Positions 1 through 64,000 of a DNA stretch of 64,000 nt are shown here, one piece after another. The DNA is taken from the IMG/VR virus record IMGVR_UViG_3300032323_001800, positions 96,001 to 160,000 of that record; one strand, given 5' to 3'. The position numbers and the translations under genes were made by a program. Source of the stretch: a virus. The notes beneath the pieces are model-generated. The model made no database searches, was not told the origin of the DNA, and saw only the letters and a program-made list of their open reading frames with translations. Numbering within the stretch: the stretch's first letter is position 1; each line of letters starts with the position of its first letter.

Positions 1-1474
1 CCGAAGGTAGTGTCGCTACCTTAACTTGATTAGAATCAGCTGCTGCTTGTTGAGAGGCATCGGTACTGGCTTTTTCTTCTTTAAGGCCGGGACTAATTGC
101 GTTATAAAATGTGGTATCAAATCTTAAATTAAATTTTAAAAGATCGTTATTTGCACCAGTATAGATATAATTGTATTTCTTTGCAATTATTTTTTGTAAC
201 TCACCATACCCACTACCGGCTGCGTTAGGTTTTAGAAAAATACTCGAATGGACTTTGTACGGATAGACTTCATATATTACAATTTTTTGATAGTCACCTC
301 GAGATACATCGTATTCTTTTAATTGAATTTTGACATTGATTTTAAACCAGTCAATTAATCCTTTTCCGTCTGCCTTTTCTATAGCTTTTTTTCCGTACTC
401 ACTAGCTAAGATAACTTCTGTAATGATATCTACAATAGTTTGTCCTTGGCCAAACTGAAATGCTCTAGACTTAGGATCAATAGTTATTTGTGATGATCTA
501 ACCCGACCGTCTGGAGATACTACCTCTGATTCTTTTCCAAATGTGTAATTGCCGCCCCTTGTCATGTCAAATGCCATACTAGTTTCTGCTATAGGGTTAT
601 CACCTTTTGATTTTCCATCTAGTGTTGGAAATGTAATTACAAATGTATCTGCTAATGCCTGTTGAGCGTTTGCTGCCATTCTTTTACTTTCCTTTGTTAA
701 TGCCACTGACAATGAATTTTCTCCTGTGGAAAGTAACTCTTTAATTGTGCCGCCCTGTATTCTAATATCTGTCCAAACACTATTAATGATAGTGGTAAAT
801 CCCTTATGATTGTGGGGAGATAACTCCATTTTATATCTGCTACCGCCCTCATCAACATCAAAATCAATACCTATTAGTGTTACGCCGAATTGTCTAGTTA
901 GATTTTTTACTACAAAGCTATTTCCATTTTCATCAAACCCTAAAAAGTCTATCTGTATAAGATAAGGAGCATTATTCAGATAGTTAATATAGCCTGCATT
1001 TAAAGCAGCTACCTGCAGAGATTGTAGAAATAATCCCATACTATAAGGTTCATAAATTTCTAGAGTAAATCCAATAGCATTTGTATTTCCTAATTCTTTT
1101 CTTGGAGAAATAAGATTGGTCATCTTAAAGCTTTCTACAAAATATTCGGGTCGGAGACCCGGCTCTGCTAATACTCTTTCTTTATCATATCTGCCAGCAG
1201 ATGAAAATATAACATTTTTAAGAGATGCTGGATTATTTCTTAGCGTGATAGGGTTGTTATACTGCTCAGGATCTAATGCTGCCATCGTGAATAATGTAGT
1301 ATAAGACGCAAATTTTTCTAAAGGATTAGGAACAAGATTTGGAAAATTATAATCTCTAATTCTATTTGCGGTGACCACAACTGTATCAAGCCGCTGATTC
1401 CCATTCACATCAACAGTTGCTTTTTTTACTTCTCCTTCCACATTAACTGATGCGGAACCAACATTAACTGGCAT
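1..1474 (-). CDS. Putative baseplate hub / tail-associated protein, truncated by the window edge
   Basis: ATG at 1474 directly follows the stop of the gp53-like ORF. Translation begins MPVNVGSASVNVEGEVKKAT...VPNPLEKFASYTTLFTMAALDP; the frame was open wherever I read it, including the last codons at the edge. It is absent from the ORF track because no stop falls in the window. Function is inferred from baseplate context. Confidence 0.6.
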   Translation of the reverse strand, partial: MPVNVGSASVNVEGEVKKATVDVNGNQRLDTVVVTANRIRDYNFPNLVPNPLEKFASYTTLFTMAALDPEQYNNPITLRNNPASLKNVIFSSAGRYDKERVLAEPGLRPEYFVESFKMTNLISPRKELGNTNAIGFTLEIYEPYSMGLFLQSLQVAALNAGYINYLNNAPYLIQIDFLGFDENGNSFVVKNLTRQFGVTLIGIDFDVDEGGSRYKMELSPHNHKGFTTIINSVWTDIRIQGGTIKELLSTGENSLSVALTKESKRMAANAQQALADTFVITFPTLDGKSKGDNPIAETSMAFDMTRGGNYTFGKESEVVSPDGRVRSSQITIDPKSRAFQFGQGQTIVDIITEVILASEYGKKAIEKADGKGLIDWFKINVKIQLKEYDVSRGDYQKIVIYEVYPYKVHSSIFLKPNAAGSGYGELQKIIAKKYNYIYTGANNDLLKFNLRFDTTFYNAISPGLKEEKASTDASQQAAADSNQVKVATLPS

Positions 1475-1475
1475 A

Positions 1476-1775
1476 TTAATTTCCTAGATATTTGTTAAGG
1501 TTGCTTTGTTTTGGTATTTTAATTTTTTTACCTGGTTCAAAATCGTATATAGGATCTTTTAGTACATCCATATTTCGTTGAACAAATACCCACCATAATC
1601 TGGATGTTCCATACAGGTCGTATGCCAGTAGATCGGGGCGATGTCTATATTGAGGTTCAATTGTATATACAAAATCGTCAGCATCGGACGGGACCGGTCT
1701 AATTTCCAGCATTTCGAGATATAAACTATTCGACGCTGTGTTATACCAAGGACTAGTTGAACTATACTTTGCCAT
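1476..1775 (-). CDS. gp53: Baseplate wedge subunit, T4 gp53-like (LysM-like)
   Basis: Motif YTIEPQYRHRPDLLAYDLYGTSRLWWVF matches the RPDxxAxxxYGxxxxWW signature of gp53-like proteins. Confidence 0.75.
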   Translation of the reverse strand: MAKYSSTSPWYNTASNSLYLEMLEIRPVPSDADDFVYTIEPQYRHRPDLLAYDLYGTSRLWWVFVQRNMDVLKDPIYDFEPGKKIKIPKQSNLNKYLGN

Positions 1776-1776
1776 A

Positions 1777-2871
1777 TTACATCATTCCTTTTGATAGAGC
1801 GCCACCTTGGGCAAAATCTTGGAGGCTAAACGATCTTATTTTTTCTCTGCTATAGACAGGAGCCACTGTTACTGATATTGTGCTAACTGCAGGAACCCAT
1901 TGATTAGAATTATTAATAGATACATTAATATAATTTACATCTTCTGGCATTTCAACAGAATACGATTTAACCACAACCGGAACGTTATTAAAAATAAAAC
2001 TACCGTAACCGTTTAATCTACAAATAACCGGCGGGTTTCCTTGAAGGCCACCGCTGCCTGTTCCATAAAACATTTTAGTTGAAGTTTTTAAGAAGTGGGT
2101 GGCAGCAATCCAGTATCTAGCATCATCTTCAGTCTGCACTGAAAATTCTCCAGATATTTGAACATCATCGACTGCGCTGTTTTTATATGCTTGGAACGGA
2201 AAGTTTGAATGCACTGGGTCAATTGTAGAATAGTTTGCTTTGTATGCTATAGTCACTCTAGGAACAAATGGCCAGGCTACCCCGGATGTTTTTTTAAGCG
2301 GATCAAAAATAGTCGAAGAGGCTTCTAAAAACGGTGACGATATTCTTACACGCCAGTCTCGATCGTTAGTTGCTAACACTCTTGTTGAAGCAGTTTGCTG
2401 CATTAACTGACCGCCCTGAGGCAATGCCTTTGCTCTAGCGGCACTAACTGCATCATTGGCTTTACCGGCTGCTGCCGTGATTCCAGCTTGTGCTTCAGCG
2501 ATACCTGCTCCAATTTTTTTAGCAGCTCCTATTAATCCTAATCCTAATCCAATAGCACCTAACACTTTATCAATTCCTGAGGTGCCGCCTCTACCACCGG
2601 ATACTGCGCCCGATCCAGAAGATCCAGTAGCAGCGGTTGTTGCTACTGTATTAACACCAGTAGAATTATTATTTTGGTTGGGGGCTCCGTTAGCTATATA
2701 ATTAATGTTTGATCCCGGACCGCCGGATAAATTAGCAATTTTTTGATCTAGTTCAAATTGAGTAGTACCACCATAAGGTATATTTCCCCCTCCGTTAGCT
2801 TGGGAGATTGCATCAACAGTGGCCCACGAAGTACCGACATATTGAAAGTCTGGATTTGTTGGTAATGGCAT
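1777..2871 (-). CDS. Putative baseplate / tail-tube cap protein (gp48/gp54-like) with Gly-rich N-terminus
   Basis: The C-terminal half (DWRVRI...FPFQAYKNSAVDDVQISGEF...GNPPVICRLNGYG) is tube-initiator-like. SD AAAGGA and a TAAATA late promoter lie upstream. Confidence 0.5.
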   Translation of the reverse strand: MPLPTNPDFQYVGTSWATVDAISQANGGGNIPYGGTTQFELDQKIANLSGGPGSNINYIANGAPNQNNNSTGVNTVATTAATGSSGSGAVSGGRGGTSGIDKVLGAIGLGLGLIGAAKKIGAGIAEAQAGITAAAGKANDAVSAARAKALPQGGQLMQQTASTRVLATNDRDWRVRISSPFLEASSTIFDPLKKTSGVAWPFVPRVTIAYKANYSTIDPVHSNFPFQAYKNSAVDDVQISGEFSVQTEDDARYWIAATHFLKTSTKMFYGTGSGGLQGNPPVICRLNGYGSFIFNNVPVVVKSYSVEMPEDVNYINVSINNSNQWVPAVSTISVTVAPVYSREKIRSFSLQDFAQGGALSKGMM

Positions 2872-2888
2872 TTTGGTATCCTTTTTAC

Positions 2889-2894
2889 TATTTA
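2889..2894 (-). promoter_or_regulatory. Late promoter TAAATA for the baseplate operon
   Basis: TATTTA on the plus strand, 17 nt upstream of the ATG at 2871. Confidence 0.6.
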
Positions 2895-2940
2895 TTCGAC
2901 AAAAAATGTGCTATTATATTACTAATAGAGGAAAAAATTA

Positions 2941-3828
2941 ATGACGACATTAGTACAACCAAAAGTAAAATATCTAACAAATAAAGACCTTTTAAAAGAA
3001 ATACACAGAAGCAAAAACACATATTGTTCATACATACAAAAAGAGTACGGTGATTATGATCTCATTTTACCTAATTTAAGTAAAATCAATGTAAGAACAG
3101 TAGCCGAAGCTAAAAGAAATAGAGCAATATTAATGGGCAAACAAGCACATGCCCAAGCACAGCTTACAGATAAAAAAGCTTCAGCAAAAGATTTTGAAGT
3201 TGATTATAAAAAAGTTAATAAAAAAGATTTAATTTTTAGAATCATGACATTTGAACACATCCCGCTTGCTCCGGGTCGTAAAAAGACGTTAAAGAATACT
3301 GCAGACAGTCACGAAAAAGTAAATTTTCCTCCGTTCCAACATTGGAAGTTCGACGATAACGATAACCTTGTATGCGTGGGCAAAAGTCACTGGAAGGGCG
3401 ATTTATCAATTGGACAATTTAGCAAGGACCACGGTCAAATGACTAATGACCTAGCTAGGATGTTTATCAAACTATGCGAACGATATGCTACTAGAGGCAA
3501 CGTTCGAGGCTATACCTACAACGACGAAATGCGGGGACAAGCTATTTTACAACTAACTCAGATAGGACTACAATTTGATGAGAGCAAATCTAATAATCCT
3601 TTTGCTTACTATACTGCTGCTGTCACTAATTCATTCGTTAGAATTATCAACATTGAGAAACGCAATCAAAACATTCGAGACGACATTCTCGAAATGAATG
3701 GTATGAATCCAAGTTGGACTAGACAAAACAGCGGAGGGGGTGGGGCTGCATATCCTGCGTCTGGGGTTGATGCAAACTATGATGGTGGTGGTGGCGGTGG
3801 TGGCGGTGGCAGCATCGATTGGGATTGA
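2941..3828 (+). CDS. gp55: Late-transcription sigma factor, T4 gp55-like, with a large insertion
   Basis: YLTNKDLLKEI N-terminus, and LARMFIKLCERY...GYTYNDEM...FDESKSNNPFAYYTAAVTNSFVRIINIEK matching the gp55 core (NYTYxDEM, FDxxKSxNPFAYFT). It lies next to gp47/gp46 as in T4. Confidence 0.85.
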   Translation: MTTLVQPKVKYLTNKDLLKEIHRSKNTYCSYIQKEYGDYDLILPNLSKINVRTVAEAKRNRAILMGKQAHAQAQLTDKKASAKDFEVDYKKVNKKDLIFRIMTFEHIPLAPGRKKTLKNTADSHEKVNFPPFQHWKFDDNDNLVCVGKSHWKGDLSIGQFSKDHGQMTNDLARMFIKLCERYATRGNVRGYTYNDEMRGQAILQLTQIGLQFDESKSNNPFAYYTAAVTNSFVRIINIEKRNQNIRDDILEMNGMNPSWTRQNSGGGGAAYPASGVDANYDGGGGGGGGGSIDWD

Positions 3829-3853
3829 CCTTAACCTCTATAACTGTTATAAT
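3825..3853 (+). promoter_or_regulatory. Sigma70-type promoter for gp47/gp46
   Basis: TTGACC (3825-3830), 17-bp spacer, TATAAT (3848-3853). Confidence 0.8.
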
Positions 3854-3859
3854 AACTCT

Positions 3860-4870
3860 ATGAATCTATTCAAAAAAGCAGCATGTTTTACAGATATACA
3901 TTTTGGACTAAAGTCAGGCAGCAGAACACATAATACAGATTGTGAAGATTTTGTTAAATGGTTCTGCGATACTGCTCAGGCAGAAGGATGTGAAACTGCC
4001 ATATTTTTAGGCGACTGGCATCATAATCGTGCGACCACTGATGTCAGCACGATGAATTATACTGTTTCAAATTTAGAACGGTTAAGCCAGAGCTTTGAAA
4101 AAGTCTATTTCATATTAGGCAATCATGATTTGTTCTATAAAGACAAACGTGAAATTAACTCTATTGAGTTTATGCGACTATTTCCTAATGTTATTCCTAT
4201 TAAAGAAACACTCACAGAAGGTGATGTTACAATCATGCCTTGGTTAGTGGGTGAAGAATGGAAAAACATTCCTAACATTAAGAGTCGGTATATATTTGGT
4301 CATTTAGAATTGCCTAGCTTTTATATGAATGCTATGGTACAGATGCCAGATCACGGTCAATTGCAGAGCACACATTTTGTAAATCAAGAATATGTGTTTA
4401 GTGGCCACTTTCATAAACGCCAAACTGGTCGCAATATCACTTATATTGGTAATGCGTTTCCTCACAACTATGCCGATGCCGGTGACGATGATCGAGGCAT
4501 GATGATTCTAGACTGGGGCAAAGAACCAGAATATCGATCATGGCCTGATCAGCCTGTGTATAGAGTTTATAAACTTAGTCAAATTATTGATCAACCCGAT
4601 AAGCTACTTCGTGAAAAGATGCATTGTCGTGTTACTATCGATTTGCCTATCACGTTTGAAGAAGCAAACTTCATCAAAGAACAGTTTATTCCTCAATACA
4701 AACTACGTGAGCTCATGCTGATACCAGAGAAGGTAGAGGTTGAATCTAATGCGGTGTCTATCGACATTAACTTCGAATCAGTAGATACTATTGTTATGAA
4801 TCAGATCAACGCTATCGAAAGCGAAAATTACGATAAAAAAATGCTTTTGGATATCTATAAAGACTTATGA
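3860..4870 (+). CDS. gp47: Recombination endonuclease subunit, Mre11/SbcD-like
   Basis: Metallophosphoesterase motifs TDIHFG, FLGDWHH, ILGNHD, GHLE, SGHFH. Start moved from 3740 to the ATG at 3860, which avoids overlap with gp55 and lies downstream of the promoter. Confidence 0.93.
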   Translation: MNLFKKAACFTDIHFGLKSGSRTHNTDCEDFVKWFCDTAQAEGCETAIFLGDWHHNRATTDVSTMNYTVSNLERLSQSFEKVYFILGNHDLFYKDKREINSIEFMRLFPNVIPIKETLTEGDVTIMPWLVGEEWKNIPNIKSRYIFGHLELPSFYMNAMVQMPDHGQLQSTHFVNQEYVFSGHFHKRQTGRNITYIGNAFPHNYADAGDDDRGMMILDWGKEPEYRSWPDQPVYRVYKLSQIIDQPDKLLREKMHCRVTIDLPITFEEANFIKEQFIPQYKLRELMLIPEKVEVESNAVSIDINFESVDTIVMNQINAIESENYDKKMLLDIYKDL

Positions 4871-6645
4871 TTAAAATAAAAAATTTAACAGTTCGTAACT
4901 TCATGAGTGTGGGTAATCAAACCCAAGCAATTGACTTTGACAAAGGACAATTAACTCTAGTCTTAGGTGAGAACCTGGATCTAGGCGGTGACGATAGCGG
5001 AGCCCGTAATGGTACGGGTAAGACTACTATTATTAACGGCCTTAGCTACGCTATCTACGGCCAAGCATTGACGAACATTAAGCGTGATAACTTAATCAAT
5101 AAAATTAACAGCAAAGGCATGTTGGTTACTGTTACCTTTGAAAAAGACGGAGTTGAATATCACATTGAACGCGGTCGCAAACCTAATTTATTGAAGTTTA
5201 GTATTAACGGTCATGAGCAAGAGCTTAAGGATCTAGACGAATCACAAGGTGATAGTAGAGAAACACAAAAAGCCATTGACGAAATGATGGGCATGAGTCA
5301 CGAAATGTTCAAACATCTCGTAGCATTAAACACATATACCGAGCCGTTTCTATCAATGAAGGCTGCTGATCAACGTGCCATCATTGAACAACTTTTAGGT
5401 ATTACTCTTTTATCAGAAAAAGCCGATGCTCTTAAAGATTCTATTAAGATTTCTAAAGAAGCAATTGCCACTGAGAACACACGAATTGAAACTGTTAAAG
5501 TTAGTAACGAAAGAATACAGCAAAGTATCGACGCACTAATTAGAAAACAAAAGATTTGGGAAGATACTAAAGAGAAAGCTCTTGAAGATCTTAGAAAGAG
5601 TATTGATGTTTTAGAAACTATCGATATTGACAAAGAAGTTATCGCACAAAAAGCACTAGTTGAATGGAATAAAAATAAAAAAGAACATACTAATTTAACA
5701 TCTATGATTGCTAAACAAACAGCAACATTAGAAAAAGAACAAAAAAACTTAGAAAAGTTAGAAAAAGAATTAGTAAGTCTCGCCGATCATAAGTGTCATG
5801 CGTGTGGGCAGGATCTGCATGACACAAAACATGAAGATATGCTTGCTTCTAAAGTTAAACAAGTCGAAGAAACGGCAGAATCTGTCAAGGAACATTTAAC
5901 AGAACTTAACGCACTCAATGAAGCAGTATCGTTATTAGGCGAGTTGGGTGTATGTCCTAGTGTTACGTATGATAATTTAGAAGAAGCACTTAATCATAAA
6001 AATACATTAGCTGGTTTAGAAAAAGATCTTTCTATCAAAGAAGTAGAAACTAATCCATACGAAGAACAAATTACAGAACTCCAATCAACTGCTGTTCAAG
6101 AAATAGACTGGAACACAGTAAATGACTTAACCAAAGTAAAAGATCATCAAGAATTTTTATATAAACTGCTGACTAACAAAGATAGTTTCGTAAGAAAACG
6201 TATTATTGATCAAAACTTAGCATTCCTAAATCAAAGACTAACGTATTATCTTGATAAGATCGGGTTGCCGCATCTTGTTGAATTCCAAAACGATCTAAGT
6301 GTTATTATCACTCAGCTAGGACAAGATTTGGACTTTGATAATTTAAGTCGTGGCGAACGCAATAGATTAATTTTAAGTATGAGTTGGGCTTTCCGCGATG
6401 TGTGGGAAAATCTATATCATCCTATCAACTTGTTATTCATTGACGAATTAGTAGATAGCGGAATGGATGCTAGTGGTGTTGAATCAAGTATTGCCGTACT
6501 TAAAAAGATGACTAGAGAGCGAAATAAGAATGTATTTTTAATTAGCCATCGAGACGATTTAACAAGCAGGGTAAATCATGTGCTTAAAGTTATTAAAGAA
6601 AACGGATTTACTAGTTACTCTAACGATGTAGAGATTGTTGAATGA
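4867..6645 (+). CDS. gp46: Recombination ATPase subunit, Rad50/SbcC-like
   Basis: Walker A NGTGKTT, coiled coil with Zn-hook CHAC, signature LSRGE, Walker B LFIDE, H-loop ISH. Confidence 0.95.
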   Translation: MIKIKNLTVRNFMSVGNQTQAIDFDKGQLTLVLGENLDLGGDDSGARNGTGKTTIINGLSYAIYGQALTNIKRDNLINKINSKGMLVTVTFEKDGVEYHIERGRKPNLLKFSINGHEQELKDLDESQGDSRETQKAIDEMMGMSHEMFKHLVALNTYTEPFLSMKAADQRAIIEQLLGITLLSEKADALKDSIKISKEAIATENTRIETVKVSNERIQQSIDALIRKQKIWEDTKEKALEDLRKSIDVLETIDIDKEVIAQKALVEWNKNKKEHTNLTSMIAKQTATLEKEQKNLEKLEKELVSLADHKCHACGQDLHDTKHEDMLASKVKQVEETAESVKEHLTELNALNEAVSLLGELGVCPSVTYDNLEEALNHKNTLAGLEKDLSIKEVETNPYEEQITELQSTAVQEIDWNTVNDLTKVKDHQEFLYKLLTNKDSFVRKRIIDQNLAFLNQRLTYYLDKIGLPHLVEFQNDLSVIITQLGQDLDFDNLSRGERNRLILSMSWAFRDVWENLYHPINLLFIDELVDSGMDASGVESSIAVLKKMTRERNKNVFLISHRDDLTSRVNHVLKVIKENGFTSYSNDVEIVE

Positions 6646-7193
6646 AATATCAATACTATCTAATTTCAGATTTTTTAGATTGTGAAGAAATTAAAGAACT
6701 TAATCGAACATTAGAAAATAATGTTTCTAAAAATAATCAAGAAGTGCTGTTTGATGGAAACTATAAAAAAACTAGTGTTGTGTATTCTATACAACACAGC
6801 CATGTCTGGGATCAACTTGATAGATTTAGAAATATGATTCATTACACGAACAGAAATTATTTTGGATTAGATCTTTTTGAAATTTCAAAATATAGTACAG
6901 TAAATTATAATGTATATAATGGAGATGACTATGGTCAATATACATGGCATTCTGATGCTGAATTTAATCAATGTTATGACTTAAAATTAACTGCATTATT
7001 AAATTTATCAACTGAAGAGTTTTTAGGTGGTGATCTTATTTTATTTTTATCAGGCGAATATAAGATAGACGATTTTAATAAACCGGGATCATTATTAATT
7101 TTTCCAGCATGGACCCAACATAAAGTTACTCCCGTTACCAGTGGGGTTAGAAAAACGTTAAGTTTTTGGGCAGCAGGACCAAATTTGAAATGA
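6642..7193 (+). CDS. 2OG-Fe(II) oxygenase (PKHD/prolyl-hydroxylase-like)
   Basis: HxD (WHSD), KLTALLNL, GGDL, distal His (QHKVTPV) and 2OG-binding Arg (GVRKTL). Confidence 0.85.
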   Translation: MKYQYYLISDFLDCEEIKELNRTLENNVSKNNQEVLFDGNYKKTSVVYSIQHSHVWDQLDRFRNMIHYTNRNYFGLDLFEISKYSTVNYNVYNGDDYGQYTWHSDAEFNQCYDLKLTALLNLSTEEFLGGDLILFLSGEYKIDDFNKPGSLLIFPAWTQHKVTPVTSGVRKTLSFWAAGPNLK

Positions 7194-7426
7194 GCACGGA
7201 CAGTCACGATCGAATGATCAAAGCATTTCAAGAATATTTCAAATGGCAAGAGCGATTTGAATACAAAGGCTCAGACGAAGCAGGCATCAAGGCACGATAT
7301 TGGTTATCAGAAATACGTAACGAGGCATCAACTAGGCGTGTAGAAATACAAGATAAAAGAGAACAAAGAAAAGCAGCCAGAAAAGGCATACTAGGCAGAC
7401 CTCCCAAGGTAACTAAAGGTACATGA
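7190..7426 (+). CDS. Small basic hypothetical protein
   Basis: ATGA overlap with the upstream stop sets the start at 7190. It has a Lys/Arg-rich C-terminus and overlaps the next gene by 4 nt. Confidence 0.7.
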   Translation: MSTDSHDRMIKAFQEYFKWQERFEYKGSDEAGIKARYWLSEIRNEASTRRVEIQDKREQRKAARKGILGRPPKVTKGT

Positions 7427-7911
7427 CATGGATATATCAGAATCAAACTGTAGAAGAACTACCCGAAGAATGCGTGGGCTTCGTCTATGTCATTGTCAAT
7501 AATATCTCTGGTAGAAAATACATAGGCAAAAAATTAGCAAAGTTTGCAAAAACTACCTACAAAGTAGTCAAACTAAAGAACGGAACTAAGAAAAAGAAAA
7601 AAATTAGAGGCAAAATAGAAAGCGATTGGCGTGATTATTACGGTTCAAACATAGAACTTAATAAGGACGTTGAACAGCTAGGCAAAGAAAACTTCACCAG
7701 AGAAATCATCTATTACTGTAATTCTAAAGCAGAATGCAGTTACATCGAGGCAAGAGAACAATTTAATCGTAAAGTTTTAGAATCTAATGACTGGTACAAC
7801 GGTCATATACAGGTTCGAGTTCATGGCTCTCACATAATAAAATCCCAACTTTTAATAGAATCACAGACAGACCAAAGTACTACACAGGCTCAAGAGAAAA
7901 AGGCAAAATAA
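7423..7911 (+). CDS. GIY-YIG family endonuclease
   Basis: GFVY-x10-YIG motif, plus a downstream Glu helix (CSYIEAREQF) and YNG. Confidence 0.8.
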   Translation: MTWIYQNQTVEELPEECVGFVYVIVNNISGRKYIGKKLAKFAKTTYKVVKLKNGTKKKKKIRGKIESDWRDYYGSNIELNKDVEQLGKENFTREIIYYCNSKAECSYIEAREQFNRKVLESNDWYNGHIQVRVHGSHIIKSQLLIESQTDQSTTQAQEKKAK

Positions 7912-8375
7912 AGCGGTTTTTTGGCTTGCGCAGGCCTAAGTTCGTGCGCTCTAAACCTGGTCAATCGTGGTCACAGGGACGGAATTCCATGCCGCAATGG
8001 TACTCAGCAACTACCCATAATGGATGAAGATCGCTCAAAGCCTGCGATTGTGCTGTTTGAAAAGGAAAAACAAAGGTAAAATGAGGGGAGAGAAACCCCG
8101 GATTATTAGATCAGTTAGCGTTGATTTAATAATTGCCGTCATATAAAGACGCAGCTCGTGGTACAGGATGACCGCCACTGTAATGCTGTAACGCTAAGTG
8201 ATATTGTTCGACTCGGATAATGTTTTTATCTTTGCCCGGCCTGGGCAAAGTGTGACTGAACGATCTGGATAATACTTAAAATGCTTCGCATACTATAAGT
8301 ACATCAGTATTAAAGAAAGAAACAAAATGTGTTTGAGCGAAGCGATAAACACGAGTGAGCGTAAGCTCACTCTTA
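7912..8375 (+). ncRNA. Candidate large structured RNA, class unassigned
   Basis: ORF-free on the plus strand and densely paired. Stems at 8102-8133, 8230-8250 and 8353-8372 (GUAA loop); loop 8115-8122 is complementary to 8190-8197. Confidence 0.6.
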
Positions 8376-8378
8376 TAA

Positions 8379-8384
8379 TAAATA
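8379..8384 (+). promoter_or_regulatory. Late promoter TAAATA
   Basis: TAAATA 27 nt upstream of the ATG at 8412, with an AGGA SD between them. Confidence 0.55.
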
Positions 8385-8411
8385 AGACTATTATCTTGCA
8401 GGAAATATAAA

Positions 8412-9590
8412 ATGAAAATTACTGACTTAATCGTAGAACAACAATTAGATGAAAAGCCTATGGGAGCTCTATCTGGTATAGGAAATAAAATAGCTTCTAA
8501 ATTTGGTAGTGGCAAAGCTATAGGTAAGTTAGATACTGGGAAGATCGCTAACGATTTAAGAAAGCAGTTTGACATATATCTAGGAAAGACTGGAGAACCA
8601 GCTGAACCTCAAGCTATTATTGATTTCTTATCATCAATGGGGTTACCTACTGATGCTGTTAATGCTAGCTCTGCTGCTGCAACAACAACAGCTCCTGCTA
8701 AAGATATGAAATCAACATTGGGTATCGGTAAAAATGCCGGACAACCAATGGCAACACCTAATCAACCTAAACGAGTTGATCCTACATTAGATCCTAGCGC
8801 ACCAATAGCAGCACCAAATCAACCATCAAGAGTTGATCCTACATTAGATCCTGCTGCGGGTGATACAACCAACTACGATATTCCTACCTTCCAACGCAAG
8901 GGCATGGCACCTCCTGTAACACAGCCAATGGATAAAAATAAATTTAATCAATCTGCTCTTAAAGCTAGATTAAAAGCAGGCTCTGGTGCTGGAAAAGTTA
9001 AAACAGGATTTGGTGGTTACAAAGCTGCCGCGGCTGCTAAAGGACTAAAAGCAGGCATGTATGACTCTGTGTCATACGACGATCTTAAACAAGAATTATT
9101 TTTAACAGAAGCACTAAGCGGTGGGCAAATAGATAAAATATTTCTTGCTACAGCACAATTAATGGCCAAACAAGGATTTGCAGGCGGAAATAACGCAGCA
9201 GCACCGGGTTCTAGCGCAGCAGCACCATCCGGCGCATCAAATACAGCAGCACCGGGTCCAGGCAGCAATCCTCAAAGTTTAGCAAAATCATTCTTGCAAG
9301 GATATAAAGATACACCTGGTGGCCAAAAAGGACAATCTAGTGCCTTTAATAAAACACAAGATCCAAACCAAGACTTTGCTGGAAATTTAAATTTCAATCA
9401 ATTGGCAAAACTATTGCCTAACACTGATCAACAAACATTAATCAGAGCACTGCGATTAGTTATTGGTGGTGGAAAATTAAATCAACAGCAGCTAGGTGTG
9501 TTAGGTGTTGCGATGACAGACATTGTTAAAGCAGATGCCCAAACAACTACTAAAATTATGCAGACTTTGAAAAGAATTAGTGCTGAATAA
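8412..9590 (+). CDS. Low-complexity hypothetical protein, possible internal virion protein
   Basis: 392 aa, Ala/Pro/Gly-rich with internal repeats; late promoter and SD upstream. Confidence 0.6.
   Translation: MKITDLIVEQQLDEKPMGALSGIGNKIASKFGSGKAIGKLDTGKIANDLRKQFDIYLGKTGEPAEPQAIIDFLSSMGLPTDAVNASSAAATTTAPAKDMKSTLGIGKNAGQPMATPNQPKRVDPTLDPSAPIAAPNQPSRVDPTLDPAAGDTTNYDIPTFQRKGMAPPVTQPMDKNKFNQSALKARLKAGSGAGKVKTGFGGYKAAAAAKGLKAGMYDSVSYDDLKQELFLTEALSGGQIDKIFLATAQLMAKQGFAGGNNAAAPGSSAAAPSGASNTAAPGPGSNPQSLAKSFLQGYKDTPGGQKGQSSAFNKTQDPNQDFAGNLNFNQLAKLLPNTDQQTLIRALRLVIGGGKLNQQQLGVLGVAMTDIVKADAQTTTKIMQTLKRISAE
8773..8852 (+). repeat. 23-nt direct repeat with 57-nt period, encoding RVDPTLDP twice
   Basis: GAGTTGATCCTACATTAGATCCT at 8773-8795 and 8830-8852. 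Confidence 0.9.
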
Positions 9591-9785
9591 TTAAAAGAAC
9601 GGTAGTCCTGATTTTTTAGTTGTTTCAAAATTTTCTTTGATTATATCGTCTATAATATCTCTTTCGTCAGAAGTTAAATTCATAGACTCGGCGTAGCTAA
9701 TACCGCCTCTCATATACCAAACAGTTCTAAGAGCGTTAGCTTTTATTATCTTGACTTCTTTTTCCATGGCCTCCGACTCCGCCAA
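9591..9785 (-). CDS. Baseplate hub assembly catalyst-like ORF (gp51-like), probably expressed as a -1 frameshift extension of the upstream gene
   Basis: Has ISYAESMNLTSDERDII, resembling the gp51-type motif. No obvious SD; the frame is open back to the slippery site at 9827-9821. Confidence 0.55.
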   Translation of the reverse strand: MAESEAMEKEVKIIKANALRTVWYMRGGISYAESMNLTSDERDIIDDIIKENFETTKKSGLPFF

Positions 9786-9805
9786 GATGCTAGGGATATC
9801 TAGTG

Positions 9806-10660
9806 TCAGGAGGCGGCGCCGAAAAAATCGGCTTGGTCAAACGATAAATTAACTTGATACTGATGCTTACAATGTGGGCATTCAGTTGATAACGCATCAA
9901 TCTTTCCAGCATCTCTTGATTTAGATACAGCATCCTGTACTAAAGAAAATATCTTTTTATCTGTGTTAGCTAAAAATTCTTTAATAAACGCAGTATCAGT
10001 AACAATACCCGCAGAACATTCAATCTTGTCAATTGAATCAGACACAGTGTCTATGGTTAATTCAGTTAATTTAATAAAACTAGTTTGAAATAATTCTAAT
10101 TTTTTATCATCGGATATTGATTCATCATTGACGATTGAAAAAATTCTCTGTTGTTCAAAGGTTTTTAATGCTGTTCTTGTAATTTGATCATAGGTTAAAG
10201 GTCTGATCCAAAGCAGCATGTCATTATCTACTTCAAGACGAGTTGAAAACTCTATCTGTCTTAGGCTGTCTAATAGATTTCGAAGATCAACCATTTTTTC
10301 GTCTTGCTCATTACAGTTAGGACATGTAGTACCTACCTCCATTTCTTGACCAAATGTAGCATATCTTATAGATATTAGTACTGCATCGACGTCGATAGCT
10401 GGCATGAACCAAGGATTTTTAATATTGGGCACACAGCTTTTTATAACTTCGACCGTTGAAGCGCCATTCATAAGCGCATCCGGTGTGCGCATCAACAGCT
10501 CGTCTTTAGCAGTCATGGCAAACACCGGTAACTCTCCATTTTCCGGCATGTCTAATGCGTTTGGTGGATAGAATTTTCCTTTGCTAGGCAAGGTCATATA
10601 GATCTTTGGTTGTCTAAAAAACTGCGATAGCGGATTTTTTACCTGATTGTTTTGTTCCAT
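9806..10660 (-). CDS. gp26: Baseplate hub assembly chaperone, T4 gp26-like
   Basis: IYMTLPSKGKFY, FAMTAKDELL, DAVLISIRYATFG, two CPxC Zn motifs. Start set at ATG 10660 (GGA SD); the 59-aa extension in the track runs across the divergent promoter region. Confidence 0.75.
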   Translation of the reverse strand: MEQNNQVKNPLSQFFRQPKIYMTLPSKGKFYPPNALDMPENGELPVFAMTAKDELLMRTPDALMNGASTVEVIKSCVPNIKNPWFMPAIDVDAVLISIRYATFGQEMEVGTTCPNCNEQDEKMVDLRNLLDSLRQIEFSTRLEVDNDMLLWIRPLTYDQITRTALKTFEQQRIFSIVNDESISDDKKLELFQTSFIKLTELTIDTVSDSIDKIECSAGIVTDTAFIKEFLANTDKKIFSLVQDAVSKSRDAGKIDALSTECPHCKHQYQVNLSFDQADFFGAAS

Positions 10661-10671
10661 TTTTTTATCCA

Positions 10672-10703
10672 TAAATAAGTGTATATCTTGAAAAGTATTT
10701 ATA
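10672..10703. promoter_or_regulatory. Pair of divergent late promoters
   Basis: TAAATA on plus at 10672-10677; TATAAATA on minus at 10703-10696. Confidence 0.6.
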
Positions 10704-10739
10704 TACGTAGTTTTCAGTGAAAAATATTTAGGACTATAA

Positions 10740-13427
10740 ATGACCGGAAGAGTTGAAATATTTGGTGGGCAATTAGATGGATCAGTGTTATCCAATGCTG
10801 CTACCGAATCTACCTTAAGAGAATTAGTTAATGCCATTAACGGGGTTACTGGCGCAGGTGGTCAAGGCGGTGGCGCTGGCGGAGGTGGTAGCGGAGCTGC
10901 TGGTGGAGTTACCGGTGGGTTTAAAGGCATATCAAAAGTAGCATCAACACTAGCTGGCAGTTTAGGTTCTATGACTAAACTTGTGGTTTCTGGAAATCAA
11001 AGCTTAGGCACATTTGTAGGATCATTAAAAACCGGTATCAAAGGTATTGATAAATTTACAGATGCTGCCGCAGGATTTGTAAAATACTTTGAAGAAGCAC
11101 AGGGAACTTTAAGAGATTTAAGTAAAAACGGTGCTGCATTTAATAACAGTGTATTAGATTTAAAAGAAGCAGCCAGCACAGCTGAAATGGAATTAACACA
11201 ATTTCAAAAGGCTATTCAAATGAACGCCAAAGGATTGCTAGGATACGGTTTAACTTTAACACAGAGTGCGCAACGTGCCTCTAGAATTATCAAAGCAGGC
11301 AGCGATTCAGGTGTAACTACTGCTTTGATGAATTTGGGAATGAGTTCCGAAGAAAGCAGAGAATACATTATGGAATTTTCTGCGTCATTGGCAAAAAGTA
11401 ATAGAGTTCGTGCAACATCGGACGTAACGTTAGCACAAGCATCATTATCATATTATAAAGAACTTGATGCTATAGCAAAAATTACGGGTAAGTCACGCGA
11501 GCAGCAAGAAGAACAACTGAAAGAATTAACTGCTGAAGCAGTGTTTAAATCAAAATTAGCTAGATTAGATGTAGATAAACAGAAAGAAATTCGAATAACA
11601 ATGGCTAAGATACAGGCCAAACAAGGAATGGAAGCAGCACGAATATATAGAGACCAGATAATCGGAGTTTCAGTTCCATTAAGAAAGGCTGCTAGAATGC
11701 AGACAGCATTGTTTAGTGACTCAACAGAAGCTAATAGAAGATTAGCAGATGCTCAATTACGAGGTGTTGTTGGTCAAGAACGAATTAATGAAGTTGTGAA
11801 TAACGGAACAGTTACTAACGCAAAAGCTGCACAGGGATTAGAACATCTTGCTGCCGTAGGAGTAGCAGGTGGCGAATCTGCTGCTGCGGTAGCGGACGCA
11901 TACAAGAGTGTTGTTACACCTATTCTAGACATGGGTGAAAACGTCGATGAAGTTAGTAACGCATCGTTGACGGCTAAAGATAAAGAAGCAAAGGCAGAAC
12001 AGGAACGTATAGGAGTAATGGATAAGACCTTAAATCAATTCCAGGACGCAGTCACACGAGTTCAGGCAGCTCTTGAACGATTAAAAAATACAATTATGCG
12101 AGTAACTACTGAGGCATTAGAACCATTAATTACATGGGCTGGAGAGTTTTTTACAAAAGCATCTCATCTAGCGTCGCAGGGATTAGACAAATTAGCAGAT
12201 TGGATCGAAAGATCGTCTCATCAGTTTGGAACATATGTCGATAAATGGTGGTTTTCTATTAAAGAATTCTTTGGGCCTAAGCTTTTTGTTAAGGTAGGGT
12301 TAGTTTTAGAAAATGGATTTTTAAATATCATGGCCAATGTCATGGAAGCAATTGGAAAGCAGCTCGATAGGGTTGGGTTAGGCGGGCCTATGCTACGGGC
12401 TGCTAAAAATATGAGAGATGCTATAGTAGAAAATACCAGAGCATTTGAGGAAGCTAAGGAAGCAGAAAAGGATCAACTAACTAAAGACAAAGAAGCATTA
12501 GATGCTAGGTTGAGAGTTAGAGAAGCTGAACAAAGAGCAATTGTAGCTGCGCAGCAACAAAGAAGTGCAGGCCGGAGGGAAGCTGCTAGCGCAAGAACTG
12601 CTCCGGCAGAAGCGCAAGCAGGAGTTATTGCTCATTTACAAAAATCAGGTATAACAGATCCTAGAGCAATCGCTAACGTTCTAGCAATGATTCAGGGTGA
12701 AACTGGATTTAGACAAAGAAGTGAGGATTCGCTTGCCGGCACATCAGTTGGTGATATTAGAAATCGAATATTTAAAGGTAATCGAGGTATAGCATCACTA
12801 ACTGATGATCAAATCAACGAAATGAAAAAAGGTGATTCTGCTGGAATATACAATATTGCCTATGACGACAAATATAGAGATCCAAAACATAGACTGGGCA
12901 ATACACAATATGGAGAAGGATTTAAATATCGAGGACGAGGATACCATCAACTTACTGGCAAAGGAAATTACGCAGCAGCATCTAAAGCATTGTTTGGAGA
13001 TGATAGATTAGTTCAAAATCCAGATTTAGTTAATGATCCAAAAATAGCCGGAATGGTAGCAGGTTGGTATTACTCAACAAGCAGTCATGCTAAGGGAAGA
13101 GATCTTACTAATTTTAAAGATGTATACGGTATGACTTCGGGCAACAGTAATAACACCGCTGAGTTATCACGAAGACAGGGATATGCTGACCAATTTTTAC
13201 AACAAATGGGTCCTCAACGAATGGGAAATACCAATCAAGGACCTGCAATTACTGTACCGCCTCCACAATCATCAACAAACCAAGAATCAGCAGTAAATCC
13301 TGTTGCTAATTTAAATAGTAGTATAGACAATATGGTTGCTCTGATGCGAGAACAAATTACACAACAGAAAAATTTAGTTACTGCTGTCAAACGATTAAAC
13401 GGTAATGTACAGACATCAGTTACATAA
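10740..13427 (+). CDS. Tape measure / baseplate hub protein with C-terminal GH19 lysozyme-like domain
   Basis: Long Ala-rich helical body; the C-terminal part has IQGETGF, RLGN, YRGRGYHQLTGKGNY and NPDLV, the GH19 signature. Confidence 0.75.
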   Translation: MTGRVEIFGGQLDGSVLSNAATESTLRELVNAINGVTGAGGQGGGAGGGGSGAAGGVTGGFKGISKVASTLAGSLGSMTKLVVSGNQSLGTFVGSLKTGIKGIDKFTDAAAGFVKYFEEAQGTLRDLSKNGAAFNNSVLDLKEAASTAEMELTQFQKAIQMNAKGLLGYGLTLTQSAQRASRIIKAGSDSGVTTALMNLGMSSEESREYIMEFSASLAKSNRVRATSDVTLAQASLSYYKELDAIAKITGKSREQQEEQLKELTAEAVFKSKLARLDVDKQKEIRITMAKIQAKQGMEAARIYRDQIIGVSVPLRKAARMQTALFSDSTEANRRLADAQLRGVVGQERINEVVNNGTVTNAKAAQGLEHLAAVGVAGGESAAAVADAYKSVVTPILDMGENVDEVSNASLTAKDKEAKAEQERIGVMDKTLNQFQDAVTRVQAALERLKNTIMRVTTEALEPLITWAGEFFTKASHLASQGLDKLADWIERSSHQFGTYVDKWWFSIKEFFGPKLFVKVGLVLENGFLNIMANVMEAIGKQLDRVGLGGPMLRAAKNMRDAIVENTRAFEEAKEAEKDQLTKDKEALDARLRVREAEQRAIVAAQQQRSAGRREAASARTAPAEAQAGVIAHLQKSGITDPRAIANVLAMIQGETGFRQRSEDSLAGTSVGDIRNRIFKGNRGIASLTDDQINEMKKGDSAGIYNIAYDDKYRDPKHRLGNTQYGEGFKYRGRGYHQLTGKGNYAAASKALFGDDRLVQNPDLVNDPKIAGMVAGWYYSTSSHAKGRDLTNFKDVYGMTSGNSNNTAELSRRQGYADQFLQQMGPQRMGNTNQGPAITVPPPQSSTNQESAVNPVANLNSSIDNMVALMREQITQQKNLVTAVKRLNGNVQTSVT

Positions 13428-13441
13428 AATAGGACAATGAC

Positions 13442-15151
13442 ATGAGTTGGAAAAAACATTTTACACCTGTATCAACAGGCAAACAATCTGGATCGCTAAG
13501 TCCGTTAGGAAATGGATCGCGTCCCGGGCCAGCTCGTGCTAATTATTCCAGTTACCTACCAGATGTGTATGCAGGTACACCTAATCGTGTTGAACGATAC
13601 ACGCAGTATGACACAATGGATATGGACAGCGAAGTTAATGCTGCTCTAGACATTCTAGCAGAGTTTTGTACGCAGGCAAACAAAGAAAACAACACACCGT
13701 TTCAAATTTTCTTTAAAGGATCACCTACTTCAACTGAAGTTAAAATTCTCAAAGAAGGTCTTCAAAAATGGTCTAAGACACAGCAATTTGAAACTCGCAT
13801 GTTTAGAATTTTAAGAAGTACGTTCAAATATGGAGATATGTTTTTTATTAGAGATCCAGAAACACAAAAATGGTTCTATGTTGATCCTGCTAAAGTTGTA
13901 AAAATTATTGTTAATGAAAGCGAAGGTAAGAAGCCCGAGCAATATGTAATTCGAGATATCAATATTAATTTTAGAGATTTAGTTGCTACATCAATAGCAC
14001 CTAACACTAACTCAACACCATCAGGCACATCTTCGTATGTTAGTGGTGGTGCCTTTGGTCGCGGCATGGTTGGATCAGCTCCACAACAAACCGGATCAAG
14101 ATTTTCAACAGGGACTAATGAATTTCCAATTGATGCTAAACATATAATTCATTTAAGCATGAGTGAAGGATTAGATAATAATTATCCTTTTGGTAACTCA
14201 TTATTAGAATCAGTTTTTAAAGTTTATAAACAAAAAGAATTGTTAGAAGATGCGATTATTATCTATCGTGTCCAACGTGCTCCTGAACGTAGAGTGTTTT
14301 ACGTTGATGTAGGTAACATGCCAGCACACATGGCTATGAGTTTCGTTGAACGTGTTAAAAATGAAATACACCAAAGACGCATTCCAAGTCAAACTGGCGG
14401 CGGATCTTCAGTAGTTGATGCTAGTTACAATCCACTAAGCATTTCAGAAGACTACTTCTTTCCGCAAACAGCAGAAGGTCGTGGATCTAAAGTTGATACA
14501 CTACCGGGCGGTACTAATCTAGGTGAAATTGACGATTTAAAATTCTTTACAAACAAATTGTTTAGAGCGTTACGTATTCCTAGCAGCTATTTGCCTACTG
14601 GACCAGACGATGGCCAAGCAGCATTTACTGACGGTAAAGTAGGCACAGCATATATTCAAGAATTAAGATTTAACGAATATTGTAAAAGATTACAAAATAG
14701 CGTTATTGGTGAGTTTGATACAGAATTTAAATTATGGTTGATCAACAGCGGAATCACTATTGACAACAGTTTATTTGAACTAAAATTAAATCCCCCACAA
14801 AACTTTGCTGCGTATCGTCAATCAGAATTAGATAATGCTCGAGTACAGACTTTTGCTGCTTTACAAGAAGTTCCGTACATGAGTAAGAGATTTGCTCTTA
14901 AACGATTCTTAGGTTTAACCCAAGAAGAAATTACGGAAAACGAACGCCAATGGAAAGAAGAAAACGGTGCTAAGATTGCTGCCGATCTTGATGCAGCAGC
15001 CGAAATGCGATCAGTTGGAGTAAGTCCAGCTGGTATATCTGCTGATATGGAAGCATCAGCAGCCGAAGCACCAGACGATCTTGCTGCTCAAGCAGCACCA
15101 GCTGATGGCGGAATAGATCAAACAGCAGCACCAGCTACTCCTGCAGCCTAA
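13442..15151 (+). CDS. gp20: Portal protein
   Basis: LLEDAIIIYRVQRAPERRVFYVDVGNMP, EDYFFP, RGSKVDTLPGG, LRIPSS. Confidence 0.96.
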   Translation: MSWKKHFTPVSTGKQSGSLSPLGNGSRPGPARANYSSYLPDVYAGTPNRVERYTQYDTMDMDSEVNAALDILAEFCTQANKENNTPFQIFFKGSPTSTEVKILKEGLQKWSKTQQFETRMFRILRSTFKYGDMFFIRDPETQKWFYVDPAKVVKIIVNESEGKKPEQYVIRDININFRDLVATSIAPNTNSTPSGTSSYVSGGAFGRGMVGSAPQQTGSRFSTGTNEFPIDAKHIIHLSMSEGLDNNYPFGNSLLESVFKVYKQKELLEDAIIIYRVQRAPERRVFYVDVGNMPAHMAMSFVERVKNEIHQRRIPSQTGGGSSVVDASYNPLSISEDYFFPQTAEGRGSKVDTLPGGTNLGEIDDLKFFTNKLFRALRIPSSYLPTGPDDGQAAFTDGKVGTAYIQELRFNEYCKRLQNSVIGEFDTEFKLWLINSGITIDNSLFELKLNPPQNFAAYRQSELDNARVQTFAALQEVPYMSKRFALKRFLGLTQEEITENERQWKEENGAKIAADLDAAAEMRSVGVSPAGISADMEASAAEAPDDLAAQAAPADGGIDQTAAPATPAA

Positions 15152-15165
15152 ACGATAAATACAAG

Positions 15166-15411
15166 ATGAAACTTTTAGAATTCTTTTATTTTAACGATCA
15201 AGCAAACGATTTTATCGATGATAAACGTTATGATAGCAGTCGCGACTCTGATGTAATGCAGAAAAGTGATACTAGAAAAGTTCGTTTGACACTAAAAGAC
15301 ATCAATATGCTTCGCAAACAAAGCGAAGCTCATCAGTTTGAGCAGGAGTCCGAAATGGAATTTGTAAGACAAATGTATGGACAACCACCTGCAGAACAAG
15401 CCCCAGTATAA
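15166..15411 (+). CDS. Small hypothetical head-cluster protein
   Basis: 81-aa ORF immediately after a TAAATA box. Confidence 0.65.
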   Translation: MKLLEFFYFNDQANDFIDDKRYDSSRDSDVMQKSDTRKVRLTLKDINMLRKQSEAHQFEQESEMEFVRQMYGQPPAEQAPV

Positions 15412-16000
15412 TACAGCATTCGTTTTAGGTAATGGTAAAAGTAGGTTACGTCTAAAGTTAGACGAACTTAAATTTCACGCATCTGTATATGGGTGTAATG
15501 CTTTATTTCGTGAATACACTCCTGATTATCTCATAGCCGTTGATGAAAAAATGGTTAGAGAAATAGAAAAAACTGGATACCATTTAAAGAACACAGTTTG
15601 GACTAACCCCAATAAAGGGGTATTAAAAATTTCTGGTTTAAACTATTTTAAACCTCATAAGGGATGGAGCAGTGGGCCAACAGCATTATGGTTAGCAGCA
15701 AAAAACAATCATGAAACAATATATATTTTTGGATTTGATTACGAGGGTATCGATCGAAAAGTAAATAATGTTTATGCTGATACAGCAAATTATAAAAAAA
15801 GCACAGATATTGCTACATATTATGGTAACTGGTTACATCAAACTGAACAGGTGATTCGAGACAATAAACACATTAAATTTGTTAGAGTTATTGATACACT
15901 TAACTTTAGACCACCAACGTTAAATCAAATTACCACTAACTTTGAACATATAAGTTATGATGAGTTTGAAAAGAAATTTCCAGGAATAATAATTAAATAA
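15377..16000 (+). CDS. Rossmann-like transferase (MptE/DUF115- or GT29-like)
   Basis: AFVLGNGKSR, YGCNAL, DYLIAVD, WSSGPTAL, IYIFGFDY. Start is uncertain because it overlaps the upstream gene by 35 nt. Confidence 0.55.
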   Translation: MDNHLQNKPQYNTAFVLGNGKSRLRLKLDELKFHASVYGCNALFREYTPDYLIAVDEKMVREIEKTGYHLKNTVWTNPNKGVLKISGLNYFKPHKGWSSGPTALWLAAKNNHETIYIFGFDYEGIDRKVNNVYADTANYKKSTDIATYYGNWLHQTEQVIRDNKHIKFVRVIDTLNFRPPTLNQITTNFEHISYDEFEKKFPGIIIK

Positions 16001-16051
16001 GCAGAAACGATCAAAAAAGCGTCATTTGACGCTGATTTTTAATCTACGTAG

Positions 16052-16057
16052 TAAATA
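16052..16057 (+). promoter_or_regulatory. Late promoter TAAATA for the head operon
   Basis: TAAATA preceded by the hairpin AGCGTC-ATTT-GACGCT and followed by an AGGAGG SD before 16097. Confidence 0.6.
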
Positions 16058-16096
16058 AAACTGACAGCTTTATAACCAATTTTTAGGAGGAATACC

Positions 16097-16909
16097 ATGG
16101 CAGATCAAAACAAAATTGCCGAGATGTTAGAACATCTTGTTAATGACGACCAAGCAAAAGCAGAAGAGCTTTTCCACGAATACATTGTTGCAAAATCAAG
16201 AGAAATCTATGAAGATTTAATTGAATCAGAAATTGAAGAAGTTTCTGACGAAGAAGTTGATGAAGCAGCAGAAAAAGACGAAGATCAAGAAGATGAAGAT
16301 CTTGACGAGAATTTTGAAGATTTAAATTTCGCTGAAGCCGACGACGAAACAGACGACCTAGTAGCTGATACAGAAATGGACGGTGAAGAAGACGGTGAAG
16401 AAATGGGCGACGAAGAAGGCGATGAGTCTGACGACAGCATTGAAGACCGTGTTATGGATTTAGAAGATCACATGGCAGAATTAGAAGCAGAATTTGCTAA
16501 ACTACAGGGCGATGAAGAAGGTGAAGAGCACATGGGCGGTGATGACATGGGCGACATGGGCGACATGCCAATGAAAGACGAGTTCGAACTATCAACTGTT
16601 CGTGAATACGTTGAAAAAGTTGCACCAGCTAAAATGGGCGACAACGGCACAAACGCTAAGAGCACTGTAGCAGGCAAGAACGATATGGGTGGCACTACTG
16701 CAAATATTGCTAAAGGCGGAGAGTCTAAAGGCGAAGGTACTAAAGGCGGTTTATTAAATCCTGCAACTAAGGAAGATAACGCTGGCAATATCAACGTTCC
16801 AGGCGGCAAAGCAGGTAATTCTTTTAGCAAGAAAGAACCAGGTCATGGCGCAGAAAAGAAAGGCGCAGCTGAACAAGCTGAAAACAAGCAAAGTCTTTTC
16901 CGTAAGTGA
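16097..16909 (+). CDS. Acidic prohead core / scaffold-like protein
   Basis: Very Asp/Glu-rich; lies between portal and protease, where T4 has its core genes. Confidence 0.65.
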   Translation: MADQNKIAEMLEHLVNDDQAKAEELFHEYIVAKSREIYEDLIESEIEEVSDEEVDEAAEKDEDQEDEDLDENFEDLNFAEADDETDDLVADTEMDGEEDGEEMGDEEGDESDDSIEDRVMDLEDHMAELEAEFAKLQGDEEGEEHMGGDDMGDMGDMPMKDEFELSTVREYVEKVAPAKMGDNGTNAKSTVAGKNDMGGTTANIAKGGESKGEGTKGGLLNPATKEDNAGNINVPGGKAGNSFSKKEPGHGAEKKGAAEQAENKQSLFRK

Positions 16910-16922
16910 TTGGAGCGAATAG

Positions 16923-17558
16923 GTGAAAAACTATCTTAGAGAAAATTTGAGTTTTGACCAAGCTGGTCTGGTCCTTGAGAGTACCGAAGATGACAAGGGA
17001 GGAAAAACTCTCCATCTAAATGGTATTTGCATTCAAGGCGACATCAGGAATGCTAATCAGAGAGTTTATCCATCTTCTGAAATTGGTAGGGCTGTCAAAA
17101 CTGTCAATGAACAGATTGCTGGCGGGTACTCAGTTCTCGGAGAAGTCGATCACCCTGCAGATTTACGCATTAACTTAGACCGTGTATCACACATGATTAC
17201 AAAAATGTGGATGGACGGTCCTAATGGTTACGGCAAAATGAAGATTCTACCAACTCCTATGGGACAATTAATTCAAACCATGTTGGAGAGTGGAGTCAAA
17301 CTAGGCGTATCAAGCAGAGGATCAGGTAACGTATCAGAAGACGGTGATGGCAAAGTTTCTGACTTTGAAATCATCACTGTTGATATTGTTGCTCAACCAT
17401 CTGCTCCTGGTGCTTACCCAACCCCAGTTTATGAACACCTAATGAATAATGTAGGTGGTATGAAGGCATTTAATATAGCAAGGGAAGTTCAAGGCGACTC
17501 TAAGGCACAGCAATACATAGCAGAAAGTCTTAAGAAAATTATTTCGAGACTAAACTAA
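16923..17558 (+). CDS. gp21: Prohead protease
   Basis: NANQRVYP, LGEVDHP, RVSHMIT, LGVSSRGSG, ITVDIVAQPSAPGA. GTG start with GGAG SD. Confidence 0.95.
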   Translation: MKNYLRENLSFDQAGLVLESTEDDKGGKTLHLNGICIQGDIRNANQRVYPSSEIGRAVKTVNEQIAGGYSVLGEVDHPADLRINLDRVSHMITKMWMDGPNGYGKMKILPTPMGQLIQTMLESGVKLGVSSRGSGNVSEDGDGKVSDFEIITVDIVAQPSAPGAYPTPVYEHLMNNVGGMKAFNIAREVQGDSKAQQYIAESLKKIISRLN

Positions 17559-17573
17559 CAGTAGGAGAATCAC

Positions 17574-18665
17574 ATGCTAGATTTTGTAAAACAACTCTTT
17601 GAAAACAATGTGATTTCCGAAGAAATGAAATCGGAAATTGAAACCGCTTGGCAAAGCAGAATTCAAGAGAACCGTGATCATGTCACAGCAGAACTACGTG
17701 AAGAATTTGCTCAGAAATATGAGCATGACAAACAAGCTATGGTTGAAGCCGTAGATAAGATGATCGTTGATCGCCTTAACACTGAAATTTCAGAGTTAGC
17801 CGAAGACCGCAATCAACTAATCGAAGCTAAAGCCAAGTACGCTAAGAAAATGAAAGATGATGCTAAGAAAATGGAAGAATTCGTTCTCCGTAAATTAGCA
17901 ACAGAACTTTCTGAACTTCACGAAGACCGCAAAGCAGTAGCAGATAATTTTGCTAAACTAGAGGGCTTCATTGTAGGCTCACTAGCTAAAGAAATCGCAG
18001 AATTCCACTCAGACAAGAAAGACCTAGCTGAAACAAAAGTCAAACTTGTCCGTGAAAGCAAAGCAAAATTTGAACAAGTTCGTAAGGACTTTATCTCTAA
18101 ATCATCTAAAATCGTTGAAGGTGTAGTTGCTAAAACACTACGCACTGAAATGGTTCAATTAAAAGAAGATATTGAAGCTGCTCGTAAAAATGACTTTGGT
18201 CGCAGAATCTTTGAAAGCTTCGCAAGCGAATATGCTTCAAGCCACTTGAATGAGAAGTCTGAAACAGCAAAACTATTAAAAGTAGTTGCTGAAAAAGAAG
18301 CTGCTCTAAAAGAAGCTAAGAAAGCAGTTGCTGAAAAAGAAACAATTGTTGAAAGCAAGGAAAAAGAAATCCGTGTCGCAAATGACATGGCAGCTCGTAA
18401 AGAAGTAATGAGCGAATTACTTGGACCTTTAGCTAGAGATAGTAAAGCAGTAATGTCAGAGTTGCTAGAATCTGTAGCAACAGACAAGTTACGAGGAGCA
18501 TACGATAAGTATCTACCAGCTGTAATGGCCGGCGACGCTCCAAAGAAAAAGGCATTAGTCGAAGGCAAAGAAATTACAGGCAATAAAGAGGCTACACAGC
18601 ACAGCGGAGAGGAAAAAACCGCTGAAATATTTACAATCCGCAAGCTCGCGGGACTTAAAGTTTAA
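17574..18665 (+). CDS. gp22: Prohead scaffold protein
   Basis: Coiled-coil protein between protease and capsid genes; AGGAG SD. Confidence 0.8.
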   Translation: MLDFVKQLFENNVISEEMKSEIETAWQSRIQENRDHVTAELREEFAQKYEHDKQAMVEAVDKMIVDRLNTEISELAEDRNQLIEAKAKYAKKMKDDAKKMEEFVLRKLATELSELHEDRKAVADNFAKLEGFIVGSLAKEIAEFHSDKKDLAETKVKLVRESKAKFEQVRKDFISKSSKIVEGVVAKTLRTEMVQLKEDIEAARKNDFGRRIFESFASEYASSHLNEKSETAKLLKVVAEKEAALKEAKKAVAEKETIVESKEKEIRVANDMAARKEVMSELLGPLARDSKAVMSELLESVATDKLRGAYDKYLPAVMAGDAPKKKALVEGKEITGNKEATQHSGEEKTAEIFTIRKLAGLKV

Positions 18666-18677
18666 GGAGAACTACAA

Positions 18678-19847
18678 ATGTCAGAACTACTCGAGTCACG
18701 CTGGCAGGAAACCAGAGAGGCACTATTAGAAGGCCTTCAAGGTACAAAGCGTACAGTAATGGCGACTACTCTAGAAAATACCCGCAAGTATTTGTCGGAG
18801 AGTGCTACTGCTGGTGCTACATCTGCCGGTAACGTTGCAACCCTAAATCGTGTGATCCTTCCAGTGATCAGACGTGTGATGCCTACGGTCATCGCTAATG
18901 AATTAGTTGGCGTACAGCCAATGACTGGCCCAGTTGGTCAAATCCACACTCTACGTGTTCGCTATGCAGATACATTTGCTGGCAGCACTGGTGGTGCGAC
19001 TACAGCAGGTGAAGAAGCACTAAGCCCATTCAAAATTGCTGAAGGCTATGCTGGTACAACTTCTGGTAAGGCCGCTGCTACTGCTGCCCTAGAAGGTAAT
19101 GCTGGTAACAAGATGAGCATTCAAATCTTGAAACAAACTGTTGAAGCAAAGACACGCAAGCTATCAGCTCGCTGGACTTTCGAAGCAGCTCAAGATGCAC
19201 AAGCTCAACAAGGTATTGATATCGAAGCAGAAATCATGGCTGCTCTTGCACAAGAGATTACAGCTGAGATCGATCAAGAAGTTCTACGTAGCCTACGCAC
19301 TTTAGCAGGCTCACAGAACAATATCAACTACAACCAAGCAGCAGTTTCTGGTACAGCTACATTCGTCGGTGACGAACACGCTGCTCTAGCAGTTGCTATT
19401 AACCGTGTTGCTAACACAATCGCTCAACGCACACGTCGTGGTGCAGGTAACTGGGCAGTTGTTTCCCCAACAGCATTAACAATTCTTCAATCTGCTACTA
19501 CTAGCGCATTTGCTCGTACAACAGAAGGCACTTTCGAAGCACCTACAAACACTAAGTTTGCTGGTACATTGAACAATGCTATGAAGATCTATGTTAATAC
19601 ATATGCTGAAGATGACACAGTTCTAGTTGGTTACAAAGGCTCTTCTGAGTCTGATGCAGCAGCATTCTATTGCCCATACATTCCATTGATGAGCAGTGGT
19701 GTTGTTCTTGATCCATCAACTTTTGAACCAGTTGTAAGCTTCATGACAAGATATGGCTATGTTGAATTAACTAACACAGCATCATCTCTTGGTAACGCAG
19801 CTGACTACTTAGGTACTGTTGGTATTTCCAACGCTTCATTCACCTAA
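18678..19847 (+). CDS. gp23: Major capsid protein
   Basis: GVQPMTGPVGQIHTLR, TVEAKTRKLSARWTFEAAQD, AAFYCPYIPL, FMTRYG. Confidence 0.97.
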   Translation: MSELLESRWQETREALLEGLQGTKRTVMATTLENTRKYLSESATAGATSAGNVATLNRVILPVIRRVMPTVIANELVGVQPMTGPVGQIHTLRVRYADTFAGSTGGATTAGEEALSPFKIAEGYAGTTSGKAAATAALEGNAGNKMSIQILKQTVEAKTRKLSARWTFEAAQDAQAQQGIDIEAEIMAALAQEITAEIDQEVLRSLRTLAGSQNNINYNQAAVSGTATFVGDEHAALAVAINRVANTIAQRTRRGAGNWAVVSPTALTILQSATTSAFARTTEGTFEAPTNTKFAGTLNNAMKIYVNTYAEDDTVLVGYKGSSESDAAAFYCPYIPLMSSGVVLDPSTFEPVVSFMTRYGYVELTNTASSLGNAADYLGTVGISNASFT

Positions 19848-19874
19848 TCAAAGGTCAAACGTTTTATACGTTTC

Positions 19875-19898
19875 AAAAAGGCTCTTCGGAGCCTTTTT
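19875..19898. terminator. Bidirectional intrinsic terminator after gp23
   Basis: AAAAAGGCTC-TTCG-GAGCCTTTTT. Confidence 0.9.
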
Positions 19899-19920
19899 GT
19901 TTGACTTAAATATCTGAGAT

Positions 19921-20190
19921 ATGCAGATAGAATCGGATAAAGATTTCCCTCAATTACGAAAACAATTTGATGTTTGGCGCAAACGATTTCCTATGTTTAA
20001 ACATGATGTAACACATATAGAAAAAATCATAGAAACACACATTCAAAATCACAGTATTATTATGGTACATTATCGACAGACAAAAAGTAAGTCGTGGTTA
20101 GAAAAAGCACAGAACGAAATTAATGAAATTAATCGGGTTGTTAATACTGTGGAAAAAATTGAGTTGATGTCAATGCTGAGCCGTGGATAA
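19921..20190 (+). CDS. Hypothetical protein
   Basis: 89-aa ORF; TAAATA at 19907-19912. Confidence 0.6.
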   Translation: MQIESDKDFPQLRKQFDVWRKRFPMFKHDVTHIEKIIETHIQNHSIIMVHYRQTKSKSWLEKAQNEINEINRVVNTVEKIELMSMLSRG

Positions 20191-20277
20191 ATAAAGTATC
20201 TAGAGCGTACTTATAGTAAGTAACTTATGGGGTAACCATCCTCGTAGACCTAGAACGTCAAATTAAGGAGAAACAAA

Positions 20278-20673
20278 ATGGGACGTCCATTAAGAAAAGA
20301 TATATTAGGTACTGATGTTATTGGTACATTCACAAGTGATACCGGTGTTAGAGTTGATTACCATGACGGTAGTTCTTTAGTAAGCACAGGTATTATCAAA
20401 AAACAACGTGGCGCAAAAACATTTGTATGCGCACCTAACGCAACACCTACAGATACTACATCATTTAGAACTGTTGTATTAACTAATGCTGCTGCTGGAG
20501 CACTAACAAGCGGCCAAATGAGATTAACTGGCTATGTTGGCGGCAACGCTGATTCAGGCCGTGCTCTAGCAAAGATTACAAAACGTGTGGCTGTTGATTT
20601 CAGCGGCAATCGTTATACCTGGGTTCTTGCTAACGATTCAACAAACGATTATATTGTTTTAACAGCTATCTAA
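20278..20673 (+). CDS. Putative virion structural protein
   Basis: 131 aa, beta-rich; AAGGAG SD and late promoter at 20188-20193. Confidence 0.6.
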   Translation: MGRPLRKDILGTDVIGTFTSDTGVRVDYHDGSSLVSTGIIKKQRGAKTFVCAPNATPTDTTSFRTVVLTNAAAGALTSGQMRLTGYVGGNADSGRALAKITKRVAVDFSGNRYTWVLANDSTNDYIVLTAI

Positions 20674-20687
20674 ATCGAGATCGATAA

Positions 20688-22220
20688 ATGAGTCAAGTAT
20701 TACAAACTAATTGCGATTATAAAATAAAGACGCAGTCCGGTGGAACAATAACACTAGACACTAGTCCAGTCGCTGGAAGTAATGGTACTGTAAGAATTAC
20801 AGGTAACTTATTAGTTGAAGGTGAGCAATTAACAATTAATACCACTGACTTGTTTGTCGAAGATAATATTATTAGATTGAACATCGGCGAAACTGGTAAC
20901 GGAGTAACTGAAGGTTACTCCGGTATTGAAATCGATCGAGGAGTTGATGGTAGCGAAACAAATCTCTATGCTACATTTTGGTTTAATGAAAGCACAGACA
21001 GCTGGGAAATCGTTCAACAATCTGGTGGTCCAACACCAGTCATACGCTTTGATAACAGTACATTAAAGCTTCGAGCAATTACTACAAATGCAACTACAGA
21101 TGAAGGCGACTTAACTCTAATAGGAGCAGGAACCGGAGTTGTTAAAGTAGAAGGTACTATTAACTACGAACAACAAGTTACCAGCGACGATGATATTCCA
21201 AACAAGAGATATGTAGATTTAACTGTTAGAAATAGAGAGCCTGCCAATAGAATTCAACGTAGCAACTCGTATGTTAAAGTTCAAGACGTTGATGGAGGTG
21301 CTACTGGCCGTGCTGTACTTGGAGTACTAGCAGGTGTTATTAACCAGCCAGGTTTAAATTACGAAGTTGGTGATTTAATTTATCTTACTTCGGGAACATA
21401 CAGCGAACCAGCCTTGTGGGAAGTAACTGGAGTTGTATTCGGTACTGGTGCTATTTCAGCAATTGATCCAATTGAACAGGGATTTTATACAGAACTTTCT
21501 GTAACAAATACCAGTTCGCCCACAACTACCGACAGTACAAATGGTTTCGGAGCTACACTAAATCTAGAATGGGTTGTAAGAACTGTTGAAATAATTAATG
21601 CTGGTAACGACTACGAAGCAGCTAACGTGTTTTTTAGTTTTAATTCACCTAGTGAAACTCAAGCAACAGGCACAGTTGTTATAGATACCGACCCGCTATC
21701 AGAAGACTATCGTAGAATTACTGACGTAACTATTGTGGGTGGTGGTGAATATTTTGCAATACCTGCAGTTACATTCTCGGCAGGATCTACAACAGATTTA
21801 ACTGAAAGTCAGATAAGCATAGTTGTTGAAGATGCAGTGTCTGCGGTGTTCTATGAAAATAGAGTTGAGATTGGTGGTCTTGAAATTATTGACAATGCTA
21901 TTGTAACTAAGGCAGGTAGAACTAACGACAACATTTTATTAGATCCTAACGGTACTGGTAAAGTTGAAATCAATTACGGTATTCAATTAAACAACGCAGA
22001 TTATGCCCTAATAGCTGTGGCAAACTCCACAGTTGTTTTTGGCGACTCTCCACTAGTTGGTGAAGCAGGAGTATTTTATAATAATACACAGCAAGAAACA
22101 AGATGGAGTCAGTGGGTAACAAACAACAATAATTTTGATGCTACGGATCTAGCAGCAAGACCGGTAAGAAACGAATTAATAAGCAAGAATAAAGCACTTG
22201 TAATGAGTATGCTATTCTAA
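20688..22220 (+). CDS. Putative virion structural / fibre-associated protein
   Basis: Thr/Val/Gly-rich beta-structure with NAGNDY/GGGEY turns; structural operon context. Confidence 0.6.
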   Translation: MSQVLQTNCDYKIKTQSGGTITLDTSPVAGSNGTVRITGNLLVEGEQLTINTTDLFVEDNIIRLNIGETGNGVTEGYSGIEIDRGVDGSETNLYATFWFNESTDSWEIVQQSGGPTPVIRFDNSTLKLRAITTNATTDEGDLTLIGAGTGVVKVEGTINYEQQVTSDDDIPNKRYVDLTVRNREPANRIQRSNSYVKVQDVDGGATGRAVLGVLAGVINQPGLNYEVGDLIYLTSGTYSEPALWEVTGVVFGTGAISAIDPIEQGFYTELSVTNTSSPTTTDSTNGFGATLNLEWVVRTVEIINAGNDYEAANVFFSFNSPSETQATGTVVIDTDPLSEDYRRITDVTIVGGGEYFAIPAVTFSAGSTTDLTESQISIVVEDAVSAVFYENRVEIGGLEIIDNAIVTKAGRTNDNILLDPNGTGKVEINYGIQLNNADYALIAVANSTVVFGDSPLVGEAGVFYNNTQQETRWSQWVTNNNNFDATDLAARPVRNELISKNKALVMSMLF

Positions 22221-22229
22221 GGATTGAAA

Positions 22230-22592
22230 ATGATAGATAACGCACTTTTAACAACTAGTACAGCAACAATTTTTACAGCACCGGGCGATCCGGGAGATTT
22301 AAATGTCCAGAGCGCCATTACTACAATGATTTTTTGTAATGTACTGACACCAGATGTATCGGCTCCGATAGATGATACTACTAACGAAACATTTATCGAT
22401 GTGTATATTGTAAAATCAGGACAGGCCGCCAGTGACCTAGTTAATGCTGTTGTTAAAAATTTAAGAGTACCTGCAGGCGAAACAGTATTTTTTGATACAG
22501 AAAGATTGGTATTATCATCAGGTGATACTATACAAGCAAAAGCATTAAACAATAATACTGTAGTAGCAACTATTAGTGTATTGCCAGTATGA
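22230..22592 (+). CDS. Small beta-sandwich virion protein (paralog of 31901-32230)
   Basis: ATG at 22230 after an AAGGA SD; VKNLRVPAGETV...ERLVLSSGDTI parallels AKGIIIPPNSTA...EKLILTNSNVL. Confidence 0.6.
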   Translation: MIDNALLTTSTATIFTAPGDPGDLNVQSAITTMIFCNVLTPDVSAPIDDTTNETFIDVYIVKSGQAASDLVNAVVKNLRVPAGETVFFDTERLVLSSGDTIQAKALNNNTVVATISVLPV

Positions 22593-23578
22593 AATATTTA
22601 AAAACTAAAAACATTTCTAAATTTAGTATTGCCGACAGATCATTTATTGTCGAGCAGCCTAGCGGAAAAATTACCACAAACTCTCAAGATAGTATAAAAA
22701 TTCCTACAGGGTCCATAGAAAGACGACCTATCGTACCAGATCAAGGTATGATTAGATTTACCACAGACGATACTAATAATCACGAAGATGTGAATACTGC
22801 TACGTATTTTCCAACAAGACCCGTTGGAGTTGAAGCATACTTTGATGGAGAATGGCGTCCTGTAAGATTGCAAGGCCCTGCTGCTATTACTAAAACTTTA
22901 TTAGGTACAGGTAACTGGGATGCGATCCTTCAACCTAACGAAGACCTAAGTAGATTTTTTCCAGCCAGCGGCGAACCATTGGCTATCATTCCAAACAGCG
23001 GTGATAGTGTTATTGTCTTAGTTGAAAACGTATTTCAAATACACGGCGCAGGTAATAACTTTCAATTAATAGAAAGTTCTGGCCAAGTAAGAGCAGTTGA
23101 AATTACCAACGAAGGTTCTAACTATGACACACCAGGAAATGTAACAGTTGCATTTGCTGACCCCTTTACTGGAGGCGGTTGGACTTCTGGCGGAAGCGTA
23201 ACTGTGGGCGATTATGTATCATTTGTTGATAGCTCGGATAAAAACTGGTATTATGTAACTACTGGCACAACGTTAGGTACATCGGGTCCTACACATACTA
23301 GTGGTTCTGCAGCAAACGGTAATACATCTCTAACCTATGTTGGAACCACAGCCCGTGGTATTGTTACTATTGTCGCAGGTGAAATTACAGAAGTTACAAT
23401 AACTGATATCGGTGCTGGATATACAACAGTGCCGGCAGTATCATTTAACGACAGCGGAGCAGAAGGTGCAGGCGCTGCCGGAACAGCAGTGATAACTAAA
23501 CCAGGTTGGCACATTGAATTCTTCTCAGCAGTACCCGACACTAAAAAAGTATATATCTACCACGGTTTCGATCAATAA
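22589..23578 (+). CDS. Putative virion structural protein
   Basis: IKIPTG...GMIRFTT fibre motif and NEGSNY/DIGAGY turns. Confidence 0.6.
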   Translation: MKYLKTKNISKFSIADRSFIVEQPSGKITTNSQDSIKIPTGSIERRPIVPDQGMIRFTTDDTNNHEDVNTATYFPTRPVGVEAYFDGEWRPVRLQGPAAITKTLLGTGNWDAILQPNEDLSRFFPASGEPLAIIPNSGDSVIVLVENVFQIHGAGNNFQLIESSGQVRAVEITNEGSNYDTPGNVTVAFADPFTGGGWTSGGSVTVGDYVSFVDSSDKNWYYVTTGTTLGTSGPTHTSGSAANGNTSLTYVGTTARGIVTIVAGEITEVTITDIGAGYTTVPAVSFNDSGAEGAGAAGTAVITKPGWHIEFFSAVPDTKKVYIYHGFDQ

Positions 23579-23619
23579 ACTACTGCCAATCTTACGGTAA
23601 ATATCTGTAAGGAGCTCAC

Positions 23620-26600
23620 ATGGCAGATCTAGGTAGAATTTCCGGTCCAATGTTAAAAGACAACCTCTTACGAGGTGGTGTTGATCTTGTCTTTGAAAAT
23701 AGATTAGGCGATAATAATCTTTATCTTGATGTTAATACTACTAAAATTGGTATTAACACAGATTCTATTACTAGAGAATTAACAATTAATGATGCAGTAA
23801 AAACTGATTATTTGATTGTTGATAATTTATTTAGATCCAATAATGTAAGATTTGAAGCATCCTCTATAGAATCCTTGCTTGGAGATTTAGTGTTCAACCC
23901 AGCATCGGGAATTACTAATCTTTCTAGTATATCGACATATGGATTAACAATACAAGATAACATTATTCAAAGTTTAAATTCAAATGAAACTATTGAATTA
24001 AGACCCGACGGTTCAGGTGATGTAAATTTTACAACTGTCGAATTAGATATCGATGGTAATTTACATACTACCGGAGATATTACGTTAGACGGAACAATTA
24101 CTATCGGAAACAGTGATACAGATTCTGTGTCGTTTGCCTCTGATATCGACAGCGATATTATTCCAGATATAAATGAAACATTTAATTTAGGCTCAACATC
24201 TAAAAAATGGTTAGGGGTTCATACTGAATTTGTTAATGGCCAATTATTAGAGACTTCTGGAATATCGGTATCTGGTGTCAATAGTATCTCGTTACGTCAA
24301 GGTAATATTTGGTATGTTGCTGTTAATGGTTCAGACACAAACGTTGGAGATCATCAAAACGGTCCGTTCCTAACTGTTAAACACGCTTTGGAAAATGCCA
24401 ACGGCGGTGATACTGTTTATATCTACCCAGGGGAATATCAAGAAGAATTTCCACTTACGGTGCCAGATGGCGTAACAGTTCGAGGTGCCGGACTACGAGC
24501 TGTTAAAATAACACCCACAGTATTAACTCAAACTAAAGATGCGTTTTTATTACACGGTGATACAACTGTCTCTGATTTAACAGTTGGTGATTTTTATTAC
24601 AACAGTTCTCTAAACACCGGGTACGGATTTAGATTCGCACCTAATTACACAATACCATCTAGATCTCCGTACATTCAGAACATATCAGTTATAACACAAG
24701 AGGTTGCTGGAAATGTATCACCTACATCAATAACAGTGGGTCCATCATCTACCGGAGTGTCTTTAACTAGTAATAGTGTAACTTTATCTAAGACATTTTA
24801 TAGTCAATCTCTCGTAGATTCTCTAGTAGGGCAGACAGCAGTAATTGATAGATATCCTAATCCTCCGTTAATCTATACTGTCGTATCGATTGAAACAGAG
24901 TCACTATCTCCTACAGAATGGAGAATGACAGTTGATACAACTTTTAATCCAACCGGTCAAATTAAGCCTATTAGTTTTTACCCAGACGCCGGATCAATAG
25001 AGATAGTTACTAACGATATCTGGGATACTACAGGAAATTCAGTTGGAGAAAAGTGGGTAGCTTGGTTTAAAACTAATTTACCTGTGGATTTTGAAAATAC
25101 AGTAGAGCCCGGATGGACTATCAATGTAGCAGGCACTATCTATATCGTCGATTATGTAATTGAAGATCCTGTCAATACTAATATGTGGAGAATATATGTT
25201 ACTACTTCATTAGTTGCTGGTACAGGTATTCCAATTTTTTCATCTCCTACTATCGGACCCCCATTACTAGCAGGTCGAGGAGCACTAGCAGACGGAGCAT
25301 ATGCTAATACAGCAACCACTGACTTAACATCTATATCAACTGATAACATTTTTGTTACTGTTAATGGTGAACAAATCGTTACATCCTACGGCGAAGCATC
25401 GATGTTATTCCATTCTGTGACATTTATTGTTCCTAATGCTATTGGACTATATGCTACAAATGGTGTTAGAATAGAATGGTTAAACTCATTCACGTATTTT
25501 GCCAGCAAAGGTCTATATGCTGTAAATGGTGTCGAAGGCCGAGTAAGCATTGACGGTTCTTCAATCAAATACGGTGCCGAGATTCGTAGTATTGGATCAG
25601 CAAACGTGTATGGTCTAGTAGGAGCAGAAGCTGACGGTAATCAAACTTTAATGTATTTGATTAATCACAATTTTGCCTATATTGGTTCCGGACTCGATTC
25701 TACAAACAATCCTTCGAATGTGATACAGACTAACGAAACTATAGAATTAAATTCTGGAAAAATTTATTATCAAAGTTTAGATCATAAAGGCACGTATCGA
25801 GTAGGAGATGTTTTTGTTGTTGATCTAGAGACCGGAGAAATATCAATAGATGGTGTTTCAACATCTTTTGGCGGTATAACAGCACTAAATTTTGTTGACG
25901 AAGACTCCGAAACATTAATAAATGCTTCAACAGTTGATGCTAATAATATAAGAATTTCCGGAAATACAATTTCAAGCATCTCGGGCGATGTTATAATAAC
26001 ATCTCAATCAGATCAGATTAATTTAACACAAAACGTTAATATTGATAAAAACTTAGATATTTCTAATGATTTTATTATCAAAGGACAATTAACAGTTGGT
26101 AACCAACTAGTTGATACAGTTAATTTTGTATCTAAATTAGACGAAGATTTAATTCCTAAACTTGATAACACATATTCAATTGGCTCAAATTTATTAAAGT
26201 GGGATGCTTCTAATATTGAAAATATTGAATTAGACAATTTAAAGTTTTTTGATAATAGAATAAAAACCATAGAGACTAACAGCGATGTAGAATTAACAGC
26301 TCAAGGCACCGGAAGGATTTATACCAGCGTTACGGACGTAGAAATCGAACAGAGTTTAACTGTTAATGGAATTACTGATTTAAAAAATACAAATGTATTA
26401 GGTACTGTAACACATACTGGCAATACACTTCAAACAGGAAATTCTTTCCAAACTGGTGATTATAATCTAACTGGAAGCTTATCTGTAAGTAATGATTTTT
26501 TTACAGAAGATATTGCCTTTATTGACAATAGAGTCATTACTCAAAATTCCAATTCTGATTTAGATTTACGAGCAGCAGGCACTGGTAGAGTATATGTTCC

Positions 26601-27549
26601 TAACGATAATGTGCAAATTGATCAAAATCTAACAGTTACGGGTTTAACATCTACTACAAATATAACAAATTCTAATACAGTAACTTCGGATCAATTTTAT
26701 GTCGATGACGTTTTAATCAAAGACAATTACATAACAACATATAATTCAAATTCTAACTTAGAATTATTTGCTAATAATGCAGGCGGTGTATTTTTAGAAA
26801 CTTTAAAATTTACTGATAACACAATTTCAACTGTTTCTGGAAATACTAATATCAGCATTGCTACATTATCTAGTGGTAGTGTTCTTATTAATGATGAAAA
26901 AGCATTAAAAATTCCTGTAGGATCTGGATCTGCTAGACCTGTTGGAGTTCAAGGTGATTTTAGATACGATTCAACTGACGGATTGTATAGTGGTTGGAGT
27001 TCTAACAGAGTTACATTTGGTGGGGTATTTTCAGCTGATCGTAGAACAAACGTAACAGCGCATCCTACTAATAACACACTTAATTTTATTGCAAATTTAG
27101 TACCAACTATAACTATTAGTGAATCTGGTATTAGATCAAATGGATTAGGCACTGACAATAATTTGTTATTTAATGGAAATATTATTTCAACACAATTATT
27201 AAATTCAAACATTAATATAACACCAAACGGAACAGGGCAAACTGACCTAGGCGAAATACACATATATCAAAATGAGTTTATTAATCAAAATAACTCTACT
27301 CCTATAACCTTAGCGACCACTGCTGGCGGCCATGTAAAATTTAACGGAACTAAAGCAGTACAAATTCCATTTGGTCCTAGTGATGAACGCCCTTTTACTG
27401 AAGTAGGCGATATAAGATGGAATACTGATAACAATGCTACTGAGATTTTTGACGGGGTTAATTACGTCAGCATCGCTGGAGTTACTGAATCGGCCTCTCC
27501 TGAACAGGTACAAGAACTCAACGAGATCTACGCCATACTCCTTGGTTAA
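23620..27549 (+). CDS. Large tail-fibre-like protein 1 (beta-helix plus fibre repeats)
   Basis: 1309 aa; IWYVAVNGSD...TVKHAL beta-helix entry motif; repeated NSDLELxAxGTG units; TAAATA (23598-23603) and AAGGAG upstream. Confidence 0.7.
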   Translation: MADLGRISGPMLKDNLLRGGVDLVFENRLGDNNLYLDVNTTKIGINTDSITRELTINDAVKTDYLIVDNLFRSNNVRFEASSIESLLGDLVFNPASGITNLSSISTYGLTIQDNIIQSLNSNETIELRPDGSGDVNFTTVELDIDGNLHTTGDITLDGTITIGNSDTDSVSFASDIDSDIIPDINETFNLGSTSKKWLGVHTEFVNGQLLETSGISVSGVNSISLRQGNIWYVAVNGSDTNVGDHQNGPFLTVKHALENANGGDTVYIYPGEYQEEFPLTVPDGVTVRGAGLRAVKITPTVLTQTKDAFLLHGDTTVSDLTVGDFYYNSSLNTGYGFRFAPNYTIPSRSPYIQNISVITQEVAGNVSPTSITVGPSSTGVSLTSNSVTLSKTFYSQSLVDSLVGQTAVIDRYPNPPLIYTVVSIETESLSPTEWRMTVDTTFNPTGQIKPISFYPDAGSIEIVTNDIWDTTGNSVGEKWVAWFKTNLPVDFENTVEPGWTINVAGTIYIVDYVIEDPVNTNMWRIYVTTSLVAGTGIPIFSSPTIGPPLLAGRGALADGAYANTATTDLTSISTDNIFVTVNGEQIVTSYGEASMLFHSVTFIVPNAIGLYATNGVRIEWLNSFTYFASKGLYAVNGVEGRVSIDGSSIKYGAEIRSIGSANVYGLVGAEADGNQTLMYLINHNFAYIGSGLDSTNNPSNVIQTNETIELNSGKIYYQSLDHKGTYRVGDVFVVDLETGEISIDGVSTSFGGITALNFVDEDSETLINASTVDANNIRISGNTISSISGDVIITSQSDQINLTQNVNIDKNLDISNDFIIKGQLTVGNQLVDTVNFVSKLDEDLIPKLDNTYSIGSNLLKWDASNIENIELDNLKFFDNRIKTIETNSDVELTAQGTGRIYTSVTDVEIEQSLTVNGITDLKNTNVLGTVTHTGNTLQTGNSFQTGDYNLTGSLSVSNDFFTEDIAFIDNRVITQNSNSDLDLRAAGTGRVYVPNDNVQIDQNLTVTGLTSTTNITNSNTVTSDQFYVDDVLIKDNYITTYNSNSNLELFANNAGGVFLETLKFTDNTISTVSGNTNISIATLSSGSVLINDEKALKIPVGSGSARPVGVQGDFRYDSTDGLYSGWSSNRVTFGGVFSADRRTNVTAHPTNNTLNFIANLVPTITISESGIRSNGLGTDNNLLFNGNIISTQLLNSNINITPNGTGQTDLGEIHIYQNEFINQNNSTPITLATTAGGHVKFNGTKAVQIPFGPSDERPFTEVGDIRWNTDNNATEIFDGVNYVSIAGVTESASPEQVQELNEIYAILLG

Positions 27550-27560
27550 TTTACAAAACA

Positions 27561-27568
27561 TATAAATA
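27561..27568 (+). promoter_or_regulatory. Late promoter TATAAATA
   Basis: Full T4 late consensus 118 nt upstream of the ATG at 27687. Confidence 0.75.
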
Positions 27569-27686
27569 CATTTGATTACGAAAAATGACCAATTTTTCGT
27601 ATGGTTAAACTGTGGTAACCCAGCAAAGAGCCCGTAAGGGATGAAAATTAGGGTAACCGTGAAACGCGGGGTAAAAAGGAGAGCGA

Positions 27687-30600
27687 ATGAGCCAGCTTGG
27701 TCGTATTAGCGGTCCGCTCTTAAAGGCAAACCTTCTACGCCAAGGTGTGGATTTAGCTTTTGAGACCGACCTACTTTATCTTGATGTTAATAATCTCCGG
27801 GTTGGAATAAAAACAACTTCTCCTACACACGACCTACAAGTTGTCGGCACAACAAGAACCACAGATTTAGAAGTTACTAATCAAACAATAGTAGGTAACA
27901 ATCTTACTATTACCAATAACACAATTTCCACAGCTGCAGGTGATATTACAATTAATACACCTGCAGGATCAACCGTTTATAATTCTAAAATTGTTGTAGA
28001 TGATATTGATATTGAACAAAATATCATATCCACTAATGTTACAAATCAAAATTTAGAAATACGCACCAGCGGCACAGGTCAAGTTGAAATATACGCCAAT
28101 ACCTTAGTTGATGGCAATTTACATGTGACTGGAAATATTACCGCAGACGGTGATATTCAAATCGGTGACGCTAACACTGATTCTGTAACATTTAACGCAG
28201 ACGTTTCTAGTAATTTAATCCCCAATGTTAATGAATTATACAGCCTAGGTAGCAATCCTAGTACCGGTGGCAAACGTTGGAAAGACTTATGGGTTGAAAC
28301 TATCTACAGTGATGCTATAGATACAGGAACTGCCATAATTGACGGCATCGATATCGGATTAAATCAAGGAAATATTATCTATGTTGCTGCTAACGGAGAT
28401 GATCTTTATAGCGGCACACATCAAAACGATCCGTTCGCTACAATAACCAAAGCACTGAGTATAGCAACTTCCGGTGATACCGTGTTTATCTATCCAGGAA
28501 CTTATACAGAAATCTTTCCAATGACTGTTCCTGTGGGTGTTACTGTTAAAGGTGCCGGACTACGATCAGTACTGATTGTTCCTACAGTGGGAACTAACGA
28601 TAACAACGCATTTTTACTCAACGGAGAAACTACTGTTGAGGATGTAACTATAGCAGATTTCTTTTACGACAGCATAAACGATACCGGGTATGCTTTTAGC
28701 TTTGCTAACAACTTTACTGTATCTACTAGAAGTCCCTATGTTAGAAATATTTCTGTACTAACCAAAGGCAGTGTTACCAGTCCTAGCGATCCTTTGGGAT
28801 TTGATCAAGGCGATGCAGGCCGCGGAGCAAAAGCAGATGGTAGTTTAGCCAATGCTTCTAGCAACGAAGCCAGCATGTTGTTTAATTCAGTAACATTTAT
28901 CTGTCCAGCTGCAGATGCCCTAATAGGAACTAACGGTGTTAGAATTGAATGGTTAAATTCATTTACCTATTATGCAAATAAAGGTATGTACCTACTCAGC
29001 GGATCTAGTGGGTTTGCTGGCAACGGTAAAACAAAAATAAAAATATCATCTAGATCCGGAGCATGGGCCATAGGAAACACGATTACCTACTATGACACAG
29101 ACGGAACTACTGTACTAGCATCGGGTGTAATTGAAAGCATCGACGGTGATACGTTTATAATCGACGGAAAACAAGTTGGATTTGAACTGCCACAAGATCG
29201 TGCTGGCAAAACAGCAACAGTATTTGGCAATGCTCAGTTAGATACCGGAATTAAAAAATTCGGAACTGCTAGTCTGCAGTTAGACGGCACAGGAGATTAC
29301 GTTTCTTATGCCAGTCAGCCAGATTTTGAATTTGGTACTGGTGATTTTACAATCGAACTTCAGTATTATCCAAACAACTTTTCAAACTTTAGAGTCTTAT
29401 ATGATCAAAGATCGTCGGCGCCCGATAATGCTGCTTACATCGATGTTACTCCTTCGGGTACTGTAAGATACATTGTTGGAAGTTCTATAATTATTTCAAC
29501 TTCGGTTCTAAGTTTAACAGCATGGAATCATATTGCTGTTTCTAGACAATCCGGAACGACAAGATTGTTTATTAACGGAACTGTACAATCTACAACACTA
29601 AGTGATTCAACAGTCTATGCTCAACGAGGCATATATTTAGGTAGAGATTATCCCGGAAATGCTGCTTATTTTGTAAATGGCTATTTCGATGAAATTCGAA
29701 TTACAAAAGGATCAGCAAGATATACCGGAACATTTGTTCCACCGACTAATGCCTTTACTAGTGATAGTTCGACTGTTCTATTATTGCACTTTAACGGAGC
29801 AGATGGTTCAACTGTAATTACAGACGACGGAATTGGCACACAGGATTTAAGAACATCAGTAGGCGGCACTGCTTCAGCAATAGACTTTGCTGATTATTCT
29901 GAGTTTGGTGCAGAAGTTCGCAGTATTGGATCAGCAGCAGTTTATGGAAACTATGGTATATACGGTGACGGTGACGGAGTAATTGCTTACCTTATAGGTC
30001 AAAATTTAGCCTACATTGGTAATGGTGGTGAATCTACAAACGATCCATCTACAGTTATACAAGCCAATGAGGTTGTAGAATTAAACAGAGCAAAAATTTA
30101 TTATTCGTCAGTGGATCACAACGGTGATTTCCGTGTAGGCGATTTATTTTATGTTAATCAACAAACTGGTGAAGTTCAATTTTCTAATTCTAATATTAGT
30201 TTTAGTGGCGGTATTACATTCGACGACGGTGCTGGAAATGTTACTATAGTTGATAGTAATAAAGTTCAAACAGGAAATATTAGAATTAGTGGAAACACTA
30301 TTGAAAGCTTAACTGGTGATGTTAATGTTCTTTCAGCTAGTGATGAAATTAATTTACAGAATAATGTTAATATTACCGGAGACTTAGATGTCACTGGAAA
30401 TGTAACTATTGGTGGTAACATACAAATTGGCGACGCTAATACAGACTCTGTTAATATTGTTGCTAAAATTGACAGTGATTTAATCCCTAGAGTTACTGAT
30501 ACATACGATCTAGGAACACCTGCACTACGTTGGAAAACAGTTCATACTACTCAAGTTACAACTGATGCTATTGACATCAATGATAACAGAATTAGAACTA

Positions 30601-31895
30601 TAAATTCTAATTCTGATTTGGAATTAGAAGCAGCAGGCACGGGTAGAATCTATGTGCCAAACAATAATGTACAAATTGATCAAAACTTAACTGTTAATAC
30701 AACAACTAATTTACAAAATACTAATATAGTCGGTACTGTAAATCAAACAGGGGCGTATAATCAAACAGGCAATAGAACTCAAACAGGTAATCTAACAGTA
30801 ACTGGAAATATTACTGTTACTGAAGCATTACAATTTGAAGATATTAGAATTTCAGGTAATGTTTTAACAACTACGATCGGTAATAACGATCTAAGATTAG
30901 AAGCAGCCGGAACCGGCAGGATATATGTTCCGAGCGACAATGTACAAATTGATCGAAACTTAACAGTTACTGGTTTGACATCAACTAGTAATATTAACAA
31001 TTCAAGTACTGTTACATCTGCAACATTTAGAACCAGCGATATTAGAATCAACGGAAATAGATTAGAAACTACTTTATCTAACAGCAATTTAGAACTTAGA
31101 GCAAACGGTACTGGTTATATTGTTCTTGAACAATTTGATGTACAAGAAAATGAAATTAGATCGAACAGTAATAACGATATTACACTAACACCTAACGGTA
31201 CCGGTATTGTTTCTATTAATTCTACACAGAGTTTAAAACTTCCTGTGGGTATAACATCAGAAAGACCACTAACACCGCAAGTGGGTATGGTTCGTTTTAA
31301 TTCTGAGTTAAACAGATACGAAGGATTTAGTGCCAGCGGTTGGATTAAACTAGAAGGTGTAGGCGACCAAGATGAAAATACCTACATAACAGCAGAGCTA
31401 ACTCCTGGGGCAAATGACAACACCATTAGATTTTACACTAACGGATCGCTAGTAGCTGATTTAAATTCTACAAGATTAAACACAGTTAGAATTGATGTTG
31501 ATGATATTAGTATAGACGGAAATACTATTTCTACAACCACAACAAATACTAATCTCGTGCTCCAACCTAACGGAACCGGATCTTTGGTAATTGGTAATTT
31601 TGCTATTCGTAGCAATACTATAACTAATACCGTTGTTGATAGTATAACTACGTTTAATCAAATTGGAGACGGTTATTTTAAAATAGCTGGCGCGAACGGA
31701 TTTGTTATTCCTAGTGGAACTGATTTACAAAGACCTGGTTTAGTTGATACTGGATTGATGAGATTTAATACTACAGATAGTCGAGTAGAAGTCTATGATG
31801 GCGTACAATGGGTATCAGCAGCAGGTTCCTCAGGCGGTATCAGCGTAGTTGATGCTGAAGATCTTTCGATTAGAAACGCATTAATATTTGGATAA
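27687..31895 (+). CDS. Large tail-fibre-like protein 2 with LamG/ConA-like domain
   Basis: 1402 aa; paralog of 23620-27549 (LGRISGP...LLRxGVDLxFE); LamG-like insert with GTGDFTIE, WNHIAVSR, GYFDEIRITKG. Confidence 0.75.
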   Translation: MSQLGRISGPLLKANLLRQGVDLAFETDLLYLDVNNLRVGIKTTSPTHDLQVVGTTRTTDLEVTNQTIVGNNLTITNNTISTAAGDITINTPAGSTVYNSKIVVDDIDIEQNIISTNVTNQNLEIRTSGTGQVEIYANTLVDGNLHVTGNITADGDIQIGDANTDSVTFNADVSSNLIPNVNELYSLGSNPSTGGKRWKDLWVETIYSDAIDTGTAIIDGIDIGLNQGNIIYVAANGDDLYSGTHQNDPFATITKALSIATSGDTVFIYPGTYTEIFPMTVPVGVTVKGAGLRSVLIVPTVGTNDNNAFLLNGETTVEDVTIADFFYDSINDTGYAFSFANNFTVSTRSPYVRNISVLTKGSVTSPSDPLGFDQGDAGRGAKADGSLANASSNEASMLFNSVTFICPAADALIGTNGVRIEWLNSFTYYANKGMYLLSGSSGFAGNGKTKIKISSRSGAWAIGNTITYYDTDGTTVLASGVIESIDGDTFIIDGKQVGFELPQDRAGKTATVFGNAQLDTGIKKFGTASLQLDGTGDYVSYASQPDFEFGTGDFTIELQYYPNNFSNFRVLYDQRSSAPDNAAYIDVTPSGTVRYIVGSSIIISTSVLSLTAWNHIAVSRQSGTTRLFINGTVQSTTLSDSTVYAQRGIYLGRDYPGNAAYFVNGYFDEIRITKGSARYTGTFVPPTNAFTSDSSTVLLLHFNGADGSTVITDDGIGTQDLRTSVGGTASAIDFADYSEFGAEVRSIGSAAVYGNYGIYGDGDGVIAYLIGQNLAYIGNGGESTNDPSTVIQANEVVELNRAKIYYSSVDHNGDFRVGDLFYVNQQTGEVQFSNSNISFSGGITFDDGAGNVTIVDSNKVQTGNIRISGNTIESLTGDVNVLSASDEINLQNNVNITGDLDVTGNVTIGGNIQIGDANTDSVNIVAKIDSDLIPRVTDTYDLGTPALRWKTVHTTQVTTDAIDINDNRIRTINSNSDLELEAAGTGRIYVPNNNVQIDQNLTVNTTTNLQNTNIVGTVNQTGAYNQTGNRTQTGNLTVTGNITVTEALQFEDIRISGNVLTTTIGNNDLRLEAAGTGRIYVPSDNVQIDRNLTVTGLTSTSNINNSSTVTSATFRTSDIRINGNRLETTLSNSNLELRANGTGYIVLEQFDVQENEIRSNSNNDITLTPNGTGIVSINSTQSLKLPVGITSERPLTPQVGMVRFNSELNRYEGFSASGWIKLEGVGDQDENTYITAELTPGANDNTIRFYTNGSLVADLNSTRLNTVRIDVDDISIDGNTISTTTTNTNLVLQPNGTGSLVIGNFAIRSNTITNTVVDSITTFNQIGDGYFKIAGANGFVIPSGTDLQRPGLVDTGLMRFNTTDSRVEVYDGVQWVSAAGSSGGISVVDAEDLSIRNALIFG

Positions 31896-31900
31896 AAATT

Positions 31901-32230
31901 ATGGCAACCTTTTTTAGAAACACAGTAGCAAAAGATATCGGCACAACGGCCAGGGAAGTTATTGAAACCGCAGACAATGCCAGAGTAACAGTGATTGGGT
32001 TGAGTCTAGCAAATACCACAGATTTTGTGATATTCGCAGACATAGCCCTACAGAACGATACTAGTACAGAGGCCTATTATGCTAAGGGTATAATCATTCC
32101 TCCGAATTCCACGGCTAGAGTAGTAAATGGCGGAGAAAAATTGATTCTAACCAATTCAAACGTTTTAAAAATCACATCTAGCGCAGACGACTCTCTAGAT
32201 GCTGTGATCAGTTACGTAGAGATCGTTTAA
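31901..32230 (+). CDS. Small beta-sandwich virion protein
   Basis: 109 aa, paralog of 22230-22592. Confidence 0.6.
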   Translation: MATFFRNTVAKDIGTTAREVIETADNARVTVIGLSLANTTDFVIFADIALQNDTSTEAYYAKGIIIPPNSTARVVNGGEKLILTNSNVLKITSSADDSLDAVISYVEIV

Positions 32231-32239
32231 GGAAAAATC

Positions 32240-32608
32240 ATGGCAACACATTATTTTGGAGTAACACCGCAGGATCTTTTAAATTATGGCGTAGGAGCAG
32301 CAAGATATTTCTATGGCCTAAGAAGAGACGAAGAAGGAAATCTATATATAACCAAAGTTGATCAATTTACTGGACAAGATACTGTACAGATAAATTATCC
32401 AGGAGATGGCGATGAAGATTGGACATTTTTTGAAATGGGTGTAGATTTTCACGACGGTAGAGATAAAGATACACATGAACGGCCTTATGACAATTTGATA
32501 TTTGATCAATATCGTTGGGACAGCAGAAGCATATCGTATTTTATCAATGAAAACGGGGAGTTAGTGGCTCGAATTAATCAGCCTTATACCTACCCTACAG
32601 ACGTTTGA
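32240..32608 (+). CDS. Hypothetical structural-operon protein
   Basis: 122-aa ORF with AAGGA SD. Confidence 0.6.
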   Translation: MATHYFGVTPQDLLNYGVGAARYFYGLRRDEEGNLYITKVDQFTGQDTVQINYPGDGDEDWTFFEMGVDFHDGRDKDTHERPYDNLIFDQYRWDSRSISYFINENGELVARINQPYTYPTDV

Positions 32609-32653
32609 TAAATAATAGGTCACTATATTTTACTAGAAAAATAGGATTAAAAA

Positions 32654-35600
32654 ATGGCAGAATTTAAATTAGGTAGATTAAGATTTGTATGGAAAGGTAG
32701 CTGGGTTACTGGTACCACATACGTTAAAGACGACATCGTAAAATACGGTGGTACAACATATGTTTGTGTATCGGGACATAATGCTAACGTCAATTTTGAT
32801 GTTGATTTAACATCATCAAGATGGGAAAAACAAACTGGCGGCCAAGAGTGGAAAACAGCCCCATGGACGATATCTACCATTTACAAAGAAGGTGATTTAG
32901 TAAAATATGGCGGTCGAGTTTATATTTGTACAGATAATCATACAGCAAGCGCAACCGTAGCAGGTGGATTTTATTTAGATGAAACCGCTAATCGTTGGGA
33001 CTTGTTTTCTGATGGTTCAGAATGGGTAGGCAATTGGCAAGTTAGTGAATATTATCGCATTGGCGATATTGTAAAATACAATGGTATTTCTTATATTTGC
33101 GTAGCTCCTCACACATCAGCAGCAACTATTACTTTAGGGTTAGAAGCAGACTACGCCGACGACAGTACTACAAAGTGGGAAAAGTACGTAGAAGGATTTA
33201 AATATCGCGGTGAGTGGAACGGATCTAGTGATCCGCTTTCAAGAACATCAACTAGATATATTGTAAATGACGTTGTTAAATTTGGTGCTAGTCTTTACAT
33301 ATGCGTTGAAGCACATACAAGTAATGCTACTGCGTTTGAAGAACTTAAATGGGATCTATTTGTAGCAGGTTTAGAATATGAAGATACTTGGTCAGCATTG
33401 ACAGAATATCAAACTGGTGATATTGTTTCATATGGTGGTTATGCGTATGTTGCAGTAAGAAGAAATACCTCACAAATCCCCCCAACCGCAACATCTGATT
33501 GGGATTTATTAACCACAGGTTTTAATAATCGAGCAAGATATGTATCTTCTCAAAGTTATAAGGTAGGTGATTTAGTACAGTACGGCGGCAATGTCTTTGT
33601 TGCCTCTGTAGAAATAACATCAAACGAAACCCCATACAGTGCTAATGCTAAGTGGTCAAAAATCATAGACGGTTTTAGATGGAACAATGATTGGGATTCA
33701 GCATTTGCTGAGACAAAATATAAAATTGGTGATGTGGTAAAATATGCGTCATCTACTTATATTTGTATTGACGAACATATACCTGCCGATGAAACTGTAA
33801 TCACAATTACAAACACCACTACTGGCACAAATCATATTACTACTTCTGATAATACTTCTACACTAAATCCAGGTCAGCCAGTAAGCTTTTCTGGCACAGC
33901 ATTTGGCGGTATCAACGCAACAATCGAGTATTATGTTAAAACAGTAGTTAATGGTACAACATTTACTATATCTGAAATTAAAAGCGGTCCAACTAAGGTA
34001 TTGAGTACTGCTTCTGGTTCATTGGCTATGAGTTACAGCAACAGACCAGATACAGACAACGGTGACTTTTGGAATTCGTTGGCAGAAGGTGACGCTAACA
34101 ACGTTCTAACACGTCGAGGAGATTTAGTAACCCGCAATGCTATCCAAAACGTTAAGTTAGCCAAAGGTGCTGAAGGTACTGTATTAAAAGCAGGCGCAAG
34201 AGATTTACAATGGGGCAAAGTTGGCGACTTAACTAGAATTTTTTACGTATCCATTGACGGACAAGATGGTGTCGGCCGAGGAACTACTTGGGATGATCCG
34301 TGGAGAACCGTAAAATATGCCTGCGAATTTGTTCAAGCACAAGGATTTAATACTAGAGATACTCCAGTAACCATTAACATTAAAGCAGGTGTATATCAAG
34401 AAATATTTCCAATTAGTATTCCTAAATACACATCTTTAGTCGGTGACGAATTACGTATGAGTATTATAGAGCCGACAGCAGCAACGTCCGGCAATGACAA
34501 GTTCTACATGAGAGATAGTACCACAGTTCGAAACTTTACGTTCCGCGGAGCAACTGGTGCTAATTTACCAGACGGTACAACAGATACATTTACTGAACCT
34601 AATCAATATCTAACTAGACGCCCAACTGGCGGCCCATGGTGTTCATTAGATCCAGGAACCGGTCCAAACGACGAAAGTGTATGGGTAGGTGAGCGTTCTC
34701 CTTACATTCAGAACGTAACAACCTTTGGTGATTATGCAGTGGGTCAAAAAATTGACGGTGCTCTACACAACGGCGGTAATAAATCGATTACGTCTAACGA
34801 CTTTACACAGGTTATGAGTGACTCTATTGGTGCTTGGTGTACCAATCAAGGTCGAGCAGAATTAGTTTCCGTATTTACATACTATGGTTATATCGGATAC
34901 CTGTGCGAAAACGGCGGTGTTATTCGAGCTACAAACGGTAACTGTTCATATGGTTCGTTTGGTGCTGTATCTGAAGGTGTTGATCCTACAGAAATTTCTA
35001 GAACTGCTACTGTTGATAACCGAAGATTAAATGCTACAGTTGATAGAGTGCAGACTGACGGTAATCAAATTTTATATGTAGAATATTCAAACGCAGGTGA
35101 GGAATATACAACAGCAACATACGGTTTTACAGGAACTGGTATATTTGACTCTGTTACCTCAATACCAGATATTGTTGACGGTGGTGTCTGCGAAGTTCGT
35201 ATCGTTGATGACGGAAATGATTATCTATCTGTTCAGGGCAATGCACAAGCCGGAACTAACATAGATATTAGATTAGCGGCTGCTGATACAACTATTACAA
35301 ACGGATATATTGGCGAACGAATAATTCTAATCGACGGCCAGGGAGTTGGCCAATACGGATATATTACCAGCTTCGACGGTGGTTCTAAATTAGCCACAGT
35401 GGCTAGAGATACATTTGATACCCTAACAATTACTAATACAACATCTAGCACAAACGTAGTTACAGTTGCTGATACAACATCACTTTTTGCCGATATGCCA
35501 TTTACTGTAACAGGTACAGCGTTTGGTGGCCTTGATGTTGGAATACAATATTATGTCAAGGCAGTAGTTAATAGTGCAACATTTACAGTATATACTAACA

Positions 35601-38600
35601 CATCTACCAAAGCAGCTATTACGTTATCAACTAGTTCTGGTCTTTTAACCCTACATCAGTCAGGTTGGGATGTATTCATTAAAGACATTTCAGCATCAAT
35701 TCAAACAATTTCTAAAGCAAATCCTGTCGTAGTTACTACAACAGTTGCTCATGAATTATCGACCGGCATGCTTGTATCGATATCCGGTGTAACTGGTATG
35801 ACAGAAGTTAATGGTAATAGTTACTATATTACTAAAACAGGTCCTACAACATTCGCGTTATATACGAATTTCAGTAGAACTAGTACTCTAGATGGCACCG
35901 GATTTACAACATATGTATCTGGCGGAACAGCCGTGGGCGAACAGGCAATTTGGGAATTTTTAAACACCACAACAAGATACGTAATTGAACCTAGAATTGT
36001 GTTTTCTACTGGTCAGGGAGCAAGTGCTACCGCTGTTCAAACACCAGGTATTAATGAAATAGCTGTTTCAACAGGGGGTGGAGGATTTACAGTTCCACCA
36101 ACAGTTATCATTTCCGGCGACGGAACACCAACAGGCGGCACTGGCGCAACTGCAACTGCGGCAATTTCTGGAGAAATAGAAAGCATAGTTGTGTCTAATG
36201 TTGGATCTGGTTATACATCTGCGCCAACGCTGAGGTTCGTAGGCGGCGGTTTAGCAAATAACAGCACCAATCATGCCGAAGCCACAGTAAGCATTACGAA
36301 TACAATTAAAACTGTTGAGGTTACAGATGGGGGGTTAGGTTATACATCTCCGCCATCTGTATTAGTAACAGGCACCGGCGGCTCTGGAGCAATTCTCTCT
36401 GCACAAATTAGCCAGGTTGTTGGATCCATAAATATTGGTGGTGGCGGCGGTTCAAATTATACTTCTCCTCCTACAGTAACAATTACAGGAGGCGAACCAT
36501 TAATTTTTGCCGAAGCAAGAGCAGTTCTTTCAGCATCAGTAACTACTATTACTATGCAAGAAGGCGGCAGTGGTTATAATCCGAGTACTACATCGGTAAC
36601 ATTGTTTAGTACAGCTGGTTTCGGAGCAGCAGCAGAAGCCATTATTGATAACGGATTATGGGTAGATGGAGTTACACCTGGAATTGTTACAGGAATAAAT
36701 GTTACGGCATCTGGATCAGGGTATTCAGTACCACCGATTGTTATTATCAACGGTGTCGGAAGCGATGCTGCGGCTACTGCTAATATTTCTGGATCTGTAG
36801 CTAGTATCGAAGTTATCAATCCGGGTCGAGGATATCAAAGTGTTCCTAACGTTGCTATTTCAGGCGGTAACGGCGCAGGCGCAACCGGAACAGCATCTTT
36901 AACTGGCGCGGTGTTTAGTCTTACTGTGATCGACGGCGGTCGCGGATGGATAGGAACACCTTCGATTGCGTTCAGTGGTGGCGGTGGTGTAAATGCTGCT
37001 GCTAATGTTACCGCTATGGATAGTGTTCTTGGAACAGTGGTTATTACTGATCCAGGATCTGGATATACTAGCAACCCTGCTGTATCATTAGTAGGCGGTG
37101 GCGGCACTGGCGGAATTTTAAGAACTCGAATCAACGGAATTATTTCAACTATCACAGTAACCGATTCCGGTGGTAGTTACAGTTCTAGTCCTCAAATTAC
37201 ATTTGTTGGAGGAAATAAATTTAAAAGCTCGTTTGCTGGTTTAAGATATTTTGCTAATAGCAGCGGCCGAGTCGCTATTGGAATAACCCAGTCACTACAA
37301 ACATTAGCAGCGATTGAACAAATTCGAATTACTTCTAGAGCGGTAATTGCAAATACTGCCCCTGCAACGGTATATCAAACAGCGGTTGCTAGAGTTACAG
37401 CAGGTGGAGGATTCGTAACGCCAACTGGCATTCAAGCAGCAGTTGATATTTGGGTTCGATCAGTTTATTATACTATCGAAAATGGTGAAAATCACACCGA
37501 CCCTGCAAGCTTGTTGAGACTCAACAGAGAGTTTATTAGAAAAGAATTAATGGAATTTTGGGATGCTAACTACCCAACTATAGCTACATCGGTATGGTCT
37601 AGAGATGTGGGATTAATTGTTGATGCCATTGCTTCTGATATTTCAACTAGAGGAGTAGAAAATTCTTTAAATGCTGCTATTAGTCAGGCATTCCTCGGAA
37701 CTGCCAGAACAAATGGTGGAAATTTAGCAGCCGCTCAGGCAGGTATTGATTATATCATAGAACTAGCAGATGACATTATTCAAAATTCTATAATTCAACC
37801 TAGCGGCTCTACATTATTAACAGTTATTCCAGTAACTGCCACACAAATTACAACCAATCAAATCACTGTCGGTGATACTTCGACATTATCGGAGAATCAA
37901 CCGATATTGTTTTTAGGTACAGTGTTTGGCGGATTAGTTGCTAATACTAGATATTATGTTAAGACCATTGTTAATAGTACTACGATTATAGTTTCATCTA
38001 CAATCGGAGGAAATGCTGTAACATTAACGACTGCTTCCGGTACTTGTTCCCTAAGCCAACAGGTAACTGACGAAGAATTATTATTGTCAGACGGAGCAGA
38101 TGTTGCTGTTGCCAATTGCTTAGGTTTAATTAGATTTATTGTTTCTACTGCAGCCAATGGCGTTGCTAATGCTTCAACATGGACAACTGCTGCTAATCTA
38201 TTATTATCTAACAAAGATTTTATTAGAGCAGAAGTTATTACCTTTATTAACGCAACTTATATAGACTTTGATTATAATCAAGTATTGTGCGCTAGAGATG
38301 TCGGCTTAATAATTGATGCGGTAACATACGATTTAGTTAAAGCTGTTTCTAATATTCCAGTAGTTACATCAACTACTACTGGAGTTATTTCGTCGATTAC
38401 TGTTAATAACGGCGGACTTGGTTATAGTTACGGTATGACAGTAAGCGTAGCAGTTGGTTCTTCAACAGTAAGAGCAACCGCAGTGCCGATTATTGATGAA
38501 ATAACTGGAGCCATTACCTCATTTAGAATGACCAATAAAGGTAAGGGTTATACAACAGTACCTTCTGTGACATTGACCCCAGACACTGGCACTGGAGCAT

Positions 38601-41600
38601 TTGCTAGGGCACTAGTTATTGGATCGCAAGTAACGGGTGTGACTATTATTAGACCCGGTTCAGGATATAGCGCAGGCCCTCATATTTCTTTAGTAGATGC
38701 TAATAATACAGAAAATGCTAGATTTATAGTAAGAGTCGGCGACGGAGTACTAGATCAGCCTAGATTTACACGAAGAGGTGAAGGATACGTTACAGCCGAT
38801 GCGTTAGTTGACGGTGACGGATATGCTGACGTGGCACAGGTTGGAGGATTTGTATATATTGATAATCTAACCAACGTTCCAACTCCTGGTGCAAATATTC
38901 AGTTCGACAACAACGAGAAATTCTACAAGTTGGTAACCATTCGAGAAGTGACTGGCCCTGCTGGGGTAGTAGGAGCTAGACAGATTCTTTTAGAAAACAA
39001 AGAGTTTATCCAGTACGAAATTATCAGTTACCTAAATAATTTTACATATGATTCTATAAAATGTAGTAGAGACGTTGGCTATATTATAGATGCGCTGGCC
39101 GACGACTATACTTACGGATCAAACGCTAGAATCTTACAGGTAGTGTCAAAATACAATCGAGGCACTTATGAAGAATTTGAAACTCAAAGAATTCAAACAG
39201 CATTTGCTATTCAGCATTTAAAGTCTGAAATCGATTCGTTATTAAATGATTCAACTTACAGTCTAGGTGCGTCTGCAGGATTAAATCCATTGATTGAATG
39301 GATTAAAAATGAAGAAAGATTTGAAAATCTTCCAGCGATTCAAATACCTAATGGAAATTTTGATGTAGAAGACGACCGAGCAAAAAATGTTATCCTAGCC
39401 AACGAAGCGTTTATTGTAGATCAAGCTGTGAATTATTTGCTCAACAATGACTATATGGACGGCTTTGATGAAACTGTCGTTGGAGACGAGGTTAGACAGA
39501 TTGTAAGAGCAACAGCATGGGATCTAGCGTTTGAAGGAAACGGCCAATCGATAGAATGGGCAAGCTCTATTTACATTGACAGTACTTTGACTATCCCGGG
39601 TTCTACAGACAGTGCTGCAGATAAAGCAGACTTTTTATTATTGCTAACTTATCTTTCAACAATGATTGGTTCTGTAGCTAGAAATCAAATCCCAACAATC
39701 GAAGTTGGAGTAACTGAACTTCAAGTCACTACATTACCGCCAGGAAATACTGATTCAGCAACTAGAATCGGTAACTTAATAGGCGACGTAATGTACGATA
39801 TTGTTGATCTAAGCCCGGCTACTGCGATACCTGCATCAGTGACTCCGTTAGGATCATCATTTAGTGGCTTTGGTACAAGTGTTAGAACCAGTCTGTTAAA
39901 TGATAAAGCAGCTCTGCGTAGTTCGGTTATCAGTTGGATTGATGACAATTTTGTGAATTTTACCTACGATCAAGATGTCTGCTTTAGAGATACCGGATTA
40001 ATTATCCAAGCCGTTGCTGATGACATTTACGGCGATGTTGCTAAGTCAATTGAAGCCGGTCAACGATATTATGCTGCAACCGCTGCTTTGGTATTAAGCG
40101 AACAGAAGCCGCAAACTATTGCTGCTATAAGACAAATAAATTTTATAGCTCAAAAAGTTATTAGAAATGAAACATACGTTAGAACACAGACTAATGCTCT
40201 GCAGTCAAGATTCCCAAGTATTACTACAGGAGCAGAAGCTGGTCCGCAAATCGAAGAATCAACTTTTATTATTAGCCGAATCTTAGAAAACGGCGGATCA
40301 TTTAATGCTATCAAGCAATTAATGTTGGATAATAAAGTATTCATACAGTCAGAAATTGTTGCTTATGTTTCAGCATCTTACGAAAATCTAAATTATAGTG
40401 TAGATTTATGTTTTAGAGACGTTGGTTTAATTGTCGATGCTATTGCTTATGATATTTTTGGTGGATTCTCAAGAAGTAGAGAAGCAGGATTAAGATACTA
40501 TCAAAGCGATAGTGCGATTGCTTCTATTACAGGTGATCAAGCAGAACCAACTAGGGACGCATTAGAATATCTTGGAACTGTTATTAATTCAGTGTTGCTA
40601 GATCAAGACCCCGAAATTAGATTCCAACAAGCTGTTGAAAGATCAAGAGACTCGACTATTATATTTGATGTTGAGGACTTACAAGTAACTGTAAAAGTTA
40701 CTGACTGCATAGATGAAATTTTAAACATCATAGATAACGGTCCGGGAGCGTTACCAGAAGGTCGATACTCAGCTAGGTTCCAAATTAGTCCTCCGTTGAG
40801 CATTCTAGAAGCCCCACTACACAATTCTAACGTTGTTGTAAGAAGCAGATATTCGCAGGTTCGACTAACTGGACATGACTTTTTAAATATTGGTACTGGT
40901 AATAAAAATGATACCAACTATCCAGGAATTCCTCTAAACGAGCCGAATTCTGTAAGAGAAGTTGTTGAACAGGGCGGCGGCCGTGTATTCTATACATCAA
41001 CAGACCAAGACGGTAACTTCCGAGTTGGTGACTTGTTCCGAGTTGAGCAATCAACTGGTATTGCTACGTTGAACGCTGATGCGTTTAACTTAAGCGGTTT
41101 GAATGAGTTGTCATTGGGAGGGGTTAGCTTAGGAGGATCAGGCGCTGTTATTAATGAATTCTCAACAGACTCGACATTCTTTGCTAATGCTGATAATATT
41201 GTTCCAACACAAAAAGCTATTAAAACTTATATTCAGTCAGCACTAGGTTCAGGTGGTGGTAATATTGCGGTTAACGCGGTAACAGCAGGTGATACGTTTA
41301 TTACTGCTAACGAAATTGACACCATTGGCGGACTACAATTAAGATTGTTATCATCGTTAGGTGTATTCATAGCTTCTAGCGAATTTTCAACTAATACAAC
41401 TACTGGTGCGTTAATTGTAGGTGGCGGCGTTGGTATAGCAGGAAACTTAAATGTAGGTGGCACAGCAGCATTTGATGGTAATTTAACTGTTAATAGCAGC
41501 GGATTTGTAAAAATAGCCACAGGTAATACCTCCCAACGAGTTGTTTCGACCGCGGGCGCATTTAGATTTAATACAGATACTGCTAGATTTGAGGGATATA

Positions 41601-41923
41601 ATGGAACTCAATGGGCTGATGTGGGAGGAGCTAATCCGTATCTTGATAGGGCTGCTCCGTACGCGGCAGTTGCTGGGGATCGATTGTTTGTAAATACAAG
41701 CTCTGGATCAGTTACAGTCACACTACCAGCAAATCCAGCAATTGGGGACACTGTTAAGTTTATTGACGGCTCTGGAACGTTTGATATTAACGCTCTGGTA
41801 ATTAATAGAAACGGCAAAGTTATTATGGGCGACGCAGATAATATGACAGTAAATACAAAGAACGCAGCATTTACTCTTGTATTTTATAACAATACATACG
41901 GATGGAGGCTAGGAGAAGCATAA
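32654..41923 (+). CDS. Giant modular tail-fibre-like protein (3089 aa)
   Basis: N-terminal CBM5/12-like repeats, beta-helix, GGxGY repeats, helical C-x-R-D repeats, and a C-terminal T4 gp34-like module (TVTLPANPAIGDTV...INRNG). TAAATA at 32609-32614. Confidence 0.8.
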   Translation: MAEFKLGRLRFVWKGSWVTGTTYVKDDIVKYGGTTYVCVSGHNANVNFDVDLTSSRWEKQTGGQEWKTAPWTISTIYKEGDLVKYGGRVYICTDNHTASATVAGGFYLDETANRWDLFSDGSEWVGNWQVSEYYRIGDIVKYNGISYICVAPHTSAATITLGLEADYADDSTTKWEKYVEGFKYRGEWNGSSDPLSRTSTRYIVNDVVKFGASLYICVEAHTSNATAFEELKWDLFVAGLEYEDTWSALTEYQTGDIVSYGGYAYVAVRRNTSQIPPTATSDWDLLTTGFNNRARYVSSQSYKVGDLVQYGGNVFVASVEITSNETPYSANAKWSKIIDGFRWNNDWDSAFAETKYKIGDVVKYASSTYICIDEHIPADETVITITNTTTGTNHITTSDNTSTLNPGQPVSFSGTAFGGINATIEYYVKTVVNGTTFTISEIKSGPTKVLSTASGSLAMSYSNRPDTDNGDFWNSLAEGDANNVLTRRGDLVTRNAIQNVKLAKGAEGTVLKAGARDLQWGKVGDLTRIFYVSIDGQDGVGRGTTWDDPWRTVKYACEFVQAQGFNTRDTPVTINIKAGVYQEIFPISIPKYTSLVGDELRMSIIEPTAATSGNDKFYMRDSTTVRNFTFRGATGANLPDGTTDTFTEPNQYLTRRPTGGPWCSLDPGTGPNDESVWVGERSPYIQNVTTFGDYAVGQKIDGALHNGGNKSITSNDFTQVMSDSIGAWCTNQGRAELVSVFTYYGYIGYLCENGGVIRATNGNCSYGSFGAVSEGVDPTEISRTATVDNRRLNATVDRVQTDGNQILYVEYSNAGEEYTTATYGFTGTGIFDSVTSIPDIVDGGVCEVRIVDDGNDYLSVQGNAQAGTNIDIRLAAADTTITNGYIGERIILIDGQGVGQYGYITSFDGGSKLATVARDTFDTLTITNTTSSTNVVTVADTTSLFADMPFTVTGTAFGGLDVGIQYYVKAVVNSATFTVYTNTSTKAAITLSTSSGLLTLHQSGWDVFIKDISASIQTISKANPVVVTTTVAHELSTGMLVSISGVTGMTEVNGNSYYITKTGPTTFALYTNFSRTSTLDGTGFTTYVSGGTAVGEQAIWEFLNTTTRYVIEPRIVFSTGQGASATAVQTPGINEIAVSTGGGGFTVPPTVIISGDGTPTGGTGATATAAISGEIESIVVSNVGSGYTSAPTLRFVGGGLANNSTNHAEATVSITNTIKTVEVTDGGLGYTSPPSVLVTGTGGSGAILSAQISQVVGSINIGGGGGSNYTSPPTVTITGGEPLIFAEARAVLSASVTTITMQEGGSGYNPSTTSVTLFSTAGFGAAAEAIIDNGLWVDGVTPGIVTGINVTASGSGYSVPPIVIINGVGSDAAATANISGSVASIEVINPGRGYQSVPNVAISGGNGAGATGTASLTGAVFSLTVIDGGRGWIGTPSIAFSGGGGVNAAANVTAMDSVLGTVVITDPGSGYTSNPAVSLVGGGGTGGILRTRINGIISTITVTDSGGSYSSSPQITFVGGNKFKSSFAGLRYFANSSGRVAIGITQSLQTLAAIEQIRITSRAVIANTAPATVYQTAVARVTAGGGFVTPTGIQAAVDIWVRSVYYTIENGENHTDPASLLRLNREFIRKELMEFWDANYPTIATSVWSRDVGLIVDAIASDISTRGVENSLNAAISQAFLGTARTNGGNLAAAQAGIDYIIELADDIIQNSIIQPSGSTLLTVIPVTATQITTNQITVGDTSTLSENQPILFLGTVFGGLVANTRYYVKTIVNSTTIIVSSTIGGNAVTLTTASGTCSLSQQVTDEELLLSDGADVAVANCLGLIRFIVSTAANGVANASTWTTAANLLLSNKDFIRAEVITFINATYIDFDYNQVLCARDVGLIIDAVTYDLVKAVSNIPVVTSTTTGVISSITVNNGGLGYSYGMTVSVAVGSSTVRATAVPIIDEITGAITSFRMTNKGKGYTTVPSVTLTPDTGTGAFARALVIGSQVTGVTIIRPGSGYSAGPHISLVDANNTENARFIVRVGDGVLDQPRFTRRGEGYVTADALVDGDGYADVAQVGGFVYIDNLTNVPTPGANIQFDNNEKFYKLVTIREVTGPAGVVGARQILLENKEFIQYEIISYLNNFTYDSIKCSRDVGYIIDALADDYTYGSNARILQVVSKYNRGTYEEFETQRIQTAFAIQHLKSEIDSLLNDSTYSLGASAGLNPLIEWIKNEERFENLPAIQIPNGNFDVEDDRAKNVILANEAFIVDQAVNYLLNNDYMDGFDETVVGDEVRQIVRATAWDLAFEGNGQSIEWASSIYIDSTLTIPGSTDSAADKADFLLLLTYLSTMIGSVARNQIPTIEVGVTELQVTTLPPGNTDSATRIGNLIGDVMYDIVDLSPATAIPASVTPLGSSFSGFGTSVRTSLLNDKAALRSSVISWIDDNFVNFTYDQDVCFRDTGLIIQAVADDIYGDVAKSIEAGQRYYAATAALVLSEQKPQTIAAIRQINFIAQKVIRNETYVRTQTNALQSRFPSITTGAEAGPQIEESTFIISRILENGGSFNAIKQLMLDNKVFIQSEIVAYVSASYENLNYSVDLCFRDVGLIVDAIAYDIFGGFSRSREAGLRYYQSDSAIASITGDQAEPTRDALEYLGTVINSVLLDQDPEIRFQQAVERSRDSTIIFDVEDLQVTVKVTDCIDEILNIIDNGPGALPEGRYSARFQISPPLSILEAPLHNSNVVVRSRYSQVRLTGHDFLNIGTGNKNDTNYPGIPLNEPNSVREVVEQGGGRVFYTSTDQDGNFRVGDLFRVEQSTGIATLNADAFNLSGLNELSLGGVSLGGSGAVINEFSTDSTFFANADNIVPTQKAIKTYIQSALGSGGGNIAVNAVTAGDTFITANEIDTIGGLQLRLLSSLGVFIASSEFSTNTTTGALIVGGGVGIAGNLNVGGTAAFDGNLTVNSSGFVKIATGNTSQRVVSTAGAFRFNTDTARFEGYNGTQWADVGGANPYLDRAAPYAAVAGDRLFVNTSSGSVTVTLPANPAIGDTVKFIDGSGTFDINALVINRNGKVIMGDADNMTVNTKNAAFTLVFYNNTYGWRLGEA

Positions 41924-43521
41924 TGGGTGATTATTCGAAATACAAATATGTTAATACCACGTTTGGTGGTACAGGCGGAGTAGTAGTTCCTAACGGAACT
42001 ACCGCCGAACGAGATACTGGAGTTGTCGTAGGCACAATACGATACAACACAGATTTAGGTCTTATAGAGCAATATAATGCTATTGGTTGGCAGTCTGTAG
42101 ATGCTCCTCCTACTATATCAAACATCACTGGACTAATTAACGAAAATACTGGTAGTACAATCACTGTCAGTGGCGCTAATTTTAAAACTGGAGCTATAAT
42201 TGCCATAGAAGGAGCTGCGGTTAGCGGAATATCAAGACCGTTATCAACAACTTTTGTTAGTACCACCACCTTAACTGCACCTACTAATGCTGCCGCAGTT
42301 AATTTTATAGGAGGTGCAAGCTTTGATGTTAAAGTTACTAATCCGTCAGGATTATCAACTTCATTATCCCCAGCAGGAAATATTGATAGAGATCCAATAT
42401 GGACGACTGCTGCAGGAACTTATACGGTATTTGACGGTTCAAGGGCAACACCTTTAACTTTCGCTGCAAATGACCCCGATGGTGGCACTGTTACATTTTC
42501 TTTATTTTCTGGATCTTTGCCATCGGGCGCAACTTTAAATACCTCGACCGGGGTTATTTCGGGATTTAACGCAGTAGTATCAGATACATCTTCAGCTTTT
42601 ACACTAAGAGCGACATCATCAGTGGGCAGTCAAACAGCTGATAGAACATTTACAATATTAGTTAGAGCTCCGATAGTACAACAATTTACTGCGACTGGTG
42701 CTACAACATTCTCAGTTCCGGTAGGAGTTACTAACTTAGATGTGTTAGTAGTTGCTGGAGGCGGAACCGGCGGATGCCAACACGGTGGTGGCGGTGGTGC
42801 AGGCGGTTTAATTTTCCGTCCAGCATTACCGGTAACTCCGGGAAGTACAATACCAGTAACAGTAGGCGCAGGCGGCACAGGCATGCCAGGTGGTCCTAGT
42901 TTAGGTTATTGGAGTCCGGCAGGAACTGGACAAGATTCAGTCTTCGGTTCTTTAACAGCCAAAGGAGGCGGTATCGGTCCTAGTCACCAATCTGTTGCTT
43001 CTGGATTACCGGGACAGCCAGGTGGCTGTGGTGGTGGTGGAAACTCAGAGCCAGGGGGAAATCCCCCTGGAGGTACTGGAACACAGCCATCACAACCAGG
43101 AGAGTCCGGCACATTTGGTTTTGGATTTCCTGGAGGCAACGGGCTAAACGGTCCAGGACACGGTAACTGGGTAGGTGGTGGCGGTGGTGGTGCTGGTGCT
43201 GCCGGCCAAGGAGCACCCGGCCCGCATGGTGGTAACGGGGGTGTAGGACGAGCTTACAGCATTTCTGGATCATCAGTGTTTTACGGTGGTGGCGGTGGCG
43301 GCGCACAGCATGGTGGCGCCGTATCGGGATCACAAGCTCTTGGCGGCAACGGTGGCGGCGGTGAGGGCAATCGAACAGGACATAACAGCACCAATAACTT
43401 TCCTGGACCTCGCGGCGCAGGTGGAGTAGCGAATAGAGGAGGCGGCGCAGGCGGTTCTGCTTCGGGCGGAGTAACAATTACACAGCCCGGGGGCAGCGGA
43501 ATCGTAATAGTTAGATACTAA
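41923..43521 (+). CDS. Putative fibre-tip adhesin: IPT/TIG + Ig-like + glycine-rich domain
   Basis: TAATG overlap and AGGAG SD give the start at 41923. PPTISNI...ITVSGANF (IPT-like); FSLFSGSLPSGATLNTSTGVISG (putative Ig); Gly-rich C-terminal domain ending GSGIVIVRY. Confidence 0.75.
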   Translation: MGDYSKYKYVNTTFGGTGGVVVPNGTTAERDTGVVVGTIRYNTDLGLIEQYNAIGWQSVDAPPTISNITGLINENTGSTITVSGANFKTGAIIAIEGAAVSGISRPLSTTFVSTTTLTAPTNAAAVNFIGGASFDVKVTNPSGLSTSLSPAGNIDRDPIWTTAAGTYTVFDGSRATPLTFAANDPDGGTVTFSLFSGSLPSGATLNTSTGVISGFNAVVSDTSSAFTLRATSSVGSQTADRTFTILVRAPIVQQFTATGATTFSVPVGVTNLDVLVVAGGGTGGCQHGGGGGAGGLIFRPALPVTPGSTIPVTVGAGGTGMPGGPSLGYWSPAGTGQDSVFGSLTAKGGGIGPSHQSVASGLPGQPGGCGGGGNSEPGGNPPGGTGTQPSQPGESGTFGFGFPGGNGLNGPGHGNWVGGGGGGAGAAGQGAPGPHGGNGGVGRAYSISGSSVFYGGGGGGAQHGGAVSGSQALGGNGGGGEGNRTGHNSTNNFPGPRGAGGVANRGGGAGGSASGGVTITQPGGSGIVIVRY

Positions 43522-43539
43522 TACCTGTTATATACTCAG

Positions 43540-43559
43540 AACCAGCCCCCGGGCTGGTT
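43540..43559 (+). terminator. Hairpin between the adhesin gene and the modification operon
   Basis: AACCAGCC-CCCG-GGCTGGTT with a short U-rich tail. Confidence 0.55.
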
Positions 43560-43579
43560 TCTTATGATTAAATATTCAT

Positions 43580-45046
43580 ATGAAAAATGTAAAATCTATT
43601 ATTATTTTGGGTGGCGGAACTGCTGGATATGTAACCGCACTTATACTAAAACAAAAATTTGGGGTCAATATCGATATAACGATAATTTATTCAAGTAAAA
43701 TTGGAATTATTGGAGTCGGTGAAGGATCTACTGAACACTGGGCAGATTTTTTAAAATTTGTAGAAATTGATCACGCAGATGTAATAAAAAATTGTGATGC
43801 TACGATCAAATGCGGAATAATGTTTAAAGATTGGGGAGATCAAGATTATCTACACAATGTTTCCCCACCGTACGATCAATCATGGGGACAAACCAGAATA
43901 GGTTATTTAAAATTAATTGCCGAAGGAGCCAAGCCATTTGACATAGTCCAAAAAGAAATGTTAGAAAATAAAGTTCCAAAAAGACATGCTATCGAAAGAA
44001 CCTCTCCAGTTAATCAGTATCATTTTAATACATTTAAACTTAACGAGTTTCTAACAAACAAAGCCAAAGAACGAGATATTACAGTAATCGATGACGACAT
44101 ATTAGATTCAACTTTAAATGAGCAAGGAGAAATCGATTGTTTAATCGGTGAAAAAGCCAAATATCATGCTGACTTTTTCATCGACAGCACTGGATTTAAA
44201 AAGCTGTTAATTTCTAAATTAGGGGCTAAATGGCAATCATATAAAGAATTTTTAAAACCAAAAGCAGCAATGGTGTTCCCCACAGGTGACACAGAAAATT
44301 ACAACTGCTACACTACTGCGACTGCTATGAAATACGGATGGAGATTTAATATTCCAGTGTTTGGTCGTCATGGCAACGGATACATTTATGATAGTGATTA
44401 CGTTACAGCAGATCAAGCACATCAAGAGCTAGAAAGAGATTTTGGTAGAAAAATTGATATCGCCAAACACATCACTTTTGATCCTGGGGCATTAGATCGT
44501 CCTTGGATCAAAAACTGTATGGCTGTAGGTCTTGCTGCTAATTTTATAGAACCTCTCGAGGCTAGCTCGATAGGATCATCTATACAGCAGGCCTATTTAC
44601 TGATGCACAATTTACCTAACTACAATGACAAAACTATAGAGTTTGTTAATAGACAAATTAATTCTATTACAGATAACATACGTGACTTTGTTGCCCTACA
44701 TTATATGACAACTAGGTCCGATACTGATTTTTGGAAAGATTTAAAATCCATGCCAGTTCCTGAGTCACTGTCTAACAAATTAGAACTATGGAAAACTCGA
44801 CTGCCTATCGAAGATGACTTTACCGATAGTTCGAACTATATCATGTTCTACGAAAGAAATTTTATAATGGTAATGCATGGACTGGGGTTAATTGATCAAG
44901 AAGCAATACGCAAGGAATATGCTTCATTAAATAATTATCATAAAGATGCTATAACTAAGCTTCTGGAACAAGAAAAAATAAGATATAAAAACGAAAGTTT
45001 TTTAACACATAAACAATATTTAGAATTAATTAGAGCAACCAGATAA
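43580..45046 (+). CDS. Flavin-dependent halogenase, tryptophan halogenase (PrnA) family
   Basis: GGGTAG FAD motif, IGVGEGS, catalytic-Lys region ATIKCGIMF, FIDSTGF, WRFNIP, FIEPLEAS. Confidence 0.85.
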   Translation: MKNVKSIIILGGGTAGYVTALILKQKFGVNIDITIIYSSKIGIIGVGEGSTEHWADFLKFVEIDHADVIKNCDATIKCGIMFKDWGDQDYLHNVSPPYDQSWGQTRIGYLKLIAEGAKPFDIVQKEMLENKVPKRHAIERTSPVNQYHFNTFKLNEFLTNKAKERDITVIDDDILDSTLNEQGEIDCLIGEKAKYHADFFIDSTGFKKLLISKLGAKWQSYKEFLKPKAAMVFPTGDTENYNCYTTATAMKYGWRFNIPVFGRHGNGYIYDSDYVTADQAHQELERDFGRKIDIAKHITFDPGALDRPWIKNCMAVGLAANFIEPLEASSIGSSIQQAYLLMHNLPNYNDKTIEFVNRQINSITDNIRDFVALHYMTTRSDTDFWKDLKSMPVPESLSNKLELWKTRLPIEDDFTDSSNYIMFYERNFIMVMHGLGLIDQEAIRKEYASLNNYHKDAITKLLEQEKIRYKNESFLTHKQYLELIRATR

Positions 45047-45056
45047 GGAGAAAGTA

Positions 45057-45443
45057 ATGAGTGGTTTAGCAAAATCAAGTGTAACAGGTGAAGATATAAC
45101 TCCCGGATACGATTATGGATCTATATCTGATAGGGATAAACAATTGCTTGGTGAGATCATTAATATTTTAAAAAATAGAAAAGATGTGCCGACCGATTTA
45201 GTAGCAGAAGAAATTAAAGGCATTTTTGGAATGGAGGATATTCCAATGATGAATGTCGAAGAAACTTTGTGGTATCAATTAACTAAAGATGAACCATTAG
45301 GTCAAAATATACAAGGTTTTAGAATCTCTCTCGACGAACAAAAAAATAAAATTAAAGTTCCATTTATTGCTTTTCAAGCAGACTTAGATTTTTTAGACGG
45401 ATTTATTAATCGCTTGGTTCAAAAAGTTAATAATTTAAAATAA
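45057..45443 (+). CDS. Hypothetical protein in the modification operon
   Basis: 128-aa ORF with AAGGAG SD. Confidence 0.65.
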   Translation: MSGLAKSSVTGEDITPGYDYGSISDRDKQLLGEIINILKNRKDVPTDLVAEEIKGIFGMEDIPMMNVEETLWYQLTKDEPLGQNIQGFRISLDEQKNKIKVPFIAFQADLDFLDGFINRLVQKVNNLK

Positions 45444-45445
45444 GC

Positions 45446-47116
45446 ATGAGAATATTAAGCATATCGCCTTTTCACGATAGCAGTGTAGTTATTGTCAATG
45501 ATGGAAAAATTGAATATTTCTGTAAAGAAGAAAGACTCACTAGACATAAAAGAGACCATCTTCCGATTAAATCTTTAACGGAAGCATTTAGAATTGCTAA
45601 AGGTCAGATTGACCTAGTGGTAATTTGTTCTCCTACAGGTGATGACGAGCATAACAGATATTTAGAACATATCATTAAAAAATATACAGACGCTAAAGTT
45701 ATTAGGTTCTGTGAGCACCATCATTTGGCACATGCTAGTCTTGCGTTCTATGACAGCGGATTTGATAAAGCATTGGTAGTTGTTGTTGATCGATCAGGTG
45801 CAAAGTTTAATGATAACATACGAGAGGGCGAAAGTGTTTTCATCGCCGAGTACCCAAATAAATTTACTCCGGTATATAAATCATACTGGGCATGCAATAT
45901 CGGTGCTGATTATGATTTTGATAATTTTGAACTTATTTCAGAAATAACAAAAGTATGGCCACAGTGTGAAGCACAGTGTAGTGGCACACTAAACGTTGCC
46001 AAAGTTTATGAATCAGCAACAACCTTAATTGGACAACACCCTTTAGAAAACGGAAAGACTATGGGTCTCGCTGCCTACGGTATAGACAGACCATTTAAAT
46101 CATTATTTGATGCCGATAATAATCCTGTAAGTTCGTTGTTTTCCCATTACAAAGATTTTGACTATGCTTATCCTTGTTTTTTAAAAGAGCATTTAAATAA
46201 AAATTTACCCAAAGGTAAAATTGTGCCTCAAGATGATTATCAATTTTATGCTGATTATGCATATCAGGTTCAAAAACAAACTCAGGAATCTTTATTAAAG
46301 CTGATAAAAAGAAAAATAGAAGAAACTGGAATCGACAAAGTGTGTATTACTGGAGGCTACGGATTAAACGTAGTTGCTAACGAATATTTTGTTAGAAGTT
46401 TGCCCGACGTTAAATTTTTCTTCGAACCTATATCAGACGATACTGGAAATAGTATTGGATCAGCACTTTATATCTATAGAAACGAAACTCGAGATAAAAC
46501 TATTAGAAAACTTGATAACTTATTTTTTAATCACATACCGCATAGCTATGAGATCGAAGGAATTGAAGCTAGCGAAACTGATTTAGCAACCTTACTGTCG
46601 CAAGGTAAAATCGTAGCAGTATATAATAGTCAAGCTGAAGCGGGTCCCCGCGCTTTGGGAAATAGATCTATCTTATTCGATCCAAGAAATGCACAGTCTA
46701 AAAAGATAATTAACAAAGTTAAGAATCGTGAATGGTACAGGCCGTTTGCTGGCTCGGTTCTTAAAGATGATGTTCAAGAATATTTTGAAACACATGGCTT
46801 AACCGAATCTCCATTTATGACTGTGTCATTTCAAGTTAAAGAAGATAAGAAAAATATCATACCTGGTGTTGTTCATGTTGATGGATCATGCAGAATACAG
46901 ACTGTTGATGAATCGATTTCTCATTTTTATAATGTATTAACTGAGTTTAAAAAGATTACTGGGGTATCGGTATTATTAAATACCAGTTTTAATTTAGCCG
47001 GAGAGGCGTTAGTTGAAACACCGGACGATGCAATTAAAACATTTAACAACAGTAGCATCGATGTATTGTGGTTTCCAGAAAAGAAAAAAATTCTAGTGAA
47101 GGATAAAGAGAAATGA
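45446..47116 (+). CDS. O-carbamoyltransferase, NodU/CmcH/TobZ family
   Basis: HDSSV, KEERLTR, HHLAHA, GKTMGLAAYG, GGYGLNVVAN, EAGPRALGNRSIL, REWYRPFA, LLNTSFN. Confidence 0.92.
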   Translation: MRILSISPFHDSSVVIVNDGKIEYFCKEERLTRHKRDHLPIKSLTEAFRIAKGQIDLVVICSPTGDDEHNRYLEHIIKKYTDAKVIRFCEHHHLAHASLAFYDSGFDKALVVVVDRSGAKFNDNIREGESVFIAEYPNKFTPVYKSYWACNIGADYDFDNFELISEITKVWPQCEAQCSGTLNVAKVYESATTLIGQHPLENGKTMGLAAYGIDRPFKSLFDADNNPVSSLFSHYKDFDYAYPCFLKEHLNKNLPKGKIVPQDDYQFYADYAYQVQKQTQESLLKLIKRKIEETGIDKVCITGGYGLNVVANEYFVRSLPDVKFFFEPISDDTGNSIGSALYIYRNETRDKTIRKLDNLFFNHIPHSYEIEGIEASETDLATLLSQGKIVAVYNSQAEAGPRALGNRSILFDPRNAQSKKIINKVKNREWYRPFAGSVLKDDVQEYFETHGLTESPFMTVSFQVKEDKKNIIPGVVHVDGSCRIQTVDESISHFYNVLTEFKKITGVSVLLNTSFNLAGEALVETPDDAIKTFNNSSIDVLWFPEKKKILVKDKEK

Positions 47117-47880
47117 ATCTAGAACATTCTTATTATTGGTTTAAAGAAGCAATATCCCCAGAAGATTGTCAAAAAATTATCGACCTTGGTCTTTCTACTT
47201 TAGAAAAAAATAAAAAAGATGGAAAAAATACCGCTGGAATTACCTACGGAGGCATGGAAAAACAATCAAAAGCCGAAGCCGTACCTCTGCAGGATAAAAC
47301 CTTGCAAGAAATAGCCGAAGAAAAAAATATTTCAGCAAAAGAAGTTGAAAAAAGTGTTTATGTAAGAGACAGCGAAGTTGCCTGGTTAGACGATACTTGG
47401 CTTTATGATCTGTTAATGCCATACATATACAAAGCAAATTATGAAACTGGTTGGAATTTTGAAATTGACAATGCTGAACATTTTCAATTTACAGTCTACC
47501 ATCCGGGAGGATTTTATGGTTGGCACGTAGATGGAAAGTCAGACCACTCGGGAAAATTAAAAAGATATTTGCCAGGAATCACACCATTAAACAAAGACGG
47601 AAGAGCTCCTTTATCTTATACTGCAAATCCTAATCATGTAGGAAAAATTAGAAAAATAAGCATGACACTGAATCTAAATAATCCTGGCGAATATGATGGC
47701 GGTAATTTAACTTTTGATTTTGGGCCACACGCACTAAAACGATATCACGAATGTGAAGAAATAAAACCTCAAGGCTCATTAATTGTTTTTCCATCGTTTG
47801 TATATCATCAAGTTACTCCAGTAACTAGGGGTACTAGATATTCGTTAGTGTTATGGACATTGGGACAACCTTTTAAATAG
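47113..47880 (+). CDS. 2OG-Fe(II) oxygenase (PKHD-type)
   Basis: GWHVD, RKISMTLNL, YDGG, YHQVTPVTRGTRYSLV. Confidence 0.9.
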   Translation: MNLEHSYYWFKEAISPEDCQKIIDLGLSTLEKNKKDGKNTAGITYGGMEKQSKAEAVPLQDKTLQEIAEEKNISAKEVEKSVYVRDSEVAWLDDTWLYDLLMPYIYKANYETGWNFEIDNAEHFQFTVYHPGGFYGWHVDGKSDHSGKLKRYLPGITPLNKDGRAPLSYTANPNHVGKIRKISMTLNLNNPGEYDGGNLTFDFGPHALKRYHECEEIKPQGSLIVFPSFVYHQVTPVTRGTRYSLVLWTLGQPFK

Positions 47881-47888
47881 GATTTATT

Positions 47889-48677
47889 ATGAATGATTTA
47901 ATTTCAAATTGGGACGAGTTATCCGAATCTCAAAAAGAAGCAGTATTGAAACAAATGGAAGAATCTCCAAATTTTGAAAAAATAGAAGAGCCTAATCCGG
48001 GAACATTATTTTTTCAAGCAACAGGTTGGGCAAAGATTGAAAATTTTATTAGTAAAGAAATGGCATCGTTGTTTTATCACCATGTCAAACTATCTGCTGA
48101 ACGATTAGCGTATATTGAAAATAAATTTCCTGAAAAACTTAACGAAGATTACTACGGATCGTTCGGTGACGGCCAATCTCCGGATTTTTCTCGATACGGT
48201 GATCCGATTTTTGATGCTCTGGTTGATACTTCTTTAAGAAAAGTGGAAGAAATAACTAATGTTCCGTTATTTTCTAATTACAGTTATTATAGATTATATA
48301 CAACAGGATCGATTTTAGAAAGACATATTGATCGTCCTAGTTGTGAATATTCTGTAACAGTTTGTTTAGGATACGATGTTAGTAATGTTGATCAAAATAT
48401 ATACCCAAGTTACGACTGGCCTATGTTTGTAAATAATCAAGGAATGGAACTGCCAATTCATTTAAAACCGGGAGATGCTATCATTTATAAAGGTTGTGAA
48501 GTTGAGCACTGGCGAGATCCGTTCTGGGGGTTGAATCATGCACAGTTATTTTTACATTACTCAAAAGTCAATGGTCAATTTAATATTAAAAATGATGGCA
48601 GAGCAATTTTAGGACTTCCTGGATCTTTTAGATCTGAAGAATCTATGAGTATAGGTTTCGAGCCTGCTAAAAAATGA
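47889..48677 (+). CDS. 2OG-Fe(II) oxygenase
   Basis: LERHIDRPSCEYSVT, LKPGDAIIYKG, EHWR, QLFLHY. Confidence 0.8.
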   Translation: MNDLISNWDELSESQKEAVLKQMEESPNFEKIEEPNPGTLFFQATGWAKIENFISKEMASLFYHHVKLSAERLAYIENKFPEKLNEDYYGSFGDGQSPDFSRYGDPIFDALVDTSLRKVEEITNVPLFSNYSYYRLYTTGSILERHIDRPSCEYSVTVCLGYDVSNVDQNIYPSYDWPMFVNNQGMELPIHLKPGDAIIYKGCEVEHWRDPFWGLNHAQLFLHYSKVNGQFNIKNDGRAILGLPGSFRSEESMSIGFEPAKK

Positions 48678-49279
48678 TTTTATATTTGTTTCCAATTCCC
48701 ATTTACTTAGAAAAAAATACAGATATGATTTCTGTAGGTTCTAAATTATTTGAAATTTGGCCAGAAGATACTCGCTTCAATGGATTTTTCAGTACTACAC
48801 TAAAGGGAGAATATTGTCCTTATAAAGCTCCAGTAACATGGGAACTAACTGAAGTTGCCGAAGCACAACCGTTAATAGAATATATTAAAAAATCAGCAGA
48901 ACAATATCTGCAGGAAAATAAGAATAGACCGCATTCTGTTAAAGTTCAAAATATGTGGCTGAACGAGATGGCCAGCGAAACTCGACACCCCAAACATTCT
49001 CATTATGGATATAGCATCAGCGGAACATTTTATGTAGAAGTTCCAGAAGGATCAAATAAATTAGGATTTTATAATCCTCTAGACGGCGTCGGACATATGA
49101 TAGGACCAGAATCTCAAGAAAGTTGGACTGTAAGTAACGCAATGTCTTGGTGGGTTCCGGTCGAAGCCGGTAATATAATTTTATTCCCCTCGCATATCGA
49201 GCACGAAGTTCCTCCTATGAAATTCCAAGGGCTAAGAAGATCTATATCTTTTGACTTGGTTTTATTACCAATAGAATAA
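48674..49279 (+). CDS. Putative 2OG-Fe(II) oxygenase (TIGR02466-like)
   Basis: MWLN, HPKHSH, ISGTFY, ILFPSHIEHEV, RRSISF. Confidence 0.8.
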   Translation: MILYLFPIPIYLEKNTDMISVGSKLFEIWPEDTRFNGFFSTTLKGEYCPYKAPVTWELTEVAEAQPLIEYIKKSAEQYLQENKNRPHSVKVQNMWLNEMASETRHPKHSHYGYSISGTFYVEVPEGSNKLGFYNPLDGVGHMIGPESQESWTVSNAMSWWVPVEAGNIILFPSHIEHEVPPMKFQGLRRSISFDLVLLPIE

Positions 49280-49292
49280 AATTAGATATCAA

Positions 49293-49973
49293 ATGACTAT
49301 AGAATTATCTCAATTAATACTGCATAAAAAAGAATTTTTAACCTCTGACGAATGTCAATTTCTAGTCGAAGAATATGAAAAAAGAAATCAAGAGTTCGTA
49401 CTAGAAAAATGTCCAGAAGCTAATACAAATATTGATACGTTTAGCACATTTAAAAGAATAGATTTAAGACACGGAACAGATGCGTTTAATATTGTTCATT
49501 CTGCTACTGAACGTATGATAAATCTTTATCACGATTATTTAGATACATTTAAATCATTTCATACACAGTATAGAGAAACATTGATGTATAGTCATATGTA
49601 CAGATTGCTAAAATATGAAACTGGTGCTAAAATACATCCGCATACAGATCACGATCCGTTCGTATATGGTAGTTGCACTTTTAATCTAAACAATGACTAT
49701 ACTGGTGGAAATTTTAGTTTTTGGAACGGAAAACATAAAATAAAATTAGGTAAAGGGGATGCTCTAATTTTTCCAGCGGATCATTTTTGGGTACATGAAG
49801 TGGAACCGATCGAGTCAGGAGTTAGATATAGTACCAATAGTTTTTTACAGAAAATTCCATCTCCGCTAAAAGATAATATATTTGAATATTTAAAGTATAA
49901 CAGCAACCCGAACGATCCAAGAAATTTTGATGGGACGAGATATAACATAACCGAGAAAAAAACAAATGCCTGA
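49293..49973 (+). CDS. Prolyl 4-hydroxylase-like 2OG-Fe(II) oxygenase
   Basis: LLKYETG, HPHTD, YTGGNF, HEVEPIESGVRYS. Confidence 0.85.
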   Translation: MTIELSQLILHKKEFLTSDECQFLVEEYEKRNQEFVLEKCPEANTNIDTFSTFKRIDLRHGTDAFNIVHSATERMINLYHDYLDTFKSFHTQYRETLMYSHMYRLLKYETGAKIHPHTDHDPFVYGSCTFNLNNDYTGGNFSFWNGKHKIKLGKGDALIFPADHFWVHEVEPIESGVRYSTNSFLQKIPSPLKDNIFEYLKYNSNPNDPRNFDGTRYNITEKKTNA

Positions 49974-50589
49974 ATTTAAAGTTTATAATTTATGGCCAGT
50001 ACCGATATACGAAAACGTTATTCCTGTTGAACAACACTGGCTTTCATCTATCGATTTGTTAGATTTCGAAAGGATGAAATCTGGAAACGGTAATATAACC
50101 GTTGATAGGAATGTTTTACTTAGACCGGAATTTTCTGATTTAAAAACTAAGATTGAAGAGCATTGTAAATTATATACTAAAAATCTATTATCAATAAGTG
50201 ATCGAACAACTTTCTATATTCAAAATTCTTGGGTTAATATCCATCACCCAAACGATTGGGCACAATCACATAGACATGCGAATAGTTTAATTTCTGGTTG
50301 TTTTTATTTAAAGATTCCTGAAAATTCTGGGAATATACAATTTATAAAAAATCAGTGCTGGACGACAGTGTTTCCAACAGCAATAACTTTTGATTACGAT
50401 AACATTAATCACATAAATTCTGAATTTTGGAATATCGAACCAGCCGAAGGAACGATATTATTGTTTCCTTCCCACATTCTTCATTCGGTTGAAACTAATA
50501 ACAGCAGTGAAAATCGATACTCCCTAGCTTTTAATTTATATGCAAGGGGGTCTTTAGGACACGACGAGTGTTATTTGGAACTGAGATGA
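49966..50589 (+). CDS. Putative 2OG-Fe(II) oxygenase (TIGR02466-like)
   Basis: SWVN, QSHRH, ISGCFY, LLFPSHILHSV, RYSLAFN. Confidence 0.82.
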   Translation: MPEFKVYNLWPVPIYENVIPVEQHWLSSIDLLDFERMKSGNGNITVDRNVLLRPEFSDLKTKIEEHCKLYTKNLLSISDRTTFYIQNSWVNIHHPNDWAQSHRHANSLISGCFYLKIPENSGNIQFIKNQCWTTVFPTAITFDYDNINHINSEFWNIEPAEGTILLFPSHILHSVETNNSSENRYSLAFNLYARGSLGHDECYLELR

Positions 50590-50843
50590 TTAGATATTTT
50601 CTTTTCTAATTGACTTCTAATCTGCTGCAATTGTGCCTTGGCATCATTTTGCTGGGTGTTGTTTAAAACACCTTCTGTGGTTAGCATTATAAGTCCCTGA
50701 TCTATTTGTTTTACAAGTTTTAAAAATTGATCGTATAGACTTTTTAATTCTGATTTAACTGTAGAATCGTTGCACTCTTTAATTACCGCGTTGTATCTTT
50801 CGCAATCTTTTTTAAATCGAGGATGATCTTGGATCGAAATCAT
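50571..50843 (-). CDS. Hypothetical helical protein
   Basis: 90-aa ORF with an ATGA overlap with its upstream gene. Confidence 0.6.
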   Translation of the reverse strand: MISIQDHPRFKKDCERYNAVIKECNDSTVKSELKSLYDQFLKLVKQIDQGLIMLTTEGVLNNTQQNDAKAQLQQIRSQLEKKISNHLSSK

Positions 50844-51226
50844 ACTGCGTTCTCCATGATTAATACTGTCTCAATTTTAGTTTGAGTTATTTTATTTGTT
50901 AGTGTAGATTTTAAACCAGTGTGGAGATTTTTTGGCAGATTAACAAGATTGGACCAACAAATGGTCAAACTACCATTACCAAAAAATTCTTCATCAACTA
51001 AGCACATAAATGTAGAATACTCAAATCCCATATCTTGACTTTGGTAAAGTTCGACCGGAATTAGTCTAGAGTCCTTGCCTACAAGATTTAAAATCATTTC
51101 TTTAGAATCGTCGAATACAGATGTGTCTCTAACGAATGTAGGCACAGTCCATTTTGAATCTTCTAGAATTAAAAAAATCCTAGAAGTTTTTTTTGAAATG
51201 AATAATATACCGGCACGCTTTTGCAT
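50840..51226 (-). CDS. Hypothetical protein, possibly a degenerate Nudix fold
   Basis: Start set at ATG 51226 (MQKRAGILFISKK), 5 nt after TAAGTA; the earlier track start overlaps gp15. Confidence 0.5.
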   Translation of the reverse strand: MQKRAGILFISKKTSRIFLILEDSKWTVPTFVRDTSVFDDSKEMILNLVGKDSRLIPVELYQSQDMGFEYSTFMCLVDEEFFGNGSLTICWSNLVNLPKNLHTGLKSTLTNKITQTKIETVLIMENAV

Positions 51227-51237
51227 ACCAGTACTTA

Positions 51238-52668
51238 TCATGGATTTATGTTGAAACTCCAATATCCGGCTGTGTATTCGCCCTCGAAACTCTTGAGCCA
51301 CTGGCTATCTTCCCATTTATATTGTATCATGGTTTTTAAGTTCTGCACGTATTGAACATTGGTTGTGCTCGTTGAATCAAACACCACAGACCACGAATCA
51401 GTTGAGCTACTCCATTGTATAATATCATTGGCGTTGGCTGTAAAGATACTGTTATCTTTGTTTTTCCATGCTTCTGGTCCTTCAACAATATCTTCTAAAA
51501 TCAAATATCGAACTCCGTTTGGAATATCATCATGAGTTAGACCAAATGTAGTTATTGGATTGAAAGATGTTGGATTTACAATAGCATCTATAATTCCTAA
51601 TGTATTCGATGGCAATGTGTCACGATCAAATTGTATCTGCAGATAGGTAGTATCTATATCTTTGATAACAAACGTGCCCACTAACTCAGTGCCGTTTGGT
51701 TGTAAAAATCTAACCTGGCTTATGCCTTCTTTAAATCCATCGTATTGATCTAATACAATATTCCAATCTAATCTTTGACCGTGTTTAACAGGAGTGTCTA
51801 ATTTTAGTTCAGTAACTGCTTCGTTAGGATTTAGCACACTAAGATCATACAATCCGTCTGAAAGGTCTCCGGTATTGCTCTTAAGTAGTAATACACCGTA
51901 TTCACCTGGAGTTACTCTAACAGCATTAGGATTAGCATCAGGACCATCTACATAATTAAATGCCAACTCCGATAGAGGTTTAAGATTACCGTCATCGGAA
52001 AACATATTCATGATAATATTTTGAACCACGCCAAGTTTCTTAACTTTAACCGGCGGCGAAATGTAAATTGGCATTTCAAAATCAATAGTACAGATGTCAA
52101 TTTCAGATTCAAGTCCAGCCGGAATTGTTCTGCTGGTAAAGTTTGTGGTTTTTAAATCTACTACGCTTAGACTAGTCCAGTCAATGTAGTTGTCTGTAGT
52201 CTGCACTTCTAAACTAGGATTAAACAATACTAAAATTTGTTCAAGCAACTGCAATTTTTGATCAGTGTTTGATGTCCAAATATCTGCTCGCATGGTTAAT
52301 AAAAACGGAGTTGGCATTAGGCGTTCTACAGTATAGCCAGCCCCTTGATAATTCTGATATTCTGGATTACCGTTCTCGTCAAATTCATAGGCACGCTCTC
52401 TAATATTGACTTTACTAACATAACTGGCATCGCCTAATCTTGATCGATTTAGTTCCAGGCCGGTAATATAACAGGCAATCTTAGGCACACTGGGCATTTT
52501 GTTTTCAGAATTTTCTTTAATAATAGCCGCAACTTGTCTAGACATATCACCGTAATTTACTGGTACGCTTCGCAATGTGCCGTCACCTGATTGATATTTG
52601 AATCCGATAAAGATTCTCATAAACTGAGTTACGTAGCGTCTTATCTGTCCATCATAAAAGAAATCCAT
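51238..52668 (-). CDS. gp15: Tail sheath stabiliser / tail completion protein, gp15-like
   Basis: FFYDGQIRRYVTQF, VPVNYG, LLEQILVLFNP; follows gp14. Confidence 0.78.
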   Translation of the reverse strand: MDFFYDGQIRRYVTQFMRIFIGFKYQSGDGTLRSVPVNYGDMSRQVAAIIKENSENKMPSVPKIACYITGLELNRSRLGDASYVSKVNIRERAYEFDENGNPEYQNYQGAGYTVERLMPTPFLLTMRADIWTSNTDQKLQLLEQILVLFNPSLEVQTTDNYIDWTSLSVVDLKTTNFTSRTIPAGLESEIDICTIDFEMPIYISPPVKVKKLGVVQNIIMNMFSDDGNLKPLSELAFNYVDGPDANPNAVRVTPGEYGVLLLKSNTGDLSDGLYDLSVLNPNEAVTELKLDTPVKHGQRLDWNIVLDQYDGFKEGISQVRFLQPNGTELVGTFVIKDIDTTYLQIQFDRDTLPSNTLGIIDAIVNPTSFNPITTFGLTHDDIPNGVRYLILEDIVEGPEAWKNKDNSIFTANANDIIQWSSSTDSWSVVFDSTSTTNVQYVQNLKTMIQYKWEDSQWLKSFEGEYTAGYWSFNINP

Positions 52669-53912
52669 TATTCGTCTGCCTTAGGTCTAAGAGCCTTTGT
52701 TAAGCTCTGTTTTTCTTTAACTTCTTTACCGTTAATTGTAGTAACAGCATCATTATTGATGAAGGTAGATTTCTGATTTAATCTTATGTCCTTACCTTCA
52801 AATGGTTGTCCAGGACCAGTATCGCTGGCACCAAGATTACTCATAGTCATCCTAACACCATCTTCATATTTGACCCAGCGTCTTCCATTGTATCTAAACA
52901 ATCGTTTAGGAAAATAATCTGTTCTTAAACAAAATTGTCCGTCAATTGGCGAAAGTGGAAACGCTATGCCACTGGTAAATGGAGCGCCGTTTGGCGGAAC
53001 AATATCTTCGTGATAATTGTCGTATCCGTCTTTGGTAGGATTGGCCATGATTGAAGTAGTATCAACTACTTGAATAACAACCCCCCCAGCACCTTCAACA
53101 GTAGCAATGCTAGCATCTAGCTCACCACTATTAACAGTTACTAGTTTTGGTTTGCCTTGGTCATCTAACGGTACTGTATAAAATTTTGTTGTGTCGTAAC
53201 CACTGCGAGGAGCATCTGCTTCTGCTTGATCAAGAACTGCTTGAGTAATTTGCATTTCTTTTTCGTAGGTACTCATAATATCACGCAGTGTGGTATTTGT
53301 TTCGTTACCATCGCAATCAACTGCTGCCTTGTCAAGGATCTGTTTAAATTCTTGACTATCGACTAGTGGTTTGCATTTAGCACGATACAAGTGTGGATAC
53401 CAAGTTACAGAAAACCCTTCTGCTGCACGATTAACTTCTTCAACAACGTAGAAACGTTTTAGAGCAAACTGTAGATCGTTAAGAGCATATTCGTCTTTTA
53501 GGTGAGGCAACTCAATAACATCACCTGCAATAATTTTACGGCCAAGTTTTTCCACAGTATCATTGATATGAAACGTCATAAACACTGTGTCATTTTGTAA
53601 GAATAGGCCAAACTGACTTAGGTTAAAGTCAATGTCTTGAATATTATAAACACCTCTTAACAAATATACATCTGGATCGTATTTTCTATCTCTATTTTCT
53701 AAAAACAATAAATCTTGAATTTGAAAAGGATCGTCTTCTGTATATTGCGGAGTAGTTGGGCTAATGTTTGCTGGATTAGCATTACTCACTGGCCCTAAAT
53801 ACTTGTGAATAAGCACATCGACACCGCCAACTTGGAACATCTCCCAAACGGTTTTATCGATGAATCTAAAATCATTGCCCTTTTCGGGACGGTATAAACT
53901 GAGTCTTGGCAT
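52668..53912 (-). CDS. gp14: Neck protein, gp14-like
   Basis: DLLFLENRDRKYD, FNLSQFGLF, GDVIELP, YRAKCK. Start set at MPRLSLY (53912); an alternative ATG is at 53918. Confidence 0.75.
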   Translation of the reverse strand: MPRLSLYRPEKGNDFRFIDKTVWEMFQVGGVDVLIHKYLGPVSNANPANISPTTPQYTEDDPFQIQDLLFLENRDRKYDPDVYLLRGVYNIQDIDFNLSQFGLFLQNDTVFMTFHINDTVEKLGRKIIAGDVIELPHLKDEYALNDLQFALKRFYVVEEVNRAAEGFSVTWYPHLYRAKCKPLVDSQEFKQILDKAAVDCDGNETNTTLRDIMSTYEKEMQITQAVLDQAEADAPRSGYDTTKFYTVPLDDQGKPKLVTVNSGELDASIATVEGAGGVVIQVVDTTSIMANPTKDGYDNYHEDIVPPNGAPFTSGIAFPLSPIDGQFCLRTDYFPKRLFRYNGRRWVKYEDGVRMTMSNLGASDTGPGQPFEGKDIRLNQKSTFINNDAVTTINGKEVKEKQSLTKALRPKADE

Positions 53913-53919
53913 AGTCATA

Positions 53920-53931
53920 TATTTATAAATA
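53920..53931. promoter_or_regulatory. Palindromic bidirectional late promoter TATTTATAAATA
   Basis: Perfect 12-bp palindrome reading TATAAATA on both strands, between the divergent neck genes. Confidence 0.8.
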
Positions 53932-53936
53932 CTAGT

Positions 53937-54698
53937 ATGAGCCAACTTGACCAAGAAAAACAAAAGGTTTTTGACTACTGTAAAGCTATGCTAGGCGATG
54001 GCATGATTGACGTAGAATTAGACCCTGTACATTACGAAACAGCACTTACCCGATCTTTGGGTGTATTCCGCCAACGCGGTGAAAATTCTGTAGAAGAAAG
54101 TTTTGCTTTTCTAACTTTAGAAATAGATAAAAACGAGTATATTCTACCAGATGAAATACAACACGTTAGAGAAATATATCGACGAAGTATTGGATCAAGA
54201 AGTGGCGGCGGCAATGGCGGAACTGTTTTTGAGCCATTTAACCTAGCCTATACAAACACCTATTTGTTAAGCTCAACTAATATGGGTGGCCTGGCAACCT
54301 ACGAACTATTTGCAGGTTATCAAGAAAGAGTAGGTAAAATGTTTGGTAGTTTTATTAATTTTACCTACAATCCAGAAAGTAGAAAACTAATAATCATGCA
54401 GCGTCCTAGAACGCAAGAAGAAGTAATGTTATGGGTGTATAACAAAAAGCCCGACGTTCTAATATTAACAAATCCATATTCAGGCCAATGGATCAAAGAC
54501 TACACTTTAGCTAACTGTAAAATCATGTTAGGACAAGCTCGTGAAAAGTTTGCCCAAATTGCTGGCCCACAGGGCGGCAGTGCTTTAAATGGTGCTGCTA
54601 TGAAAACCGAAGGCCAAGCAGATATTGATCGTTTAACACTTGAACTTACTACACAAGTTACGGGCGGCGGTATTGGCTACAGTTTTGTCATCGGCTAA
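53937..54698 (+). CDS. gp13: Neck protein, gp13-like
   Basis: LGDGMIDVELD, WIKDYTLANCK, LGQAREKF, GGSALNG. Confidence 0.85.
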   Translation: MSQLDQEKQKVFDYCKAMLGDGMIDVELDPVHYETALTRSLGVFRQRGENSVEESFAFLTLEIDKNEYILPDEIQHVREIYRRSIGSRSGGGNGGTVFEPFNLAYTNTYLLSSTNMGGLATYELFAGYQERVGKMFGSFINFTYNPESRKLIIMQRPRTQEEVMLWVYNKKPDVLILTNPYSGQWIKDYTLANCKIMLGQAREKFAQIAGPQGGSALNGAAMKTEGQADIDRLTLELTTQVTGGGIGYSFVIG

Positions 54699-54715
54699 TT
54701 AAACTCCATTAACAT

Positions 54716-54744
54716 TTGACACAATGAATCTGTGAATGTATAAT
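54716..54744 (+). promoter_or_regulatory. Consensus sigma70 early promoter
   Basis: TTGACA (54716-54721), 17-bp spacer, TATAAT (54739-54744); GGAGG SD follows. Confidence 0.9.
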
Positions 54745-54763
54745 ATTCTTATTGGAGGATATT

Positions 54764-55408
54764 ATGATCATAGGTATTTGCGGATTTATTGGCAGCGGTA
54801 AAGACACTGTTGCTGACTATCTAGTTAATTTTCACGAATTTAGAAGAGAATCATTTGCCAGCACTCTTAAAGATGCTGTAGCAAGTGTATTTGGTTGGGA
54901 TCGTACCATGTTAGAGGGTCGAACTAAAGAAGCTCGTGAGTGGCGAGAGCAAGTAGATCCGTGGTGGGCTGAACGACTGTCAATGCCAACGCTTACTCCT
55001 AGGTGGGTCCTTCAATATTGGGGTACAGAGGTATGCCGCAAAAGTTTCCATGACGATATATGGATCGCTTCATTAGAAAACAAACTACGCAATAGTAAAG
55101 ACGATGTGGTTATTAGCGATTGCCGTTTTCCTAACGAAATTCAAAGTATTAAAAATGCTGGCGGTATGATTATATGGGTTAAGCGTGGCAAATTACCTGA
55201 CTGGTATGATACAGCACTTGGTGCTAATGACGGAATACTTCCCGATCAAGAATTACTTAAAAAATTAAAAATACATGCTTCTGAAACTGCTTGGGTTGGC
55301 ACTGAATTTGATTCTGAGTTAGAAAACAACAGCAGTATTGATGAACTATACTTAAAGATCGAATCGTTAGTTAAAAATCAGCAACAAGATCACCTTGTCT
55401 CCATTTAA
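54764..55408 (+). CDS. Deoxynucleoside monophosphate kinase (T4 gp1-like)
   Basis: IIGICGFIGSGKDT P-loop, SFASTLK, LQYWGTE, VISDCRFPNE, HASE. Start at 54764 fits the SD. Confidence 0.88.
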   Translation: MIIGICGFIGSGKDTVADYLVNFHEFRRESFASTLKDAVASVFGWDRTMLEGRTKEAREWREQVDPWWAERLSMPTLTPRWVLQYWGTEVCRKSFHDDIWIASLENKLRNSKDDVVISDCRFPNEIQSIKNAGGMIIWVKRGKLPDWYDTALGANDGILPDQELLKKLKIHASETAWVGTEFDSELENNSSIDELYLKIESLVKNQQQDHLVSI

Positions 55409-55706
55409 TTCCTTCTTTAGCTAACACTCGCTGACAGTTAGCACACACAGTTTTTAAATTAGAGGGCCTACAGTTATTAAGGTCCTCATCTACATGAAAC
55501 ACTGAAAATACTTCTTGATGCGGGCTTTTAAACCCGCATTTATCGCACTGATTCTTTGTTCGATACCCTGCTCTATACCATCTAGGTATTCCGTGATGTT
55601 TGCCGTTCTTTAAACAAATTTCACACAGTGACCTGTAAAAGGTTTTACCGTTTTTGTGATAGTTGATAGCTGCGGGCCTAAATCCGCACTGGCATAGTGG
55701 TCTCAT
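55371..55706 (-). CDS. Zn-finger HNH endonuclease
   Basis: CQCG, CEIC, CDKCG, VFHVDEDLNN...NLKTVCANC. Confidence 0.75.
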   Translation of the reverse strand: MRPLCQCGFRPAAINYHKNGKTFYRSLCEICLKNGKHHGIPRWYRAGYRTKNQCDKCGFKSPHQEVFSVFHVDEDLNNCRPSNLKTVCANCQRVLAKEGIKWRQGDLVADF

Positions 55707-55822
55707 ATAGTTATTTAAAAGAACCGCACCTTTTCTATCCCTTTTTACTCGGTTATAACGGGCTATTTTTGTTCAAACCCGCTAAATATCTATACAAGAT
55801 TTAACCATCAGGAGATAACGGA

Positions 55823-58800
55823 ATGGCCCTACAATCACCAGGCGTACAAGTTACGGTAATTGACGAGAGTGTATATACATCTGCCGAAGCAGGTACAACT
55901 CCTCTTATCGTAGTAGCTACATCAGAAAACAAAACAAATGCTAGCAACACAGGAGTTGCTCAAGGCACATTACAAGCAAATGCTGGCAAAGCATATAGAA
56001 TTTCAAGTCAAAGAGAACTTGTCGATGTCTTTGGCGTCCCAACATTTAGAAAAACTGCCACAGGAACTCCTGTTAATGGCGGCGAACAAAATGAATACGG
56101 GCTTCAAGCAGCATACAGCTTTTTAGGTGTATCTAACGCTGCTTATATCGTAAGAGCAGATATTGATCTTAACGAATTAACTGCTACAGCAACTGCACCA
56201 GGATCAGAAGCTACTGACGGTCAGTGGTGGTTAGATACTGCGGCAACAACATGGGGCATCTTTGAATGGGACGCCAGTGCTGCTAGCCAAGGCGGTCAAA
56301 AATTTGTTAATAAATCTCCATTGGTGTTAACTGTTGATAATGAAGATGATGTAACTGCTGGATCTCCTCCGTCACCAAAAGCAGGCGTTGGCCGAGTTGG
56401 CGATTATGCTATGGTAGCATACAGCGGAGTTATTAGACTATTTTACAAAGGTGCTGAATACGGTAATACTAATACTGTATCTTGGCAGCTAGTTGGTTCG
56501 CAAGCATGGAGAAAATTCTTTCCAGTATTTGAAACACAATTTAACGCAGCAACCGGCGGCAGTATTACAATTACAGCAGGTACAGGCGGAGCGACATCAG
56601 TCACTGTACCAGCAGGAACATCTGCCGCTACATTAGCAGCTAATATTAACGGTGTAGCAATTGACGGTGTTTATGCTGTTGGTGAAGGTAACGTATTAAG
56701 AATGTATTCTACAGGATCGGGAGATGTATCAGTAGGAGACGATTCAACAGGGTTAGGATATATCACTTTAGCTACTGGTACTTTAGATCCAGGAACTATT
56801 TTTGCTAGTATTGGAACTCAAAGAACATTTTATGTTCCAGATTTACAAATAAGTGCTCACACATCAGTACCACAATGGAAGTCAGTAGGAACAACAGCAA
56901 GACCAACAGGGTCTGTATGGGTTAAAACTACTGATCCTAACGCAGGTGCTCGTTGGAGAGTTAAGCGTTGGAAAGCATCAAGTAAAGTATGGGAAGAAGT
57001 TGCATCACCGCTATACGCCAACGGTCAGTCAGCAATTTCTGCAATTGACAGTTCGAAGGGCGGTTTGGGTATTCCACAAAATACAGCATATATTCAGTAC
57101 AACTATGAAGAAGATACTGGATATGATGGGACTCCGCAAACAGCCACATTTAAAGTATTCACTAGAAAAAATACAGGTGTAACACAAGCTACATCAGAAA
57201 CAATCACAACACAAGTAGCTTCTGGTTCTTACGATCTAACTCTTGTTGAAACACTAGCTGGTTCGTCAGCTCTTTCAACTCCAGTTACAGTTACCGTTGT
57301 TGCTACAGGTGCGGCTAGCGATGCTGATGTTATTAGAACAGCAATTAACAGTGCTGGTTTAACAAATGTAGAAGCAACTGTGTTTGGCGGTAAAATTACT
57401 ATTAGTCACTCAACAGGTGGCGAGATTAGAATTGCTGACCCAGATGACTTGTTTGCTGATATTGGCCTAACAACTGATACTACTAATTTGTATGCCGATC
57501 CAAGCGGTGTTTATGATTTCATTGTAAGTAACTGGCAACCACTATCTGACGTAGGGTATGTAGCCACAAACGCATCACCGAAAAATGAACCAGTCGATGG
57601 ACAATTATGGTATTCGAGCAGAATTGACGAAATCGATATTATGATTCTCGATTCAACAGGCGGATCCCCAGTATGGAAAGGATATAGAGAAGTTTATCCT
57701 TTAACTAATACTGCTGGACCAATGATTACATCAACTCGTCCTACAGAGCAAGCCGACGGAACAGACTTGGAAGATGGTGATTTATGGATTAGCACAGCTG
57801 ATCTAGAAAACTATCCAACAATTTACAGATATAATGGTTCAACATTACGTTGGGATCTTGTTGATCGCACTGATCAAACAACAGAAAACGGTGTATTGTT
57901 TGCCGATGCTCGTTACGGTTTAAGCGGTGCCGATGGAGACCAAGCACAAGATATTATCGATTACTACGCAACAACTGGTGCTAGTTTCGTTGATTTTGAT
58001 GCTCCAGATCCAGCACTATATCCAAGAGGTATGTTGTTATGGAACACTCGTCGCAGCGGATTCAATGTTAAGAGATACGTAGTAAATCATATCGATCGTG
58101 ATGGTGAAAATACTAGAATGAACGAAAGCATGGCATTATACGCACCAAATCGTTGGGTAACTGCTTCAGCTAATCAAGAAGACGGTTCAGGAAGCTTTGG
58201 ACGTAAAGCACAACGTAAAGTTGTTGTTGAAAAACTTAAAGCACTAGTTGATACTAACCAAGAAATTCGTGAAGAAGAAAGCAGAAACTTTAACTTAATT
58301 TCTTGCCCTGGATATCCAGAACTGTTAAGCAACTTAGTTTCATTGAACATAGATCGCGGAACAACATCGTTTGTTGTTGGTGATACACCATTTAGTTTAG
58401 CCGCAGATACAACAAGTTTAACTAACTGGGGTAATAACTCAGCAGCAGCTGAAGACAACGGCGAGCAAGGTCTTGTAACAGCTGATCCGTATGCTGCGGT
58501 ATTCTACCCAAGCGGTAAATCGACAGACAACACAGGCAGCGACATTGTTGTTCCGCCAAGCCACATGATTCTAAAAACAATTGCGTTAAGCGATCAAGTT
58601 AGCTTCCCATGGTTTGCACCAGCAGGTACAAGACGTGGCGGCATTACTAACGCTACATCGGTTGGTTATGTTTCAAGAGCAGATGGCGAATTTAGGACAA
58701 TAGCATTAAATGAAGGCCAAAGAGATGCTATGTACGAAGTTAATATGAATCCAATTACATTCTTTAACGGTGTTGGACTTGTTAATTACGGTCAAAAAAC

Positions 58801-59152
58801 ATTGTCACCAAACTCATCAGCACTTGATAGAATCAACGTAGCACGTTTGGTTGTTTATCTACGCAGCCAATTAAACAAACTTGCTAAACCGTTTGTGTTT
58901 GAACCTAATGACAAGATCACTAGAGATGAAATCAAACAAGCAGTTGAGAGTCTATTACTTGAATTAGTAGGACAAAGAGCACTTTACGACTTTGCGGTTG
59001 TTTGTGATGAAACTAACAACACACCAACACGTATCGACCGTAATGAATTATATGTTGATATCGCAATTGAGCCAGTTAAAGCAATTGAATTTATCTACAT
59101 TCCATTAAGATTGAAAAATACAGGAGAGATTCAGGGCTCGTTAAACGCTTAA
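55823..59152 (+). CDS. gp18: Tail sheath protein
   Basis: LQSPGVQVTVIDE, VPPSH, WFAPAGTRRG, DRINVARL, FVFEPND, IEPVKAIEFIYIP. TAAATA at 55783-55788 and AGGAG SD. Confidence 0.95.
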   Translation: MALQSPGVQVTVIDESVYTSAEAGTTPLIVVATSENKTNASNTGVAQGTLQANAGKAYRISSQRELVDVFGVPTFRKTATGTPVNGGEQNEYGLQAAYSFLGVSNAAYIVRADIDLNELTATATAPGSEATDGQWWLDTAATTWGIFEWDASAASQGGQKFVNKSPLVLTVDNEDDVTAGSPPSPKAGVGRVGDYAMVAYSGVIRLFYKGAEYGNTNTVSWQLVGSQAWRKFFPVFETQFNAATGGSITITAGTGGATSVTVPAGTSAATLAANINGVAIDGVYAVGEGNVLRMYSTGSGDVSVGDDSTGLGYITLATGTLDPGTIFASIGTQRTFYVPDLQISAHTSVPQWKSVGTTARPTGSVWVKTTDPNAGARWRVKRWKASSKVWEEVASPLYANGQSAISAIDSSKGGLGIPQNTAYIQYNYEEDTGYDGTPQTATFKVFTRKNTGVTQATSETITTQVASGSYDLTLVETLAGSSALSTPVTVTVVATGAASDADVIRTAINSAGLTNVEATVFGGKITISHSTGGEIRIADPDDLFADIGLTTDTTNLYADPSGVYDFIVSNWQPLSDVGYVATNASPKNEPVDGQLWYSSRIDEIDIMILDSTGGSPVWKGYREVYPLTNTAGPMITSTRPTEQADGTDLEDGDLWISTADLENYPTIYRYNGSTLRWDLVDRTDQTTENGVLFADARYGLSGADGDQAQDIIDYYATTGASFVDFDAPDPALYPRGMLLWNTRRSGFNVKRYVVNHIDRDGENTRMNESMALYAPNRWVTASANQEDGSGSFGRKAQRKVVVEKLKALVDTNQEIREEESRNFNLISCPGYPELLSNLVSLNIDRGTTSFVVGDTPFSLAADTTSLTNWGNNSAAAEDNGEQGLVTADPYAAVFYPSGKSTDNTGSDIVVPPSHMILKTIALSDQVSFPWFAPAGTRRGGITNATSVGYVSRADGEFRTIALNEGQRDAMYEVNMNPITFFNGVGLVNYGQKTLSPNSSALDRINVARLVVYLRSQLNKLAKPFVFEPNDKITRDEIKQAVESLLLELVGQRALYDFAVVCDETNNTPTRIDRNELYVDIAIEPVKAIEFIYIPLRLKNTGEIQGSLNA

Positions 59153-59153
59153 T

Positions 59154-59179
59154 GATGAGGGGATAAACATCCCCTTATC
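59154..59179 (+). promoter_or_regulatory. 10-bp hairpin between sheath and tube genes
   Basis: GATGAGGGGA-TAAACA-TCCCCTTATC with no U-tract; TAAATA follows at 59187-59192. Confidence 0.55.
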
Positions 59180-59215
59180 AAAGTGATAAATAATAATACC
59201 CGGAGCATAAAGAAT

Positions 59216-59845
59216 ATGGCAATTTCAACACTATCAAGATTATCAGTTCCATTAGCGAGTGACGCTTCAGCAAGCTCACAAGGTCTGCTAATGCCAAAAC
59301 TAAAGTATCGCTTTAGAGTGGTATTACAAGGCTTTGGCGCAAATGGAGTAGCAACAACAGAATTAACCAAACAGGTTATGGATGTAACTCGTCCTAAAGT
59401 TCAATTTGAAGAAATTGAAATTCCTGTATATAACAGCAGAGTTTATCTAGCTGGACGTCACCAATGGGATCCATTAACGCTTAATGTGCGTGATGATTCG
59501 AGTGGTAACATTCAACGATTATGCGGTGAGCAAATTCAGAAACAATTTGATTTCTTTGAGCAAGCGTCAGCAGCATCGGGTATTGACTACAAATTTACCA
59601 CAGTTATCGAAGTGTTAGATGGTGGTAACGGAACACAAACTCCAAACGTTCTAGAAACATTTGAATGTTATGGCTGTTTTGTTCAAAACATCGATTACGG
59701 TGATATGAATTACACCTCAAATGAAGCAGCAACAATTAACATGTCAATTAGATTCGACAACGCCGTACAATACAAAGGCGGAGCAGTTGATGGTATTGGT
59801 CGTAACATTGGTGCTAGAACCCTTGGGGCCCTAACAACTGGATAA
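59216..59845 (+). CDS. gp19: Tail tube protein
   Basis: Follows the sheath gene; KLKYRFRV, VTRPKVQFEEI, AGRHQWDPLTL. Start set at 59216, downstream of TAAATA. Confidence 0.85.
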   Translation: MAISTLSRLSVPLASDASASSQGLLMPKLKYRFRVVLQGFGANGVATTELTKQVMDVTRPKVQFEEIEIPVYNSRVYLAGRHQWDPLTLNVRDDSSGNIQRLCGEQIQKQFDFFEQASAASGIDYKFTTVIEVLDGGNGTQTPNVLETFECYGCFVQNIDYGDMNYTSNEAATINMSIRFDNAVQYKGGAVDGIGRNIGARTLGALTTG

Positions 59846-59879
59846 CCCGGGAGCACCGGACTAAAATAGTCCTTCAAAG

Positions 59880-59906
59880 AGCTCGAATTTATTTCGAGCT
59901 TTTTTT
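59880..59906 (+). terminator. Intrinsic terminator after the tail tube gene
   Basis: AGCTCGAA-TTTAT-TTCGAGCT followed by a T run. Confidence 0.85.
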
Positions 59907-59922
59907 ATGGTTAAATAAATGT

Positions 59923-61035
59923 ATGGCAAACAAATTTACTAGATTTTTAAAAGGTGCAGTACAAGGCATAACAGAACCAAAAGGTAATCTGGGCGATTTT
60001 CGACATGCTTCAAGATTGTATGTTGATAATACATTTGCACTAGCGCCAAGAACTAAATTTTTATATCATGTATATTTTGATATAAATCCTGCAGCATTGC
60101 AGGCTCCGCAATTTAAAGAACGTCACATGGAGGAAGCAGGTTTGCTGGTTAAAACAGCTGAGCTTCCTAAATTCAATTTAGACTTTGTAACAAAAAATCA
60201 ATATAATAGAAAAAAATTAGTCTATAAAATGATTAATTACGAACCAGTTACTATCACAATGCATGATGATAACTTGGGCGTTATAAATTCTATGTGGGCA
60301 TTATACTTTGGTTATTATTCAAGAGACAGACATAACGATGCTTCAAGAGCATGGCCATCAGACCCTTACAAGTCTGCAGACATTCAACAACTGTTTAGAT
60401 ACGGTCTAGACAGTGATAGAAAAGATGTTCCGTTTTTTAGATCTATACAGATTTTTACCATGTCTAGAAAACGATTTAACAGTTATACATTAATCAATCC
60501 TATTATTACTGCATGGAATCACGGTAACGTTGATCAGAGTCAAGGCGGCTCAACAATGGAAGGATCAATGACCATAGCATATGAAAGTGTATTATACGGT
60601 ACTGGTGAAGTTGCTGAAAATAATCCTAAGGGATTTGCTAATCTACGCTACGATAAAACTCCATCTCCATTAAGTATTTTTGGCGGTGGTACATCAACAC
60701 TGTTTGGTGATGGCGGTGTAGTAGCAGGCGCCACTACTATATTTGGAAACTTATACAACAGGTCAGCATTCGATTCTCCTGCTAGTTTCTTAAGGACTGT
60801 AGCAGGTGCGTTAAACACATATAAAAATCTTAGAAATATTGCCAAGAATCCAGACCTATTAGTACAAGAAGGAATTAATATTTTGTTATCTCCTGGCGGT
60901 GTTACTAATATTATTAGCGGAGTTTCCGGAGTTGTATTTCCTAAAAATACGGGAGCAGATGCGGGCGGCAACACCAATACAACACCGGCAGCACCTAAAG
61001 TATTTCCTAGAGCAGGTGGAGACAATATAGCATAA
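59923..61035 (+). CDS. Tail-tube-fold protein (second gp19/gp54-like paralog)
   Basis: VKTAELPKF, KNQYNRK, YEPVTITMHDD, MTIAYESV; Gly-rich C-terminal tail. Confidence 0.6.
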   Translation: MANKFTRFLKGAVQGITEPKGNLGDFRHASRLYVDNTFALAPRTKFLYHVYFDINPAALQAPQFKERHMEEAGLLVKTAELPKFNLDFVTKNQYNRKKLVYKMINYEPVTITMHDDNLGVINSMWALYFGYYSRDRHNDASRAWPSDPYKSADIQQLFRYGLDSDRKDVPFFRSIQIFTMSRKRFNSYTLINPIITAWNHGNVDQSQGGSTMEGSMTIAYESVLYGTGEVAENNPKGFANLRYDKTPSPLSIFGGGTSTLFGDGGVVAGATTIFGNLYNRSAFDSPASFLRTVAGALNTYKNLRNIAKNPDLLVQEGINILLSPGGVTNIISGVSGVVFPKNTGADAGGNTNTTPAAPKVFPRAGGDNIA

Positions 61036-61409
61036 TGGATACCATATCAAATTTACCAGTAGCGGCATCAAGAGACAGTGCGCTAGGCACTAGATTATAT
61101 TTTGACAAATACGGGGAAGCTCCTTTAGAATTTTCAGCAACTGAGGTCGATACCACAGTGGGATTTTTAAGAGGCAGAGGATTTACTGACGACGCAGCTA
61201 TTGTTACTGCTGTAATTCTTTTGAAACAGGCAAAACTTGATGCTATGCCTGTCCGCGATTTATTAGACACATTAAAAGGTTTAGCAAACTTAGAACTTTC
61301 AACGTTAGTCGGTGAAGTATTAAACAATAATCGTACAGCAACTTCCACTCTTGGGTTTAAAGTCCAGTCAGTGGTAAATCCTCTACAGATAAGAAACTTT
61401 ATTCCGTAA
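61035..61409 (+). CDS. Hypothetical protein
   Basis: 124 aa with a TAATG overlap. Confidence 0.6.
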   Translation: MDTISNLPVAASRDSALGTRLYFDKYGEAPLEFSATEVDTTVGFLRGRGFTDDAAIVTAVILLKQAKLDAMPVRDLLDTLKGLANLELSTLVGEVLNNNRTATSTLGFKVQSVVNPLQIRNFIP

Positions 61410-61410
61410 T

Positions 61411-61851
61411 ATGGCCAAGTTTGCCCAAGGAAAATTTGAGATGAAAAATCCCGACAAGTATGTCGGAAAAAGAACACCTATGGCTCGCAGCTCATGGGAG
61501 TTTGTTTTTATGAGAATGCTCGACGAACATCAAGGTGTAATAAATTGGGCCAGTGAAAGTATTCAAATTCCTTATCGTGATCCATTGTCGGGACGTAGTA
61601 CCATTTATGTTCCGGACTTTTTTATAGTCTATATGGACAAAAACAAAAACAAACATGCAGAAGTAGTAGAAGTAAAACCCAGTAGTCAAACAATTAGAGA
61701 AAAAGTCGGTAAAAGTTTGTATAATCAAGAACAGTATATTAAAAATCTAGCCAAGTGGGAAGCTGCTACAGCATGGTGCAAACAACAAGGTGTTAAATTT
61801 CGAGTAGTAAATGAAGATGAGATTTTCCATCAAGGTAAAAAACGCAGATAA
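61411..61851 (+). CDS. gp4: Head completion nuclease, T4 gp4-like (TnsA fold)
   Basis: GKFEMKNPDKYVG, RSSWE, WASESIQIPY, YVPDF, EVKP, KWEAA. Confidence 0.85.
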   Translation: MAKFAQGKFEMKNPDKYVGKRTPMARSSWEFVFMRMLDEHQGVINWASESIQIPYRDPLSGRSTIYVPDFFIVYMDKNKNKHAEVVEVKPSSQTIREKVGKSLYNQEQYIKNLAKWEAATAWCKQQGVKFRVVNEDEIFHQGKKRR

Positions 61852-61859
61852 GTACTATT

Positions 61860-62348
61860 ATGACTAAAAAATTAGAAGAGCTGTTTAATCTTGATAACGA
61901 AACGGTCCAGCCTGAAATAAAAGCTGTTGAGCCCGACTTAGAGAAAAAAGAAGAAGTACGCAGCCTTGAACGCAGCTACAAAGAAATAGAAAAAATGTCA
62001 GTTAGTTTGCCAAATCTTGAAGATTTAGAAAACTTAGATGAAAAAGATTTAGACGATTTGGCTAAAAAAGCTGAATCTGCTTACGATGATTTGATGGACC
62101 TTGGTATGAATGTTGAAGTTCGATACAGCGGTCGCATTTTTGAAGTTGCGGGCGGAATGCTTAAAAATGCCATTGATGCAAAATCAGCAAAAATTGATAA
62201 AAAACTCAAAGCTGTAGAGCTTAAACTTAAAAAGCTAAAAATAGATAAAGATGCTGGCGACGAAGGCGACGGTGGATCATTATCTGGGCAAGGATACATC
62301 ATTACTGACCGTAATGCGCTCCTGAAAAAACTACGTGGTGAAGGATAA
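61860..62348 (+). CDS. gp16: Terminase small subunit, gp16-like
   Basis: RIFEVAGGMLKNAIDA helix, coiled coil, terminal RNALLKKL; upstream of the large subunit. Confidence 0.65.
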   Translation: MTKKLEELFNLDNETVQPEIKAVEPDLEKKEEVRSLERSYKEIEKMSVSLPNLEDLENLDEKDLDDLAKKAESAYDDLMDLGMNVEVRYSGRIFEVAGGMLKNAIDAKSAKIDKKLKAVELKLKKLKIDKDAGDEGDGGSLSGQGYIITDRNALLKKLRGEG

Positions 62349-62356
62349 ATACTAGT

Positions 62357-62944
62357 ATGAAATCTTTTAATGACTATCTCACAGAAAGCCAAAAAACCTA
62401 CTCTTTTAAAGTAAAGGTTGCTGGCCAAGTACCTGAAAAATTTGTAGAAACTGTAAAATCTAGATTAGAAAAATACGGATGCTCAAAGTTTTCCCAAGTT
62501 GGATCAACACCGATTCAAGCAACAGCTATGGATTTTCCAGAGTTATGTAATGTTGAAGTTACTATGTTTGAAGCAGAGTGTGCTTACCCTGTTACGCCTC
62601 CAGAAATTTTGTTAGCAATTAAAAATTCAGTGGCAATTTCTGAAACGCATCTACGTGTAAGAAATGCTAAAGAGTCAGCAGAATTGGATGCGTTAGCATT
62701 AGATAATGCTCAGTCGTCTAAAAAGGCCAAGGCACTTTTAGATGATCCTGATTACAAAGAAGCAGAAAAGATTAAATCAAAAAACTATTTTGGAGATGAT
62801 TTTAACAAAGCATTTCTAAAAGATTTACAAAAATCGGCCAAACAACGTAAAAAAGAGTTAGGCCATAAAGATATTAAAACAACCGAAATAACGAGCGATG
62901 GTCCAGACTTTGGTAAAGGATCAACGAGCCCGATAGGAAGCTAA
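62357..62944 (+). CDS. Hypothetical protein, possible processed head protein
   Basis: 195 aa beginning MKSFNDYLTE, after TAAATA. Confidence 0.6.
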   Translation: MKSFNDYLTESQKTYSFKVKVAGQVPEKFVETVKSRLEKYGCSKFSQVGSTPIQATAMDFPELCNVEVTMFEAECAYPVTPPEILLAIKNSVAISETHLRVRNAKESAELDALALDNAQSSKKAKALLDDPDYKEAEKIKSKNYFGDDFNKAFLKDLQKSAKQRKKELGHKDIKTTEITSDGPDFGKGSTSPIGS

Positions 62945-62945
62945 C

Positions 62946-63458
62946 ATGAATTTTAATGAACTAATGCAAAAAATGCGTGATTTGGATCAACCAACGATCC
63001 AGTCAGAAGAGTGTGGAGCTATGCCTCCAATGACACCATCAACACCGCCATCAACACCGCCTAGCATGAGTGTTAATTTAAATGCACAAGGCATGGATGG
63101 TATCAAAGACCTAATGCAGTTATTTTCTAAGGTCAATCCTGATATGATGCCTAAGAACGATGTTCCAATGCCTACTATGACAGATCCAATTATAAAAATT
63201 GGGGCAGTTAAAACAGCAGAACCAAATAAAATGTTGGCCAAGCCTGAAGAAGCCTGGGATAACGAACCGGACGAAGAATACAAAGGAATGGATGCTGTAA
63301 TCCGTACCGGTAATGATTTAAACAGACCAAAGAAAACATTTCCTAAAGTAGCAGGCGGTGATAATCCAATGCAACGTATGGAAAGCCAAGATGAGCTAAT
63401 TAAGTCAATAGAAGCTCAACTTAAATCACAACTAGAAGAAATGAAGGGGAATAGATAA
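62946..63458 (+). CDS. Low-complexity hypothetical protein
   Basis: 170 aa with Pro/Met-rich repeats. Confidence 0.55.
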   Translation: MNFNELMQKMRDLDQPTIQSEECGAMPPMTPSTPPSTPPSMSVNLNAQGMDGIKDLMQLFSKVNPDMMPKNDVPMPTMTDPIIKIGAVKTAEPNKMLAKPEEAWDNEPDEEYKGMDAVIRTGNDLNRPKKTFPKVAGGDNPMQRMESQDELIKSIEAQLKSQLEEMKGNR

Positions 63459-63814
63459 TGGGAACAGTAACTAGAGTTAATGGATTAGCCTGCACAGTTG
63501 GCACATTGTATTCTTTAAATGCCAAAGCATTTTTAATTACAGTTAAAAACGCAGCAGCAAGTGCAAGAGATCTAAGAGACGAAGATGATGCTGTTGATGA
63601 AGCAGTTGAATTAATCATGAAAGAAATTAATCCTTTGATGTTTCTAGTAACTAATTCATCAGCAGGAACAATTCATATCGTTACTGATATTAGCTTATCA
63701 GCAAGTGATTTACAAACAAGAATTAGAAATCTTGGCGACGCAGTTGGGCCAAATGATATCGATGTTACTGGAACTACAGTAGCAGCCGCTACAGCTATCG
63801 CTGTAACAGCATAA
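63458..63814 (+). CDS. Putative small virion protein
   Basis: 118 aa with a TAATG overlap, followed by a terminator. Confidence 0.55.
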   Translation: MGTVTRVNGLACTVGTLYSLNAKAFLITVKNAAASARDLRDEDDAVDEAVELIMKEINPLMFLVTNSSAGTIHIVTDISLSASDLQTRIRNLGDAVGPNDIDVTGTTVAAATAIAVTA

Positions 63815-63827
63815 TTTAATTTTACTC

Positions 63828-63855
63828 AAATAGGGCCTACGGGCCCTATTTTTTT
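63828..63855 (+). terminator. Intrinsic terminator
   Basis: AAATAGGGCC-TACG-GGCCCTATTT plus TTTT. Confidence 0.88.
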
Positions 63856-63869
63856 CAGTAAATAGCAGT

Positions 63870-64000
63870 ATGGCAAAATCATTAGACGGCGTACTAATCA
63901 AGAAAGCACACGCCCAACAAAAATATACACTAGAAGAAGTTAAGCATCTAGAAGCTTGTATGGATCCAGTTGATGGGCCATTATACTTTTGTAAAAACTT
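63870..64000 (+). CDS. gp17: Probable terminase large subunit N-terminus (partial)
   Basis: MAKSLDGVLIKKAHAQQKYTLEEVKHLEACMDPVDGPLYFCKN resembles gp17 N-termini (E..KC..DP.YF). Follows TAAATA-N5. Only 43 codons are visible. Confidence 0.65.
   Translation, partial: MAKSLDGVLIKKAHAQQKYTLEEVKHLEACMDPVDGPLYFCKN

What the first reader, a model, noticed from the sequence alone, without database searches (positions are those of the whole stretch)
7912..8375. About 460-nt densely structured, probably pseudoknotted non-coding RNA after the GIY-YIG gene
Seen: the only long ORF-free stretch in a tightly packed genome, visibly more GC-rich and full of helices. These include GCGCA/TGCGC near 7928-7949; ATCGC/GCGAT; GGGG-agagaaa-CCCC; a 13-bp stem ATTATTAGATCAG/TTGATTTAATAAT (8102-8133, with G-U pairs that fix the plus strand); CGTC/GACG; ATTGTTC/GAACGAT enclosing GATAA/TTATC and CTTTGCCC/GGGCAAAG (8230-8250); GTGTTT/AAACAC; and GAGTGAGC-GTAA-GCTCACTC (8353-8372). 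The loop region TTAGCGTT (8115-8122) is exactly complementary to AACGCTAA (8190-8197), suggesting a pseudoknot or a switch. A T-loop-like GTTCGACTC occurs near 8206. I cannot match it to a tRNA, tmRNA, RNase P or intron core. Inference: a large ornate phage ncRNA (comparable in kind to GOLLD/ROOL), a nuclease-associated RNA, or an origin/primer RNA.
Basis: partly seen in the sequence, partly recalled or inferred. Interest (0 to 1): 0.8.

Follow-up and report, generated by a model that had tools for sequence, protein, structure and literature searches.

The report
Extended Polynucleobacter-1 twin-box phage RNA
The gene-free gap behind a small nuclease gene of this uncultured T4-like phage encodes a real, roughly 460-base, multiply knotted non-coding RNA; only its first third is catalogued (the orphan Rfam motif Polynucleobacter-1), the rest shows one 7-letter word twice, and its function is still unknown.

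Summary
Window 7912-8411 is the only long ORF-free gap in 64 kb, and about 7913-8372 (+) is a structured RNA. On 57 aligned relatives, 97 proposed pairs are 92% paired, against 78% in shuffles and about 40% when slid; 72 pairs show compensatory changes.

It is not unmatched. 7923-8058 is Rfam RF01718 (Polynucleobacter-1) at 95 bits, a 141-nt orphan motif from 2010. Homology continues for about 320 more nt in over 200 IMG/VR contigs, and Rfam has nothing for that part.

This part holds further pseudoknots and two roughly 30-nt repeat modules. Each module ends in the same 7-nt word (GGAUAAU at 8215 and 8267). The two words are identical in 199 of 199 loci across about a dozen variants. I found no complementary partner in the RNA, its flanks or the 188-kb contig.

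The GIY-YIG gene looks like a mobile neighbour, not a partner. It is laterally exchanged, is sometimes replaced by a PD-(D/E)XK nuclease or separated from the RNA by another ORF, and is absent from one locus that has a full RNA.

Function is unknown. My best guess is a stand-alone trans-acting RNA showing two identical recognition words. This scan has already reported the same family on many other genomes.

The parts
7423..7911 (+). SegE-type GIY-YIG nuclease gene (162 aa), the upstream neighbour; stop codon TAA at 7909-7911, 1 nt before the RNA's first conserved pairing
   Evidence: Pfam PF19835 at 5.4e-31; PHROG 447 at 5.6e-36 plus homing-endonuclease PHROGs. Directly upstream of the RNA in 109/119 and 85/107 loci. 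Its descent disagrees with that of gp46 and the RNA.
7913..8058 (+). 5' domain, the Polynucleobacter-1 motif (Rfam match 7923-8058). Helices: P1 7928-32/7945-49; P2 7957-63/7968-76; P3 7987-90/7997-8000; P4 8005-09/8051-55; P5 8015-16/8022-23 with 8011-8026; P6 8029-34/8044-49. Two pairings are not in the Rfam model: 7913-7916 (GCGG) with the P3 loop 7992-7995 (CCGC), and 7924-25 with 7934-35.
   Evidence: cmscan 95.3 bits, full model 1-141. Per-helix counts. 7915-7993 is GC in 33 rows and AU in 14.
8059..8084 (+). A-rich linker with near-invariant GUUUGAA and AGG
   Evidence: Conservation in alignment A1.
8085..8133 (+). Hairpin P8 (8085-88/8096-99) and long hairpin P9 (8102-8113/8122-8133) with loop GUUAGCGU (8114-8121)
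   Evidence: All pairs show double-sided changes (helices 10 and 11).
8115..8197 (+).
   Evidence: 7 of 7 pairs compensatory, 97.2% paired (helix 12); MI.
8135..8189 (+). Core of domain 2: P11 8151-55/8185-89; P12 8158-61/8175-78; pseudoknot PK2 8138-8142 with 8168-8172 in the P12 loop (UACAGGAUGACCG); G8135-C8137 also complementary to 8244-8246
   Evidence: helices 13-16 (95-99% paired). 8140-8170 is UA in 37 rows and CG in 18. 8135-8246 is GC 47, AU 6, UA 1.
8193..8222 (+). Repeat module A, ending in twin word A (8215-8221, GGAUAAU, preceded by ACUC)
   Evidence: Direct repeat of module B. Word identical to word B in 103/103 and 96/96 loci.
8230..8250 (+). Hairpin P13, CUUUGCCC/GGGCAAAG
   Evidence: helix 17 (88% paired; compensatory changes at 3 pairs).
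8245..8274 (+). Repeat module B, ending in twin word B (8267-8273, GGAUAAU, preceded by AUCU)
8281..8291 (+). Small hairpin AUGC-UUC-GCAU
   Evidence: helix 18. Present in most relatives but not all.
8292..8328 (+). Variable A/U-rich spacer, found only in the closer relatives
   Evidence: Conservation 0.31-0.47 and gaps 33-53%.
8329..8372 (+). 3' hairpins P16 (8329-34/8347-52) and P17 (8353-60/8365-72, GUAA loop); probable 3' end or terminator
   Evidence: helices 19-22 (92-96% paired, all pairs compensatory). The terminator scan calls it only on the minus strand.
8378..8384 (+). ATAAATA, a T4-type late-promoter core for the downstream gene (ORF 8412-9590); marks the end of the RNA unit
   Evidence: Found at a fixed place in 96/163 unique tails against 9% of shuffles. 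The link to the T4 late promoter TATAAATA comes from established knowledge, not from a test here.

Best explanation
Window about 7913-8372 (+) encodes one folded non-coding RNA of about 460 nt.

Shown: it is the full-length form of the family whose 5' third Rfam lists as Polynucleobacter-1 (RF01718). It has four pairings beyond nested helices: 7913-16/7992-95, 7924-25/7934-35, 8115-21/8191-97 and 8138-42/8168-72. It also has two homologous modules of about 30 nt, each ending in the same 7-nt word.

Inferred: no sigma-70-like promoter was found, and the first conserved pairing starts 1 nt after the nuclease stop codon. The RNA is therefore probably made as the 3' end of the gp47-gp46-...-nuclease transcript. 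It would end at hairpin P17, just before the late promoter of the next gene.

Inferred: it acts as a gene in its own right, in trans. The knotted core would serve as a rigid scaffold that shows the two identical words to an outside reader that co-evolves with them.

The adjacent nuclease is a mobile, homing-endonuclease-like neighbour parked beside a conserved RNA gene. It is not the RNA's partner.

My confidence by step: real RNA and extended family about 0.95; independent of the nuclease about 0.75; the words as sites for an outside partner about 0.4.
For: - Rfam hit at 95.3 bits over the full model. All 13 relatives tested also carry RF01718, at 81-122 bits.
- Homology runs over 474 nt in close relatives and about 370 nt in distant ones.
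- Structure on 57 sequences: 92.0% paired against 77.9% shuffled and 36-42% slid; 72 of 97 pairs have double-sided changes; covariation score 0.404 against 0.168, reached by 0 of 500 shuffles.
- Twin words are identical in 103/103 and 96/96 loci. On a tree of the RNA backbone they change state at least 44 times.
- Each variable word column has its twin as best MI partner (0.69-0.90); no Watson-Crick partner appears.
- Independence from the nuclease: RNA identity against gp46 rho +0.73; GIY-YIG against gp46 rho -0.57; GIY-YIG against RNA rho -0.51. A PDDEXK_15/RusA-like ORF replaces GIY-YIG in L077/L082. An extra ORF sits between nuclease and RNA in L164/L157/L067. L014 has a full RNA with no nuclease and no T4-like neighbours.
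- GIY-YIG homologues (40-47% identity) in cultured phages lie elsewhere in the genome. In Melnitz only a 148-nt gap follows the gene. Neither Melnitz nor BUCT-ZZ01 has RF01718.
- The word differs between phages whose nucleases are at least 97% identical.
- Not a 5' UTR: the next ORF is on the opposite strand in 43 of 123 loci, and the window's downstream ORF has no homologue in related loci.
Against: - There are no expression data, so the transcript, its ends and its processing are inferred.
- No partner for the words was found: not in the RNA, not in 0.94 Mb of flanks (own word 78 against 78.9 for control words; complement 60 against 60.3), and not in the 188-kb contig.
- The word is constrained to R-S-A-U-R-A-D. 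Three fixed letters fit a structural or protein-read motif as well as free base pairing.
- The count of 44 changes may be inflated by recombination moving the 60-nt cassette, and by tree error.
- A second set of same-letter covariation (8135=8234, 8145=8247, 8148=8250) hints at alternative pairings. That would fit a switch rather than a static scaffold.
Confidence: 0.45

Rival explanations
1. Partner of the adjacent nuclease. The RNA would guide, activate, inhibit (antitoxin-like) or regulate in cis the GIY-YIG enzyme encoded just upstream, as omega-RNAs do for IscB/TnpB.
For: The nuclease gene abuts the RNA (stop codon 1 nt before the first pairing) in about 85-90% of loci with enough sequence. 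The protein is small (162 aa; Pfam model covers 3-129) with little room for a DNA-binding domain. A different nuclease occupies the same spot in L077/L082.
Against: The descent of the nuclease is anti-correlated with that of the RNA (rho -0.51) and gp46 (-0.57). Replacement by an unrelated fold leaves the RNA unchanged. Another ORF is inserted between the two in three loci. L014 has a full RNA with no nuclease. Homologous nucleases in cultured phages lack the RNA. Words differ between near-identical nucleases. No end-located variable guide segment was found.
Confidence: 0.1
2. Conformational switch or sensor at the early/late boundary. The RNA would toggle between exclusive pairings, in response to a ligand, a protein or translation of the upstream ORF, and so control read-through past P17 or the stability of the upstream mRNA.
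For: Both 8135-8137 and 8234-8237 stay complementary to 8244-8246, and 8144-8148 mirrors 8246-8250, so P13 has an alternative long-range pairing that is kept in evolution. CGUC/GACG competes with PK2. The first pairing lies within a terminating ribosome's footprint (sequence). The RNA sits directly before a late promoter.
Against: The flanking genes vary and are often convergent, so no constant gene is there to be regulated. 460 nt with four knots is far larger than known expression platforms. The same-letter covariation can equally be base triples. No ligand class is suggested.
Confidence: 0.12
3. Ribozyme or homo-oligomeric RNA assembly. The RNA would be a catalytic RNA, or an RNA-only complex like GOLLD/ROOL/OLE, with the conserved unpaired nucleotides forming an active site or subunit interfaces.
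For: More than 30 invariant and about 100 near-invariant positions, many of them outside helices. Several pseudoknots. Phage origin, like many GOLLD/ROOL copies. Those RNAs form homo-oligomers (PMC12286853).
Against: No match to any Rfam ribozyme, GOLLD or ROOL. No substrate or cleavage site is evident. Identical words (rather than complementary or palindromic ones) are not what inter-subunit Watson-Crick contacts would give.
Confidence: 0.12
4. Replication-origin or primer RNA, or a purely DNA-level element (recombination or homing target site) with no RNA function.
For: It lies beside recombination genes gp46/gp47 and a mobile nuclease. Identical 7-bp direct repeats recall the crossover cores of site-specific recombinases (my own knowledge, not tested).
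Against: Compensatory changes that keep G-U pairs on one strand show selection on an RNA fold. No recombinase or AT-rich unwinding element is conserved. The words are only 48-58 nt apart.
Confidence: 0.04

Closest known systems
Polynucleobacter-1 RNA motif (Rfam RF01718; Weinberg et al. 2010, Genome Biol 11:R31, PMC2864571)
   Same: Window 7923-8058 matches the whole 141-position model at 95.3 bits. The helices are the same. As the 2010 supplement noted, it lies downstream of a small phage-like gene ('GOS11034 / possible homology to PSSM2_218').
   Different: The catalogued motif is only the 5' third. The family as seen here continues for about 320 nt, with PK1, PK2, twin modules and 3' hairpins. 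A 5' leader pairing (7913-16/7992-95) lies outside the model. Rfam types it as sRNA and the 2010 table scored it as possibly cis-regulatory. The variable and often convergent downstream genes argue against a 5'-UTR role. In 2010 it was seen in no phage; here it is in over 200 viral contigs.
GOLLD, ROOL and OLE large ornate RNAs (Kretsch et al. 2025, PMC12286853)
   Same: The same kind of object: several hundred nucleotides, many conserved unpaired positions, pseudoknots, often phage-borne, function unknown.
   Different: No sequence or structure match in Rfam. It is smaller than GOLLD and ROOL. No tRNA genes lie nearby. Oligomerisation was not tested.
Omega-RNA/HEARO-type nuclease-associated RNAs (IscB, TnpB)
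   Same: A long structured RNA directly next to a small nuclease ORF.
   Different: The nuclease is GIY-YIG, or PD-(D/E)XK in L077/L082, not RuvC/HNH. There is no guide segment at an RNA end. The RNA and the nuclease do not co-evolve, and each occurs without the other.
Free-standing homing endonuclease genes beside conserved RNA or core genes in T4-like phages (Seg/Mob type; my own knowledge)
   Same: SegE-type GIY-YIG domain, discordant descent, turnover of nuclease types at one spot, and homologues at other classic sites such as beside ribonucleotide reductase genes.
   Different: Homing was not shown. The gene is nearly fixed at this locus. This comparison explains the neighbour, not the RNA.
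cow-rumen-2 RNA (Rfam RF02947)
   Same: A sub-threshold alignment of 8101-8196 shares a hairpin with a UUAGC loop, GCCGYCA and ACAGGAUGACC.
   Different: 23.2 bits against a gathering score of 66. It was not recovered at E<=1 in 13 relatives. Treated as unsupported.

Membership tests
Polynucleobacter-1 RNA (RF01718) | Covariance-model score at or above the gathering score (37 bits), over the full model | tested here: met
   95.3 bits, model positions 1-141, window 7923-8058, plus strand.
Polynucleobacter-1 RNA (RF01718) | Consensus helices kept with compensatory changes | tested here: met
   Helices 3-9 are 86-100% paired, and most pairs change on both sides.
Polynucleobacter-1 RNA (RF01718) | Lies downstream of the GOS11034 / PSSM2_218-like gene (2010 supplement) | tested here: inconclusive
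   It lies downstream of a small GIY-YIG gene with many cyanophage homologues. Identity of that gene with GOS11034/PSSM2_218 was not checked directly.
Cis-regulatory 5' UTR element | A constant downstream gene on the same strand | tested here: not met
   The downstream ORF 8412-9590 has no homologue in related loci. The first downstream ORF is on the opposite strand in 43 of 123 loci.
tRNA / tmRNA | Detected by ARAGORN or by Rfam models | tested here: not met
   0 genes in the window and in the 188-kb contig. No Rfam tRNA or tmRNA hit.
Group I intron with an endonuclease ORF | Intron core match and exon continuity | tested here: not met
   No Intron_gpI hit even at E<=10 in 7700-8600. The nuclease ORF overlaps the preceding ORF (ATGA at 7423-7426). 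The downstream gene varies.
GOLLD / ROOL / other Rfam large RNAs | Covariance-model match | tested here: not met
   The only gathering-score hits in the window are RF01718 and RF02980.
Nuclease guide RNA (omega-RNA type) | Co-inheritance and co-evolution of the RNA with its nuclease | tested here: not met
   rho = -0.51 between GIY-YIG and RNA identity. The nuclease is replaced in L077/L082, absent in L014 and separated in L164/L157/L067.
Nuclease guide RNA (omega-RNA type) | Physical and functional complex with the nuclease | not testable with these tools
   Needs biochemistry.
cow-rumen-2 RNA (RF02947) | Covariance-model score at or above 66 bits | tested here: not met
   23.2 bits; absent at E<=1 in 13 relatives.

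The most novel reading that the evidence does not exclude
The two identical, fast-changing 7-nt words are programmable recognition sequences. The knotted core would be a scaffold that lets the phage aim one RNA, through two identical heads, at a rapidly diverging outside nucleic acid such as a host transcript, a defence-system RNA or DNA. Retargeting would need only a change of the word. That would be a new class of phage-encoded, sequence-addressed RNA effector or decoy.
Probability: 0.15. Interest if true: 0.85.

Novelty: new variant of a known kind. Interest (0 to 1): 0.6.

Why it matters
Large, multiply knotted RNAs of unknown function are rare, and several (HEARO, ROOL, GOLLD, OLE) later proved to have unexpected functions or architectures. 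This family is common in uncultured T4-like phages, yet only a third of it is catalogued, so Rfam-based annotation misses most of the molecule and mislabels its type.

The strict identity of two 7-nt words through dozens of changes is a clear, testable signature of an unknown reader.

The locus also offers a clean natural example of nuclease-gene turnover beside a conserved RNA gene.

This scan has already reported the same family on many other genomes, so this window adds another member and some further negative tests rather than a first discovery.

Tried and rejected
1. Complement of the twin word inside the RNA (7/7 with G-U allowed): no site above the control-word level. MI over 162 unique RNAs gives no Watson-Crick partner.
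2. Strand 8200-8209 as a shared partner of both words: it pairs well only in GG and GC word types and does not follow word changes (own word better than others in 23 of 42).
3. RNAalifold's pairing of box A with box B fails for GC- and A-type words, so I rejected it (reasoning).
4. Targets in flanks: own word and its complement are not enriched against other words in 0.94 Mb or in the 188-kb contig. One 13-nt complement at contig position 75188 lies inside an ORF and is within chance expectation.
5. tRNA link: there are no tRNA genes. An anticodon-loop reading of the word fails, because position 37 would be a pyrimidine (reasoning).
6. cow-rumen-2 homology of 8101-8196 was not reproduced.
7. 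Bacterial homes: the genome-contig scan gave only phage contigs binned into MAGs, plus chance hits.
8. Cultured phages: blastn of 7400-8450 found nothing. Melnitz and BUCT-ZZ01 lack RF01718.
9. Own promoter: no sigma-70-like site on the plus strand in 7300-7912.
10. Literature: only Weinberg 2010 names the motif. No paper in the library links a GIY-YIG gene with such an RNA.
11. L028, L042, L079 and eight loci of the second scan were chance pattern hits and were dropped.

Full report
CONTEXT. The window is bases 96001-160000 of a 188-kb IMG/VR viral contig that CheckV rates about 53% complete. The genes are those of a T4-like phage:
- gp47-like phosphoesterase, 3740-4870
- gp46-like SMC/AAA protein, 4867-6645
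- 2OG-Fe(II) oxygenase, 6642-7193
- an 86-aa ORF, 7166-7426
- a SegE-type GIY-YIG nuclease, 7423-7911
- the gap
- an orphan ORF, 8412-9590
- a T4 baseplate protein on the minus strand, 9806-10837
- a T4-type portal, 13442-15151

The 500-nt gap 7912-8411 is the only gap longer than 215 nt in 64 kb. It is richer in G+C than the window (43.5% against 38%; 51% in its first 146 nt).

OBSERVATION. cmscan places Rfam RF01718 (Polynucleobacter-1) at 7923-8058 on the plus strand, at 95.3 bits against a gathering score of 37, over the whole 141-position model. Nothing else in 7700-8600 reaches a gathering score. The best remaining hit is cow-rumen-2 at 23 bits (gathering score 66), and it was not seen again in 13 relatives. 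ARAGORN finds no tRNA or tmRNA.

RELATIVES. blastn shows that homology to the window does not stop at 8058. It runs across all of 7912-8385 (77-84% identity) in close relatives and across about 7923-8290 (69-76%) in distant ones. A second, independent pattern taken from 8248-8272 found 107 further loci. About 97 of these are homologous, and every one I tested carries RF01718 at its 5' end. The 141-nt Rfam motif is therefore the 5' third of an RNA of about 370-470 nt.

STRUCTURE. On a 57-row alignment (A1; two rows are chance hits) I wrote a structure of 97 pairs in 22 helices, drawn from the Rfam model, mutual information and inspection. Counts:
- 92.0% of cells are paired, against 77.9% in column shuffles and 36-42% when partners are slid.
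- 72 of 97 pairs change on both sides.
- The covariation score is 0.404 against 0.168 (reached by 0 of 500 shuffles), and 0.07-0.09 when slid.

The non-nested pairings are:
- PK2, 8138-8142 with 8168-8172: 8140-8170 is UA in 37 rows and CG in 18.
- A leader pairing, 7913-7916 with the P3 loop 7992-7995: GC in 33 rows, AU in 14.
- 7924-25 with 7934-35.

Invariant G-U pairs fix the plus strand. Coordinates were checked against the sequence.

TWIN WORDS. Segments 8193-8222 and 8245-8274 are a direct repeat of about 30 nt. Each follows the 3' strand of a helix and each ends in GGAUAAU (8215-8221 and 8267-8273). I saw the same-letter covariation of these boxes in the MI table before consulting earlier notes.
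- Across loci the word has the form R-S-A-U-R-A-D, with about a dozen variants. The two copies are identical in 103 of 103 and 96 of 96 loci.
- On a tree of the RNA backbone with the words masked, the word changes state at least 44 times. Recombination of the cassette could inflate this count.
- Each variable word column has its twin as the best MI partner (0.69-0.90). No Watson-Crick partner appears among 162 unique RNAs.
- I found no complement in the RNA, in 0.94 Mb of flanks or in the whole contig.
- A nearby strand that pairs with the word in some types does not follow it in others.
- A second same-letter set (8135 = 8234, both complementary to 8246; 8145 = 8247; 8148 = 8250) suggests either base triples or two exclusive pairings of the P13 strands.

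THE NUCLEASE.
- The GIY-YIG gene ends 1 nt before the first RNA pairing. It is the direct upstream neighbour in 109 of 119 and 85 of 107 loci; most of the rest are contig ends or chance hits.
- Relative to the window, RNA identity follows gp46 identity (Spearman +0.73). GIY-YIG identity runs the other way (-0.57 against gp46; -0.51 against the RNA). The window's closest relatives by gp46 (70-89%) mostly carry a nuclease only 50-59% identical, while distant phages carry one 70-89% identical. The nuclease gene has therefore been exchanged laterally.
- In L077/L082 a 171-aa PDDEXK_15/RusA-like ORF sits in its place.
- In L164, L157 and L067 another ORF of 257-308 aa lies between nuclease and RNA.
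- In L014/L091 a full-length RNA (96.8 bits, matched twin words) lies between DNA-ligase/WYL/HTH genes and bacterial-type peptidase S11 and Fe-S genes, with no nuclease. This is probably a prophage end.
- Homologues of the nuclease (40-47% identity) are common in cultured Kyanoviridae but sit elsewhere, for example after ribonucleotide reductase genes. In Melnitz only a 148-nt gap follows the gene. Neither Melnitz nor BUCT-ZZ01 has RF01718 anywhere in its genome.
- The word can differ between phages with nucleases at least 97% identical.

Together this points to a mobile, homing-endonuclease-like neighbour beside a resident RNA gene, not an RNA-nuclease system.

TRANSCRIPTION (inferred).
- No sigma-70-like promoter lies on the plus strand in 7300-7912, and the fold starts right after the stop codon. 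Co-transcription with the upstream operon is therefore the simplest reading.
- After hairpin P17 comes ATAAATA (8378-8384), the core of the T4-type late promoter. It appears at the same place in 96 of 163 unique tails, against 9% of shuffles.
- The next ORF is on the opposite strand in 43 of 123 loci, and the window's own downstream ORF has no homologue in related loci. The element is therefore not a 5' UTR.

WHAT IS KNOWN. Weinberg et al. 2010 (PMC2864571) list Polynucleobacter-1 with 16 representatives from 'Burkholderiales, fresh water/estuary'. Their supplement says most copies lie downstream of GOS11034 genes, with possible homology to PSSM2_218 of cyanophage P-SSM2, that the 3' half is not always detected, and that no purified phage had it. 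No other paper in the library names the motif. GOLLD, ROOL and OLE are the nearest in kind (PMC12286853) but do not match.

EARLIER NOTES OF THIS SCAN. Earlier notes describe the same family on many other genomes as an 'extended Polynucleobacter-1 twin-box phage RNA' and reach the same open question. My results agree with them. This window's contribution is the quantified discordance of the nuclease gene, the second-scan replication of word identity, and several further negative partner tests.

VERDICT. This is a real RNA. It is a member of a known orphan family whose true extent and most striking feature are not catalogued. The nuclease is a neighbour rather than a partner. Function is unknown. 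My best guess (about 0.4) is a trans-acting scaffold that presents two identical recognition words to an outside, co-evolving reader.

Noticed in passing
window 20207-20280 (+): Rfam freshwater-2 RNA (RF02980), 58.1 bits (gathering score 49.9), ending at the start of ORF 20278-20673. A second catalogued orphan motif in the same phage.
   Followed up: no
window 7423-7911 compared with L002-L248: The GIY-YIG gene is laterally exchanged. Its identity to the window's copy is anti-correlated with gp46 identity (rho -0.57, n=141). Two allele classes, at about 55% and about 75-85% identity.
   Followed up: yes
L077:1124-1639 (-) and the same spot in L082: A 171-aa PDDEXK_15 (PF24608) / RusA-like (PHROG 244) nuclease ORF replaces the GIY-YIG gene directly upstream of the RNA.
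   Followed up: partly
L014:7500-7991 (+) and flanks; L091: A full-length family member outside any T4-like context. It lies between DNA ligase, WYL_2 and HTH_39 genes on one side and peptidase S11 plus Fe-S biosynthesis genes on the other. Probably the end of a prophage in a bacterium.
   Followed up: partly
window 8412-9590 (+): A 392-aa ORF with repeated PNQPxRVDPTLDP-like units. No Pfam or PHROG hit and no tblastn match in over 200 related loci. A lineage-specific gene between the RNA and the baseplate gene.
   Followed up: partly
window 8135, 8234, 8246 (also 8145/8247, 8148/8250): Same-letter covariation: 8135 and 8234 both stay complementary to 8246 (GC 47, AU 6, UA 1). Either a base triple or an alternative long-range pairing that competes with hairpin P13.
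   Followed up: partly
PHROG 447 / GenBank annotations under hits H6-H22: The family of small GIY-YIG proteins is widely labelled 'NAD synthetase' in phage records. This looks like a propagated misannotation.
   Followed up: no
window 9806-10837 (-) and 10740-13427 (+): The divergent baseplate and gp5-like ORFs overlap by 98 nt as listed, so the true start of the plus-strand ORF is probably further downstream. Separately, a 3089-aa ORF lies at 32654-41923.
   Followed up: no
whole contig G000 (188 kb): ARAGORN finds no tRNA or tmRNA gene in the 188 kb available, which is unusual for a large T4-like phage. The contig is only about half of the genome.
   Followed up: no

Follow-up and report, generated by a model that had tools for sequence, protein, structure and literature searches.

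Phage lambda makes its proteins gpG and gpGT by way of a conserved -1 frameshift (Levin et al. 1993; Xu et al. 2004; both as cited in a passage of PMC2147016). In another phage, G/GT is replaced by two paralogous genes (Hardies et al. 2007, PMC2147016). For T4, the model contractile phage, Table 2 of Leiman et al. (2010, PMC3004832) lists gp26 and gp51 as 'hub assembly chaperones'; the same paper calls gp51 essential, gives its function as unknown and places it outside the finished particle. Accounts of T4 contradict each other as to whether gp26 is in the virion, and the role of the two proteins in hub assembly has been unclear for decades. In the literature outside subscription journals, we found neither the slip described here nor any frameshifted tail chaperone reported for T4 or related phages.

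We analysed a stretch of 64,000 nucleotides (the window), corresponding to bases 96001-160000 of a 187,929-base IMG/VR virus record that is estimated to be about 53% complete. Its source is an uncultured giant T4-related phage, and T4-type portal, prohead protease, major capsid, baseplate wedge and tube genes are present in the window. Inside the structural region, a series of genes at 43580-50589 resembles auxiliary metabolism; it comprises four 2OG-Fe(II) oxygenase-like genes, a gene for a Nol-type carbamoyltransferase, and one gene each resembling tryptophan halogenase and ferrochelatase. Two ORFs of baseplate-wedge size (1309 and 1402 aa) are followed by a single ORF of 3089 aa at 32654-41923.

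On the minus strand of the window, a gp26-like gene in all likelihood yields two proteins through a genuine -1 frameshift, as judged from comparison of sequences, and this frameshift is very probably kept in a large share of contractile-tailed phages. The locus comprises the following elements:

10660-9806, minus strand: gp26-like baseplate-hub assembly gene, short form (PF12322 and phrog_150 'baseplate hub')
9827-9821, minus strand: slippery heptamer U_UUU_UUC, in frame (Asp-Phe-Phe), in the X_XXY_YYZ register
9591-9821, minus strand: -1 frame extension, 76 codons and a TAA stop; all relatives conserve it from the first codon onward
9814-9805, minus strand: 5' arm of a putative stimulatory stem-loop, GCCUCCUGAC, with U9808 bulged; it begins 6 nt past the heptamer and includes the 0-frame stop
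9777-9769, minus strand: 3' arm of the same stem-loop, GUCGGAGGC; it includes an SD-like GGAGG just upstream of ATG 9767
9765-9785, minus strand: candidate internal starts TTG 9785-9783 and ATG 9767-9765, for a free-standing product of 64 or 58 aa
10740-13427, plus strand: divergent neighbour, 895 aa, carrying a GH19-type lysin domain (PF00182, phrog_181)

The short form, which ends at the stop codon TGA 9808-9806, is an acidic protein of 284 aa (32.2 kDa, pI 4.7). It matches PF12322 'T4_baseplate' with an E-value of 1.2e-13 and 51.7 bits (curated cut-off 24.5), its residues 50-281 falling on profile positions 21-218 of 219, and its structural matches in BFVD are baseplate-hub proteins without exception. 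The closest cultured relatives are the jumbo myoviruses Atu_ph07, Phosso, PA5oct and the RaK2/121Q/CBB group, at 26-36% identity. The start Met (ATG 10660) is invariant in 32 relatives; an alternative start at ATG 10672 would give 288 aa. A 343-aa version of the gene, present in the ORF list, was rejected, the real start being one of these two codons. Two CxxC pairs are also invariant in the 32 relatives (C114/C117 and C262/C265 in the numbering of that comparison), which suggests a four-Cys metal site. Some homologues (P0002, P0003 and P0006) bear the JGI label 'bacterioferritin-associated ferredoxin', probably because of these pairs.

An AlphaFold2 model of the gp26-like protein has a pLDDT of 82. 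Searched against the PDB with Foldseek, it returned nothing at E <= 0.001, and a VIA-wide search gave only generic helical hairpins (residues 153-222, Z of about 8). A sequence profile search of the PDB was equally empty. None of these searches brought up a solved relative or a tail assembly chaperone.

The gene ends GAT TTT TTC GGC GCC GCC TCC TGA on the minus strand, as described in the first-pass annotation, whose coordinates for the locus all hold. The in-frame U_UUU_UUC that it had singled out as a slip site is indeed found at 9827-9821, and its X_XXY_YYZ register is correct. The -1 frame, which had been described as open from the slip site, runs for 76 codons from C9821, beginning RRRLLTLDIPSILAESEAMEKEV, to TAA 9593-9591. 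Residues 1-280 together with this extension make a long form of 356 aa and 40.6 kDa, with the junction ...QADFF/RRRLLTLD....

The 46 long ORFs of the window (about 20,000 codons) contain 128 in-frame X_XXY_YYZ heptamers. Three of the 128 sit at a gene end (46 ends in all) and are followed by at least 50 open -1 codons, because the next gene happens to occupy the -1 frame. With three such gene ends, the single-sequence signal is within chance; it is the comparative data that are remarkable. The other two ends, at 7180-7193 (next gene 7166-7426) and 45434-45443 (next gene 45446-47116), each have an in-frame heptamer immediately ahead of the stop, A_AAT_TTG and T_TTA_AAA, and a neighbour in the -1 frame. 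The downstream genes there start on their own codons, so both cases are probably due to chance.

Scanning IMG/VR with a profile yielded 80 loci whose proteins are 47-58% identical to that of the window and whose junctions comprise 57 distinct sequences; the junctions of 17 other phage lineages were taken from GenBank records. Conservation of the heptamer and of the open -1 frame in homologues had been put forward as a check on the frameshift, and both are kept throughout, in 80 of 80 IMG/VR loci and in the 17 lineages. Every IMG/VR locus combines an in-frame TTTTTTC with an open -1 frame and an extension of 75-76 codons, and in the 57 distinct sequences the heptamer and the next base, G, are 100% conserved. 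The arrangement occurs in Atu_ph07, Phosso, PA5oct, XaC1, CBB, XacN1, PHA46, GAP32 and a Vibrio phage, as well as in 121Q, RaK2, SCTP-2, Xoo-sp13, RAS14, the megaphage LR756511 and the cyanophages S-SM2 and C48C1; four lineages (XacN1, Xoo-sp13, RAS14 and C48C1) have T_TTT_TTT instead of T_TTT_TTC. In the 17 lineages the heptamer lies 0-11 codons ahead of the stop, and the 0-frame tails vary in length and sequence. The -1 reading runs for 60-80 codons in these lineages, and its conservation sets in at the very start with the pattern R-x-[RK]-[LI]-L, for example FFR-x-K-L-L-I-S-x-P-E-E-I.

The codons at the site are always NNT TTT TTC in the 57 distinct IMG/VR junctions, against the codon usage of the genes themselves. 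Elsewhere in the same genes, Phe is written TTT in 78% and TTC in 22% of cases, 64% of Asp/Asn codons end in T, and other Phe-Phe pairs are mostly TTT TTT or TTC TTT. From the amino acids alone, the codon string of the heptamer would be expected with p of about 0.11 per independent lineage.

The 9-bp stem that had been proposed downstream of the slip site is confirmed: GCCUCC(U)GAC (9814-9805) pairs with GUCGGAGGC (9777-9769), with a spacer of 6 nt and a loop of 27 nt. It is the minimum-energy fold of the RNA folded from +5, at -16 to -17 kcal/mol. The window hairpin only marginally beats shuffled sequence (z of -1.5 to -1.9, with 4-6% of shuffles as good). When the 70 nt downstream of the heptamer were folded in 17 lineages, the z-scores were mixed, from +0.95 to -4.6, so the fold of a single sequence is an unreliable indicator here.

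Comparison of the relatives is more telling of pairing. In the subclade of the window (12 sequences), the place equivalent to the window stem holds a 10-bp helix that is 92.5% paired; four of its pairs differ in both partners, and not one of 500 shuffles reached this level, a count that is not a probability, since the covariation controls leave relatedness in. When the partners of this helix are slid along each other, pairing falls to 32-51%. Compensatory changes include CUUUC/GAAAG for CCUCC/GGAGG of the window, and GAC/GUC for GUC/GAC; relative to its relatives, the window stem has a one-base bulge. The sister subclade (the other 45 sequences) has a different 8-bp helix, at 5-nt spacing and 91% paired, in which GC/AU swaps couple an Arg/Lys codon to synonymous Ile/Leu codon positions 24 nt away. 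Two helices at one spacing, with compensatory changes, have the look of a frameshift stimulator. Altogether, the programmed -1 frameshift proposed in the first-pass annotation is strongly supported by the invariant heptamer, the conserved -1 frame, scattered or absent start codons, synonymous constraint and the covarying stem.

We propose that normal decoding would stop at TGA 9808-9806 and give the 284-aa acidic protein, and that a fraction of ribosomes would slip back one base on U_UUU_UUC (9827-9821), helped by the stem-loop starting 6 nt downstream. The slipped ribosomes would read 76 further codons to TAA 9593-9591, giving the 356-aa form, which gains a small helical domain. The two forms would correspond to gp26 (short) and gp51 (long) and, from their position and by analogy, may act like lambda gpG/gpGT when the hub and tape-measure initiation complex of the tail is built. 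AlphaFold2 predicts the extension to be a small helical domain (pLDDT 89), with a long helix from residue 9 that begins upstream of both candidate internal starts. The predicted complex of the 76-aa extension with the tail tube protein of the window scored 0.00 and was counted neither way.

The two frames could also be two ordinary genes, the small ORF being translated alone from TTG 9785 or ATG 9767 into a product of 64 or 58 aa; we consider this improbable. The small ORF had been said to lack an obvious SD, which is wrong in detail: SD-like GGAG stands 9 nt and GGAGG 2 nt ahead of ATG 9767, so some independent initiation may take place in this phage. The GGAGG is the 3' arm of the stem, which hides these signals; in a variant of the two-gene scheme, ribosomes ending at TGA might melt the stem, expose GGAGG and thereby couple the genes. 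An ATG overlaps the stop (ATGA) in Atu_ph07 and Phosso and could serve translational coupling, and the records of other relatives annotate a separate small CDS, started at non-homologous internal Met codons.

Several observations speak against two such genes. Neither internal start is conserved, and most of the closest relatives have a Leu codon in place of ATG 9767. The first ATG, GTG or TTG of the IMG/VR extensions falls anywhere from residue 1 to residue 46, most commonly at 36, which is the Met of a conserved WYMRGG motif in mid-domain. The PA5oct extension has no ATG, GTG or TTG anywhere, and that of RaK2 has none before residue 30; in both records nothing is annotated over a conserved extension of 71-73 codons (RaK2, L018:2328-2543; PA5oct, L003:3858-4079). 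Conservation extends to the residues that precede any start, and these form the first helices of the predicted fold. Where the window pairs GGAGG with CCUCC, relatives pair GAAAG with CUUUC; this covariation points to selection for pairing, not for ribosome binding, and so accounts for the GGAGG upstream of ATG 9767. Finally, two separate genes would leave the fixed NNT TTT TTC codons without a reason.

The same long form would arise if RNA polymerase slipped on the run of six T and one U was added to some of the transcripts. Homopolymer runs are known sites of transcriptional slippage, for instance in Thermus dnaX, and here both the presence of such a run and an identical expected product fit this explanation. 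However, the run is just 6-7 nt long, position 7 is always C and position 8 always G, and a covarying stem at the classical spacing of 5-6 nt is expected for slipping of the ribosome instead, which makes slippage of the polymerase very unlikely. Least credible is a coincidence in which the heptamer mirrors a conserved Phe-Phe, an amino acid with TTT and TTC as its only codons, and the downstream gene lies in the -1 frame by accident, as at the two other junctions of the window: frame relation, codon choice and extension length are kept in all 97 lineages with the arrangement, and the remaining Phe-Phe pairs of these genes mostly use other codon combinations.

Ribosomal frameshifting remains our preferred reading. 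A natural fusion speaks for it: P0121, a metagenomic protein of 352 aa with PF12322, has a window-type extension joined on in a single frame (junction FIF-RMRLL); it is known from the protein alone, so an assembly error is possible. In P0122, a truncated metallophosphoesterase N-terminus is joined to the last two thirds of the extension. Each could be a real rearrangement or an artefact of assembly or gene calling. In HSE3 (L025:2660-2901), a Bacillus phage, and BRock (L022:2260-2515), a Streptomyces phage, a homologous small ORF with a YF-x-R...ER motif lies in the +1 frame. No T_TTT_TTY is found at their junctions; TTT CGY stands at the place of the heptamer, and the +1 frame is open onward. 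These phages of Gram-positive bacteria may use a +1 slip (TTT to TTC), or the small ORF may simply be initiated independently.

The pairing with T4 gp26 and gp51, also suggested at first pass, stands: both are complete PF12322 proteins, and the tail of gp51 aligns with the cyanophage extensions. Against the full PF12322 profile, gp26 (208 aa; residues 1-206) scores an E-value of 9e-64 and gp51 (249 aa; residues 1-201) one of 4e-52, and the two are detectable paralogues. T4 gp26 ends in ...EFFELL, 3 residues past an FF that is encoded by TTC TTT and is not slippery. T4 gp51 runs ...VF-KLLV... into a tail of about 48 residues, 29-37% identical to the cyanophage extensions (YQIN...YSL...P-x-ER); the tail aligns in a joint alignment as well. 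From the profile matches and this tail, T4 appears to encode the short and long forms as two genes. In the T4-like cyanophages S-SM2 and C48C1, the small ORF carries the annotation 'baseplate hub assembly catalyst', which stands for gp51. The jumbo-phage extensions match the T4/cyanophage tails weakly in profile-profile comparison (hhalign, probability 22%); the window-type extension and the gp51 tail share their position, an R/K-L-L start and an S-x-x-E-R motif. On these alignments, it is well supported that the short and long forms are the counterparts of T4 gp26 and gp51.

The 895-aa neighbour is probably a tape-measure-like virion protein, a call made on indirect grounds: its homologues in CBB and PA5oct are abundant in the virion, and a likeness of the RaK2 homologue to a tape measure is noted in the record of that phage. 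BLASTP found no similarity between the neighbour and T4 gp29 or the HSE3 tape measure, a result that says little because tape measures diverge fast. The gp26-like gene adjoins the 895-aa gene but is divergent from it, not upstream, and the tube gene lies at 59183-59845 (PHROGs); a search of the phage record with PF06841 (T4 gp19) gave nothing. In HSE3 and BRock, the genes for sheath and tube are followed by the PF12322 gene, the small ORF and the tape measure, in this order, which is the classical slot of a frameshifted chaperone pair; the BRock tape measure is annotated 'endolysin'. In C48C1 the order is tube, gp26, gp51 and a large gene annotated 'peptidase'. As for the virions, the section of the CBB mass-spectrometry list that covers this region passes from CBB_247 to CBB_251 and omits 249 and 250, the gp26-like protein and the small ORF. 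In the PA5oct record, the neighbours of the hub gene are flagged as found by ESI-MS/MS, and the hub gene itself carries no flag.

The chances are about even that the frameshift goes back to the ancestor of the entire PF12322 family, which takes in jumbo phages, T4-like cyanophages and marine T4-likes, and that the T4 arrangement, with the two forms split into genes 26 and 51, is derived. In that case, gp26/gp51 would be the long-sought T4 counterparts of gpG/gpGT, acting on gp29 with a different fold. A conserved frameshift that joins gp26 and gp51 in most relatives would make them one functional unit in two forms, and it offers a testable model, that of a short/long chaperone pair at the tape measure. 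The annotation of thousands of phage genomes would be corrected as well, the extension being called a separate small hypothetical gene, started wrongly, or missed (RaK2, PA5oct).

Among the described systems, the phage of Hardies et al. offers a precedent for the two T4 genes 26 and 51 repeating the G/GT relation; its proteins are unrelated in sequence to those discussed here, and it has no frameshift, whereas the window probably has one. With T4, the window shares the PF12322 family: gp26 ends near FF like the short form, and gp51 resembles the long one. In contrast to the single gene with a probable frameshift in the window, T4 has a pair of paralogous genes that are placed divergently, and it lacks a slippery site; sequence identity between the T4 and window proteins is low, and the link between the window extension and the gp51 tail is weak at the profile level. 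The proteins also differ from those of lambda, which belong to another family and have about 140 aa, against about 280 aa with two CxxC pairs here; the heptamer of the window is U_UUU_UUC, its gene is divergent from the presumed tape measure, and no common fold was found in the searches made here. What the locus has in common with lambda gpG/gpGT is an acidic protein, two predicted products with a common N-terminus, of which the longer would result from a -1 slip close to where the short ORF ends, and a gene that adjoins the presumed tape-measure gene and, in HSE3, BRock and C48C1, comes after the tube gene. From gene position and T4 genetics, a mechanism like that of lambda G/GT is a reasonable inference, to which we give slightly better than an even chance.
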